DNA of 64,000 nucleotides. It comes from Botryllus schlosseri. Lineage: Eukaryota. The notes under the pieces are model-generated. The model did no database searches, was not told the origin of the DNA, and was given only the letters and a program-made list of their open reading frames with translations. The translations under genes were made by a program, and so were the position numbers. Positions within the stretch are counted from its first letter, which is position 1. Every line of letters begins with the position of its first letter. The stretch spans positions 1,736,001 through 1,800,000 of the forward strand of contig CM119374.1 in NCBI GenBank assembly GCA_051294905.1. The letters run 5' to 3'. Below, in pieces: positions 1 to 64,000 of this stretch.

Positions 1-891
1 TATATCCATTTCGCCAAGTTTTTTCGTGTACCTTACTCTCTGCCTGAAGCCTGACGAACCACCAATTCAAATCCAAACTGAAATCGAGCGTGCTCTACCG
101 TGACGAAGGTTGTGACCCCTCTGCGTCACAGGGAAATATGTATATTTCATTGAAATATTACCCTTAAACTTAGTGTTGGGTCAAGTGAGTAATATTATTT
201 TACATATACCGTGATTTAATGTGATCTCCAAACGTAGCGATGGTTTATGAATGCAAAATTGATGATAAATTACCAAGTATAAATTTTTTGAAAATAAGCC
301 GCAGTGACGAAGTGTTACATGTAAACGGAGAAATACGCAGAAGCGTTGCGACGATAATGGCCCAATGCGTTTATATGCCCAAAAAGTGTGTCTGTACGCA
401 GAAAAAAGTGTTATGAAGTGTTCAATACGACCTTGCGGATTTACAGTGTAGTTTACAGCAGGGGTGGGCAAACTGCGGCCCGCGGGCCGCATGCGGCCCT
501 CCACACCGTTCTGTGCTTCCCGCGAGAGTCTAAAGAAAATTATTAAAAATATTGATAAAATGCGTACTAAAAATCGAAATAATGCTCGGACTTGACTAAA
601 TTTTTCTAAGTATATTTCACCATGATCATTCTAAGGCTGTGGTTCTCAAACTAGGGACGTACCCCCCCCCCCCCCGGAGGGTGGTGAAAGCATCTGAAGA
701 TGGGCGCGAAGCTAAGCTCAACTGAAAAAAAATTATCGAAGAATATGCTCAGTAGTTATGTAGCACTATGTTGGTCATATATTCAAGAAACAGCTTATGT
801 TATGACTCGTAAACTAGTGATATGATATAGGAGCTATTTAGTTATTTATTTTCCTTATATTCGTTTAGCGTCTGATCGAGTTTGTCTAGAA

Positions 892-1194
892 CAGGGGTCT
901 CAAACTTAAATTCGCTCCCGGATCGATTTCCAAGTTTTTGATGACGCCGCGGGCCGCAGCATCAATAATAGGTTAATTCAACGTCTATCCTAAGAGGCAT
1001 AGTAGGTTTTATTTGACGGGACCTTGCATAATGACATTCCACGCCCATCATGAAATATGGTTTGCTGTGTAGCAATTCACGACTGGCACGAAGGAATCGC
1101 ATTTTGAAATATTTGGTGTAAAATTATTGTTGTGCCTGCTTTCTACGCGTGCCACACAAAATGTTCTCGCGGGCTGTGTGTTTAAGACCCCTGT
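892..1194. mobile_element. hAT (Charlie-type) MITE
   Basis: Terminal inverted repeats caggggtctcaaac / gtttaagacccctg with nTCTAnAn-like flanks; ends approximate. Confidence 0.6.
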
Positions 1195-1555
1195 TCTACA
1201 ACCGACACTTGATGGGAGAGTGCCTGAATTTATACAATCAAATCTTATCAATGCTTGAAAAAACATAATCATTTTTAGTGACCGATAAATTTCGTCGCAG
1301 TAGAATCAAAGTGACTTATGTCGAGTTTTCAAATTTTGATGGTCCATGTTTAAACTTGAAAACATCAAGTTTTTGAAAAATTTACAACATTTTCGGCCTT
1401 ATCTGTTTCGTTAATTGAAAGTTAATCAGGGCCAATATATGGCTGAAAGAACATGAAAACTTGCCGCAAAGTCAATTCTCTCAAAATGTGTAATATGGGC
1501 ATAAGTCACTTTGATTCCATTGCGACGATTTATTCTACCCATATATTCTACTCAG

Positions 1556-1765
1556 CTGTGATATGCGACGACGCTCCGTATATTCACAATGGAGTCGTTA
1601 CTCCTGGGTGCCCGGGAGGCAGTATTTCGGGTACTCTATGTGACATCGGATGCAATGAGGGATATTATGTTGGCGGCAATGCAAAAGCAATATGTGTTGA
1701 CTCTGATCCGGCAAACGGAAGCAATACCGATGGAGTATGGGACTACGGGTCTACTAACTGTGCAA
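1556..1765 (+). CDS. Gene 1 exon: Sushi/CCP domain (6-Cys type)
   Basis: ctcag acceptor, gtaagt donor, phase 1-1, 210 nt; VICDDAPYIHNG...CPGGSISGTLCDIGCNEGYYVGGNAKAICVDSDPANGSNTDGVWDYGSTNC. Confidence 0.92.
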
Positions 1766-4700
1766 GTAAGTCAACTCGGTTACTATAGCATTGAAGTCGA
1801 AGCGGCTCTAAGCGGACCGCTATTTAGCTCGTTTAGACCCGCTTTCGATTATGTTGTTGTTGATTATTATTTGATTGGCGATTATAACGCAAGTGGTTTT
1901 GTTCGCCATATCAAAAAAGTTATTTATCATCTAGGGGTGGGTATTGCATTACAAAATATAAACTCAAATATATGGCTTTGTTGCGAGAGAACGAATTCCA
2001 CAACGTATGGAAAAATATGCGTGTCAGTCAAAAAGTTTGTTACGGTGGGAGCGATATTCTTCCTCCGACATGTGTCCTCGAGAACTCTTCTCTGGTGTCT
2101 ATAATTTCGACACGTCAATAAATAATGGGCAACACTCTATTGGCGGCACGTTGATCAATTGGCTGAATCTGCTATTCCAAATTTGAATAGATGTGCTTGT
2201 AGTCAACTATGTCCGATTTGTAGTCGGAACATAATCGCCTGATACCTTCTCGGTAGTCCATTCACGTCTGCTCTGTGGTAGACGGTTGGAAAACATTCCT
2301 TATATCAGGGGTCACCAACCCGGTACCCGCGGGCACCAGGTAGCCCGCGAGGACTAGATGAGTAGCCCGCGAGCCCATTCTAAAAATATGTGGAATAGCA
2401 GCATTTACCAATATTCGTCAGATTATTACCAGTGAGCTTTTAAATATATAGATTGATTGATTCAGCTATTCTTGTTTAAAACACACTAACATGTAACTTA
2501 CATATATAAACACTTGAAAATATCTTCAATTACAATTAGTAATATACCGGTATAGATGTTTGTGATAGAATCACCAGAAATTCAAGATACGGCGCATTGC
2601 CTATACAGGCGACATGACGGAATGCCGTTCACGGTCTTCTTGAAATGGTGGGGGGTTCCGTTACGATAGCTTGACGACCAGGACAATGCCAAAGTAGTAA
2701 AAAATATTACTATTCGGAGTCAGATAGCCGTGAGGTACTAGCAGATTTCAATATCTGTATGCCCATTACGTATTGCATCTTTTGGCACAACTTGTTTCTG
2801 TTACGCTCAACGCAGTTTAATATACCATGTTTCTAACTTTCTGTAATCGTTGCTGGTGTCCGGTATAATGAAATCTTGTCATTTCTGGATGTTGAACAGT
2901 TGGAGATTGAAATTGTAACACTGCAAAATGACCCCCACCTCAGTCTGCAGCAAACGTTTGGTGCATTGTTGATACGGAAAAGTACAGTGCTGTATGCGCA
3001 GCAGATATGAAGGTTGCAAGCGTCTATGGTTCAACTTATCGTTGTGAATCAGCCTTTTCGGACACGAACTTCATCAAAAACAAACACAAAACACGCTTAA
3101 TTAATGCACATCTGGAACACTCACTAAGAATTGCAGTGTCAAGTTGAGTACCAGAGTATAGCGCACTAGTTGATATCATACAATGCCAGGCTTCCCACTG
3201 ACTGCTATAGAAACATATGACATGATGTCCAGTCCCGCCCAGTGCTATAAATATCAAAGCGGAAATTCAGTGTGTCACGGGTAAATGGCGGGAGTAAATA
3301 GTAGCCCGCCGCCTCAATCATCACGCAAAAGTAGCCCTCGGTTGCAAAAAGGTTGGTGACCCCTGCCATATATTGTTGTGACTTATCCGATTGCGAATAG
3401 CGGTTATTCCATAGTTCGATGCACGCCTTCCGACGCGAAGCAGCGATGTCTCGTACGAAAGGTTTGAATTCAGTCGTTTGCGCAGTGGCTTGACTCGCTC
3501 GTCTGGCCAATTCATCTGCCTTTTCATTCCCGGGGATTTGATAATGACCAGGTATCCAAACAATAGCAATCTCGTATCCTGCCTCCGATATCCGATGGAT
3601 CGTCTGTAAAATTGGTGCGATGAGGTGATGTGATCGCCCATAAATATTGTCAATCGCTTGAATTGCGCTCAAGCAGTCGATTATGAATACTATACGCGAT
3701 CTACGAATATATAACGGAACTGCCTCTATCAATGGAGCAGCATGAAATATCCAAACACAGCCTCAACAATAACGTCTTATCCCGTCATTTTCCCGACACA
3801 ATCAGATAGAGATTAAACAACACAACACACCCCATGTAGTGCACTGTAAACGAAAATGGTGTGTTTTCGCAATTCACACCCTAGCTTAGGTTGTATTTTG
3901 AGCCATCACACCTATTGGGTACTAAATTTGTCATTTACACCTCAGCTATTGGTGGAAATAAGCCGAATACACCCCTATACACACATACCATAAAATACAC
4001 ACCCCAAGCATTGGCATTTGGGGTGAATTGTTAGAGATTACACCTTTTGTCAGACAGATATGAAGTTTGGGATTCAATCCGCGCTAAGCGCTTCCCCAAA
4101 ACTTGACTGTTGAAGTTTTAAGTCTGTGTCGGTCAGAAGCCTGGTTAAACAGGCAGGGGTGCGGCAAGTCTGCATTCTTGTTAAAAATTCAGTCGGATCA
4201 CTGTACTGATCACTGTATGGACACTTGAGAACTTCTCTGCTGTGTCTAACTGTAGGTCGTGTAGGATATATTTTCGTTGGGGTTGAATTATCCACCGAAA
4301 TGCGTGTTTTCGCCCACTTTATTGTTGTATTGTTCAGTTTTTATCGATTTAACCCGGTTCGATCAAGTAAATTCGCCTACGCATATAGCTTCAGTGACAA
4401 ATAAGCATTCGTTGTATTAGTTCATGTGCTACATGGACATTAATGAATAATAGCTAAGACCGCAATATCATATTGTAATTCACATTTATCGTACACTGTG
4501 GTACTCGTGCTTTGGCTGAAATTTCACCCTGGCTAATAGAGTGTGACCGATGTATCTCAAGTGTGTGGCAAAAATACGACACATTATGAAGTTGCCACGC
4601 TATTGGTTTATAATTTCTTTCATGCCACGTCAAATATCGGGCCTATTCCGCACGGCGGCCCATTAGTGTATAACCACAGTATAATGCAGGTTAAGGGTAT

Positions 4701-7700
4701 TTAGAGCTGGGAATACTAGAAGGAGTTAAATTTCAGCCACAAACTTACGTGAGCAGTGCGCAATATGGGCGTTTAAAGAATTCAAATTAGAATGGGACAC
4801 GAGGTTACGTCACGGAACAATCATTTTCCTGGTTATTTTCATATCTATATTGTTGTGTTATTCACTATTTGGTAGCTTTATGAATTGCACACTGAGCCTA
4901 ACCGACAATTCGCATACAGATTTCGGATCGTATCAATGGTTCGATCTATGAAGATAAATCTAGTACTGCAAGACTTTTTTCAGCTTATTATGATGTAATC
5001 TGCAGCTTCACAGCTATCAAATCCATATTTCCGATAAATTAATTATAGTATACATACAGATATGCCAGAGATCCCTAACTTCGATACCGTGATAGGTATT
5101 GCATTGTCACATCATAATCGAACATACTAACCGTCGTCACCAGAACAGCTGCTGCTATGTTTCGCTACAGCTATGTAAAATGTTTCGTTATATGCCGTAT
5201 TTCCGCGCTTACGAGACCAGACTGGCTATCGAGTGACCGTATTGGCGTATTAGTTGTCGTGAATCGGCGAAGAAAGCCTCTTTCGAGATTGAAAATATCT
5301 GGATGGTGAGTTACATTTCGTATCGGTACTATAGTACGGTAGTAAAGAACATTTGTTACGTTGCGTTTCCGGTACAGATCCAATTCCTGGTATTCAGTGT
5401 CGCAGCTCTACTGAACAGAATTATCTGTAGCAAGTTGGAATTTTTAACGTACCGCTAGTGACGATACATTGAATTCACATACATTGTTGTATCACCAGTA
5501 CCGATACCAATATCCAAGACACAATACCGTTGCTCAATGGCTCCAATGGAGATACTGTTGACAGGTCCAGCATCAGCTATGATTATAAACTACGGTAATT
5601 TGGGTTTGAGCAACATCGCTTGTATAAGTGCATTGAAAAAAAATTCGATTCGATTGTCGTTATATACCGTACCGTAAGTATTATGCTTACCAAAGCACAT
5701 CACCTGTTTAAGTGTAAAGGGCAGGGGTAGCCTACCACCGACTATGCAGAGTTATGTTATAAGCCTATCACCCTTTCATTATCACTGAGCTATATAAACA
5801 TTATATGTTATGTTATGGTAGGAAGGTAAACACATTCTTTATTCTACTTCAGACTTAGTCGAATATCGCAAATTTGTGGCTCTTGAAGAATGAAATTATC
5901 GATTTCTCCTCATGAGAAAACACGTGTAACATACAAACAGCAAAGGGTTGAAGCATATGAAGCAATGGTATCTGAGGTGAGCAATGGACATTTGATGATA
6001 GCTTTCGATTCCCATAAATTGGGGCCAGTAAATGTGATATTATGACACGGGTGAAAATATGACGATGCTATATTGCTATCACTAGGAATATGATATACTT
6101 GACTAGGAACAGGCTTGCCTTATTGAACATATTTTGCAGTGACCCCCTCAGACTATCTGCTAAGAGTATGTGACCCATCAACCAGACCACTTCTTTTGAA
6201 ACTACTTCTCTGAGTTCTGTTCATATATTTATTTTTATTTGAAGCAGTTTGACATGGATTTGACATAGCCACGTCTATATACTTGTCATTGAGTCGAAAT
6301 TTACACCTATTGCTTGAGTAGCAATGCGCACTACTGCGGTCAACTCGGTGTGCAACTGTACACGGATTAGCTTGGTCTTCAATGTTTTTACCAATATGAA
6401 GAGGCAAACATAGCCTTGCCAAAGTTTATTAAACTGTCCTTTTGATCAATGTAAACAAATCCGAATATATGCACTTCTTGACTCATGATATGACATACAC
6501 ACGATCTGTGCATATGCACAAATCTGCTTCTTGTTAGATTCAAGGACTGATTGCTATTAGTGGCAGACTCTTACTCTGTGAATGTGATATCAAATATGTT
6601 GTTGGTGAGTAATATACTATGCGTACGAGAGTTGCAAAATTGTATTTTATCTCGCTTATTTACAAGCATAAAGCAAGTCAAGGCTACAACATCAGTACAA
6701 ATTGTCTTGGGCGTTTCGAATCCAATCCAAATTGTCAACTATGCCTCATGGTTATTTTTTCCATTTTTGGCTGCTGCTATACAAGCTAATATAGGGAATT
6801 TCAGCCAAATCTACGTCACATTTAACGGTAGAAGTGTATGCTGCAAAACAGTAAAGGATCGTTATCAAACAGCTCATATTCAAAGGTAATCATTATCATC
6901 CAGCTAATTTGCTAATTTCGAAGACAAGTCAACGTTTTCTAATCAAAACACACTCAGATATGTATCTGTGGCGTGGTTGTAACCAAGTCACGAGGCTCCG
7001 AGTACTAAGTCAATCTCACTTATATAGTTTTGACTCGAGACACGTTGAGTCGTTTTCCTTCGACCACCGAGTCAAGTCCGAGTCCAGGTCAGCGAACAGA
7101 GGGTCGAGTCCGAGTCATGGTATTATGACTCGAGCCCAAGTCATTGTGTTGACTGATCAGTTTCCAGTTGAAATCTTGTTAAATCCATTTTTATAACTCT
7201 GTTTGGTGATTTGATATCGAATGGATCGCATTTATAAATATACTAATTTTCCTCACTGGTCGAATTTTTAAGTACCAGTACCAATAGGCGTAATCCAAAT
7301 AGTGTGGTTACTTTACTATTCTCCGAAATTTCAATGAAATGTAGGTCTTGGTCGTCTGAATCTTGAGTCATATGACTTGGTTCGAGTCATGCGCAATGAC
7401 TCGAGTCCAAGTCGAGTCAATACACTGATTGACTCGAGTCGAATCATTTCCATATTTTGAGAAAATGACTCGAGTCAAGTCAAGTCATCAGAAAATCGTG
7501 ACTCGAGTCGGAGTCGAGTCATGACTCGAGTCAGCACAACCCTGATTTGTGGTCCCTTTGAATCCATTCTGAAAGTCAATATTGCCTAAAGAGGAAACGC
7601 TTCAAACGTGTTTTGAATCAATATTAAATTCATATAAGAGTCTCTTGCATACATGCATCTCTTTCTCTGATTTTCTCTAAATTTTAGAGACCGCATGCAG

Positions 7701-10700
7701 CATGAGCAAGATTATATCACAGGAATTAACCAAGTTTAGGAGTATGCTGCTAAAACTGAAAGACTTGTTATCAAGCCAGCAGGTATTACAACTTTGTTAA
7801 CGACACCTGATGTCAACTTTCGTAGTCGCATATATGAGGTAAACCAAACAGAGATGGTCAAAGTTACCAGCGTTGCTACTCAAGTCGATGTAGAAATACC
7901 GCCGTCAATTTATACTCGATTACAAGTAGATGCAACAGTTCCCAATACAAGTCAAAACTACGTCAAGTAGAAGTAGAATACGAAATGTCGGAAAAATAGA
8001 CAAGTATGGTAAGCACTAAGCAGTTTTTCGGAGGTTTCTACTTTGAAATTTGCGATATGAATCTTCGCGTGTAATATAAAATTACTAATGGCATATCACA
8101 CTACTACACTACACACAAAAAGAATCTTCAAAAATATACCGTATTCAGTTATTCCTGATACAGGCGGTGTTGCCAGACTTGGACAACTATAGATATTCTA
8201 GTTGTCTAATTATACAAATTGAAGCTATTCTAATTTGTGAAATGTTTCTATGCTCTAATTCCAATTCTAATCGAATGTATGAAATCTTTCTATGGTCTAA
8301 TCCAGGGGTTGTCAACCCGCGGCCCGCAGACGTTTATTTTGCGGCCCGCGACACCTTACATTATGAAAGCAATTATTACTGACACGGAATTGTTACATAT
8401 TGATTTATCTGCATAGTTCTCTTATCGCACCGTCTCTGTTTCGTCTGAATACTCATATTTGATGTGTTCTGTTTTCTTGATGTATGCTCGAGTGTATATT
8501 GTTATTGTTTTAAATCTGTATTCGGTTGGACTCTAGTTAAAGAGAATCCCGCTGCGTAGTACATTTTTAAAGAGTGTTTAACTCACCGCGAATGCTTTGA
8601 ACAGAAACAAGAACAAGGAATGGGAAATGAAACAGCGAAAACTGGGTTTGTAACTTTGCGTGAAACAATAACTTTCCTTTCTCAGATATAAATGGAATAC
8701 CGATATGTCATATTTGTCGAAAAACAGTATTCTTAAGTCGTAACGAAGCGTAGAAGCTTAAAATGATGCCACGAGAGTTTCGTCTGGAGTTATATACACA
8801 TCGCCTGATCTTAGGAAAAACGTTGCTATCCAGCAATCCATATTTCCAGGCATTGTAAAATTGCCTACACATCGTTCAAAATTGATGGAAATATCGCTAA
8901 ACCCATATTTCAGATTCCCTGAACATCCCCTGATATTTTCGAAGCCACATTTCAGATTCAATCGTGACCAAAAGAGTAACAGCAATGTCAGTAGATCTTT
9001 TATCGTATATTCTGAAACGCGTTTCCTCGTAGACTAATTTATTCTAGCATTGGTCGAATTCCCCGACTCTACGGACATTACATAGGTAATTATCTGGATG
9101 CCTTTTATCAGAGTGGACATATTTGTAGAAGAAAATGCTGGCTGGGCAAACATATAGGAGGGGGGCCAGCGTGAAACATCAACTTGACAAAGCTAACTTC
9201 TGTAACTAATGGAGCAGGGCCCCTGTCATGCAATGAAAGGAGAAGGGTTAATCGGTTTACTCAGATGTGACCCCGAACGCCAGACTTCTCATATCACTGA
9301 GAGCTCAAAGTGATATTGGTCACTGTAACAAAAAAAATTACCGTACTTTTATACTTGCTCGCTCACGCCTTGAAACGCAGAGTTCGGTTCTCTGGTGAAA
9401 GGGTTTCATATGTGTATATACCGGCCCGTATACGACTGGTATATAGGCTGCAGTAGCCTATATTTCATAGTAACCCACAAATACATGGTAATAATGTTCT
9501 GCGGCCCGCAGCTTCTTTTGCTGTTGAAATGCGGCCCGTTATGCAAGGGAAGTTGAGAACCCCTGGTCTAATCTAATGTCTGGTTTTCCTGGAAATGCTA
9601 CAGGAGAACTGTATAGTGCGAAACAAGCCAAGCTTGCTGTACAGTAGGGTGTTAAAAATACCTTTTTATTCTCAAATTCTACTGGCTACTTCATAAAAAT
9701 TCTTAGATTACCGAATTGAAGCCTACACACCAAATTTGGTTCAATTCCAACCAGTAGCCGCATTGCTACAGGAGAAGAATTTTTTTTTATTTATTACTAA
9801 TTTTTAAATAATAAATAAAACAATTAACAATTTTATCAAGTAGCCAATAGAATTTGAAAGAAAAAGTCATTTTTGGACAACTCTACTATACAGTATTCAG
9901 ACATTTGCTATTCTCATGCTCATAAGATGAACTATGATTTGATATATTACCGGAGTTTGATTCAACTTTTCGCGATTTCAGTGATTCTAGTTCTAATCTG
10001 ATTTGAAAAAAACAGTTAGAATTATAATCTTAATCTAATTTCAAACTGTGTAGCTATAATTTTAATTCTACTCTAATTTGAAAAAATAGTTGTAGTTGTG
10101 TTTAGTTCCAATCTAATTTGGAAAAAAGGGAACGTTTTCTAGTTGTCCAAGTCTGCCTGTGACATGTGGTTTTCATCAAAACTATCCATAAATTTCCATC
10201 TTTTCGATACCTAATTGCCCACACATACAGTGATCGTGTGTGAATATGTTTCCTATAGCGGTAAGTTCACCCTATCGGGCCACAGTCTGTGCTACAATGC
10301 CTTAGCAAGTGAAACATCTTATTTTTTGTGAAACATCTCATTTTCTGTAATTACTTTGTGAAAATATATATACTTCGTAACGGCTTCTATTTTTGTGGTC
10401 TTTCGTTAAGTTATCAATCTTCCAGTTTATGCATGTTAGCATATGTGCCTGTTAATTGGGTTGTGAATATGCATTTTGATGCATATGTGCCTGTTAATTG
10501 GGTTGTGAATATGCATTTTGATTTCAGGATGATGCCACAAGTTCTTGCTGAAGATAGTGACTCAACCTTCGCCGAACAAGAGTGTTTTGCGGAAACCTGG
10601 AGGTGGCGACTTCCCAATATGACATGGGCAATGTTCTTCGAGCTGTCTTTTCAGTGAATTTTTTTCTCCGTCGCTGGGATCTCTGTTTTTGTTATTTCAC

Positions 10701-13700
10701 GAAATATGTTTCCATTTTATGTTATTATGGTTCAATTGATATCGAATATATGCAATCAAGAATGTTCATTTGCAATAGTGTGCCATTTGGAAGAAGATAC
10801 CGGATTTCAAGTAGGTGTATATATTGAAATTCCGCCCCTATCAATTCTACTGGCTAGGGTGGAATATCCGATGTACACCGCAAGGAATGGGGTGGATTCT
10901 GGTCATATACACCCGCAGGGTTACGTAAGTTCTGTTTTCGTGTACCACCTTTTGGGGTGTGTATAACCACTCTTTTCGCTAAGAGTGTGTGTAATAATTC
11001 TATAGTCTTAGCGTTTACTGGAAATAAGGGATCGTTTTTTGCGATCAAGTTAATTCAGTATCCCACTAAAATACTACACATGCCTTCAATGTTTTAAATA
11101 GTCTACATTATCTATCATTAAATTATGCTTCTATTGAGAAGTATTCGGTAGACTGTTATCCAAAGACACCTGATCATGACCCTTAATTCTAGCACGTCAT
11201 AGCCCCTATTACAATCACATCACATGCGATTTTACTTATGCAATAATTATTCTCAACTATAATAAGGAATGCACATTACCGAGAGGCGCGGATCGAGCTC
11301 GTAATATTTGTCAACCCAAATTGATATAGGTTCGAGTAGTCATATCGAAATTGACGTTTGGATGATTGTATGCCAACTTCTATACTCGGAAACATGATGA
11401 ATATGACAGGTTACAAATGCCAGCAACTACGATGACATACTTTTACTTTTCAAATGTCCATAATTCTTCTCGTCTTACTTTATAGGCGTGAAATGCCGTT
11501 CAGTGCCTCGTCTTCAGAACGGGAATTTTAGTTCTCCATGTTTTACTGTCGGAAATGATCACGGTGCCTCGTGCCAGATAACGTGCAACGACGGGTATAC
11601 CGTGAGTGGCATTGCTAGAGCGACATGTGTTGACCTGAATGTGGCAGACGACACCAACACCGACGGAGAGTGGTATTACGGAAATACAGCATGTAGACGT
11701 AAGATATGGCATGACATTGGCCTATTCCGTGCCACTCAACTGGATATACGCCTGAAAAATACATAGGGTTCATCACAGTATGTGAAGTAGGGTTATTCAG
11801 AATTGACCGACTTTCAAAAAGTCGTGGTTTTCAGTCTGATTCCCATGCCTTATACCATAAAAACATATTCTAGCTACTTTTTTCGTAATTCATCCCTTGA
11901 ATCCGCGTGCATGTTGAGCTGGAATAATATCGGCTAAAAATAGGGGATTTCCCGACAATTTGAGTATCACCATTCGAAGTAGGCTAGTAATCGTCATATA
12001 TTAGGGTTGCCATACGTCCGGAATTTCCCAGACATGCCTGGAATTTCACAGTTCAAACTTGCATGCCGATAGATTTTTTGAAATATGCCTAAATGTCCGG
12101 AATTTTGAAGGCTTGTCATAGTGTCATAATGTTTCCGTGAATCAACATAATACCATTGTTATTTTGGGAAATATATATGCCACATGATATTTTTCTTTCG
12201 CGATTCACTATCACGTTTATTACTTTTGATATGGGCACTACCAACCTCGCAAAAACTATAATTTAATATAAATAACCTTCATTTACTGAAATAAGCCTAA
12301 CCTTAATCGCAATTATAGGAGAACAGTATATTTCTAGAGATGGTTAAGGTGTTTAAATGCTTTATTTAAATATAGTGGTTCAAAACGTTGGTGTTGCCTT
12401 TATTCTGGGGTTCGTAATAATGTTGAACGTAATTCCCAAATAGCCCCTGAGTAAGTTTGGGCACAGGTCCCGACTTCTTTTAGTAATCAGCTCGTCAAAT
12501 GTTGATCGGGGCCACGGCAATGTTGCCTCTTAGCTGCGCACGTGCGGAATTGCGCAGTCCTGACACGGTCTCTGCGCACAAAAAATCCGGTGAGATGACC
12601 TTTTTTCTAGTAGTAACGCACTTTTGTTCAAGGGACCGCGCAGTGAGTTGGTGAGCGTACGCATACTCGTCAAAAATCTGTGGAAGCAACTGGATGTGTG
12701 GTTTTATGAAGCTCCGTGGTGCGCACCGAGGCTGATAAACAATCTTATCGGTGTGACATGAACATGACCTAATTTTGTACGATTACACTCCCTGTATTTT
12801 CGAAGTCACTATGCTCCACCATCTTTACCGCTAACTCTGATCATGTGGCGGAGAGAGGATCGAACTATATAGTAATATGGAAGAACCAATATTACTGACA
12901 GAATTAATTCAAATACTATAACGGCCAGATGCATATAGCAGGCCCCCCAGAAGTTGCATCGATGACCCTATGGTGGGCTCAAAATAATTGTTTATTTGGA
13001 CGACAGGGGGCTGAAAAATGTGGCTTCGGTACCTGTTACACAACACACAGCCACATACTCCTTAACCGTGTTCGCGACATCCTCTGGTCTATAAGAAAAG
13101 CTTTGTTAGTGTGACGTCATATTTGCAGACAATGTGCCCATAACTCATTTTGAATTTCACTAGTGGGTCCTAAAGTGTGTACGGAATTTGTGTCACAGAA
13201 ATATGATAACCCTATCATAAATAAGCTGGATTTATGCAGTTATTGCGGTTTGGAGTGCCACATAACCTCACTATCGACAGTATTGTCAGTTTAGGACACC
13301 ATTTTCATGTCCCACACTCCCTTAGAAATTCACAAAACTGCCCAAGACTGATAGCCATTTTGTTGGATTACATATCCTACACTCCTCAACCCTATACCCG
13401 AGATTCTGCATAAATTTCCGAGATCAACAATACAACTGTAAATGTATCATTCACTCATAGCCACATTATAAACATCACATTGTTTAAAGGAAATGAAACA
13501 ATGAAGCAAAGAAACAGATCTACTTGGCAAATACTACCTGAATCAGGTGGATGAAATGGTTGCTTTAGAGAAATCAGAATATCTGTTCAGGTGATCTTAC
13601 ACGGCTTCTAAGAGGCTCGCCCGCTCTTCTTTGTCATATGTTTTTAAAGCATCAAAGTCGGCATTCAATTTTACCACCAGCGCTCTGCTGCGTCGTTAAC

Positions 13701-16700
13701 TACTTCAACACTACTCACAAATTCTTGAGCAGTCACAAAAGGCGGATCAGTATGCCATTCCGAAACTGGAAGACTCAGTCAAGCAACAAAGAATAGTTGG
13801 AAACATTTCATTCTCTCTTGTCCAACACATGCTGCACAACTCACGCAAGAACAGCCAGATTAGATAAACTTATTGATTCTGGAAGATATTTATTCCTGAA
13901 TTGGATATACTCATACGAGTATATTGCTATCTTAGGAAACAACATGAAATTCAGAGCAACTGATTGGCGGTTTTCCACAGTCACTGGAAAATTAATTTAC
14001 AAGCTTTGTTTTCTATCCCAATAGGCAGGAAAGAGTATCAGATCCATTAGATCGAAAAATGCAACACTGCTGTAATGATATTAATCACTAATCACACGCC
14101 AGACTCGCTAACAGCATGAGTGAAAAAGCCACCTGGTAAGTCCTGAACTCAATTGTAAAGTAAACACAGTTCTTCAACAACAAAACGGTAAAACACCAGA
14201 CTAATCAATGATCCCCATTTCACTTACCTGTCTAGCGCATCATCAACACCATAACATACGCTTCGCGTCAATGAGAACGCATGCGATTCCTGTCGAGCAG
14301 TGGTTCTTAACCTGGGGGGCGCGGTAGGCTCTCAGCGGGGCGCGAAAAATTGACAAAGTCTATATAAATTGTAACTAAACATGGCTTTCATAACTCAATC
14401 TTATCGAAAAGATGATTCAACAACAAAGCTTGCTTAATTCAAACTCCAACAGTCGCGTTCAATCGAGTATAGGCTGATTTCAACTTCATTTGAGCAAATT
14501 CTTGATATTCTTCGAAGATTTCGAGCAATACCCACGTGTAAGTCATCCATTATTTCATAGCTTTGGCAGTAGCTTAAAGCTCGGTGCGCTGGGTAGCTGT
14601 TTGTTTGTTTTGGGGTATTCATGGTGTTTGTCGACTGCTGTGGTCATTTACACCAGGTCGATATTCTTCATATTTTCCGTAACTGCCGACTTATAGCACT
14701 GCCCACCTCTAGGCCAGTGGTTCTCAACCGGTGTGCCGCGGCACACTAGTGTGCCAATTGGACTGCTCAGGTGTGCCGCGAGCTAATTCGGTAAACAAGG
14801 TCGAAGTATAACAAAAATTGAGGTATCCAAATTTTGAGTCTGTCATTCTTGTGGATTCCAATGATTCCATTGATTTTACCCGATCAAGACGCGCGATGTA
14901 CAATGTGATGCAGTGAACAGATACAAGGATGTCGAGACGACCATAATCACGGTATCTCAATCTCGCATCCCCATTAGATCGCGGATTGGGTCTTTCTCTG
15001 GGATTTTTATTGTAAACACGCTCTGAGCACAGCAACGTAGGGCCGGAGAATCTCATTAATGTGCGACGCTGCGTAATTCGCTACTGCACTGCCATGAATC
15101 AAACTGGGGCCTCTACCGTCAGTGGGTGTCATACGCTACTTTGCCCACATATAGTAGGCTAGCATTTAGGGCGGCGATAACAAAACTGGGGCAACTGAAG
15201 CGTGATGTTGTGTGAGGCCGGAGGCTGAACAGGGACATTACACAGGTCGATGACCTTTTTCTTATTCTATTTGTAGTCATATTCTTGCCATGTCTTCGCC
15301 ATCGGTGATAATTTTACACCACACCGATATTGCTTATTTAGATTCCGGAGATGCCAACTTCTATAGCAAGCCCCACTTTTTGTAAGACACTGCTTTTTCA
15401 GATCGGAGGACAAGTAGGAGCCTATAAACCTCCAGCACCTAGGAAGGAATTCCCACCATCTAGAATTAAACTAATTTGGAAGTGATATCCACGTTTACAA
15501 ATTAAAAATTGCTAACATAGCCATTCATATTTCGATTGTAACCTAGTGTGCCGGCACTGCAGGTAAATGTAGGCTCAGGGCGCAACGTTGTGTTGTAGGC
15601 GACGGAGTTTAATATTGGGTAGTAAAGCTGATCAAATTATATCAGTTAACTAATTTCCTTGCCGCTGAGGTAGGTTTATTATCCCGGTCTGTTGGAACTA
15701 TAATTGAACTGCGTGTGGCTGCCAGTAACACTATTGAGTTATTGCTATCCTCACAGGTGCTATTACACGATATGCGTGGAAATGCGTTTGGCATCCATGC
15801 ATAGTATATACGCCTGTACGCCGCTGTATTTGTTAGTGGGGATCGTGGGAAGATTTTATTGTCAAGTCGATCTTATGAAATTAAGCTCAGCCCGAAGTTT
15901 GAACGACATCTCAGCAGGTCAGTTAGGTGGTAGCAGAGGCTGATAATTCAAAACCTCACACGGAAGCGGGGAACGTTCTTCTTCCATCCTGTACTAGAAT
16001 TGTAAAAAATATTGTTTGGGAAGAATTGAAAACGATGCCCATGTCAAATGATACCATTTGTAGACGTATTTGTGACATGTCCATAGAGATAAAAAAAAAC
16101 TAATGTCTTCTTTGAAGCAGAGAAAAGCCAACTTGAGCGCTCCAAAAAGGTAGAAGTAGCCTACTTCGTCAGTGACCACCTCTGTAGGACTGTGGTTGCT
16201 GCTACGCATTCTGGTAGTTTGCCTGTGACGTAGGCCAAAAGATTTCTGAACCACTGTTCTAGTGTGCCGCGAACTATTTTACTGTTCAAAGTGTGCCGCG
16301 AGGTCAAAGAGGTTGAGAACCACTGCTCTAGGCTTTTGTAAGACACCGCTGACGCGGATGAGGTGGCGAGGAGGAGCCTAGGTGCACCTCCAACACTTAG
16401 GTATCGGAATTCGGAAGTCGACCTCGGTCGAACTCGAACCCGCACCCATTGGTGTTGCAGCCACGGATTATACCACTGCGCTATCTAGCTGTTGTTAATA
16501 GCTTGCGAACCGCACTGCCTAAGACACACTTGGATGCAATATAGGTGGCCAGGTTTCGCCCTCAATTAGGTTACCCTAAATCAACACAATTTAATTCAAT
16601 TCCAAACCTGATCCAATTTATCATGGCAGGAAAACACGACACCGTGCTTTTTGTAGTCACTATACCAGCCTTAGGACTAGACTCAATGCAACCTACCTTA

Positions 16701-19700
16701 AAATAAATTGATGTCCTGTTTAATGTTTTTTGTCATTTTCAAGTTTGGGGAAATTTGTCAAAATGTAAAAGACTCAATAACTAGAATGCGGATTCAAACT
16801 TTGCGTAAGATATACCATAACTATACTATTAGATCAGGGACGGGCAACCTGCGGCCGTGAAAGGGAATTTGTTCGGTCGTCGAATCCTAATTCAATTAGT
16901 ATGTGTTGGCGGCCGTTGACATGCAATCTGAAATTATAAATTCACTCCCAAATTTTTGAGAGGTTTCAATTATTCTTATTATTTTCTTCGCGCTCTGCGC
17001 AATTCAACACGACTTCATTTTTCGATTTTAATATAGTAGCGCCCTTCTCGATCAGAGCCGGAGTCAGAATCGTGTGCTCCTCACGAAAGAAATTTGTTTA
17101 TGGTATATATAGGCGATATCAATATATTTCCACTACCGATATAATCGACAATCCTGATTAGGGTCACGAAATAACAGCATTCAACAAAGTGACTAATAAA
17201 AATTTGCCCACCCGAAGATGCATTATCATTTGTAACTTGCCCTAAATTTTCGAAAGCACTCCCTCAATCAACTCTACCTGTAAATCTGATCACATGGGCT
17301 GGGAAATAATTATTATTTAAATAGTAATATGTGATACTGCTAGAGTGCTAGAAATAATTACCGAATTCATTTTTGAATCTGAAAACAATTCGCGCTCCGC
17401 GCGACAATATGCAATCCCAGAAACTATTCATGACCTTGCCACTCGTGATTTCGGTGCGTACAATAGGCCGTTGTGAAAAGTAGAGTATAGTCCGGAGTTT
17501 ACCGGGAATGGATATGGACAGTTTACCATAGGTATTTTGTGTCCAGTTAGTGCATTACGGCTATGCCCTAGAATGCGGCCGTGGGCTACATAAGTAATCG
17601 AAATGCGGCCGTGAATAGCAAACAGCAAAAAGTTTGACAACTTATATATTAGATCATGTGCTCGTTTTAATATGATGATAAGTGCAGGGGGGTCAGGGGC
17701 GCAAGTTTTTTGACCATCGCCAAGGGCGCCGCATGTCCAAAAAGGTCGAGAACCGCTGGAATTTTTTAGTGCATGAAAAACGGCGACATGCACACGGATG
17801 CAGCGGATGAATTGCATAAAAAGTAGCCAGAATTTGTTTTTAAGGTACAAGGCATGGGAAACGGACTGAAAACCTAGACTTTTTGAAAGTCGGTCAATTC
17901 TAAACAACCCTAATGTGCATGGCTGCTCATTATTTCTTAAGTAATCACGTACTATTGCAGGTCCTTTATGCGAGGATATTTGCCGATTCGAATGCTTGGA
18001 AAATCGCACTTGTGCATGCAGAGATGATATATGCACCGAAGGTATTTGTAGATCATTCATCACTACATATTAGTGTAGCCAATGCAAGGTAGGAATATTA
18101 AGTTCGGAAACATAAGAAAATTACCATTAATAATACTGGTCAAGATATATTTTTAGGCAGACACAGTAAGAGTGGTTTTGTGGGTTCTAAAAGACACCGA
18201 TTCCGAATATGACCATGTGTTTTTTTCAATTTGGCTCTTGTTTTGGAGATAATCCATTGGGCACTTTTGACCAAAATCTCCTATTTTCCATGTAATGGCT
18301 AAATAGAAAATCGGCTCAGTCGTACTATAAAGTTTAGAAATTTATTCGACTTGTTATTATTACACACAAAAGACTCTTTTAATTAAAATTAGGCGACATC
18401 ACTATATTTAGGGGTATTAGAATGACTTTCATGGATATCATGTACATAAATAATCTCCAGTCATGTATATAAGTATTTACCTAGATACTCAAATAACATG
18501 GTGTTAATTCAATCAGTTTTACGTCCACCACCTATTGTAAATTTGAAATAATCAGTTGGTATATAATATTATTCATTTCTTTTACAGCACAGTTTTTGTA
18601 CTATTTTCGCCTGTAAGCAATTTTGTGCAGTTTCTCGAAAGGTTCCAGCAATGGTCTGCCATAATACGTTCATCCCATCTGCCCTAATATCTTTCTTTTG
18701 TTGTTTTAATGTCTTGGTGGAACCTCCTCTCCTCTTGATAATCAACAAGATCAGCAGGAAATATATATCAAGATGACTGAACAGGAAGTAAACTTTTATG
18801 GCCATGTTTGATCCACGTTTTCCATATGCAGATAGGAGTTTTCGGGCCAACTGTTTGTAGTTCAACACATCTCAAGATAAATTCCATTTCTTTCCTAATA
18901 TGAAATTGGAATCTTTCATCCGTATTCGAATCTGAAATCTATCAAAGATACCAGATGCAAGCTTCTCGTTTGATAGGGAAACTATAGGTATGCCCACTTC
19001 GTTGACTCAGCGGAAGATTATCTATTTACAAGTCAAAAGAAATGGGACGCATATGAGTATTGTAGTTAAGCTTTTCAATGAAAAATTTTCAGAGGTGGTC
19101 AAAGTAGTCGAGAAAGCTACTCAAGAAGAAGTAAAAGTAGCGACGAAAAAATCTACTCAAGTACGGGTAGAAGTACTTCTTACAGCAGCAACGTAAAACT
19201 ACTTGAAGTAGGAGTAGAATTGACTGACTTTAAATCTACTCAAGTAAGTAGGTAGTTGTGGAAACGATCGTAATTCGTTCGCATGGAATGTTAAATGCTG
19301 CATATCGAGCTATACGGAAATGGAGAGAGCTTGATTCATATTGATGCATCCCCGGAGGTGTCAATTTTTGACAGAATAAGCAGTACGTCGTCCACATCAT
19401 GGGATGTAAATGATAGTTTCGGTATGGAAATGCGATACTAATCCTTGTTTACTCGAATACCCCGTTTTATAGAATATCATGGCATGGCGCCCTTCCCCAT
19501 ATTATAAGGCCCCTCGTTCAGTCGAAGAGCAATACGGAGAAGTTGTGTCGGATATGACTTTAACGCTTTGCGCGATTAGTATACGGTGATTAAAAATATG
19601 GCGGATCATAAAAATGTCTTATTGTGTATAGCTTTATTTTCGGAAAATATAAGGCACTGCTGCACTTGCTTTTATACTTAAACATGTTCCAGACAAAAGA

Positions 19701-22700
19701 ACTGAAACTATAATTAGAATGCAACGTGTAATTACTCGTTATTGAAAGAAAACAACAAATACTGTACTATACTTCTGAAAAGCAGAAAATGTATTTCACG
19801 TCGTTTGTCCAGAAAGTTTTAACGGCGGTTTGCTAAAACAGGTCAACTTCAAAAAAAGTCAAATTCCACTTTTTTCAGATTAGGACACGTCATGGGCTGC
19901 TAGGTATAATAGGAAATTGCTAGTTTCAAACGTTATGAGGGACCACACTTACTGTGATCAAATGTTTGATATAGGCGACAATGCGGTGTGAACGGAACCA
20001 CGCAACCCGGTATCCAAATTGTGTTCAGCTATACTTTCGTTAAGATATATTTGTCACTCCGTATCTACTGTGCGCGAAGCGCAACTTATGAAAATTAAAT
20101 GTTGGTACTACGTGAAAACAGCCCCGAAATTCCTTTAGCTATCTTTCTTATTAGGGGATTAAACTATTTCTACTTGACAAACTGAAAATAGCGAAAATTA
20201 AGTAAGCAGCTCACAAAATATTACGAAGTAGAAGTAGCGAAATAAAGATCTACTTGAGTAAGTACGAAAAGTAGAGGAAAACTACTTGAGTACTTCAAAA
20301 AAGTAAAAGTACTTTGTTACTGACCACCTCTGCAAATTTTATAGCTTTATACTGCTCTTTAATCTTGGTAGAATGACCAATTGACACAGGAGAATATGTG
20401 TTTCAATTGTGCAGAAGTATAATTTTTAGTCTTGACAAACTATTTTTTCGACAAACAAATATTTCGCACCAGGTAATGTAAATATTGATAGAATGACTGA
20501 GAACGACATGAGGATTCTTCATAGTCAATTATCTATTTATGCGCAGTATGAAATTAGAAAAAACTACGATTTTCTTCATATCAAGAGGAATATGCAAGGG
20601 TGAACACAGTAATTTTGGGCTTTTTAGGGGTATAGATATCTCCTGAACAAGAGCTAATCTGGCAAAACTAATGTGATACTCGTAATCAGCAACCTTGAAA
20701 ACCCCAGAAACGGCTCTCAGATGATCTGTCAATTTTGTTTTTCATTTTGTTGACCACTGTAATCAATAAACAATGGAACTCGTTAATTCAGATTGTATGG
20801 CGTAAATAAGTAATTGAAAAATATTGACTATACAATTTGTCCGTGTCTTTTCTCGACAGTATGTCCTACATGTACAAATAATTCGGAATGTTTGGACTTC
20901 CGCTGTCAATGCAAGGGAGGATATGAAGGTATAAATGGTGAGGAATCAAACTGCGTCGGTAAGTTGACTTGAATTTTCCAACTAATCTTCCTGAAATTTT
21001 CTGTGCACATCCAAAATATTTTGAATTTCTAGATTTAGTTATTGAATGTTCCATTTCTGGACAAAAATTGGGGAGATATATATTCTGAATTATTTTTAAA
21101 TTATTATGTATTTGTGAAAAGATATTGACGAATGCTTGGACAACAAGACTTGCGCTTCGACAAGACAATTATGTGAAAACGTACCTGGGACTTATCAATG
21201 CACCTGCAATGAAGGCTACGTGCCATCCGAAAACGGAGAAGATTGCATAAGTTAACAAGCACTACAACCGCAACACCAGATATAAGAGCTTAATTTCGAT
21301 ATGTTGAATTTAGAAAACTTATGTGAGTCGAGCGATTGTGGGGCGAATGCAGCTTGTTACGTGGATTCAACAAATGACTGTTCCTGCTTTGTGGGATTCG
21401 TTGGGGACCCAGGAGTTGCATGTTTCGGTGATTATAAAAATATGCGATTTATACGATACACTGATTAGTTCAAGGCCCGTATCACCTGCACACACATTGA
21501 CTGTAATGTTTAACTAGCTTGAAAATGTTGACGACAAAAAGAGGAATGATATCAGTATTTAATTTGCCGAATTGAAGAACTGGTATAGTTTGGATGTGTA
21601 ATTTACCAATTAGTGGCTGTCACGCATACCACTGCCTATTCGTCAACCCCTGAAATCAATGAAAATATCACAATATTTTATTCCTTGCACATACTGTTGA
21701 TTCGTTTGAACATAATTGCATTGTTAGCATCGTCGCGAAATGCACTGGGATAGTATGTCATTGCCGAACATAATACGGACAATGAGCATATGCGACATCG
21801 CATGAAGTTTAAACTGCTTCATACAAACAATATCTAATAATAGATAAATTCTCCCATGAGTTGTAATGATGATATACGGCCGGTCATGGCCTTTATGACG
21901 GTAGTATACATCTCCAATCTGTTTTGATGGATGAAGGAATAAGCGATATGTAAGTCGTAGTAATACAGCCGAAGTCATTCAAAGTTACTTACATTTTCTA
22001 GAGTGGTCGACATGTCATCGAATTGAGACTTTGTCATTTGTGGTTTATTCGCAAATGTAACCGGATAAGTAGGTGATATAGTATGGGTGACGTGCACAGT
22101 TCTTTGTGCGGTTAACTTATAGTCACGAGTCTTTTAATATTTTTCATGTGGCGAGTCGGAGTAAAATTATTAAAGGCTAGCGACATGAGTTGATTTGGCG
22201 CTAATCGGCTGACAACCGTTTGTACCACGGTCAATGACATTGTATAGGTATGAAAAATAACAAAACATCAAAATGAAGTTGAAACACTCAGGTCATAAAA
22301 GGCGGTTACACGACTAGCGCCAAGTGAATTCATTCTTTCATTAATTCATACTTCTGTATAAACCATTAATTCTCAAAACTGTTTCAGACACGCTCCACTT
22401 TATGATAGTGAAAAATTTCGCGCCCCCCCTCATCGCCATATTACAAGATGCAACCAGAATGCTAGTAATCCCAGCGAATATGTTAAAGGCATAAGGTGTT
22501 ATGACTGCTGATGAGATAATTCTCCAATATGAAATTCGGACTATAGACAGAGAACCAAGTACGAATTGGAGGTAAATCGCGCAGTGATCAAGTTTACCAC
22601 AGCTTCGACCCCCTATTCAGATGCTTTCACGCCCCCCAGTTTATAAACCACTGGTATATACGACATGAAGACATACATAGCTCCATAGTTCACGTTTTCA

Positions 22701-25700
22701 GTGAATATTTTCTTTATAACATGAGGCGCGTGGATGATGTCAAGATAAATTTGAATATTTTGATATTGGACTAGTTGCAGACGAACTCCCTGACGAATGT
22801 CAGTCCGAAATATTCGGGCATATTGCAACATAAAAATATTATTCAATTCGATGTCGCATGGGTGATTCCATGTAACGTCGAAAATATTGCATCAATAACG
22901 TCAAATATTATAACTATAGTTGGGAATCGTTTTAGCCAAGATTAATCATTATACAATTATTATGATTTTTCAAGACGTAGATGAATGTGAAGCAGGCACG
23001 TTCTCGTGTCCCGATGGCGAAATCTGTCGCAACACGATCGGATCCTATTACTGCGAATGTATTGTTGGATACACATGGTCTGAAAGTGATGTTTGCATTC
23101 CAAGTGAGTACTGATCGCAACAGAACAAGTAGGCTATATTGGCTATCCACGTTACAAATAGTGAACAAACTAATCAAATGGAAAGTTTTTGTCTCGATGT
23201 TTGCGGTCAATATATGAATGTTATAAAAAGTTTGTTCGGCGTAACAAGTTATATTCGGAATATGCATCGTATGCCCGAATAATAATCGCACAGCCATGTA
23301 GTTAAAAAATACGAACGAATATAGACATATTTGCAAAATTATTGGAAAGGTGTCGGTATTTTCTTCATACGCGTAGTGAGCCATACGTCACACGTTGTCG
23401 CGGGTTATTTTTGTCCATTATCTGCTCCGTTCCCAAGAATGACCCTTAATTACACAAATGTACAGTTCTTCATAGCAGTGTCCATCGCTGAGCATACAGA
23501 TTCCACAATATGTGAATCCGAAAGGAAAAATCAACACTTAGCTGTGGTGCTAAATTTACCTCAGTCCTAATACTCCCCACTGCCAAACAATTCGTATATT
23601 CTAAGATCAAAGTGTATCAGCGCATTATGAATATACGGATTGCAGGCCGGCGCTGCAGCAGATTGAATTATATGCATCCCGATGCTTATCTTGTACCGAC
23701 TGCTCTGTCAATGTACACGCTAAAAAGGACTTTCATCTTCGTCAGTGATTTCGACATGCATTTGCAGTATCGACCGTACAGAATAATGATTGTCCCTTCC
23801 TTGATTATCAACTTTTGAACTCAGGTGATCATAGTCCTGACGATAAGAAACCTTTGAGTCAAGTGCAAATGAGCTCATTTAGTGTAGGATATTACTTTAC
23901 GCCGCACTCTGAGCCAGTTCACTTCAGTTCAATTGTCAAACACTAATATCGAAGCCGCCACTAACAAACAATAAACACAGAATGGAACAACATCGGTGTG
24001 TATAAAGACAGCATGTGCAACATGTTGTATGTTAAAGCTGTGATCAATTGCTTATTCGCAAGTGATGTGTGGCTAAACTGTTCTTTGTGACTTTGATTGA
24101 ATGCTAAATATGCTAATCGTGTAATTTAAATCTTTGATTACCGAATTAACGCAGCATTTGAACAATCCATTGCAGTTACATGTCCATCAGTTGTGATCCA
24201 GTGTAGCAGTTTGGATTTCCTATATGAACTTTGCGAAAGTGCAATGGACCAAGTCACAAACATCACATTCCCTCCAGCTTGGGCTGGATATTCAGTGACA
24301 TCAGAAACAACTTGTGGTGAAAGCACGACGAACGGTGAGATACGCGATTGTGAATTGTGGTCGAAACACTGAGGGGTGTTGATACCAGCGGGTCTGTGAC
24401 AGCAAACCAACGGCCAGCCACCGCTAGTGAATGGTTCTCGTGGGATCGCCATGTGTTAATTAGTGCAATCTTACAAAAGTCTGCAATATTTTACTTCACG
24501 TGTGTCGTGCCACTGCACCTGTGCTTCATAGAAGAACAAGATAACGAGATTGTCATTGTATATGGTCTATCAGTCAGGGCTGTAGATTCCGTCAATTTTA
24601 GTATCGACTCAGGCTAGGCTCCGACTCCTACTCCAAACATTTTTAATATGCCGACACAGAATCCGGAATCTTTAAACGTACCGACTCCCACTCCGGCTCC
24701 GACTACAATAGTATTACCAATTTCCTTAGAAAATTATATGCCCCAGTGACGGTTGAATGACTATCATATAACCATTATACATATAAAAATATATGATTAA
24801 CTGTGCCATGCAAAATAGTTTCATTGTGGCACTGCTCGAATTATTCACTATGCAATTAATATGAAAAATGCCTTTCTAAATATCCCTCCTTTTTCATATT
24901 TTATAAGTTTTTATAACATCGACTTTGCAATATTCTAACATCTATGAATCATTCAAACATGACATATATCGAAACCTGTATAATTAAACGAAGTTAAAAA
25001 ATCGAAGTCTAGCTCTTGTATATGAGTCGGAAACTAACTAGGAGATTTAACTTACTAATTGTATTCTTACACATTATACTGATTACAAGAACACACACTC
25101 TTACTACTAATATACATTGGTCTTTAAAATATGGGAAGTAGTCAAATAGCAGAACCTATCTCTAGTCTACATGCACTTAGTCAAGTATTCGAGCAATATG
25201 ACTTGCAGTCTTTTTTAATCATTTGTTCGACTCAGGCAGCTAAGCTACACAACAAATATGTTTAATTTTATCAAGTGGCAAGCATCGTTTGGTTATATTT
25301 CCATCAATGTTACAAAACCTGACGATGCATTTTCTCTGTCACAGGATCATGGAATAATTCCAAAAATTGCATCAATTTGTGATTGCATCGCGAATTTGCA
25401 TATTGCGATTTTCTTCCTTTATGCAACTGAATTGTAATTTCCGAATAATGCCCAATTTTATGTATATTTGTAGAGACCAACCTTTTCGGCCAAAGCAACA
25501 CATGAGATTTATCAACTATTGCGCGGGCAACTAGAATGTTGATAACTTTTTTAATATTCGTCCAATAGGAACGAATAAAATTAGGTATAATTGAAAACAA
25601 GACTTATGTACTACGCTTTAAAATTGATAACAATTACGTCATGCAAATGTGCTGTACGAGGCCATGTCAGGGTCGCGCAAAGCGCGACATTTTTTTAAAA

Positions 25701-28700
25701 GCTACTAATTATTGCTATCAATAAATATGTTACTTACATATATTGGGGATCGCATCTGTAAACCACTGGACTCATTTGGCAAGGACAGGATTATTCGGCG
25801 TTCATACATAGCAATATCCACGATTTCGGTACCTCTATCATTGTGTGCAGATGTTTCGTCGACGACGATCTCGCTGAGAGCGGGCGAGCGAAGACGAATG
25901 TTGGACGACACGTTATCTCCTGATTGCGACTATAGTTAGATTCAATTCGGTGAATAACGAGTATTTATGATTTTCAAGTGGACTCCAATACTGAATGCAA
26001 GAAATCTAGTGACAATAAATCACGCGAATGACGGGACGTGCCTGCAGCAGAACTTGCTGCTTTAGTCATCATCAAATTCCGCAGCCAGGCTAATCAAACT
26101 TTGGTTGACCTTGAAATTTTACCTGGTGTTCTAAATAATTTCGAGAATTACCTCGCAGGCCACACCGGTGTTGGGATCAAGTCACTACCTTTGAGTCACA
26201 AGTCATTTCGAGTCATTGCACATTTTGACTCGAGTCACGTCAAGTCAATCGAGAAATATATATATTTTGCTTTTCAATTACTTTAATACTATTTTACACG
26301 ACAACGTAAGCTGTAAGCTTCGATCACTTCGTTCGTGGTTAATTCAATTGCGAGAGACCAATCGAGGCACAATAAAACGCACGATCATTGAATGATTGGT
26401 TGCTCTCAAGGGTTATACCAGCGTTTCGCGCAAAATCCGAAAATATGCAAGATACAGTGATTTATATCGACACCGATTACTTAACGACTTGAAATTGACT
26501 CGTGACTATGAGAAAAATCCACATTTCTGATACACCGCGCCAAGTCAAGTCAAGTCATTTTTGCAAAGTGACTCGAGTCAGGTCAAGTCTTACAAAAAAG
26601 TTGAGTCAAGTCAATATAGCACTGGTCCACACAAAACCTTCCCGCGGGCGACGGATTGTACAACAAATTTGGCTCAATTTCAACAACTAGAAGCGAAGTA
26701 ATTGCCGTAGAAAAATTTCTAATTCCACGATTTTATAATAAATATAATTAAAGAGTTAGTCACCGTGAATACTAGTTTATTCAAATCCAAGTTTTTCTTC
26801 CGCAATAACTTCGCTTCGAGTTGTTGGAGTTGAGCCAAATTTATTGTACGTTGTCTCTACTGTCAGCCTAACAATTTTATGAAGTCGGCAGAAAAATTTT
26901 AAAATTTGTGTTTTTGTTTTTTATTTAATAAATTCAAAACTTTCTACTGCACTAATCTCGCTTCTGCGGGTTGGAATTGAGCCAAAGTTGGTGTGCAGCG
27001 TTTTATTAACCAACCTAACAATTTTATCAAGTAGCCAGTGAAATCTCAAGGAAAAGTTTTTTCTTTGAACAGCCCAAATGTACATTCAACTCTATATTTG
27101 GTGTTTGGTGGAACGTGAATAACCAATTAATCTCTAGCCTATTTCATACAGCTAGCAAAATGTGATGACTTTGAATCGTCATATATACTTCGAAAATTCA
27201 ATTGGACTCGAATTCTGACTTGACTCGTGACGAGACTTGACTTGACCCGAATCAAAATGTGCATTAACTCAAGAAGACTTGTGACTAGAAGGTAGTGACT
27301 TGATCGCAACACTGTCATAGAACGAGAGGAACATATACTACTACCATTGTGCACATCTCTTAACTCGCATGAATAACACGGATAAACATTTTTACGCCAT
27401 GTATATAATTTGGTATATTGAAATATATCAGTGGCAAATTCATACGATATTTCATTTCAGTCAACACACCTCTTGGCTCGAGGTTTTGTGAACTTGACGG
27501 CACGTGGTCAACAGTAACATGGCTTATGTCCTGTGGAACTGGACTTTCGGTAAGAACAGTGCTACTGTCAATATTTGTAAGAATTCAGGAGTAAAGCAGT
27601 GGTGATAAATAAATATTAGAACTTGGTGTAATACAGAAAGTGGATTAGTTGATAAAGTAGTTTCTGAATATTTCGATAACCGCGTTCAATATAAATTTAG
27701 ACTCGATAAGATGCGAGACAACGCAAGTCATGAGCCACAACATCCATGGCCATAGTCTGGAATTCGGGAAACGACGTATTTGTTCTACTTACTTATGCAG
27801 CCACGGTATCTTCAAAGTAAAATTGTGGTGCTCATCAGTAATTTGACTTCTGCTGGTTTTAATTCCCGTTCGACTACATCGGTTTCACGTCTGGAATAAC
27901 CCATTTTCCAATTATTATATTTTACAAGTAGAAAGCAGTTTGTGTAGTTAGGTTTTTGGTCACTTCTAACACAATCATATAAACCACTGAAAGACATAAT
28001 ACGTTTTACCACTTCTCTTATTGATATATGATGGTGCTTGCTGCAATTAAAAAGCTTGGTAATCTTTACAACCTGCAAACATGTGAACGTCTGAAAGTCC
28101 TGATTCTACTAAAATCTTTCGAAAATATTGGATTTTTCCATTGATGCAAACGTCCATGTAGTTACTTGTGGTTCCTTTTCACTAAAATCAGTAACTATAT
28201 AGTCACTACTTAAATAAATATCTATATAATAATCTGCCCTGTTCACGCGGTAGGAACAAAGGACCACAGTTATTTCGTGACTCCAAAATCATAGATAAAA
28301 TGGATCGACAGACATTCACATCACTGCCTAACGAATAATGTAGGTGTAAATAATCGAAATATAATTATTTTTCATAACATCGAACATTTATATATATTGG
28401 ATGAATTGATATGCAGGACGTTGCGGGTCAAACAATTGAAACCGAAGAGCAACGGCAACAGGTGTCTGCCAGTCTACAGATACTGACTGCTGATCCCGAA
28501 AAAGTCAAAAGTGATGATGTGGTTCTGACGTCAGTGGCCATTAATAGCGTCATCAGTTCAGCTGATATTATTACAGAAACTGTGAGTTTATCTATTTCAA
28601 CTTATGCTGAAGCGTATATAGCGGAACACTAATAACAGCAGCATGTTTTCTTTAGTAGCTGTCACATCATGATGGGATTATGCAATATTTTCTCGACGTA

Positions 28701-31700
28701 AAATAGCATACCTTTATAATTCTATGTTGATATTTCTAAACTGATGAATTGAATTACATGTGCTACTGTTGGAATTTCTAAGTTTATTACTATAAAGATG
28801 TGAAAGGCGTTTGCTAATTGCAATGTCTGGATTACAGAGAAACAAATCAATACGATCCCCTCTTTATGAGGCAATGGATCTTATTCGGAGTGACCTTGTT
28901 AGCATTGGCATGCCCCGAACAAAGAAAGTATATGAGTGATAATTGGAGTTAGGCATATGTCTATTAGAGCACTCGAATTCGAATTGAGTATCTATATTGA
29001 TGATTTGAGTATCTCACTGAGACATAATGTTTCGGTGAATACCAAAGTTATACAGTCTTTACTATTCTACGATCGACAAATGCCCAGACGTTATTTCTAC
29101 TGTGTGATCCGCGATACGATGTAACATTTCATTCAGTACGCGCAGCAGAATGCTTGCCATAGTCACGGCAATAATATTTCTGTAGGTTAGTGATCGACCT
29201 GCAGTTTTGTCATAAATCGCCATATCTCCCTGTCAGCAAGTTGTAAATAAATTATATAGATAAACGTAAGGGGCACTACTTATTGCTTGGTCGTACGGAG
29301 AATGCGTAATTGGATATTCCGGGTCACCCCACGGCGACATGATGAGTGCTATTCCAGTATTAGTTTGGACTTAAAGCTTCACACTCGCATTTGAATCGAA
29401 TATATCACGTAGTAGATTATGTCGAGTATTATTAATATTAGAAATCTTATCATTTACATCATCACGATTAAACCATTTCAGACGGCAACCTCTGTAATCT
29501 CGACTATAAGCAATCTGATGGAATCACCAGAATTGGGCAAAAGCGGCCAGTCGGCAGAGTAAGATATCTTGCGAGTAGAATTATGTAAGCTATCCCTATA
29601 ACGTAATAAATTTTAAAGGTTGCTTGCTCAGCTAGATCGCGTTGCATATCTTGTGGCGTTGAATGATAGCGGAGTATATAAAGCTGTGAGTAACAATGTA
29701 TCCATGCTAATAACGTCAGGTGAGTTACATAAATAGCTGAATGTCAAACTGTAATTTGCAGCTTCAAAGCCCGCATCTAATGTTAGATTGGGTATTACGG
29801 TCATTGTACATCATAAATCTTTGAAATACTTTTCGAAACTGCACTATACGCTTTCATGGACGTGACTTTTTTGACTTAGAAACCGTATTTTGATTCCATC
29901 TGGATTGCTTCGAAAAAGTTTGGAGATGACTCAAGGATACTCCTGAAAATTGTTAATCCAATTACAGTATTGGTCATGCGTAAAAGCAGACAAATCAATG
30001 TAATTATTGTATTGTTCCGTGATGAATGAATTGCAGTTACGCTATACTGCAGTAATTGTCACTGATCGCATACGAACAAGAGCAATCATTCAAGTTAGTT
30101 GTGTTGCAATGTATTTCGATACGGACCGATTCAACAAATTCTGTAGACGTTACTACTTTGTAACCCGGCCCGTATAGGCATATCGGACTGGTATATTAAC
30201 GAAAAGGAATGTTCCGAACCTCAATAGGCCACTTTTCGACACTTAACAGAAGTTTTCTCCGCTACCACAAGCATATTAATTCCGGTCATTATAGAAAATT
30301 ACAGAATAATTCAGCACTCTTAGTAAATATGATGCGAATTAAGTGAAAAATTGAGAATTTATCAAACAGCCATGTTATAAAATCAAAAGCCACAGGTTCG
30401 CGACGTATGCCAAGACGTCGGCGTTTCCTTTAACTTCTGCGACCCCAAAAACAGCACCACTTTTTATTTACCTGCAACCTTTTACCGGTACTTTATAGTA
30501 AGAGTTATTAACGTAAATATTACTATTATTGTTGTTGGGAAAATTCGCACACAACGGTCTTTGCTATGCCATAAATTCCATTTGCAATATGACAAAAAGT
30601 CCAAGGCAACTGTATTAAATTGAGGTATGAATAATACCTATTCCTACATGAAATGTTTCCATAGGTAAAGGACTGGAAGGAGGAATCGGCATGGCAGTTC
30701 TCGTAAGACCCAACTCAAATAAAATTGGATTCAGAAGTGACCAATTATTACTCACGGATTCACCAGAAGAAGCTGGCAGCGTTATCAATGGAGAGCGGAT
30801 AGAGGCATCTATTTATGTACCGGAAGTCGCATCACCAAATAGTAAAATGTTGCTTTAAAAATAAATACATAATGCGGTATATCTATTGCATATATTAGCA
30901 TAAAAAGACATAGATATCGTAACCTTTGGTGTAGCAGATGCATATTTTCTAAACACTACGAATTGGTGATATGTGCAATTCGGACTTGGTGTATCTTTAT
31001 TTCGCGTATTTCGTGTCGAAGATAGCATGAATATGTGAATTAACGAAAATTAAACCAAATCCAAACCTCGCTAAAGCACAGGAGAATTAGCGAAGACCAG
31101 CTATTTTAGTTTTTATGGACGATATGACAACGTTTCCTTGCTTTCAGAATCAAAAGTGACCTTCAATGTCATCAGAAACACGAATCTATTTCGAAAAAGC
31201 AACAGCGCGCAATCGCTACCGACTTCAGACGGCAGGAGAAAGCACAACGTGCCAACTGTGGTAATTTCAGCCACCGTCGAAAACCGAATCATATCAAATC
31301 TCCCAGCTGATCAACTTCTGACCTACTCGGTATGTTTTCGATAGTTTAATGCTGTAAAGCCGTGTTTCCTAATCTTTTTAATAGCTTAGACCTCTGTAAT
31401 TATTTGATGTGGTTGCGTAGACCCGCTGTTGAGAATATTTTGAATTGCAACTGCAAAGCTGCAGATGACCTAAAACTGTCACCAATTTCAATTGTAACCG
31501 GTTCTATGCCAAAATAGAGACATATGTTATTCATCGCAAAGTAGTTTTGTAGTAGTTTAAGTATGATTTGGGATGCACCCCTGTTCGGTGTATCTTCTGG
31601 GGTTCATTGACTCCTGTCCAGGTAACCACGTTGTGAATACTCGTGGATACAGTATAGTATCCTATCTCCGTACGACATAAAACCCTAAACCACGATGCTT

Positions 31701-34700
31701 ATGCATGAACAGAAAAAAAACGCCACTAATTGAACTGAACACATAATTCAACTATCCAACTACGTAATTCAAGTGCCTCTGGAATGGACACGGGACAATG
31801 TATCCATTCTATAATTATGTGCTGTATAGAGAGCGCACTCGAAATCAGTTAGTTAGATCAGAAATCTGGTAAATTTATTCCGACTAAAATGACTTCTCAA
31901 ACCAAGCTATGATAAGTTATCAATGACAATCCCGTTTTTGATGCCCGAAACAGTGTGATGACTATATAACCGCCAATTTAAATTCCCCGATTAGTGGCTA
32001 ATCGTTATCTGTCCAACCGGAACGGGTAGATTGCTGAAGTTTAAACTGCGATCACGGATTGATCCATATCCGTGAAACCCGGCCAATAGGTGTTAATTGC
32101 CATGCGACATCTTCTTCTTCATCAAAAGCCATTTTATATAAATCCACGGACGGATTGCACACCGAGTCTGCTTCCGTGACTGTATGAATGAACGATCCTC
32201 AGCATTACAATATCAGACTATCTCGCGGCGCCCCTCACCCCAACCCCCAAGCGTTGATCATAGCCAGGTCGGGATATTTTTTGGCATGTGCCAAAAATAA
32301 TAAGTCTTGCTTATTTTTGGCATTTTTCAGATTTTATTTTTGGCAGTTTTTGCATCTCCATGAATTCATATTTATAGACTTTAGTTCGGTCTTTCTTATG
32401 AAACGAAAGTCACAAAACATGCAGTATCCACACTGTGCCATCAAACAGCAAGACCTAAATCCTAATTGAAAACGATGTTGCAGACCAAATTTACGCGATA
32501 CAAAACTGAGTGCTTCTGCACTATATATTCTCAATAGTCGATTCACTATGCGTGCAAAATCCCGCCATTCACACATTTCGCAATGCTTATGATAACAATT
32601 CAAAAGGGTTTCTGACATGTTTGAATCTCAGCATTAGCTACCAAACCAATTGTTAGAAATCATGAGGGACTGTAATAACCAATATTTATAATATTAAAAA
32701 CTATTCACCCGGCAATGAAAAACTAGGAAAGGAGTCAATGTACTTATGTGTGTATGGTACGTATAGATATGGATGCCCGTTGCGCCATGTCTATTCATTG
32801 ATGAAACTATGCCCCTATTGGAAAACGTGACACAATCTACGAGTTATTGAACAATGGACATGCAGACAGTATTCAATTGCATGTTAAAGGGTAATGGAAT
32901 TTGGTATAATCCCGATTGAGCTAAATGCATCCTTGCTCGCGCCTGGTGGCCACATGATGTAACAAAATGTACGAGCAATGACAACAGGAAAATACGTAGT
33001 AATCGCGCTAAATTTTAAAAGTAGGGCCGCTATCACATATTCCGAAATACGTTGATTCCTACTTTGGCGTGCAGATATCATCTACATTCTTATCGCTTCA
33101 TATCATCTACCCCAGGGGCGGGCAACATACGGCCTAAACTAAACTCATAATAAAAATTCAGGAATCCGGCCAGCCTCATGTTCATGTTCCCCTATCCGGC
33201 TTGCCGGATGGAGAAGTTGCCCGCCCCTGATCCACCCCTTATTCGCAAGATATCATATTTTTCCTAATCGCTGGATTGATCAATCCACAGATTGGTCGCA
33301 TATCCAGATTTAACCACTGGACTTTTTAGCCTTCTCATTCACCTTTTATGGGTCCCTTGGATGGTAGTCTGCGGACCTCCATAGGATCTACGAACCCTAA
33401 TTCAGGAATTAGGCTTTACTTTACACATTTGTTTTGTCGCTTCATACAACTCCTTCCGATTCTTGTTGACATATTAATCAAATTATTTCATTTCTGGCAG
33501 TTTTAGCATTTGGTTCCCGAAATGCAAAAAAAAATAACACGGCCTGCTCATAGTTGAGCACCGTTGGTGTACTGTACACTTTGGATCTGACTGATAATTT
33601 TATCATCAATCCGTAGAACAACATGTATATGTCTAATGACATACGTGGTGCAATTTCTAATCCTCTTCTATATTTACACCAGCTGTCAACACAGTACGAC
33701 AATACGACGCAAGATCCGGCTTGCGTGTTTTAGAAGGAATCATCAAGAACTTGGAGCGATAAAGGATGTACAGTAACAGGAAGCAGTTCAGACTCGTTGA
33801 CCTGCTCGTGTGATCATTAAACAAACTTCACTGCATTATTGGTGAGAGGTGGCAAAAGCTTGCTGAATAACTACAACAGCATGGATAAAAATGAAGCTAA
33901 TGAGCCCAATGTATATTCAGTAGGCCCATCTATATGACCATATATATCTCTTTGAAATAGCCACCATATAAAATATCCATAGACTTTAGATTGCTTGTGT
34001 AGCCTACGGCCGCATTATGGTGCATATTAGTAATGAACTAACTTGACGTCAAATATCCATGTCAATATGTGCATTTCCGGTGAACCCCGGACCAATATAC
34101 TTTTTCATATCGGCATACTATGAGGTCATGTTATGAATGGTTACTGTGATTCGTTAAGATCGTTTTTTCGGATTTACGAATGAATTATTATTACTAATTT
34201 CACATATTACGATCACATATTTATCCTTTCTCCACCCACGTGAAAAAATTCACCGGTCGAGTGGATCGTAGGAGTGTATTCGCAAATTTAGATCAAGTTA
34301 TAAATGATGATGCATATATTTGAGTGGGTCGATTAACGCACCAGAAACAATTTGTCTCGCGAGGGGCGCACGATTCCAAGATGGTATTTTGATATGGGGC
34401 GGATCTTTTTCCTCTGCTATTCGCATACGTACAGTGGGGCTCGGATTGCAACTTGCGCTACTACACCAAGTCGAAAAAGGAGGCCGCAATGAATCGTGAA
34501 TGCCGCGGAGAATATTTCAAGATTAATTACGATCTCTTAAAAATTCGGGGTTCTATTATTAATTTCAATTTTCATGTGGGTGACCGCATGCGGCCGTACG
34601 CCCGTAGGTTGGCCACCCCTAGTCTATACACTATAACAAAACCAGTAGAATATCTTCAAATGATTTCGTGGCTCATTGGAAATGTCTCGCGGATCTAGTA

Positions 34701-37700
34701 GCGGGTCCGGCGCCCCCTATTTCATGGACTGTGGTAGAAAACAATGGGCAAGTGGTCGAAGTAGTCCGGTTTCGGGCTGTGACTTCGCTAATAAACCACT
34801 CGATTAATCAAATGTGTAATTGAATGTGCTATTTTTGGGACCAAATCCAGGTTGTTATAACAAAATTCGGGTAAGGCCTACGGGCTCATACGCTCATAGC
34901 ATTTGGTTCGAGATAGATGTACTGCACACATCCTGAATTCTCCTCTGCGATTGGCGGTACGGAGTTTAATTGTATTGGGTTTTGTTTTGTTGCTTTTTGT
35001 GACTACTAAATCAACTGAGAATATGGTGGAGATTTGCTCACATGAAATTTAGTACTGCACCAAGCTCTTTACTATTAACATGAATCAGTAATGACACTAA
35101 GCAGTAACATCTTTTATGATACGATTGAGAAATATTCTGACGATTTAACTTTGTAGCTCTCAAATACAAGTATATTTAGGTAATCATTTTGGCCGAAAAG
35201 CTTCAAAACATCTTTAATGTACAAAGGGCACCATTGTCCACAGTTGTACAGTAGCCTATACAGTGCCTTTTCGATTCGACACGCAGTGCGCTGCAGGATG
35301 CTAGTTAAAAAAAACTGTGGAAAATTCTCCGAGCTACTATCAGTATAAGTATCAGTTTAATAATATTTTTATCATTACAGAATGCAACAAAACTGCGATA
35401 AAATGAAAAGACAGGATGGCGTCGAAACGCTAGCGTGACGGGAGTGTTTTAACGGGCAATTGGCCATCTAAAAGTCCGCCTCAATCATTTTACATGAATT
35501 AAATTAGACCACTGCATTCATGGAAACTTAGTAGATTTGACAGATTTTGTCGAATGTTAGTTTGCGATGAGAACTCACGGATATATAGAACTATTGCTCC
35601 ACTCTAAATAATGATATATCCCTACTACACCATCTACTGCGATGGCATTTTTCTTCAGCGCCCCCTTATAACGCACCCTGATCCCAGCGCCCCCATTTCC
35701 TCCTGAGCGTTTCCGCCCTTTCCAAATCCAAATCGCCCTCTGGAGGGCGCTGGAGACAATGTTTAGAGCCGCTGATGTACAATGCAGGAACCACTGTCCT
35801 AATCAAACATATAAGTAGTGTTTTGTACTCAGGTGTGTACCTTGACACTTCAACTCTGAGTGAGTAAGGCAAAAAAACTGCTAACTACTGAGTAGAAGAA
35901 ACCTGTTTCACAAGCAGTGACTATAACGTGGATCCTAATTCGGGTCTTGCGGAGCAACGCACCGCAGAAGTTGGGTTTATCATCCTATGGGTCAAAAGAG
36001 CAACGTTTTGGTGTGGGCTGGCGAAGTGCAGTTACGGCCCTGGATATATAACGTCATTTGTTACACTTACATGTTAGTGTGATTGACAAAAGAACAACTA
36101 AATAAATTAGTCACTAACTACCTTGAAAACTCACGCGTAAGTGCAGTTTCTCAACCTATCTTTAGAACAGGCCCGCGGGCTACTTATCCGGTCCTCTCGG
36201 GCTACCTGGGTCCCGCGGGCACCGCGTTGGTGACCCCTGATTTAAAACCATTGATTCTTTCAACAGAAAATGAATAAATAATATATTTCGTGTCACGAGA
36301 CGATTTCATTGACTTATGCCTGGCGTGATAGTTCTCTACGATAGATGGGTTGAATCTGGGTTATTTGTTACAGAGACCGCATAAGGATATTTCTCAGTCG
36401 TCAGGACTACATATCGTCACAATCGTGGGGTGCTCGATATCAATGTTTGCATTATTGCTTCTGATGTTGTTCTTTTTGTGCGTGCCGTAAGTACCCGATT
36501 GCTGCTATGTTTTATCAATTCGCCATTAGGTAAGGAAACTCGCGCAAACTGTAACGATTTTGCGATCGTTAGGCATGTCGGAAATTTGCAAAGTTTTGAA
36601 TATTAGCCACGCTAGCCTCTCCCTCTTTACAGTTTATAGAATTTTATATTAACCTTATATTAACCTATGCGTTTTGTTTCAATCGTGCAATTTATTTAAA
36701 GGAGTTTTGATCAAGTTTACATATAATAGATCTTATGCACATCTAAATGAACCAAAATTCTAGAATCATTTTGTTTAAATCTTCGCACGGCGGTGCTTAT
36801 TATACACCGGGGCTTGAAAGGCTCCAAGAAACGATCCATTCAGCATACGTCTGCGAAGAAATTAAACCGAGGTTCTGGTTCTCAACATGCCAAGTCATTC
36901 CGAGTTGAACGCATTAAATGCATTTCATTTCAAATAAAATTACATGCAGTTTTCTCGAACCATTTCCGAATTTATTTGATGCATGAAATGTCTTTATCGA
37001 ATGTATAGGTGAATAGTTCATTCGATTCGGCTGCAAACGCCTATAGATCACATTGTGTTAAGTAGACGAAACACTTACAACCATCACATTAAGTTTTGTT
37101 AGTGTGTTAATCACGGACGGATAAGCTCGTGGGCTACATTTGTTTCCTAATTTCATGGCCTACTTATTTGCTAATCATTCCATGTTAATAATTCTATATA
37201 CATTAGGAGTAAGGTTGAGGTTTACTTTAATTTGCTGGAACCCTAACAAAATCATATAACCTCGAGGTTTTACTCGATACCAAAGATGGAAAGCCAATTT
37301 ACTAACATTTAATGTCTATCAGCATCGTTTTGCTGAGCGATAAAGTTTATATTATTATTCAGAAATACTCGTACTGGGAGAAAGTTTCAAGGCGCATTTT
37401 TGTTACTCAATCTGTCACTCGCTCTTCTCTTGCACAACACCACGTTGCTCGTCAGCGAAATGCCATTCATAATATTTGCTGATGACTATCACGTCATTTC
37501 ATATTCATGTCGGACGATAGCAGTCATTTTGCATTTTTGTCTGCTTGCCTCTTGCGCGTGGATGAATTGCGAGGCAGTGATGCTATTTTTAGCCGTGGTT
37601 AAGGTAAGTGATATTGCTGGGTGTTATATCCAGTACGATATGGTATTGTAATTGTAATTTCTTTATCAGAATTATTATTATTGCGATATACTAATTACTA

Positions 37701-40700
37701 GCCACGTAGTCTTTCAATACGCGAATTAACCAGGTAAAGTGGTGACATATTAACGATACTGGACCCAAGTATGGCACTGTGTACCTTGATCCCAAAGCTA
37801 CATAATTATATTTTGTTTCGATGTAAATATAAACGACACGCGATCTTTTAGTACAATAACTAAATCTGCAGCAAATTAATGGTTGTTCCATGATCCGTTG
37901 AGTCGCTTATCCAAGTTCGTGATATTTTTCAATCAAATATCAAATTTCACAGACACCCAGCAGTAGACAACCTTGTTCTGCAACACATGTTTGCCAAAAA
38001 TCGCCTCCATCAACGAAATCAGAAGTGGCGGCATCTCCTATATAATTAAAATCCCATAAAGAATTACGAAATGCCTACAACAAGAAGAATTAAATATTTT
38101 TTATCACCGTCTACATCCAGCCAATGTACACGCGAACAAGTCTAAAAGATGCGCAAGTGATTCTGGCGTCAGTATCTTGGGGATGGATTATGCCAGCCAT
38201 ATTCGTTGGCATCGTTGCTCTCGTCGATAACAACGTTTACGAATATCCCTACGAACATGGTTTTATTGTTACGTGAGTGTTACATGCGTAAAGGAATGTT
38301 GAACGCATATTTATTAAATATTTTCTGACATACAGATGTTGGATTGATCCTGAATATATCTTGTACCTTGCCGTTATTCCTACTGTCGTAATGATCACTA
38401 TCAATATGATTGTCTACGGCATCTTAACGTACCAATTATGCCTGAAGCGAAGCGCTGTTTCGGTGAGTGGACCACTATATATCCTACCTACCTACGACTT
38501 CCATATCATATCGCTGCTCCGCCTTAGTTAAAATAAAATCATGGAATAATCTTACCTTAGATCGGTTTGGTGTAGAATGTGGAAACTGGACACTAATCCC
38601 TTTTATCTGATACGATTTTGGTTTCAGACATAAAACTACAACTGCAATATTCAAATTTTCCACAGACGGCAGCGTATAAGCATGCATACCTGGTGAAAGT
38701 TAGAAACACAATCTTCTCTATAGCTACTTGAAATCATACTCTGTTGTGGACCACGCACCAGTTCAAACGTGACGTAGCTGCGTTGCTTGCTAGCTTTCAT
38801 ATCTATCCAAATACTCGGTTTGCGGCATTTGCTGCGAGTTATCCGCTCGTGAACTAGATTTTGTAATCTCAAAAAGCAATCATCACCTTTATATTGAAAT
38901 TTATCGATAAAATGAATGAAACAAGGTTATTATGTGTGTATCGTTCCTTTCCGATGACCACTATTTGCAGAGATATCGAAATAAATCGATTCAACAATGA
39001 GTTAGAAAAAGGACGACGAACTTTGAGATCGACTCCTGATGTAAATGTACAATTACCGATCATGCTAAGCAAAACATTGTTAACAGACTGTATCGAAATA
39101 TAAACCATTTCAACAGGGAAAATCACGGATAAACTCAAAAGAATCTTACCAAAGAAAACTTGGCATTAATTTCAACATTTTCGTGATGTTGGGATTAACA
39201 TGGATATTCGGCTTTTTCCTACCCGGAGTCGAAGACGAAAGTGCAGCACTCGTCTTTGCTTACATATTCGCCATTCTGAACTCATTGCAAGGTATTGGAA
39301 TATCTGACTTCCATGCCTAATGATGATATATCTATAATCGTCGCATTCTCTTGTGAGTAGGCTAGATGCAGAAGTTTTCCATAAAGTGTACAGATGGCAT
39401 AGCAAGCAATATGAGACGTAACTCTTTTACCAAAGTGAAAAACAGACCATTCGCGAAATATTGGCAGCAGATTTAGCTGCTCAGCAGTGTTGGGGTCAAG
39501 TCACCACCTTCGAGTCACGAGTCACTTCGTGTCATTACACATTTTGACTCGAGTCAAGTCAAGTCAAGTCAATCGATTTTCGAAGGTGACTCGAGTAAAG
39601 TGAAGTCACTCAATTTTTGGAGGTGACTCGAGTCAAGTCACAATTCAATTCAAGTTGCCTTTCTGAAGTATGTGACATTATTACGTCATTGCATTTTGCC
39701 TGCTGTCTGAAATCCTGATTTACTGGTCATTGATTCTGACCCGATGAAATAATATAGAGCTAAATATACACGCAAGAAGGCGCTGTATCGCTCACATACA
39801 CGTGGAACTGTTAAACTACGTAATAAATTGCATAGCCTCAGTTTATGGTTACCACTTAACCATCCAAAATAGAGAATAGAGAAGCGAATTAATAAGATTC
39901 CATACATTTCCCATTTACAAATTGATATGATACAATTCCAGCATGAAGAAATGATTGAGGACTATATAGAGTATATTCGAATTCGATTTCAATAAAACAG
40001 TAGGTTTATTTGAGGTAAGAAAATAGGGAGCAGAAATATACATTTTTCTATTTTATTACTTTACTACTAGTTTACGAAAACGTATCTGTAAGCTTCGATC
40101 ACTTCGTTCGGGTTCAAAGTATTTGTTAGAGAACAATGGAGGCCCAGTCAAATGCACGATCTCTGAATGAATGTTTTCTCTTACTGGTTACACCGGTGTT
40201 TCGCGAACAATCCGAACATATGCAAGATTCAGTGATTTCTATCGTCACCGATTACTTGATGACTTGAAATTGACTCGTGAATTTGTACTAATCAATCCCC
40301 ATTTCTGATGCGTCGAGTCAAGTCAAGTCAAGTCATACGAAAAAGATGACTCGAGTCATACCAACACTGCTGCTCAGTATATACCATCGTATTTTCCCGA
40401 TGATATAGAAGTAAACGCAATTTTACAATCGAAAGATATAGTAATATAAAGATGGCGTCTTCCATTCATGGCCCCAGTATCGATTCTTAATTCCTATATA
40501 TAGATCATGCCTGTTTGGCTTTGACCAACTAACCCAGCAATAAGCAAACTTCGGCCCACGGATAGGACGAGGTCCATGAAATCCGCAAGTAACTATATTA
40601 TGAATATCAATAATATTGCGTGAAAATGTGCCGATACCTGATCCAAACTTTCCTAATATATTTCATCATCTTCAGTAGAAACAAGTTTTAATAGGGCTGG

Positions 40701-42379
40701 CCTAAATTAAAGTTTTAAGTTTATTTTTGGATCAATTACCCGACTAAGGACATGGCATGCGGCCTATTTGGTGCGACTCCTATACAAACAATCCTGACTC
40801 ATCACTTCCGATGCGTAAATACGGCCATAATCACTCTAACAGCTTCAAAGTCAAAACGTAATGCATGGGATTATGTATGAGCACCTTGCTCAACACATAA
40901 CTCCGACCTTATTACACCGTCTATATGGGTGGATACATATAATTGCACCTTTTTGCGTGTGCCATCCGGTCCTCTTTCGTTCAACATCCGTCCAGCCACT
41001 GTGGACGTAACCTGTGAGTATGAACAGCTGTATAATGGCGTAGGATGTGTCATGCATCAATATTAATCAGCGCTGCATTTAACTGTCTCTGTTGCCAATC
41101 AGATCGTATCAGCAGTGACATATGCTGTCATAGCCATATCTGAATTATAGAAAGTAGACTAGGGGTCAGCAACTGAAACTCGAATAATACTTTATTGAGG
41201 TATAACTATTTTCCGAATGATGATCTAAGCATTCTATTCAAACCAACGGTAGAATTCAGATAACTGGCAAGATACATGTGAGTATGAGTATAGGTCACAA
41301 TGCACAAATTCGATATCTAATTTAGAAGATCGGATCGTACACCGCAAGGTGGTTGGTTGCGTTATGAATTCAGATCGACATCCTCGACGTTGTTATCATC
41401 ACTATTTCTGTTTTGCAACCACTGAAATGGTGCATCGTATCAACGTGAGACCCGACTGGCAACTAATAGCTCTTCGATGTCACCCTCGTCATCGTTGCTT
41501 TGCTGCATTTGAAGAGTGAAACTGCTTATAAAATTAATAAGCAAGCTCTTGGATAAAGCACTGAATTGTTTATTCAAAATTGTATGATGCTTTCAGTGTT
41601 TTCCTCTACTTTAGAAATCAGCTCATGCTACTTTCATCTTCAATTCTAACAAATTGCGAGCAAAATCTGCATATTAGCAATCCCTATTCGTCCAATGCGC
41701 GTGGATATTTTTTTTTATACATTTCAATGATATAAAGTAACAGTAAAGAGATGTTCCTGTTCAGGTCTTGAGCGCCACCACCATGCGTGTTTTATGTTGA
41801 AAGATTATTGTGCTTGTAAGCTTCCTTGCCACATTCTCTTTCTTGCGTTACCACACGCTGCGTTCAATTCCTCGTTCACCCGTATAACTTCGGGTCGTCT
41901 CTGTTGCCGACATTGTTTGAGCTCGGTTCACTATTTGCCTGAGCTTTTTTAATAACTAGGCATGCAGCGGGAGAACTCATGTAGATCGCGGATAAACCTT
42001 CTATGCGTAGAAATTTGATCGATACGATGGTCGTACCAGATCCCGTTGGTGCCGATGTTCAATGGAACGGTTTAAGCCATTACTTCTTACCTTCATTCCA
42101 TTTTCGAAGACGAGAGAAGCTGGACATAGCCTATGGAGACAGCTTAAAAACTGATTTAATTCACTTTACAAATGACTTTATTTATTTGTATTGGTGCAGT
42201 AGTGTACATTTACCGCGTCACTCAATGATATTAAAACGATTGAATTATGTGTGACATTTATTTACAGGATTTTTCCTACTACTTCTGTACGTATTGAGAA
42301 ATAATGATGCCCGGCAAACTATCCAAAAAGAAATTTTGTCAATTTACGAAAAATTGATAAATATATCTAGTCAAAGCGG
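1556..42379 (+). CDS. Adhesion GPCR gene 1 (5' end outside window), 20 exons: Sushi-Sushi-EGF-cbEGF-EGF-cbEGF-HRM-GAIN/GPS-7TM; GPS exon carries two in-frame stops
   Basis: Manual splicing: all exons have AG/GT boundaries and intron phases chain consistently. Translation gives CCP, EGF, HRM (RFCELDGTW), GAIN, GPS (C-x-F-*...W...GC...C-x-C-x-H-*-T-N-F) and secretin-like 7TM motifs (IVGCSIS, LNLSLA, WMNCEA, GW-x-x-P, CWI, LGLTWIFG, NSLQGFF). The terminal exon is not resolved. Confidence 0.93.
1848..3830 (-). mobile_element. Decayed non-LTR retrotransposon 3' fragment (RNase H-bearing, I-clade-like LINE), interrupted by a hAT element
   Basis: RNase H motifs DCLSAI...WIPGH...GNEKADELA (ORF 3205-3732). 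On the other side of the hAT it continues as RR...FRLQIGH..LQAHLFKFG...C...HYLLTC..Y (degenerate CCHC) with stops. Ends in a (CAA/TAA)-rich tail near 1848-1875. Clade assignment from motif memory. Confidence 0.85.
2306..3365 (+). mobile_element. Non-autonomous hAT (Buster/Charlie) deletion derivative with transposase C-terminal remnant
   Basis: TIRs caggggtcaccaacc / ggttggtgacccctg; TSD ccttatat / ccatatat. About 2960-3202 reads YGSTYRCESAFS..NFIKNKHKTRL...HLEHSLRIAVS*..P....Q.SH* (hAT dimerisation domain). Confidence 0.9.
4540..7838 (+). pseudogene. Possible decayed multi-exon gene nested in the Sushi1-Sushi2 intron
   Basis: Exon-like blocks with canonical splice sites (4540-4689, 5171-5305, 5853-5976, 6538-6604, 6667-6885, 7688-7838), most with 1-3 in-frame stops; family not recognised. 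Confidence 0.4.
6975..7544. mobile_element. MITE with GACTCGAGTC/AAGTC subterminal repeat arrays
   Basis: Many copies of the palindrome gactcgagtc, ending in cagcacaaccctg; left end decayed. Confidence 0.65.
8303..9565. mobile_element. hAT MITE
   Basis: TIRs caggggttgtcaac / gttgagaacccctg; perfect 8-bp TSD gtctaatc; homologous inverted copy at 53273. Confidence 0.92.
10439..10522 (+). repeat. Perfect 42-bp tandem duplication
   Basis: gcatatgtgcctgttaattgggttgtgaatatgcattttgat x2. Confidence 0.95.
11486..11698 (+). CDS. Gene 1 exon: second Sushi/CCP domain
   Basis: tatag acceptor, gtaaga donor, phase 1-1, 213 nt; VKCRSVPRLQNG...CQITCNDGYTVSGIARATCVDLNVADDTNTDGEWYYGNTAC. Confidence 0.92.
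14715..16325 (+). mobile_element. hAT-Buster deletion derivative
   Basis: TIRs cagtggttctcaacc / ggttgagaaccactg; perfect TSD ctctaggc; remnant ELKTMPMSNDTICRRICDMS near 16020-16090, resembling the Buster/ZBED5 P-L-S-N-x-T-x-x-R-R-I motif. Confidence 0.9.
16334..16492 (-). mobile_element. tRNA-derived SINE
   Basis: Minus strand has a Pol III A box TAGCGCAGTGG and B box GGTTCGAGTTC at tRNA-like spacing, an imperfect cloverleaf, and an unrelated GC-rich body. Confidence 0.55.
16835..17646. mobile_element. hAT MITE
   Basis: Starts cagggacgggcaacctgcggcc; right TIR decayed; perfect 8-bp TSD tattagat. Confidence 0.75.
18061..20760 (-). mobile_element. Decayed CMC/Chapaev3-like DNA transposon, split by a hAT MITE
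   Basis: Minus-strand remnants: YSPVSIGHSTKIKEQY (about 20340-20400), LSNEKLASGIFDRFQIR, NMAIKVYFLFSHLD, ERRFHQDI...RY*GRW...MADHCWNL (18640-19080). Superfamily call from motif recall; ends approximate. Confidence 0.7.
19090..20332. mobile_element. hAT MITE with AAGTA/TACTT subterminal repeats
   Basis: TIRs cagaggtggtca / tgaccacctctg; TSD aaaatttt / caaatttt; interrupts the Chapaev3-like frame. Confidence 0.88.
20860..20958 (+). CDS. Gene 1 exon: EGF-like domain
   Basis: gacag acceptor, gtaagt donor, phase 1-1; CPTCTNNSECLDFRCQCKGGYEGINGEESNCV. Confidence 0.85.
21122..21250 (+). CDS. Gene 1 exon: calcium-binding EGF domain
   Basis: DIDECLDNKTCASTRQLCENVPGTYQCTCNEGYVPSENGEDCI; phase 1-1; followed by a 63-bp intron. 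Confidence 0.92.
   Translation: MLTNAWTTRLALRQDNYVKTYLGLINAPAMKATCHPKTEKIA
21314..21427 (+). CDS. Gene 1 exon: EGF-like domain
   Basis: NLCESSDCGANAACYVDSTNDCSCFVGFVGDPGVACF; tttag acceptor, gtgatt donor, phase 1-1. Confidence 0.9.
22975..23103 (+). CDS. Gene 1 exon: calcium-binding EGF domain
   Basis: DVDECEAGTFSCPDGEICRNTIGSYYCECIVGYTWSESDVCIP; caag acceptor, gtgagt donor, phase 1-1. Confidence 0.93.
24155..24334 (+). CDS. Gene 1 exon: N-terminal half of HRM-like domain
   Basis: FEQSIAVTCPSVVIQCSSLDFLYELCESAMDQVTNITFPPAWAGYSVTSETTCGESTTN; gcag acceptor, gtgaga donor, phase 1-1. Confidence 0.82.
24608..25550. mobile_element. Diverged copy of the CCGACTCC-repeat MITE (family of 46290-47442)
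   Basis: Collinear similarity by eye to 46340-47200 (ccgactcc repeats; gtattaccaatt..aaaattatatgcc; ctacatgcacttagtcaagtattc; tttgttcgac.caggcagct). Confidence 0.8.
26166..26624. mobile_element. hAT MITE, GACTCGAGTC family
   Basis: cggtgttgggatcaagtc ... tagcactg; TSD ggccacac / gtccacac; internal sequence matches 40070-40369. Confidence 0.85.
27165..27315 (-). mobile_element. Partial inverted copy of the GACTCGAGTC-family MITE
   Basis: Reverse complement of the family left end (cagtgttgcgatcaagtcactacc...). Confidence 0.7.
27461..27549 (+). CDS. Gene 1 exon: C-terminal half of HRM-like domain
   Basis: VNTPLGSRFCELDGTWSTVTWLMSCGTGLS (R-x-C-x-x-x-G-x-W...C); tttcag acceptor, gtaaga donor, phase 1-0. 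Confidence 0.87.
28417..28581 (+). CDS. Gene 1 exon: GAIN subdomain A start
   Basis: DVAGQTIETEEQRQQVSASLQILTADPEKVKSDDVVLTSVAINSVISSADIITET; gtgagt donor, phase 0-0. Confidence 0.87.
29482..29558 (+). CDS. Gene 1 exon: GAIN subdomain A
   Basis: TATSVISTISNLMESPELGKSGQSA; tttcag acceptor, gtaaga donor, phase 0-2. Confidence 0.82.
29619..29719 (+). CDS. Gene 1 exon: GAIN domain
   Basis: ELLAQLDRVAYLVALNDSGVYKAVSNNVSMLITS; after a 60-bp intron; gtgagt donor, phase 2-1. Confidence 0.82.
30665..30841 (+). CDS. Gene 1 exon: GAIN domain
   Basis: GKGLEGGIGMAVLVRPNSNKIGFRSDQLLLTDSPEEAGSVINGERIEASIYVPEVASPN; phase 1-1. Confidence 0.8.
31148..31329 (+). CDS. Gene 1 exon: GAIN subdomain B
   Basis: SKVTFNVIRNTNLFRKSNSAQSLPTSDGRRKHNVPTVVISATVENRIISNLPADQLLTYS; tttcag acceptor, gtatgt donor, phase 1-0. 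Confidence 0.87.
33683..33841 (+). pseudogene. Gene 1 GPS-motif exon with two nonsense codons (TAG 33731-33733, TAA 33818-33820)
   Basis: LSTQYDNTTQDPACVF*KESSRTWSDKGCTVTGSSSDSLTCSCDH*TNFTALL; intact ccag acceptor and gtgaga donor; phase 0-0, 159 nt. Confidence 0.92.
36374..36486 (+). CDS. Gene 1 exon: TM1
   Basis: RPHKDISQSSGLHIVTIVGCSISMFALLLLMLFFLCVP; tacag acceptor, gtaagt donor, phase 0-2. Confidence 0.9.
37363..37603 (+). CDS. Gene 1 exon: ICL1, TM2, TM3
   Basis: NTRTGRKFQGAFLLLNLSLALLL...SYSCRTIAVILHFCLLASCAWMNCEAVMLFLAVVK; gtaagt donor, phase 2-0. Confidence 0.93.
38121..38272 (+). CDS. Gene 1 exon: TM4
   Basis: PMYTRTSLKDAQVILASVSWGWIMPAIFVGIVALVDNNVYEYPYEHGFIVT; gtgagt donor, phase 0-2. 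Confidence 0.9.
38336..38462 (+). CDS. Gene 1 exon: ECL2 and TM5
   Basis: CWIDPEYILYLAVIPTVVMITINMIVYGILTYQLCLKRSAVS; after a 63-bp intron; phase 2-0. Confidence 0.9.
39117..39291 (+). CDS. Gene 1 exon: ICL3, TM6, start of TM7
   Basis: GKSRINSKESYQRKLGINFNIFVMLGLTWIFGFFLPGVEDESAALVFAYIFAILNSLQG; phase 0-1. Confidence 0.93.
39485..40369. mobile_element. hAT MITE, GACTCGAGTC family
   Basis: TIRs cagtgttgg / ccaacactg; perfect TSD ctgctcag; aagtc and gactcgagtc arrays at both ends. Confidence 0.93.
42268..42379 (+). CDS. Gene 1 exon: end of TM7 and helix 8
   Basis: GFFLLLLYVLRNNDARQTIQKEILSIYEKLINISSQSG; tacag acceptor, gtgaga donor, phase 1-2. Confidence 0.87.
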
Positions 42380-45300
42380 GTGAGATTTTCAAAATGATTT
42401 ATATTTAGTAGTCTGTTGCCCCAGAGTTTCCGTTTACATCGTTTTACTGATTATCACAACAAACATTAAGTTCGTATTACAATATGACCATATTGTTATT
42501 ACCCGTATGGAAGTTTGCTTAGCAATAGGCTATATCCTTAATTACGTATATTCTGTAATAAACTTGCTGGCATCAATTTAGTGCCTTTCAGCCTTCACCC
42601 ACTGTATTATCACGATTAAAGCGAATACTAAATTTCATTGACGCACCCGACTTGGTATACTTAAAGAACCTTTTTCGATTATACTCTAGCTAGCGTGACC
42701 GATTGAAATGACGAACTGAATCCCTGCTCCAATTTGCCCGTCTGTACGTCATTGACATTGACTTCGATCTACCATTGCTATTGATTCAGGATGGTGTAAA
42801 AATTTTATGAATCAAACTTCTACGTTGTGCACGAATTTGACTTCATATAAGGAACCGACAAGAAGAGATTTTGTCGTTTGAATACGTGAATTAAATTCTG
42901 GTCGTGCCTGGTAGGGTCGCGGGTAGGAAAAATTAAATTTTGCATACCGGGATACATATGCTCAACTATACAGAATACAATATAATAATAAGTTAACTAT
43001 AATTTCTTGTGACCTAATTTGTCAAATCAATTATAGCTGTGGAATAAATGAATAATTGTCCTTTCAACAACGTATCATGTTTATATGAAACTACATCGTT
43101 CGTGAGATTTCAGTCCAGTTATGAAATATTTTGAAAATTCGCCAATATGATTCTGAAATTTTCCTTGTTACAATTTGACTCGAAGCTCTTTTTATAGGTT
43201 CAAAAGTGCAAATCTATCTGCTGTGTTTGGAAATTCATCGTCACATTCGTTCACTCAGAAAAGTCTGCACAATGGTGACGTATCGAGCATTGTGGCAGAC
43301 ACGCGGACAATAGGAACTTACCAAGTTTAACCCACTCCCAATCAGAATGTATTATTGTGTAATTCAATTCCACCTCGATAATTGCTCTTTTGAACAAATG
43401 TTTGTGCTTTTTTGTTCACATATTCGTAGCGCCAATTTTAGTTAATAAACTATATGCCTTTGCACAGTGGTGGTAAGTGTTGGGTGACAGAATCGCAATC
43501 ATTTCAACTCATGCCGAGTAGATAAAACGCGGCTAGACCTTGTTTTGTCCCGCCATAAGTATCGCACGCATCACGCATGCATCGCTTGCGCACTTTGACT
43601 CAATTTGACTTCAATTCTGATTCGACGAAGTCATTCTAGTTTGCAACTTTGGTCGCCAAATTTGAAGTATTTTCATTCATTGAACTTGTGATCGCTGGTT
43701 GGAAGTCAAATAGAACGAGGTTTCATTTATAGGATTAGATCTGAAACAATATCTCACTAGTTAAAATGGGGGAGAATTTATCTGACTCGTAGTCCTATTG
43801 TATAGTCGTCGGCACAGGTAGCATGCAACGTGTTTAATGTCGAAATACAAACAAGTTGCCTACACCTACATTTATAGACTATAAATAGAACACGTTCTTG
43901 GAATGATATTAGGAAATCCCTATTAGCGGCTGTGTGTCCTAGAAATAGAATTAACGTCCGCAGATATACTCATTCTCCAAAACATGTGAATCCGACTTTG
44001 GATAGCAAAGTAGTGGCATCTCTTCCGATTACCTAATCTCGCAACCGTCGCAAGTAACGATTGCCAGCATTTTACGTATAGGTCAAGTAGATAAATGTCC
44101 TCAATTTAACTTCATAAAATCGCCATATACAATTCGATTAACAATGCCGGCTTGCTTGGTATCGTTGGAGGTACTGCGTCATTTTTCGTTCCAATCTTCT
44201 GTGATTTTGTCATAAAGATAACCGTCGGTTCCACTTGAGTAAAATAATGGCTCATTGATGATAAATTTGCTTATTATGCCAAGTGGACTCTATACTGATC
44301 TACAGAAGATGCATATAGCCTATATTGAACAATATCAGGGTCCGTTCTAAAATTTTCGAATGATAGGAAATTAAATGATATGTCCTTTAGACATCAAGAT
44401 GAATCCAGTGATCAAGTTTGACACCGCTGCAAGTCGAGGGAGATCTGCAAATTAGAGGCCAAGTCGTGTAATAAATGAATCACTTGAAATTTATTTCACA
44501 CTGTTTTACTTCGACGTAACCAAATTGGCAGCAATTTCTTTGTATTTACGGTGTTTCGACTACCATAGTAATTTACCCTAGGCCGATATTCTTACTGTGA
44601 TTCCTGATTTGCGGACTTACGGCACCGTCCAGTTTGGATTCGGCCATTTGTGTGACAGCACTCTCGCCGATCACATGATGATCGTCAGTCGCTGTTGATC
44701 TTACGATAAATCAGCATTGAATAAATATTTATGAACATGGCTGGTTAAGTTTTTTATGAGAATTGCAACTATCACGTTGCATGAAGAATGAATGAGTGGC
44801 AATCTCACTGGACATGTATGAAGTTAACAGAATGATGTAGAACTCGTAGAAGAATATATTTTTGTAGATGTAGGATAATATGTAGGAAAAATTGTGCTGA
44901 ATAAGTTTTTAATAGGCAGGCCGGCAATCGAGTTACTCCTAGAAGTTCAATTTTTTTTCAAATGTTATGCGATGGATCTGAAGTTATGCGAAGTTTGGAC
45001 GTGGTGACAATTGGGTGTTGCAGACTCAGTTGGGACGTGCTATTTGCACTTCCTGAGACAGTAGCGAATATTCATGGCGACTGAATTTCGTTTGATTTTG
45101 AAGCCTCTTAGCAATCGATGATGAAATGTTCGTCTGTAGTACAGTTAGATATGAGCTTAGATGAATATATGTATACTAGGTTTGGCAGACTTTATATTTT
45201 ATCATGCGAAATTTACTTTTCGAAATCAATCGATCAATATCGTCATGTTCCTAAATCATTTGATGTATTTGGTATAGTCAGTAACCTTATACCATATGCG

Positions 45301-46289
45301 TTATTGAAACGTGTAGGATTGTTGCTGAATATGATTTCTTGTGACTTTCACACGTATAATTGTTTTCGTCGTCAAAGATTCTGACGTATGTTTCTATCCT
45401 GCTGTTTGATTCGTCGCGAAAAGAAAATACAGAAAATTAAGTGACTGTTACAGCTAGATGAATAAAATTGAAGACCATACCATTTAGACATCAAACTGGA
45501 AAGAACATAATTTTAATATTTTTCCGATTTTAAATATCTGCCTCGCATAGTATTGAAGAGATTGGACCTGCATTACTTAGAATTAGAGTTGTATTCGAAT
45601 TGAAATCACTCTACCTCATCCATTTGAAAGGGGTTTTCCGCAATAAATTTACTTAATGACAAACTTACAGCCCAGTGAATAAAATTACTATATCTTCCGA
45701 TAATATCTCCCCAACGCCAATATTTGATTAAAGATATACGACTTTAACGAGCTAGTTCCACGTACAATATGTTTGCTATTCGAATTGATTTGTTCAACCA
45801 GGTCGTAATTCGGATGCAAACGACATTCATTGTCTGATACCTATGTAATAACCAGTCCGTCGAAATGTGAGCATGGTACAATGGGCCATGCATGTACTTC
45901 GACATGTGGGTTGAATTTCGAGATATGGTAGAGTTAGGGCTTGATTTTTGGGTTTAAGTAAGTATATAACGTGGGCTAAATATGACGATTAGTACGAGCA
46001 TTATTGTTAATTTTGAGGTTCTTAGGTCACTTGCTTGGGCATAGGCTCTTACATATTTTAAAGCGCGACCCATATCAGATTTTAGTGGCATATCGCGACC
46101 CAAGCCCCACTCATCGAAAATAATGCTATTTAATATTAGTTTATGCTTCGAATTCTCTATGTGGTTCGCTTTTACGCCAATTACCCAACACAGCGACCGA
46201 CGCCAAAAATCCAAATCAGCCACGGGAAATCGCGCATGCGCGAAGAAATATTTTTGATGCAAGAAATTTAAAAAATACTACATACATAT

Positions 46290-47442
46290 CAGGGCTTTGG
46301 AGTCGGTAAATTTTACCACCGACTCCAACTTCGACTCCAGACATATTCATTGTAGCGATTCCAACTCCGACTCTTGAGTCTTTAACCGTACCGACTCCGT
46401 TCCGGCTCCGAATCCGTCTCCAGTATTACCAATTTATACGAAAATTATATGCCATAGTGATGGTTAAATAACTATCATAAAACCATTAAACATATGCACA
46501 CATATGATATACGACGGACGGTGTGCAAAATTGATTCATTGTGGCACAGCTCGAATTAATCACTATGCAATTAACACGGAAGAATGCATTTCTGAATATC
46601 CTTACTTTTTCATATTTTAAACAGTGTTATAACATGGAGTCTCTAACATCCTAATATGTATGAATCATTCGAACATGACGTAAATCACATTCTGTGTAAT
46701 TAAATTGTAGATAAAACAATTGAAGTGTAGGTCTTGTGTATGAGTCACCAACTAATACAGAGATTTAATTTTGTAATTCTCTCATACAAACTATACTGAT
46801 TGCAAGCACACACACTCTCACTACCAATAAACATTGGTCAGAAACGAAGTATAGGAAGTAGTCAATTAGCATATGTCTAGTCTACATGCACTTAGTCAAG
46901 TATTCAAGGAATAGGACTTGCAGTATTTCTTAATCATTTGTTCGACCCAGGCAGCTGAGCTGCACTACAAATATTTTTAAAATTTTGTCAAGTGGGAAGC
47001 AGCGTGTGGTTATATTTACATCAATTTCACAAAACCATACGATATATTTACTCTGTCACAGTATCATGGTATAATTCTAAAAATTGCATCAATTTATCAC
47101 TGCATCGCGAAGATGCATTTTGCAATTCTCTTCCTCTATGGAAATGGATTGCAATTTGCAAATATTTTCCAATTTTATCACAATCGTTACTAATAACATT
47201 AATTGATGGTACATAAAAATCATATTTAATTATTATTAGTAATTTAATGATACCTTTAGCGCAATTGTTTTCATATTAAAGAAGTTGGAGTCGGAACCAG
47301 GGTCATTTTCACTAACTCCGACCACAGGCATTATGGTTTTCACGACTTCAACTCCGACTCCAAGGCGAGCTAAAATTTCATTAGACTCCGACTACATTAA
47401 GCCAAAAATCAGCCAAAAACCGACTCCGACTCCACAGCCCTG
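46290..47442. mobile_element. hAT MITE, CCGACTCC family
   Basis: TIRs cagggct..ggagtcgg / ccgactccacagccctg; perfect TSD atacatat. Confidence 0.93.
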
Positions 47443-47635
47443 ATACATATGAAGCGATCGCTCTGGTACCGTGGCGCCGCACACTTTACGAATCTCTTTG
47501 GTAAAGTATCGCATGTAGAACTGTAGTTTTTAATTGTGTCGCATGCTCAAATATCCGTAAATGGGAATAATCGTTTCTGTTTCGAGCATGTTCCAAGATG
47601 GTGTTTGCGACGTTCTACAACCTCTACATTATTAT

Positions 47636-48161
47636 TAGGGCTGGGCACAATGATTCGAGTACTCGAATCTGAATCGAGTATTAATTTTAATGATTCGAGT
47701 CGAGTAGTAAAATACGATTTTTTCGAGTACTGAAATTCTACGCTCCTCACCACTGAAAATTGATAACGAGGAGTTTATCAACTATATCAACGAGTTTATA
47801 CTAATTTCACTGTTGAAGCCTTGAAACCTTGATTGGCCGTATCGTAGCATACGAAACATGAAGTAGAAAGCTACGAAGGTTACTGGAAATAGCACATTTC
47901 CGAAGTCATGATCATCCCACAATATTGTCACCAAGTGCAATGAGATCGGTATGGTCGAAAAAAATAACAAAGTATCCTTAATATGATGGATAACAGGCAT
48001 TATATTCTTTGTGGTCACTTAAAAGGTACATATTTGAACTTTGAAAAATAATATTCTGCTATGGCGTCATAATGAGTGATACTCGATTACTCGACTCGAC
48101 TCGAAGCATTTTACTTGATTCAGAATCGAATCACTCAGGTACTCGATTTTGCCCAGCCCTA
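47636..48161. mobile_element. hAT MITE, ACTCGA/TCGAGT family
   Basis: TIRs tagggctgggca / tgcccagcccta; perfect TSD attattat. Confidence 0.92.
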
Positions 48162-48763
48162 ATTATTATATGGTAGTATGGTGACGTAATAGCTCTAGAT
48201 TAGCCTAGACCAGGGGTCACCAACACGTCGCCCGCAACATGATTTGGAATTTCGACAGATCTCTTAGTAGAGCATTTTGAGATGTTGATATTGATTTCAG
48301 TTAAAACATATTGTTCGTGTTTTTCACGTTAAACTATTCTCCTGTGCCCAACATCACTACTGCTCACTAGCTGGTACGGCTTCAGCGATGGTAACAGCAT
48401 TCCGCGAAGAACGGGTTAGCTGATATGAATGGTTTATTTGTCTCGACGTACAGTGGCCCAGACACTGCCAAGACCGAGATGCTTTGAAAATGATTTGAGG
48501 CTTTCCACAAGATCAAGCTTTACGAGGAGATCAGTTTCCAGCAAACACCGTGTCCAGCTAACCCAAATATCAATTATTAGCCTCCGAAAAGTGTTCGTAG
48601 GTAATGTGCGTAGCTTATAGTTCAAAATAAAATGGAAATCATATCGCTTTTGTAGTAACTATGCCCGTCGCCCATGTTAGAGAGCACAGCGTTGTTCTGA
48701 CGTAAAGTAGTAAAAACGTGATTAGTAATACACGCGATTCATTGCTATGACACATATTCGCAC

Positions 48764-49987
48764 TAGGGTTGTATTATCCGGATAACGGTTAACCGGTTAA
48801 CCGCAGGATTTTTTATTATCCGATATCCGGATATAAATCTGCCGGTTAACCGGATAAAATAGTATCGGTAATAATGCGTTTTACACTTTTAGGAAGCTTC
48901 AATAAGTCGTATTATCAGTGTTGCTCTCGGCCAATTAGCGAGAACCGTGTCGCCAATTAGCGAGATACGTCAATGCAGTGTGTAACGCGACGCAATCTCC
49001 GGCTGTGAAGATCGCCAAATTAGGTCATTGATTGTCGCGACCTCGGCTATCGTTGCTGGTCTGCTTTTTCGAGTCTTCAACAAGCCTATAGTTCCACTGG
49101 CAGAATCACATCTGCAGTAGGCTCTGTGGACTTTCTACCATCACTTGCCTACATATTCATGCCTGCATTGGCTCGGTGCTCACGATATTATCGCTGGCCT
49201 ACACAATCGCATCTGCAATAGGCATGGTACGAACGATATCATATCATCGCTGGCGTAACCATCGAGTCTCGGGCCTGGCATGCGTTGGCTCCTATCTCTT
49301 GGTGACTTGGAGACAATAAGCCGGTAAGACAATTATGATCAGCGATTGTGATTAATGAGTGACATCGCGTAACTTAATGACATCGAATGTTCGCATTTCG
49401 CAAACATGTTCGTGCGTGCCAGCGTAATTAATTTCCACTGATACTAAATTCGAAAAAAATACCCCCTCGTTTTATTTAAAACACCCCCCCTTTTTTCCGC
49501 TGGCTACGGGCCTGATCATGTGAATTTCCCATGGAGGAATTAGATCGAGCTATCATGTCGGCCTCAATTCCAGTATCAACTATACTCGTCCTTACAGTAC
49601 TGGACACCTAAACAGAAGAATGGGCAAAAAGGAAGCGCTGCTTACTATATTCAGCCCATTTTGTGGAAGCAGAAAGGGCATTTAATAAGTGTGGACTCAT
49701 TGTTACAAAACTCCAGTTCCGGCTACAGGATGCCACTATTGATGCAGTGTACATTTACTTTATAAGGACGGAATTGCAGAAGTAGTGAACATTAAATTTG
49801 CGTGATTTTTCTCGTATTCGCTCGTACTGCACGTGTACATATAAATCTACAATAACACTGCGTAATGATTTTGCGATTCATTTTTCATGCAGACCTCGTG
49901 AAATCGATTATCTCACTTAGCATTCATTATCCGGTTAACCGGTTAGTTAAATTCCGAATATCCGGATATATCCGTTATCCGGATAGT
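48764..49987. mobile_element. Probable hAT MITE, CCGGTTAACCGG/ATCCGGAT family
   Basis: Starts tagggttg; palindromic ccggttaaccgg and atccggat arrays at both ends; right TIR and TSD not found. Confidence 0.6.
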
Positions 49988-50521
49988 GAAAATTATTGAT
50001 ATTTATTGAAGGGAGAGTTTTAAGGTTTGGATTGAGGGGTTTTCGGTTTAGGGTAATTCGGCTCGGGGAACGAACAAAAAAGGTTGGGTACCACGGGTGT
50101 ATGGTATTCGTCTCGTGACACTGTACGAAATGGCGTATACAAACAATCACGTACGCGAATTTCATCCATATACTCAACAGTATGGTAACATGACCAGTCC
50201 GTGATTAGTAAGACCCAACACACGACGCTACGCATTGTCATACGAGAAACCTTCATAATTATGTTTTCGCCATGCCATATGTAATTTATGATATATTTTC
50301 AAAACCGTACACGTACGATGTATGTTCATAAGATGGAGAAAATCATTTCACAGTTTTGACCCCACCAATTCAATTTGACGGTTGTGCTCTCTTGACATTC
50401 TAGTACACATAAAACCTATCGTATTTTTACAGCAACTAACTATCAGTGATACAAGACATACGAGCGATAATTTAGTAAATCCGTGTTTTACACGTCTCTT
50501 AAAAAAATTGCATAGGATGAG

Positions 50522-50582
50522 ATGAAAACTATATGCTTCTTTATTGCTACACTAGTTTTCGCGAAGAAAGCCTTTTCAGTAT
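50522..50582 (+). CDS. Gene 2 exon: start codon and signal peptide
   Basis: MKTICFFIATLVFAKKAFSV: basic N-region, hydrophobic core, AFS cleavage-like motif; gtgagt donor, phase 1. Confidence 0.78.
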
Positions 50583-53500
50583 GTGAGTAAAGTGTAATGA
50601 ACAGCCTTCGAAAAAAATTGAGTGTAAGTGCATTCGTCTACATTTAGGTAACTCATCTTCGATAATCATCGACGGGTATCGGTACACAAATATTTTGCAG
50701 CAAGATGGATTTCTTCAAGCGTCTGAGTATTGCGATAGGGAAATGGATTCAGGACATTTAGCTCTCATAAAGTCGGACAATGTGTCGCAAGCTGTGAATC
50801 AATTATTAGGGTAATTATTATTAATTATTGGAAGTTGACCTACATTACACGAAAGAAAGATTCATGAACAATTGAACATGATCGCGTCGCCAGGTAATAA
50901 CCGGACATGGGGTAATCGTGATTAGTAATCGTAATCGATTACGACGATTACCGCATTTTCAAATAATGATAATCGCAATCGATTACATTCGAAAAAATTC
51001 CGAAGTAATCGTAATCGTCTACTTTGCATATCTAATCGATTTTTCTGCGAAAGAACGATTCATTTTTATATGTACAAGATAGCTCATCCCGCAACTGACG
51101 CAATCGTCTCCGAATTCAGTTGGGTTGCCGCACTTGGCACCGGTGCGCCCATTTAGGCGGCAAGGTTCTGCAATATTAACTAGATTCCATTTTGGATTCC
51201 ACGTGGGTGAAGACGAGTAGACCACCCTCCCTTTCAATCGTAAACTGCGATCGAATGTTTCGTAGAGTCGAAGGCCCCTGCTCAACTGCTGTTCACTGGG
51301 AAACCGGCACCACTGCGAATTTCAAACCACCATTTGAATATTTGCTACTGCCACTACCGGCGACTCGTCTGGTCCTTGCGGGCACCACGTTTGTGACCCA
51401 CGGTTTATCACATAAATATTTAAAGAACTAAATAAAGAACGAAATAAATAAAACGTTTTTATGGCACTATCAAAAAAGTAGCGTTATCGTTTGAATTCAG
51501 GGGATGCAACGAATCCTTTCGAATCGGTTTGGAGTATGACACCGGTATAAATGGATCCGGATGGTACTGGACTGGTGATGTCGACGACGGATTCGATCGT
51601 CAGCCTTTGCTACAAGATGAATCAAGATGGTTAGAATGACAGCATTATTTATCGGTTCCCGTGTATTTATCCCCAGTATTTGAAAACCTAATTTCTTGAC
51701 CTAAATGAATCACTACTATGAGACTCATATCTTTTACTTGATGCATCGACTTTTATATGCGGAGCATCATTTACCGATCGTGTCTAAGGAAGGTGCGAAC
51801 CCCTCAAACGTCCTGATTCGTGTGAACGCAAAACTTTTTGAAACGTTCAATTCGAACGCGAACCCATGACGTCTAGTAATGGCATATTGGTAATTCCAAA
51901 CCTACATTTCCGCAAAGTAATGTATTGATGTACGTACATTCTACACCAGAGGTGGAAAATACGGCCCGATAGACGATTTCATTCGCCCGCGAAGCAATTT
52001 TGAGTAGATTGAAAAAAGCTTGTTTTATTCAGCCCACATATTGCAACAAATGTTGAGACTAGAAAAGACAGCAAATGCCCCATTATAACCACCCGACTGT
52101 GGTGTAGTTTCACTCTAGTCAGGGCCGAATCAGTACTTCCTGAGCTCCCCCTTCCCCAAAAAAGAAACGTTGGTCTTGCCCCCCTTGAAGATCATACATC
52201 AAATTTTTGGGGCTTTGCCCTCAGACCCCACATCCACCATCACCAGTAAGGCAGGTATAGCGTGCTCTGTCGTTGGCGTGCGTTCTTCTTGGTCCGCGGC
52301 TCGGTGTAGATAACGTTACCACGTCAGCGTAAGTCTTTTATTAAAACGACTCAAAACAACGGCGATGTTCTTCGAACGGTGACTAAAGATCGACTAAAGA
52401 TCGACTGCTCCTCGGACAGTGACTAAAAGGCGATTGCTACAACAGAGTGCAACAAAAGTGGTAGCTTATCATGCGAATCAGCGAGGGTAAGAGTAATCAA
52501 TCGAGGCAATAGGATAATCAATGGGCGGTACGCTACAAGCCCCCCTAGTTGGTAAAAGCTTTAGGATATGATGGACAACAATTCAACTACTAAGTGAAGG
52601 AGTCTATATCAGCACGACACGGTACTGATTACATACTAATTTTCGAATACGAGTACGATTCTAATGGTCAAACGACGAACTTAACTGAGGTGGGTGTCGT
52701 GGTAAAACTATAAACGACAAAATGATGCGTTTAGCGACAACGATGCACTTCGCAATGTGAAAGGTTCAATAATGGACCCATACGAAGAGATTACTAAGCT
52801 TTCAACGTAACTAATACAGGTGATGACGGAAAAGTGATCGAGTATACTAAATACCCATTCTATGGTGACAACACAAACTCATTCAAGTGACGTGTGGTAC
52901 GAATAATAAAACAATACGGCTGCTGGCTTATAAAGATATAAGTCAATCGGTTGAGGTGTCATGCTGGCAGGTATTCGTTCGAAATGTGAAAAAACATTTC
53001 AGTGCAGATCAAAACTTGGTGTGGACAGAATAAACTGGGTCGAGTAATTTACGATGACTATCACCGCAAAATATTTGCGTGTAATTGCATAATCGTTTGG
53101 GACATGTGATTTTCAATTCGAATGAAAGTTATCTGGAATCTGGCCCAACCCAGAGAAGAGCATTTGGATTTACTGGCGTAGCCGATACCACCGGGAATGA
53201 CTACTGAATACTACCAGAAGATAGATTGACTAACTGATGAGGCAACACATTCAAGTGCAATACACCTTACAGCAGGGGTTCTCAACTTCCCTTGTATAAC
53301 GGGCCGCATTTTAACAGCAAAAGACGCTGCGGGCCACAGAACATTATTAGCATGTGTTTGTCGACTACTATTCAATCTAGGCTAGTGTAGCATATTTCCC
53401 AGTCGTATACGGACATTTAGTACATTTTTATGCATTCTAAAGCATTAATGGACACTGGACAGCGTTCGTAAGTTTGTAGTTGCTGTTTTCTTTGTGAGAA

Positions 53501-56500
53501 TATGTATCTTCCTGCGGCGCAAGTAAATCCCGTAATGGAGCGTGAATTGCATTCGTGGCCAAGTCGGTAGATGTACCTTCAAACCCTTCCAACAGAGAAC
53601 CAAACTGTGTTTAAAAGTCACATGTTTAAATGCGTGCGCATATGCCATTATCACTAAATACTATGAGAAGAAGTCTGGCGTTCTGGGCCATTTCTGAGCA
53701 AACCATCAACTCTTCTCCTTTCCTTCCATGGCTGGAGTTCTGTACCATGTTAGAGAGGTCACATTTGTCAAGTTGATGTCTTTCGCTGGTCCCTCCACAG
53801 GTTTGCCCTGCCAGTATTTCGTCTGCAAATATGTCTACTCTGATAAAAGGCACCCTTACAATTAGCTATTATGATTATGCAACGTATGTGGAGTCGGTGG
53901 ATACGTCCAACGCTAGGCTAAAGTAGTCTACATGACATCTAGTTTTAGAACATGCGGCAAAAGATCGACTGACATTGCTGTTACAGTTGAATCAGGCAAG
54001 TGTAGCTTCGAATTTGTGAGGGGTTTGTACCGTCGTCGGCAATTTTAACAATGTCTCGAAATATGGATTGCTGGGCTTGACACGTAGGTAGCAACGATTT
54101 TTTTCTAAGATCAGACGATATGTTTCTAACAAAGGAAATGATTTTTTAAATTGGCAAGGTGCAATCTCGTTAAATACTGATCTTCTTTTCATTCTGCAGG
54201 CGCCATACGGATAGTGGTCATAAGTTAACATGCACAGAATTGCGACTAAAGTTGCTATAATGAAATTATAACGCATCAAGAGGGTTCGCAGTGCAGAACC
54301 TAGCAAGGTTCACTTGCGAAGGCCAACTACGAAGTAGCGTTTCACGATAGCGGAATTCAAGTCTAATTTTAAATGTGGCATTCATAACTAGTACTACAAT
54401 TAAATTCCGATAAGTTACAGCATGAAAATACGCTGCGTTAAGCAAGATAAATTTATTTAAGGGCAACGGTGGAAGGCGAGGGAAGTTATAACAGTAGTGC
54501 TTGTGTCAAACCTCGCGATGGAACTTGGATAGCTGTAAATGACAGCTCATTGGAATATTATATTTGCGAAACAAGTAAATAAATTTGTGTGCATCTAACG
54601 GGCCATGATGACAACTATATTGTTGGTTGTAGACATGCTTGTTTTGCAAACTGCGTCGGAGAAAGTTTATATGAAAGTCGGTGGGGATAACTATCTGGAA
54701 CTCAAGATACGAAGTATCGATGGTCCAGTGCTTATTACTATGTACCAGGACCGAAACTACGATGCTCCGAAACTTAATTTTATTGAGGAAGCAGGATCAG
54801 TAACTTACAAGGTTTATTCATCCTTAGATTCTTCCACAGAGTACGATACCGGATTTTATGAATTTTTCGGAACGCGCGACGACTATATGCGGACCGCGAG
54901 CACATACATTTTCATGCAAGGTAATACTGGCAAATTTAAATTGACTACAAATATCGCATATCTTTCCACAGTTGATCACTGTCTTGTTTGATATAGCTTG
55001 TTTTTGGTCGATACCAAATATTCGCATTGTTTAAAAACAAGTAGTGTTTTACTCCTTTGTATCTGTTGAGGTGGAAGAGCGCCCAAATATACCACAAGCA
55101 TATTCCACAAATGCTATATTTGTTCGTACAAGTGCACTGTCTTTGTACACCAGGGTCTATATCAGTTGTTCTTAACCTTGTCTCCAGCGCTCCCCGGGAG
55201 GCGATTTGGATTTTGAAGGTGGCGGAAACGCTCTGGGGACGAAATGGGGGGCACTGGGCTCAATGGATGGTATGGGGGGCGCTGAAGAAAAAAAGGCCTC
55301 GCACCAGACGGTGTACTATGGACATATGATTATATAGTAGAACAATAGTTCTGTATATTCCTGGGTTGTCATTGCAAACTAACATTCGACCAACTATGTC
55401 AAATTAAAACGTTTTTCGTTGCGCTCATCGCGAAATATTCACCGACTATGTTTCCACGAATACAGTGGTTTATTTTAATTCATGTAAAGTGAATTTTGCG
55501 TACTTATAACACCACTGCCGCGCTAGCTACTCTAAGTCGTTTCGATATCTTTCTATCTTTTCATTGTAACGCAGTTTTTTTTGCTGTTTTGAAATGATGA
55601 AAATATTAATAAACTGATCCTTATACTGATAGCTCGGATCAGTTTTGCACAAAATGTTTTGAACTAGGGATTTTATCCTACAGCGCACTGCGTGTTGAAA
55701 TCGAAATGGCACTGTGGGCTAGAGTTATTATACGTCCTCTTTTAAGAGGATTTGCCCTCTTTTTGACTTTATTGAAAGCGTCCTCGGTGGACGTCCTTTT
55801 GTCCTCTTTTCTGATATTTTTGGTCCAATTTACGACCAAAATCGACTGAGATCAGCACCGAAGTAACGTTCAGGCTGGTATTTTGGGAGCCCAGCCTGAA
55901 AGCCGACCTATTTTTAATCAATCACCTGATAATGTGAAGGATAAAACTGTATTTCGGGCGCCGAGTGACAAAAGTCGACCTTTTTTTAGTCCACCGACTA
56001 CGAAGTGTGAAAAATTTACCCTTTTTTCACGATTTTCCTCCGATTTTGCAAGTCTGAAAATTCTGAAAAGATGTTCTCTTTTCAGATTTCCAAAATATGG
56101 TACCCCTAGTGTAGGCTACTGTACAACTTTTGTACATTAAAGATGTTATGAAGCTTTTTGGCCAAGATAATTAACTAAATATACTTGTATTCGATAGCTA
56201 CAAAATTAAATCGCCAGAATATTTCTTCATCGTATCATATAGGATTCACGCTAAAGTTGAGAGCTTTGTGCAGGACTAACTTTATTGTGAGCAAATCTCT
56301 ACCACATTCTCAGTTGATTTAGTAGTCACCCAAAGCAATAAAACAAAGCCCAATACAATTAACTTCCCCTTGTTGCCAATCGCAGAGGAGAATTCGGGAT
56401 GTGTACTGTACATCAATCTCGAACCAATTGCAATGAGCCCGTAGGCCTTACCCCATGGTTGTTACAACAACCTGGATCCTGAAAAAAAACACATACAATT

Positions 56501-56979
56501 TTACCGTTTATTAGTCGAGTAGTCTAATAGTGAAGTCCCCACCCGAAAGCGGACTTCGACCACTTACCCATTGTTTTTACTAAAGTCCTTATAATAGGGT
56601 GGTGCCAGACTCAGGCAGTTTTTGAAAGGGGGCGCTGGAGAAAAAAAAGGTTAGGAACCTCTGGTTTATATAGAGAGGCATATGTGAAAGAGGCATATGT
56701 TAAATTTGAAATGAATCTTATTTTCAACCGATATGTAGGCTTAATCGATTTGGTTTTTTCATTATTTAGATGTGATATGCCGTCAGTCTCCACATTTTCC
56801 GAACGCTGATATTGGTCCAGGCTGCGTCGGAAATAGTTCTTCTGGTACGTCATGTAATGTTACATGCAATGACGGGTATTATGTGGACGGCATAGCCCGG
56901 GCGACTTGTGTTGACTCCGATCCAAGTAATCTTACCAGTTGTGACGGAGAGTGGGACTACGGGGATACTAAATGTACAC
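50522..56979 (+). CDS. Gene 2 (continues beyond window): secreted/membrane protein, signal peptide-CTLD-unknown module-Sushi; probable tandem paralog of adhesion GPCR gene 1
   Basis: Six phase-compatible, stop-free exons (50522-50582, 50648-50810, 51501-51629, 54462-54574, 54633-54920, 56770-56979). The last is visibly paralogous to 1556-1765. Its GPCR identity is inferred from that paralogy only. Confidence 0.8.
50648..50810 (+). CDS. Gene 2 exon: C-type lectin-like domain, part 1
   Basis: CNSSSIIIDGYRYTNILQQDGFLQASEYCDREMDSGHLALIKSDNVSQAVNQLL (A-x-x-x-C...G-x-LA-x-I); phase 1-2. Confidence 0.85.
51501..51629 (+). CDS. Gene 2 exon: C-type lectin-like domain, part 2
   Basis: GCNESFRIGLEYDTGINGSGWYWTGDVDDGFDRQPLLQDESRW (x-I-G-L...W-x-W); phase 2-2. 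Confidence 0.82.
53273..54150. mobile_element. Inverted, partly decayed copy of the 8303-9565 MITE
   Basis: 53273-53420 is the reverse complement of 9420-9565; 53680-53860 matches 9100-9290; right end unresolved. Confidence 0.82.
54462..54574 (+). CDS. Gene 2 exon: C-type lectin-like domain, part 3
   Basis: ATVEGEGSYNSSACVKPRDGTWIAVNDSSLEYYICET (C...G-x-W...ICE); phase 2-1; followed by a 58-bp intron. Confidence 0.85.
54633..54920 (+). CDS. Gene 2 exon: unrecognised 96-aa module
   Basis: ttgtag acceptor, gtaata donor, phase 1-1, 288 nt, open; joins CTLD to Sushi in frame; Cys-free, Tyr/Phe/Gly-rich. Confidence 0.72.
55163..56663. mobile_element. hAT MITE (composite, with nested inserts); family fragment also at about 35645-35772
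   Basis: cagttgttcttaacc..tctccagcgc / gcgctggag..ggttaggaacctctg; TSD gtctatat / gtttatat. Confidence 0.8.
56770..56979 (+). CDS. Gene 2 exon: Sushi/CCP domain paralogous to 1556-1765
   Basis: VICRQSPHFPNADIGPGCVGNSSSGTSCNVTCNDGYYVDGIARATCVDSDPSNLTSCDGEWDYGDTKC; same 210-nt length and phase 1-1. Confidence 0.92.
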
Positions 56980-58049
56980 GTGAGTCCATGCAAATTGTAG
57001 TGGTGTTTCAAACTAGGAACCTTTCACGCACTCTGGTGTTAACGTGAGGTGCGCGTTCGCGTTCGGTGTATGAACCTCACGATTTGGTGTGTCCTCCTTG
57101 GTTGGTCCGTAAGCGCACTAGGTTGCCTTCATCTAATAGGAAATGAAAATTTCATTAGGCAGCAACTACGTGATTCCAGAAGTGGCTGATCCGAAAACGG
57201 ACTAGATTGAGATACGTGATCTGGAAGGTGTCATTACGATGTTACTTAGGACTTTATGTTTTAGGCCCGAGTCAACGCGACTTTGCCTTGCCAACAATAG
57301 ATAGGTTAATGAAAGTATGTAGCCACTAATGAAGTACTTTTACTTCCACTATTTTTGCCTACTTGCACTACCTCCTAAAATAATTTTAGTTTTAGAATAC
57401 TTTTACTTGACAGTAAATTTACGACGTTGCTTCTACGTCTGCTTCAGTATATAGGCGATGAATACTTTGACCACATCTGTATAAGTCATGAACGCCTTTT
57501 AGGTAGGTCATTTACCAATGTGAATAATATTTATATGTGACTTGAGAGTCATTAGGAGTCAGGCGCTGCACCAAATCCCTCCCCGGCATTGTCCTGGGCC
57601 TGATCGGCACGACAGCCAAGTCGTTTTGAAGTCCATGGTCTCGAGCTCAGTGAAGCAAAAATTGACACATCAACAGAGAAGAACCGCAGGTATCCAGAAG
57701 TTAAATATGAAACCCGTCTCCGCTTCGACTTCCACATTTCTCATTTGAATATTTGCTACTGTGGCCGTGTGCGACTCATTTGGTCCTCGCAGGCACCGGG
57801 TTAGTGACCCTTGCACTACAGTAATCAGATTTATGCTGCGCATTTCATCAGTATTTCTATAACAATGCTCGTTGCCTTCGTGGGCCTCACAACATGTATT
57901 CACTGTCCGCATGTAGCCCACGGGCCGCAGTATGCCCACCCGTGCTCTATAATTGGATAATGGAGGTCTTACACAGTGTCGAGTGTGGACCAACACAAAG
58001 TGCTATCGCTGTAGACGTCTTATATTTCCAACTTTCGCATATGAGGATT

Positions 58050-60860
58050 TATTACAGTTATAAACTTTCCTGGGAGCCCAGCCAGCGTTGATAATGGCGC
58101 AATCACTCCTGGGTGCGATGATGGCAGTTCCTATCAGACAACGTGCGAAATAATACGTAATCAAGGCTATTATGTGAGATAAAGTGGAAATGAACTCCAC
58201 ATTGAATATAAATGACCGAGTGAATTTACCTGACCCACAAACTACAAAGAAATTAAAAACTGGTAATGCGGTGTAAAATTTTGACAGAAACCATACTACC
58301 TGCAATAATAAATGAAAAACAAGGGGAAGGCCGCAATGTCCCATAACAACAATCAACAACCTCGTTCATAGTACTGCAGCAGTTATCTCAGAAAGGCACG
58401 GCAAAATATGCCAGCTAGGCAACGTAGAATTGAAAAGAAAATCGTAAAACTAAAGTGTGACCTTGCGATACTTTCAGAACTTTAAAAAGGAAATAAAAAA
58501 CAAAGTAAAAAGAATAGAAATGGAGCACCAAACCCAACTTAAGTCAACAGAAAAAGTGGCAACGTTGCAAGAATAATTAAAATTGAGAATATGCGCCAAA
58601 GCACAAAAGTTGAGACGCTATAAAATATGAGAAACACAATACCGTCAAAACTTGTTACTTGCTCGCAAGCCTGGCCAATTTTCCCAATGATGAAACAGAA
58701 GTCACACCCGAAAATGACTAGCAGTACAATACCAGCCACGGCAGATGTGAAATCATTTTGGAATAAAATAGGGGCAAAATCGCACAACTCCAATGCAAAT
58801 TGGATAAAAACCTCCACACTTACCATCTAGAATCACCAGAACTAGAATGGTCAGAAATCACAAAACAAGAAATCAAGGAGGCTCCAAAAAGTTCAATAAA
58901 TTGGAAAGCATCTGGTTATAACCGGATTCAAAACTCTTTTGCTGAAAAAAAAACTACCAACAACACATAAATGCCTAGCGGCAACCTACAAATGACCAAT
59001 TATCCTCAACCAACTCGCACGAGATCCAAACCTGGTTCACACGAGGAATCACCTATCTTCTTACAAAAAATGAAAACACCAGGGACATAAGAACTACGGG
59101 CTGATAACATGCCTGACAACCATGTACGAAATACTGACAAAAATCTTTGCAAAACGATTCTACAAACACCTAGAAAACCTTCTTCCGCCAGAGAAAAGGG
59201 ATGCAGTGAGGTACTCTTGGCTGTGAGGATCACCTGCTCCTTGACAAAACCATTCTTGAAAACTACAAGAGAATACACACTAACCTCAGCATGGCATGGA
59301 TAAACTACGAAAAATACTTTCGCTTCAGTCCCTCACACATGGATTCTGAAAACAATGCATACGTACACAATGAATCAGATAATCATCAGATGTATTGAGA
59401 ACTCATTGCAAAATTTGCTTTCAAAACTTTAGATTAAACATGACCAAGGTGAAACAGAAACCTGTAAACTTAAGATCCGCAATGACATATTTCAAGGCGA
59501 CTCATTATCGCCACTTTTATTCTGCCTCAGCTTAGCTCCACTCAGTGAGTTGCTAAGGAAAAATAAAATAGGACACGAGATGACAAAGTCAACAAACTCT
59601 GTAGCCAAAAAGATTCATCACCTTCTGTTCATGGATGGTCTGAAACTGTATGCGAAATCCGATGCAGACCTGAATAACCAAATGAAAATTGTACATGAGT
59701 TTTCGGAAGATATGAAAATGAAATTTGACATGGATAAATGCACAAAACTTACCACACGACGTGACAGAGCCACCTGCACTATGTAGGGATCGGTGAATGC
59801 GACAACAATAAACTGACTGAAATGAAATGAAGCCTAGAAAAGAATACAATCGCAGGCTCAAGGCAACACTCAAAACTGAACTCAATTCCAAAAATAAAAT
59901 CAATCCAGTAAGTATTTATGCACTGCCTGTCTTAAGATATAGGTTTGGTGTGGTGAACTGGCGCAAAAATGAAATAAAAAAAATGGACACAAAGACTAGA
60001 AAAGTGGTGAAAATGCTCCACATGCATCAACAAAAATCTGATACACAAAGACTGTGCATTCCCAGAAAAGATGTTGTCGAGGACTACAGGAAATTGAACA
60101 GATTTTCAAAATGGAATTCATTGGCTTGTAACAGTACATCTCAAACAGCGAAAATATCTACTGCAAACTAATTGCAGAGGAAGAGAAACAGCGCACAACT
60201 AAATTTCTGAGCTATCGGCATGACAAGTACGTCATGTGAGTGAACATGGAAACAACTAACCTGTACACTGCAGAAAATACCATAGCCGAGGCCACAACAA
60301 TAACAAAAGCAGCACAACTTCAATACAAAAATGCAACACTTAAAATGAGAGAACCAATATGGGAGTCGATGGCTATTCATGGACAGCACAAGAAGTTAAT
60401 TTCACAGCGCCATGTAGACATGTTCACAGCTTTCTTGGACCTGGCTATCCTGCCCTGGTCTAAAACCGTCAAGTGAAGAATTCACTTCAGCATCACAAGA
60501 CCAATCGCTTCCTACAAAGTACTAGCGCAAACTAATTATGGAGCAGTAAGCCGAAAACTTTACGTCAGTAGTGCAAGTACCCGCTGGTGATGTGGGAATA
60601 TAATAAATAAGCAAAGCAGCATTCTGAGGTGCCTTGTGTGCAAAAAAGCGGCATGTATCGTTTTGTGAAATATAATAAGTAAACCAAACACCGGAAATTC
60701 AGAAAAGCGTGCTGTGGCGCTTCGTGGTACGCGAGTTGTGTATTTCGTTGAACTAATGACTCTGGATATCCATGCATATGGCTGATTTTCCACGTGCGGA
60801 TTTTGAAAACAGGTGTTCGAGCATATTCTGTGCGGCAAATGACTCCGACATCCTGTCGAG
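58050..60860 (+). mobile_element. Decayed R4/Dong-like (restriction-like endonuclease class) non-LTR retrotransposon
   Basis: Fragmented RT: DIFQGDSLSPLLFCLSLAPLSELL, HLLFMDGLKLYA (second catalytic D to G), FSEDMKMKFDMDKC; then LKTELNSKNK...YALPVLRYRFGVVNW...MDTKTRK and ASQDQSLPT; many stops/frameshifts; (CCTA)n tail near 60870-60900. Confidence 0.85.
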
Positions 60861-61459
60861 TTCAATAAAATACCTACCTACCTATCTAACTACCTACCTA
60901 CCAATAAAATGTGATACGGGGAATCAATGTTTCGCAAGCTGTATGTAGGATTAACCATGCACGCGTAAAGATGCGCTGCGCATGCCGTAGATATGATAAA
61001 TCTACAATCGCTCAACACCCAACTGACTTCTGTATGACAATTATACTCTTGGATATACAATCAATGTATTAATTTTCCAATCCGACATCAAGATGATTTT
61101 ATCTCAAGTGAATCCATGTGTTATATTACAAGATATCGTGATGCTGTATTACAGAATGGTATGATGCGATTATCAGCCAATATTTCACAAATTTAATCGT
61201 TTACTCTAATGAAGGGTAAAGGTGAAACAGTGATATTAAGGGTTGAAACCTTGTAACTGATCAGTGATCAGGTGTTTTCCTGTGTCAAAATTGAGTTTCT
61301 GGAAATAGTATCACCTTTGCGTCGCAACATGTCGAACATGCTGTAACTCAACAGAGTCAATTACTGAAATATCAATTGCAACTTACTCGACTAACTCAAA
61401 CAGTGTATGTATGATAAGAAGAAAAGGTTGCATGAGCATAAATCACAGCGTGATATTTT

Positions 61460-61693
61460 GGTAATCAGTTTGTCACAGAGCCAGATTTCACTGGAATGAT
61501 TTAATAAGTAACGAATAACAGAACCGCCACCGGCAGGACTCGAATACCAATTGAATACCAATTGTCCCGGCTTTCCGTTTGTCAAATATAGTGTTTTTAG
61601 TAAATACTGATGTCGCGATATTTTAAACTTTAAAGTATTACTTGTCTATTCGTGAGTTGGTAATCAGTTTGTCACAGAGCTAGATTTCACTTG
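61460..61693 (+). repeat. About 33-bp dispersed direct repeat pair
   Basis: ggtaatcagtttgtcacagagc(c/t)agatttcact at about 61460 and 61660. Confidence 0.85.
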
Positions 61694-64000
61694 GTGCTTT
61701 ATGTTCTAACTCTAATCCTTTGTGTGTTACTCCTTTTCGTAGTCGAAAGCGGTAATTCGTCACCTTGAAATAGAAATAATCTTATCCAAAGTCTGTAAAC
61801 ATGGTACTGTGCTATATAAGCTATTACGAATAGCGTTTCTCACTTGTAATGTTCACATATAGATTTGAAACACGTAGATTCATGAACTCCTATTAGCTAT
61901 CCAGTCATTTTATCGTAGCTGGAAATGTACTAGTAGAGTTCTTCACAACAACATTCACAAGTGTTAAATCCAATTTTCACTTACTTGATTATATCATTAC
62001 AACTTGCAAACTTGAATAATTCATCCTGTTCTTTTTTTATTCAACTGTAAAAGTCGTTACTATTCTGTAAGTCAAAGTGATTACTAATCGGTGCATATAC
62101 GAGTTGACCTAAACATATTATGTTTTGAAGAGCTTCTTGGAGGTACAGAACTTCAATATACAATGGGGGGGGGGTTCCACTTCATTTTTGACACGCGGTG
62201 GCGATAAAGATAACTCGACCCAAATCTGTTTTGTTGCTATATGCTTTACTATGGGACTGGGCTAAACATGGACCTAATTTCGTGTCTTGACGTACAACGA
62301 GGATGGTGAAAGTATCCATATCAATATAAATCATCCATATGGATATCAAATAGCTGTTAGCCGACGAAAATGATGCTATTTCTTGGCGTCTTGTCATCGT
62401 GATAAGTGCTGAAATTATGATTATATCCTTATCACCAACTGCAATGGTTCTATCATTATTATTTTCTCCATTTAGCGGCCAATACTACATCAGGTTGGAC
62501 TGGATTCAACACAAACCCTTTCTACATATATTCATGTCATTTCAATACCCGAGTCCTATCCTTTATCTCATCACTATCCGTTGCTGTTGGTATATTCAAA
62601 TAATAAAATACTAATAATACCAATTAGATCTCATCCTCTCTGATGATTGACAATAAACGATGAACCAGTTGTATTGTTGTAGTTATCTTGTTGAATAAAA
62701 TGGAACAGTTATGAAATGAAGTCGCAAAGCATATATAGTCTATAAAGAAGAGGTTCTCGAATATTTTTTGCCCGACCCCTAAAATAAATTGAATGGTAAG
62801 AACATAAATTTTGTATAATAAAATTCTAAGAAACTTATTACACATGCTCATTTATTACTCTATTACATAATTCTTAGGAAAAAGGAATGTCAACCTGCTA
62901 TTTGAGAAACCCATGTATGGGTCTGCATTAAGACACAAAGCAAAATACTACGGTGTAAACCCAACTGATACAAATAGCATCACCATATCCAAGAACATTC
63001 AACGAGAATACTAACATGAAATTGCAGATTGTAAAACACAAAAATGAGCTTGTGAGCCTTCGTCATGCTTGATCATTTAAGTTTGAACTTGAAAATCTTG
63101 AAGCTTTTAGCAAAGTTCATTGCGCTATCAATATAATATGTATCAGATACGTATAATAAGAGTCCAGGTAGTAAGCAACCGACAACAATAGTCCTGCTTT
63201 GTTGAAGTCATATGAGATCGTTTGCGTCACTGTCTTACAACTAAACCTAATTTCCAAGTCGTTCCGTTGGAAGTACAAAAATGATGCCATCCTTTTAATA
63301 TCCGACAGCGTTCATGGATATCATGAACGCAATAGAGAGCTCGTAATCCAGACCGGAAACTTTGGTTTCGCCAATAAGTTGCGCATGACAGAAGGTGTAC
63401 TTGCATGGAATAATTAAGAATGAAGCAAAGTTGTGTGTAAACTTGTCACCAATTCCACTCAGGCTCATAATCATCACTGGATTTAGTCATCTTCACTGAT
63501 ACTCTTCTGGGTTCGATGTCCAACAGCTGTAATTCAATCCATACGATAGGCAACGTACCAGAATGTCAAAGAAGAAGTTGAAGTGACTGTACTTGAAAAA
63601 CGTACCGGTACAATATTCAATGGATTTATCATCGGAATAATGGTTGCTTTTCACTACCAACTATCAAATATGCTTCTTTCGATAACGGGTGACACACTAT
63701 AGATTCAGCTATTCCTTTTTACGAATTGTTGAATTGTCAGAATAAGATGCCGTGACTGCTGACTCTACAGTTTATTCTTTTGCAAAAGCTTATGACACTG
63801 ACGTCTCTTCTGCAACCTCTTTCATTCAAAACAGACGAGGCTGCCTCAATTGAAGTTTCATCAGCTTCAGCGCAATTCAAACGCATGATTTTTATATGTT
63901 GTAGGACCTCACAGCTTCATTGCATAATTTTTCTTGCCAAACAACACTGATGGGTGAACCGATTTACTGCAGGGAATGCAGTTGGTGAACTGATATTCTG

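What the first reader, a model, noticed from the sequence alone, without database searches (positions are those of the whole stretch)
33683..33841. Adhesion GPCR with its autoproteolysis (GPS) exon selectively knocked out: two stops at the two key residues of a frame-neutral exon
Seen: the GPS exon reads PACVF*...WSDKGC...CSCDH*TNF. TAG (33731) replaces the Trp of C-x-F-W and TAA (33818) replaces the Leu of the H-L/T cleavage site; each is one substitution from TGG or TTA. The other 19 exons (~2.8 kb, including the whole 7TM with the TM3/ECL2 cysteines) contain no stop or frameshift. The exon is phase 0-0 and 159 nt, so skipping it fuses GAIN (..LTYS) in frame to TM1 (RPHKDIS..). Established: the GPS supplies both the cleavage site and the tethered Stachel agonist. 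Inference: two hits confined to one skippable exon fit relaxed selection on that exon alone better than whole-gene decay. Options: (a) a constitutively skipped exon giving a non-cleavable, Stachel-less receptor; (b) a poison exon, or a switch to a secreted Sushi-EGF-HRM-GAIN ectodomain decoy; (c) A-to-I recoding (UAG to UIG would restore exactly the Trp); (d) a recent null allele or assembly error.
Basis: partly seen in the sequence, partly recalled or inferred. Interest (0 to 1): 0.78.

Follow-up and report, generated by a model that had tools for sequence, protein, structure and literature searches.

The report
Two stop codons in GPS exon

Summary
Exon 33683-33841 (159 nt, phase 0-0, canonical AG/GT) encodes a GPS motif (Pfam PF01825). 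It carries TAG at 33731 and TAA at 33818, at the Trp of C-x-F-W and the Leu of H-L|T, residues invariant in five tunicate relatives.

The gene is a tunicate ADGRG7-like adhesion GPCR. Its 17 other core exons are open, and their phases match the Styela clava relative, mostly with the same lengths.

- The 0-0 phase is ancestral; Styela has it too.
- The exon's splice sites are of average strength, and no alternative GPS exon exists.
- Every other GPS hallmark survives (four Cys, second Trp, His, Thr, Phe), so the stops are young.
- The exon holds 9% of the gene's one-step nonsense targets. Two stops land in a single exon 6% of the time by chance.
- No dsRNA supports editing.

The protein has evolved no faster than its Styela counterpart (56 versus 53 unique changes), so this is not an old pseudogene.

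Best explanation: a recent null allele or young pseudogene in a tandem paralog array (about 0.55).

The parts
1556..1765 (+). Sushi-like exon, phase 1-1, probable N-terminal part of the same gene
   Evidence: Open in frame with canonical AG/GTAAGT. The Cys/Trp pattern is Sushi-like by eye. Pfam was not significant.
11486..11698 (+). Sushi exon, phase 1-1
   Evidence: Pfam Sushi PF00084, 28.4 bits. Open in frame with canonical splice sites.
17961..18041 (+). Candidate Cys-rich exon, phase 1-1 (uncertain)
   Evidence: Open Cys-rich frame with a phase-compatible AG and GT. No homology support.
20860..20958 (+). EGF exon a
   Evidence: tblastn to Styela P0002; gene model.
21122..21250 (+). EGF-CA exon b, with an unusually weak donor (GTTAAC)
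   Evidence: tblastn. Donor score is -1.1 against 3.8-11.8 for the other exons.
21314..21427 (+). EGF exon c
   Evidence: Gene model.
22975..23103 (+). EGF-CA exon d
   Evidence: tblastn, 49% identity to Styela; gene model.
24176..24334 (+). HRM-like exon 1
   Evidence: tblastn; gene model.
27461..27549 (+). HRM-like exon 2, 89 nt as in Styela
28417..28581 (+). GAIN subdomain A exon
   Evidence: Weak Pfam GPR128_GAIN_subdomA hit, E 0.002; tblastn.
29482..29558 (+). GAIN exon 2, 77 nt as in Styela
29619..29719 (+). GAIN exon 3
30665..30841 (+). GAIN exon 4, 177 nt as in Styela
31148..31329 (+). GAIN exon 5, ends ..LTYS at phase 0
33683..33841 (+). GPS exon (last strands of the GAIN domain, cleavage site and tethered-agonist peptide), 159 nt, phase 0-0, two in-frame stops
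33731..33733 (+). TAG at the position of the invariant Trp of C-x-[FY]-W
33818..33820 (+). TAA at the position of the invariant Leu of the H-L|T cleavage site
36374..36486 (+). Linker and TM1 exon, 113 nt as in Styela
37363..37603 (+). TM2-TM3 exon
   Evidence: Pfam 7tm_2, 34.7 bits. 63% identical to Styela.
38121..38272 (+). TM4 exon, 152 nt as in Styela
38336..38462 (+). TM5 exon, 127 nt as in Styela
39117..39291 (+). TM6-TM7 exon
   Evidence: Pfam 7tm_2, 21 bits.
42268..42379 (+). End of TM7 and start of the C-tail
43198..43330 (+). Candidate last coding exon (Ser/Thr-rich tail ending TYQV, then a stop); uncertain
   Evidence: Phase-compatible acceptor and open frame. No homology support.

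Best explanation
This is a member of the tunicate ADGRG7-like adhesion GPCR family (Sushi / Cys-rich / EGF / HRM-like / GAIN-GPS / 7TM). It sits in a tandem array of paralogs and has very recently acquired two nonsense substitutions in its GPS exon. If the exon is spliced in, which its ordinary splice signals predict, translation stops at 33731, far upstream of the last exon junction. The transcript would then be a target for nonsense-mediated decay, and no seven-helix receptor would be made. In that case this copy is a null allele, either still segregating or a newly fixed young pseudogene. Shown: the stops, the gene's identity, the conserved exon structure, the lack of rate acceleration, and the intact splice signals. 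Inferred: that the exon is included, that the transcript decays, and that the copy has no function.
For: - The stops are real in the sequence and fall on family-invariant residues.
- All other GPS hallmarks are retained: four Cys, the second Trp, His, Thr and Phe of the tethered peptide.
- The exon's splice sites score in the middle of the gene's range: donor 7.8, acceptor 4.0 with 14 of 18 pyrimidines. So the exon was under selection until recently, and nothing predicts that it is skipped.
- Exon phases match the Styela relative throughout, and six exons match in exact length (89, 77, 177, 113, 152, 127 nt).
- Relative-rate test with Clavelina as outgroup: 56 window-unique against 53 Styela-unique changes. 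There has been no long decay, so the lesions are young.
- The GPS exon is the richest nonsense target in the gene (9% of one-step paths), and two stops share one exon 6% of the time by chance.
- No replacement GPS exon exists in the window.
- None of five annotated Styela isoforms lacks the exon.
- The family is large and lineage-specific in ascidians: 24 of 30 Ciona adhesion GPCRs are unclassified (PMC2396169).
- A second run of Sushi exons begins about 14 kb downstream. Redundancy of this kind makes loss of one copy tolerable.
Against: - Both disabling lesions lie in the one exon whose removal keeps the frame, and there is no frameshift or stop in the other 2.3 kb. A model with constraint lost on this exon alone predicts that pattern with probability 1, against 0.06-0.09 under whole-gene neutrality.
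- Three further changes hit otherwise invariant residues of the tethered peptide (TNFATLF to TNFTALL). This hints, without significance, at some relaxation there.
- Expression, exon inclusion and decay are all untested.
Confidence: 0.55

Rival explanations
1. Exon-specific death with productive skipping. The GPS exon is no longer used. Splicing joins 31329 to 36374 in frame and yields a receptor that cannot self-cleave, has no tethered agonist, and has lost the last strands of its GAIN domain. The rest of the gene stays under selection.
For: - Both lesions lie in the single phase 0-0 exon, and the other 17 core exons are open.
- There is no rate acceleration outside the exon: 49 against 50 unique changes.
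- In the exon itself the count is 7 window-unique against 3 Styela-unique changes, including three in the tethered peptide.
- Alternative splicing of the GPS-coding part is reported for most mouse adhesion GPCRs, at low abundance (PMC6667449).
Against: - The 0-0 phase is ancestral, not a sign of adaptation.
- The splice sites are not weakened, and a long-unused exon should have lost them.
- The motif cysteines, Trp, His and Thr are all intact, so any relaxation is very recent.
- The excess of changed invariant sites is not significant (p = 0.12, or 0.40 without the stops).
- In the GAIN model of the Styela relative the exon covers the last four to five beta strands. The model's confidence is modest. 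From general knowledge of GAIN structures, losing these strands would probably misfold subdomain B.
- No Styela isoform skips the exon.
Confidence: 0.15
2. The stop-bearing exon acts as a poison exon, or as a switch to a secreted product. Inclusion either down-regulates the gene through mRNA decay or yields a soluble Sushi-EGF-HRM-partial-GAIN ectodomain ending at ..PACVF, which acts as a decoy.
For: - The stop at 33731 would leave the whole ectodomain up to the GPS open.
- Soluble N-termini produced by premature stops are described for human adhesion GPCR transcripts (PMC11039983).
Against: - A transcript with a stop six or more exon junctions upstream of its end is a classic decay target.
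- The truncated GAIN domain would lack its last strands.
- The intact 7TM exons would then be useless, yet they show no decay. That fits recency as well as it fits this model.
- There is no alternative terminal exon and no evidence for a polyadenylation site.
Confidence: 0.07
3. Sequencing or assembly error, or a collapsed paralog. The animal's true sequence has TGG and TTA.
For: Not excluded, because no reads could be examined. The genome holds many paralogs (scan notes).
Against: - These are two independent substitutions (not homopolymer indels) 87 nt apart, in unique sequence with no repeat.
- The surrounding exon and introns show no anomaly.
- No paralogous GPS exon is present in the window to be confused with it.
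Confidence: 0.04
4. A-to-I RNA editing recodes the stops (UAG to UIG, read as Trp).
For: UAG to UGG would restore the expected Trp exactly.
Against: - UAA can only become a sense codon by double editing, and that gives Trp, not the invariant Leu.
- No inverted repeat or stable duplex covers either site. The longest arm touching the exon is 19 nt at 74% complementarity, and the local fold has z = -1.4.
Confidence: 0.01

Closest known systems
Styela clava adhesion G-protein coupled receptor G7-like (XP_077976443.1 = P0142; locus L001)
   Same: It is the best full-length hit in a library of 1.8 billion representative proteins. It shares EGF, HRM-like, GAIN-GPS and 7TM regions. Intron positions and phases match, and six exons have identical lengths. 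Its GPS exon is likewise a separate phase 0-0 exon.
   Different: The Styela exon is open, with Trp and Leu at the two positions, and is present in all five annotated isoforms. Styela has a Thr-rich mucin-like N-terminus where the window has Sushi exons. Overall identity is only about 45%. One-to-one orthology is not shown: a test for shared neighbouring genes found nothing.
Low-abundance splice variants of mammalian adhesion GPCRs that lack the GPS-coding part (Knierim et al. 2019, PMC6667449)
   Same: The GPS and the 7TM lie on separate exons, so the GPS can be spliced out. Such variants were seen for most mouse adhesion GPCRs.
   Different: Those are minor isoforms of genes whose GPS exon is intact. 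Here the exon is genetically dead, so a skipped form would be the only receptor-coding product. No transcript evidence exists for the window gene.
Lineage-specific adhesion GPCR pseudogenes such as human ADGRE4P (EMR4) (from my own knowledge, not checked here)
   Same: A member of an expanded adhesion GPCR family is inactivated by a small lesion in the ectodomain-coding part, while the rest of the gene still looks intact.
   Different: As I recall, the human case is a frameshift, and its fixation and expression have been studied. Here there are two nonsense substitutions, and fixation and expression are unknown.
Naturally non-cleaved adhesion GPCRs with a degenerate GPS consensus (from my own knowledge, not checked here)
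   Same: They are receptors of this class that work without self-cleavage, which is what the skipping model needs.
   Different: They keep a complete, folded GAIN domain and usually the tethered peptide. The skipping model here removes the last strands altogether.

Membership tests
Adhesion GPCR (class B2) | Secretin-type seven-helix domain (Pfam 7tm_2) | tested here: met
   Colinear 7tm_2 matches were found on exons TM1 to TM6-7. Two exceed the cutoff: 34.7 and 21.0 bits against 20.6. TM7 continues in exon 42268.
Adhesion GPCR (class B2) | GPS motif directly before TM1 | tested here: met
   PF01825 scored 27.8 bits against a cutoff of 22.5 on the 28 residues between the stops. The four-Cys pattern is shared with Styela.
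Adhesion GPCR (class B2) | GAIN fold upstream of the GPS | tested here: inconclusive
   The AlphaFold model was built on the Styela relative's GAIN region, aligned with window exons. It has pLDDT 58.5 and pTM 0.62. Its top 12 PDB matches are all GAIN domains; the best is 6v55 at E 6e-9. The window protein itself was not modelled because its spliced sequence has no reference.
Self-cleaving adhesion GPCR | Open reading frame through the GPS with the H-L|T triad | tested here: not met
   His and Thr are present. The Leu codon is TAA, and an upstream Trp codon is TAG.
Old (long-decayed) pseudogene | Lesions spread over the gene and faster protein evolution | tested here: not met
   There are no other stops or frame breaks in 17 core exons. 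Unique changes number 56 against 53 for Styela. One weak donor (GTTAAC at 21251) is the only other oddity.
Young pseudogene or null allele | Disabling mutation in an exon that is spliced in, with the transcript lost or reduced | not testable with these tools
   The disabling mutations are shown.
Cassette (skipped) exon | Symmetric phase so that skipping keeps the frame | tested here: met
   The exon is 159 nt and phase 0-0. The same is true of the intact Styela exon (165 nt), so this feature does not discriminate.
Cassette (skipped) exon | Weak splice sites, or annotated isoforms without the exon | tested here: not met
   Donor and acceptor scores lie within the gene's range. All five Styela isoforms contain the exon.
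Cassette (skipped) exon | Skip junction seen in RNA | not testable with these tools
No protein from this species was found in the protein collections.
ADAR recoding site | Edited adenosine lies within a stable RNA duplex | tested here: not met
   No arm of 20 nt or more at 80% or higher complementarity overlaps the exon, and the local fold has z = -1.4.

The most novel reading that the evidence does not exclude
The stops mark the genetic death of the GPS exon alone. The gene's working product would be an exon-skipped receptor that lacks the cleavage site, the tethered agonist and the last GAIN strands. That would be a natural experiment showing that an adhesion GPCR can be kept by selection without its defining activation module.
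Probability: 0.15. Interest if true: 0.65.

Novelty: new member of a known kind. Interest (0 to 1): 0.27.

Why it matters
If this is a young null copy, it is an ordinary example of gene birth and death in a lineage-specific receptor family, useful mainly for correct annotation. If the skipped form proved to be the expressed and conserved product, it would bear on an open question for this receptor class: how far signalling depends on GAIN-mediated cleavage and the tethered agonist.

Tried and rejected
- **Same-species sequences in the protein collections:** none were found. The TM2-3 exon's best hits are 66% and 64% identical. A profile of the GPS exon pieces, sized to catch both intact and broken genomic ORFs, found no candidate.
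- **Two exact-pattern scans of metagenome contigs across the exon:** both were empty.
- **Alternative or duplicated GPS exon in the window:** none by tblastn or by motif search.
- **Shared neighbouring genes with Styela:** tblastx of the Styela flanks against the window found nothing. The lectin-like ORFs at 50.6-51.6 kb gave no Pfam hit. I therefore dropped the synteny argument and do not claim one-to-one orthology.
- **dN/dS against Styela:** not attempted. At about 45% protein identity, synonymous sites are saturated, so I used a protein relative-rate test instead.
- **Modelling the exon-skipped protein:** not done.
- **Known RNA families:** the Rfam scan of the window was empty.

Full report
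**What is there.** The stretch 33683-33841 is bounded by a canonical acceptor (...tatatttacaccag|CTG) and donor (TTG|gtgaga). It translates in frame to LSTQYDNTTQDPACVF*KESSRTWSDKGCTVTGSSSDSLTCSCDH*TNFTALL, with TAG at 33731-33733 and TAA at 33818-33820. The 28 residues between the stops hit the Pfam GPS model above its curated cutoff (27.8 against 22.5 bits). The exons downstream give colinear 7tm_2 matches. The neighbouring exons end at 31329 (...LTYS, phase 0) and begin at 36374 (RPHKDIS..., phase 0).

**What gene it is.** I searched the TM2-3 exon (80 aa) against 1.84 billion representative proteins. The best hits were an unnamed 125-aa genomic fragment (66%) and a 1,226-aa protein (64%), followed by Clavelina and Ciona proteins. 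The sources name the long hit "adhesion G-protein coupled receptor G7-like" of the ascidian Styela clava. So the window comes from a sea squirt. Notes from this scan on the same genome say the same.

I fetched the Styela locus (L001) and derived its exons from its own protein. Using those as a guide, I rebuilt 18 core exons in the window, from the first EGF exon at 20860 to the exon that finishes TM7 at 42379.
- All 18 have AG/GT borders.
- All intron phases match Styela.
- Six exons have exactly the Styela length (89, 77, 177, 113, 152, 127 nt).
- The 2,501-nt reading frame contains only the two stops of the GPS exon.
- Two Sushi exons upstream (1556-1765 and 11486-11698) are also open and phase-compatible.

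An AlphaFold model of the Styela GAIN region, aligned with window exons, reached modest confidence (pLDDT 58.5, pTM 0.62). It matches only GAIN domains at the top of the PDB search; the best is zebrafish Gpr126, E 6e-9. The exon corresponds to the last four or five strands of that model.

**How special is the pattern?** Four tests bear on this.

1. *Exon phase.* The Styela GPS exon is also a separate phase 0-0 exon (165 nt). The "frame-neutral" property is therefore inherited and says nothing about adaptation.

2. *Conservation at and around the stops.* In an alignment with Styela and four Clavelina relatives, both stops fall on invariant residues: the Trp of C-x-[FY]-W and the Leu of H-L-T. 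Every other hallmark survives in the window: all four cysteines, the second Trp, the His, and the Thr and Phe of the tethered peptide. An exon that had been free of selection for long would not look like this. Its splice sites also score in the middle of the gene's range. The stops are therefore recent.

3. *Rate tests.*
   - Family-invariant positions are changed in the window at 5 of 13 sites in this exon, against 27 of 136 elsewhere (Fisher p = 0.12; without the stops, p = 0.40).
   - Three of the changes lie in the tethered peptide (TNFATLF to TNFTALL). This is suggestive but not significant, and it was noticed post hoc.
   - With Clavelina as outgroup, the window lineage has 56 unique changes and Styela has 53. 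Outside the GPS exon the counts are 49 and 50. The gene as a whole has not been drifting, which rules out an old pseudogene. The resolution is coarse, because the two species are only about 45% identical.

4. *Clustering of the stops.* The GPS exon is the richest nonsense target among the 18 exons, with 34 of 377 one-step paths (9%). Two random nonsense hits fall in one and the same exon with probability 0.06. That is mildly unusual, not compelling, and the case was picked out precisely because it looked odd.

**Alternatives examined.**
- *Replacement exon.* There is no second GPS-like exon anywhere in the window. Mutually exclusive exon usage is excluded.
- *Skipping in the relative.* None of the five annotated Styela isoforms lacks the exon.
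- *RNA editing.* No inverted repeat or stable local fold covers either stop. UAA could in any case only be edited to a Trp codon, not Leu.
- *Assembly error.* This would need two independent substitutions 87 nt apart in unique sequence. I rate it unlikely but could not check it.

**What could not be done.** The decisive junction counts and raw-read checks were therefore impossible. I looked for sequence of the same species by other routes and found none:
- The TM2-3 open frame finds only the 61-66% fragment.
- A GPS-exon profile sized to catch either intact or broken genomic ORFs finds no candidate.
- Two DNA pattern scans of metagenome contigs were empty.

**Most likely mechanism.** The gene belongs to a large, lineage-specific and tandemly arrayed family.
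- In Ciona, 24 of 30 adhesion GPCRs are unclassified, lineage-specific paralogs (PMC2396169).
- In this window a further set of Sushi exons starts at about 56.7 kb.
- Scan notes describe a tandem array of lectin/Sushi/EGF paralogs here (a lead, only partly checked).

In such families single copies are lost often. The splice signals predict that the exon is included. Translation would then end at 33731, many junctions before the 3' end, so the mRNA should be degraded and no receptor made. I therefore read this as a recent null allele or very young pseudogene (0.55). From my own knowledge, ascidians have very high heterozygosity, so a segregating null haplotype is plausible.

It explains why both lesions sit in the one removable exon. 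Splicing-out of the GPS part is known at low abundance in mouse adhesion GPCRs (PMC6667449). Against it stand the intact splice sites, the intact motif residues and the expected damage to the GAIN fold. A poison-exon or secreted-decoy role (0.07), assembly error (0.04) and editing (0.01) follow.

**Novelty and verdict.** The interpretation that the exon was selectively inactivated is possible but not supported beyond a post hoc clustering of about 1 in 11 to 1 in 16. On present evidence this is a new, broken member of a known receptor family. It is of modest interest unless RNA data show that the skipped form is the expressed product.

Noticed in passing
window 21248-21256: The donor of EGF exon b is GTTAAC, preceded by TTA. 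It is by far the weakest splice site in the gene: -1.1 against 3.8-11.8 for the others. It could be a second lesion, or a sign that this phase 1-1 EGF exon is alternatively used, as in EGF-TM7 receptors.
   Followed up: partly
window 50587-51636, 54599-54988, 56745-57044, 58045-58179: Downstream of the gene lie lectin-like open frames (by eye only; no Pfam hit), a 130-aa open frame with no match, and two Sushi-type exons. The one at 56745-57044 hits Pfam Sushi and is about half identical to the exon at 11486-11698. Together they look like the N-terminal part of the next paralog in a tandem array.
   Followed up: partly
window 59433-59783 (wider 58.6-60.5 kb): A reverse-transcriptase fragment (Pfam RVT_1, E 3e-10) lies on the + strand, next to an A-rich stretch (AT skew 0.28 at 58-60 kb). 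It is probably a non-LTR retrotransposon inside an intron of the downstream gene.
   Followed up: partly
window 25219-25434 and 46981-47190; 26195-26698 and 39439-40446: Two pairs of similar open frames sit in introns and after the gene (for example ...KWQASFGYISINVTKPDDAFSLSQDHGIIPKIASI... against ...KWEAACGYIYINFTKPYDIFTLSQYHGIILKIASI...). They are interspersed repeats of unknown type.
   Followed up: no
window 31330-33682 and 33842-36373 versus L001 34752-34819 and 34985-35628: The introns flanking the GPS exon are 2.35 and 2.53 kb here, against 68 and 644 nt in Styela clava. The whole core gene spans about 21.5 kb here (20860-42379), against about 14.8 kb for the corresponding Styela exons (L001 24620-39418).
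   Followed up: no
window 33113-33126 / 33216-33229: A perfect 14-nt GC-rich inverted repeat (CAGGGGCGGGCAAC / GTTGCCCGCCCCTG), with arms 89 nt apart, lies in the intron upstream of the GPS exon. It may be a small hairpin element.
   Followed up: no
window 43198-43330: This is a candidate last coding exon with a Ser/Thr-rich tail ending in TYQV, which could be a PDZ-type C-terminal ligand. It is not conserved with the Styela tail.
   Followed up: no
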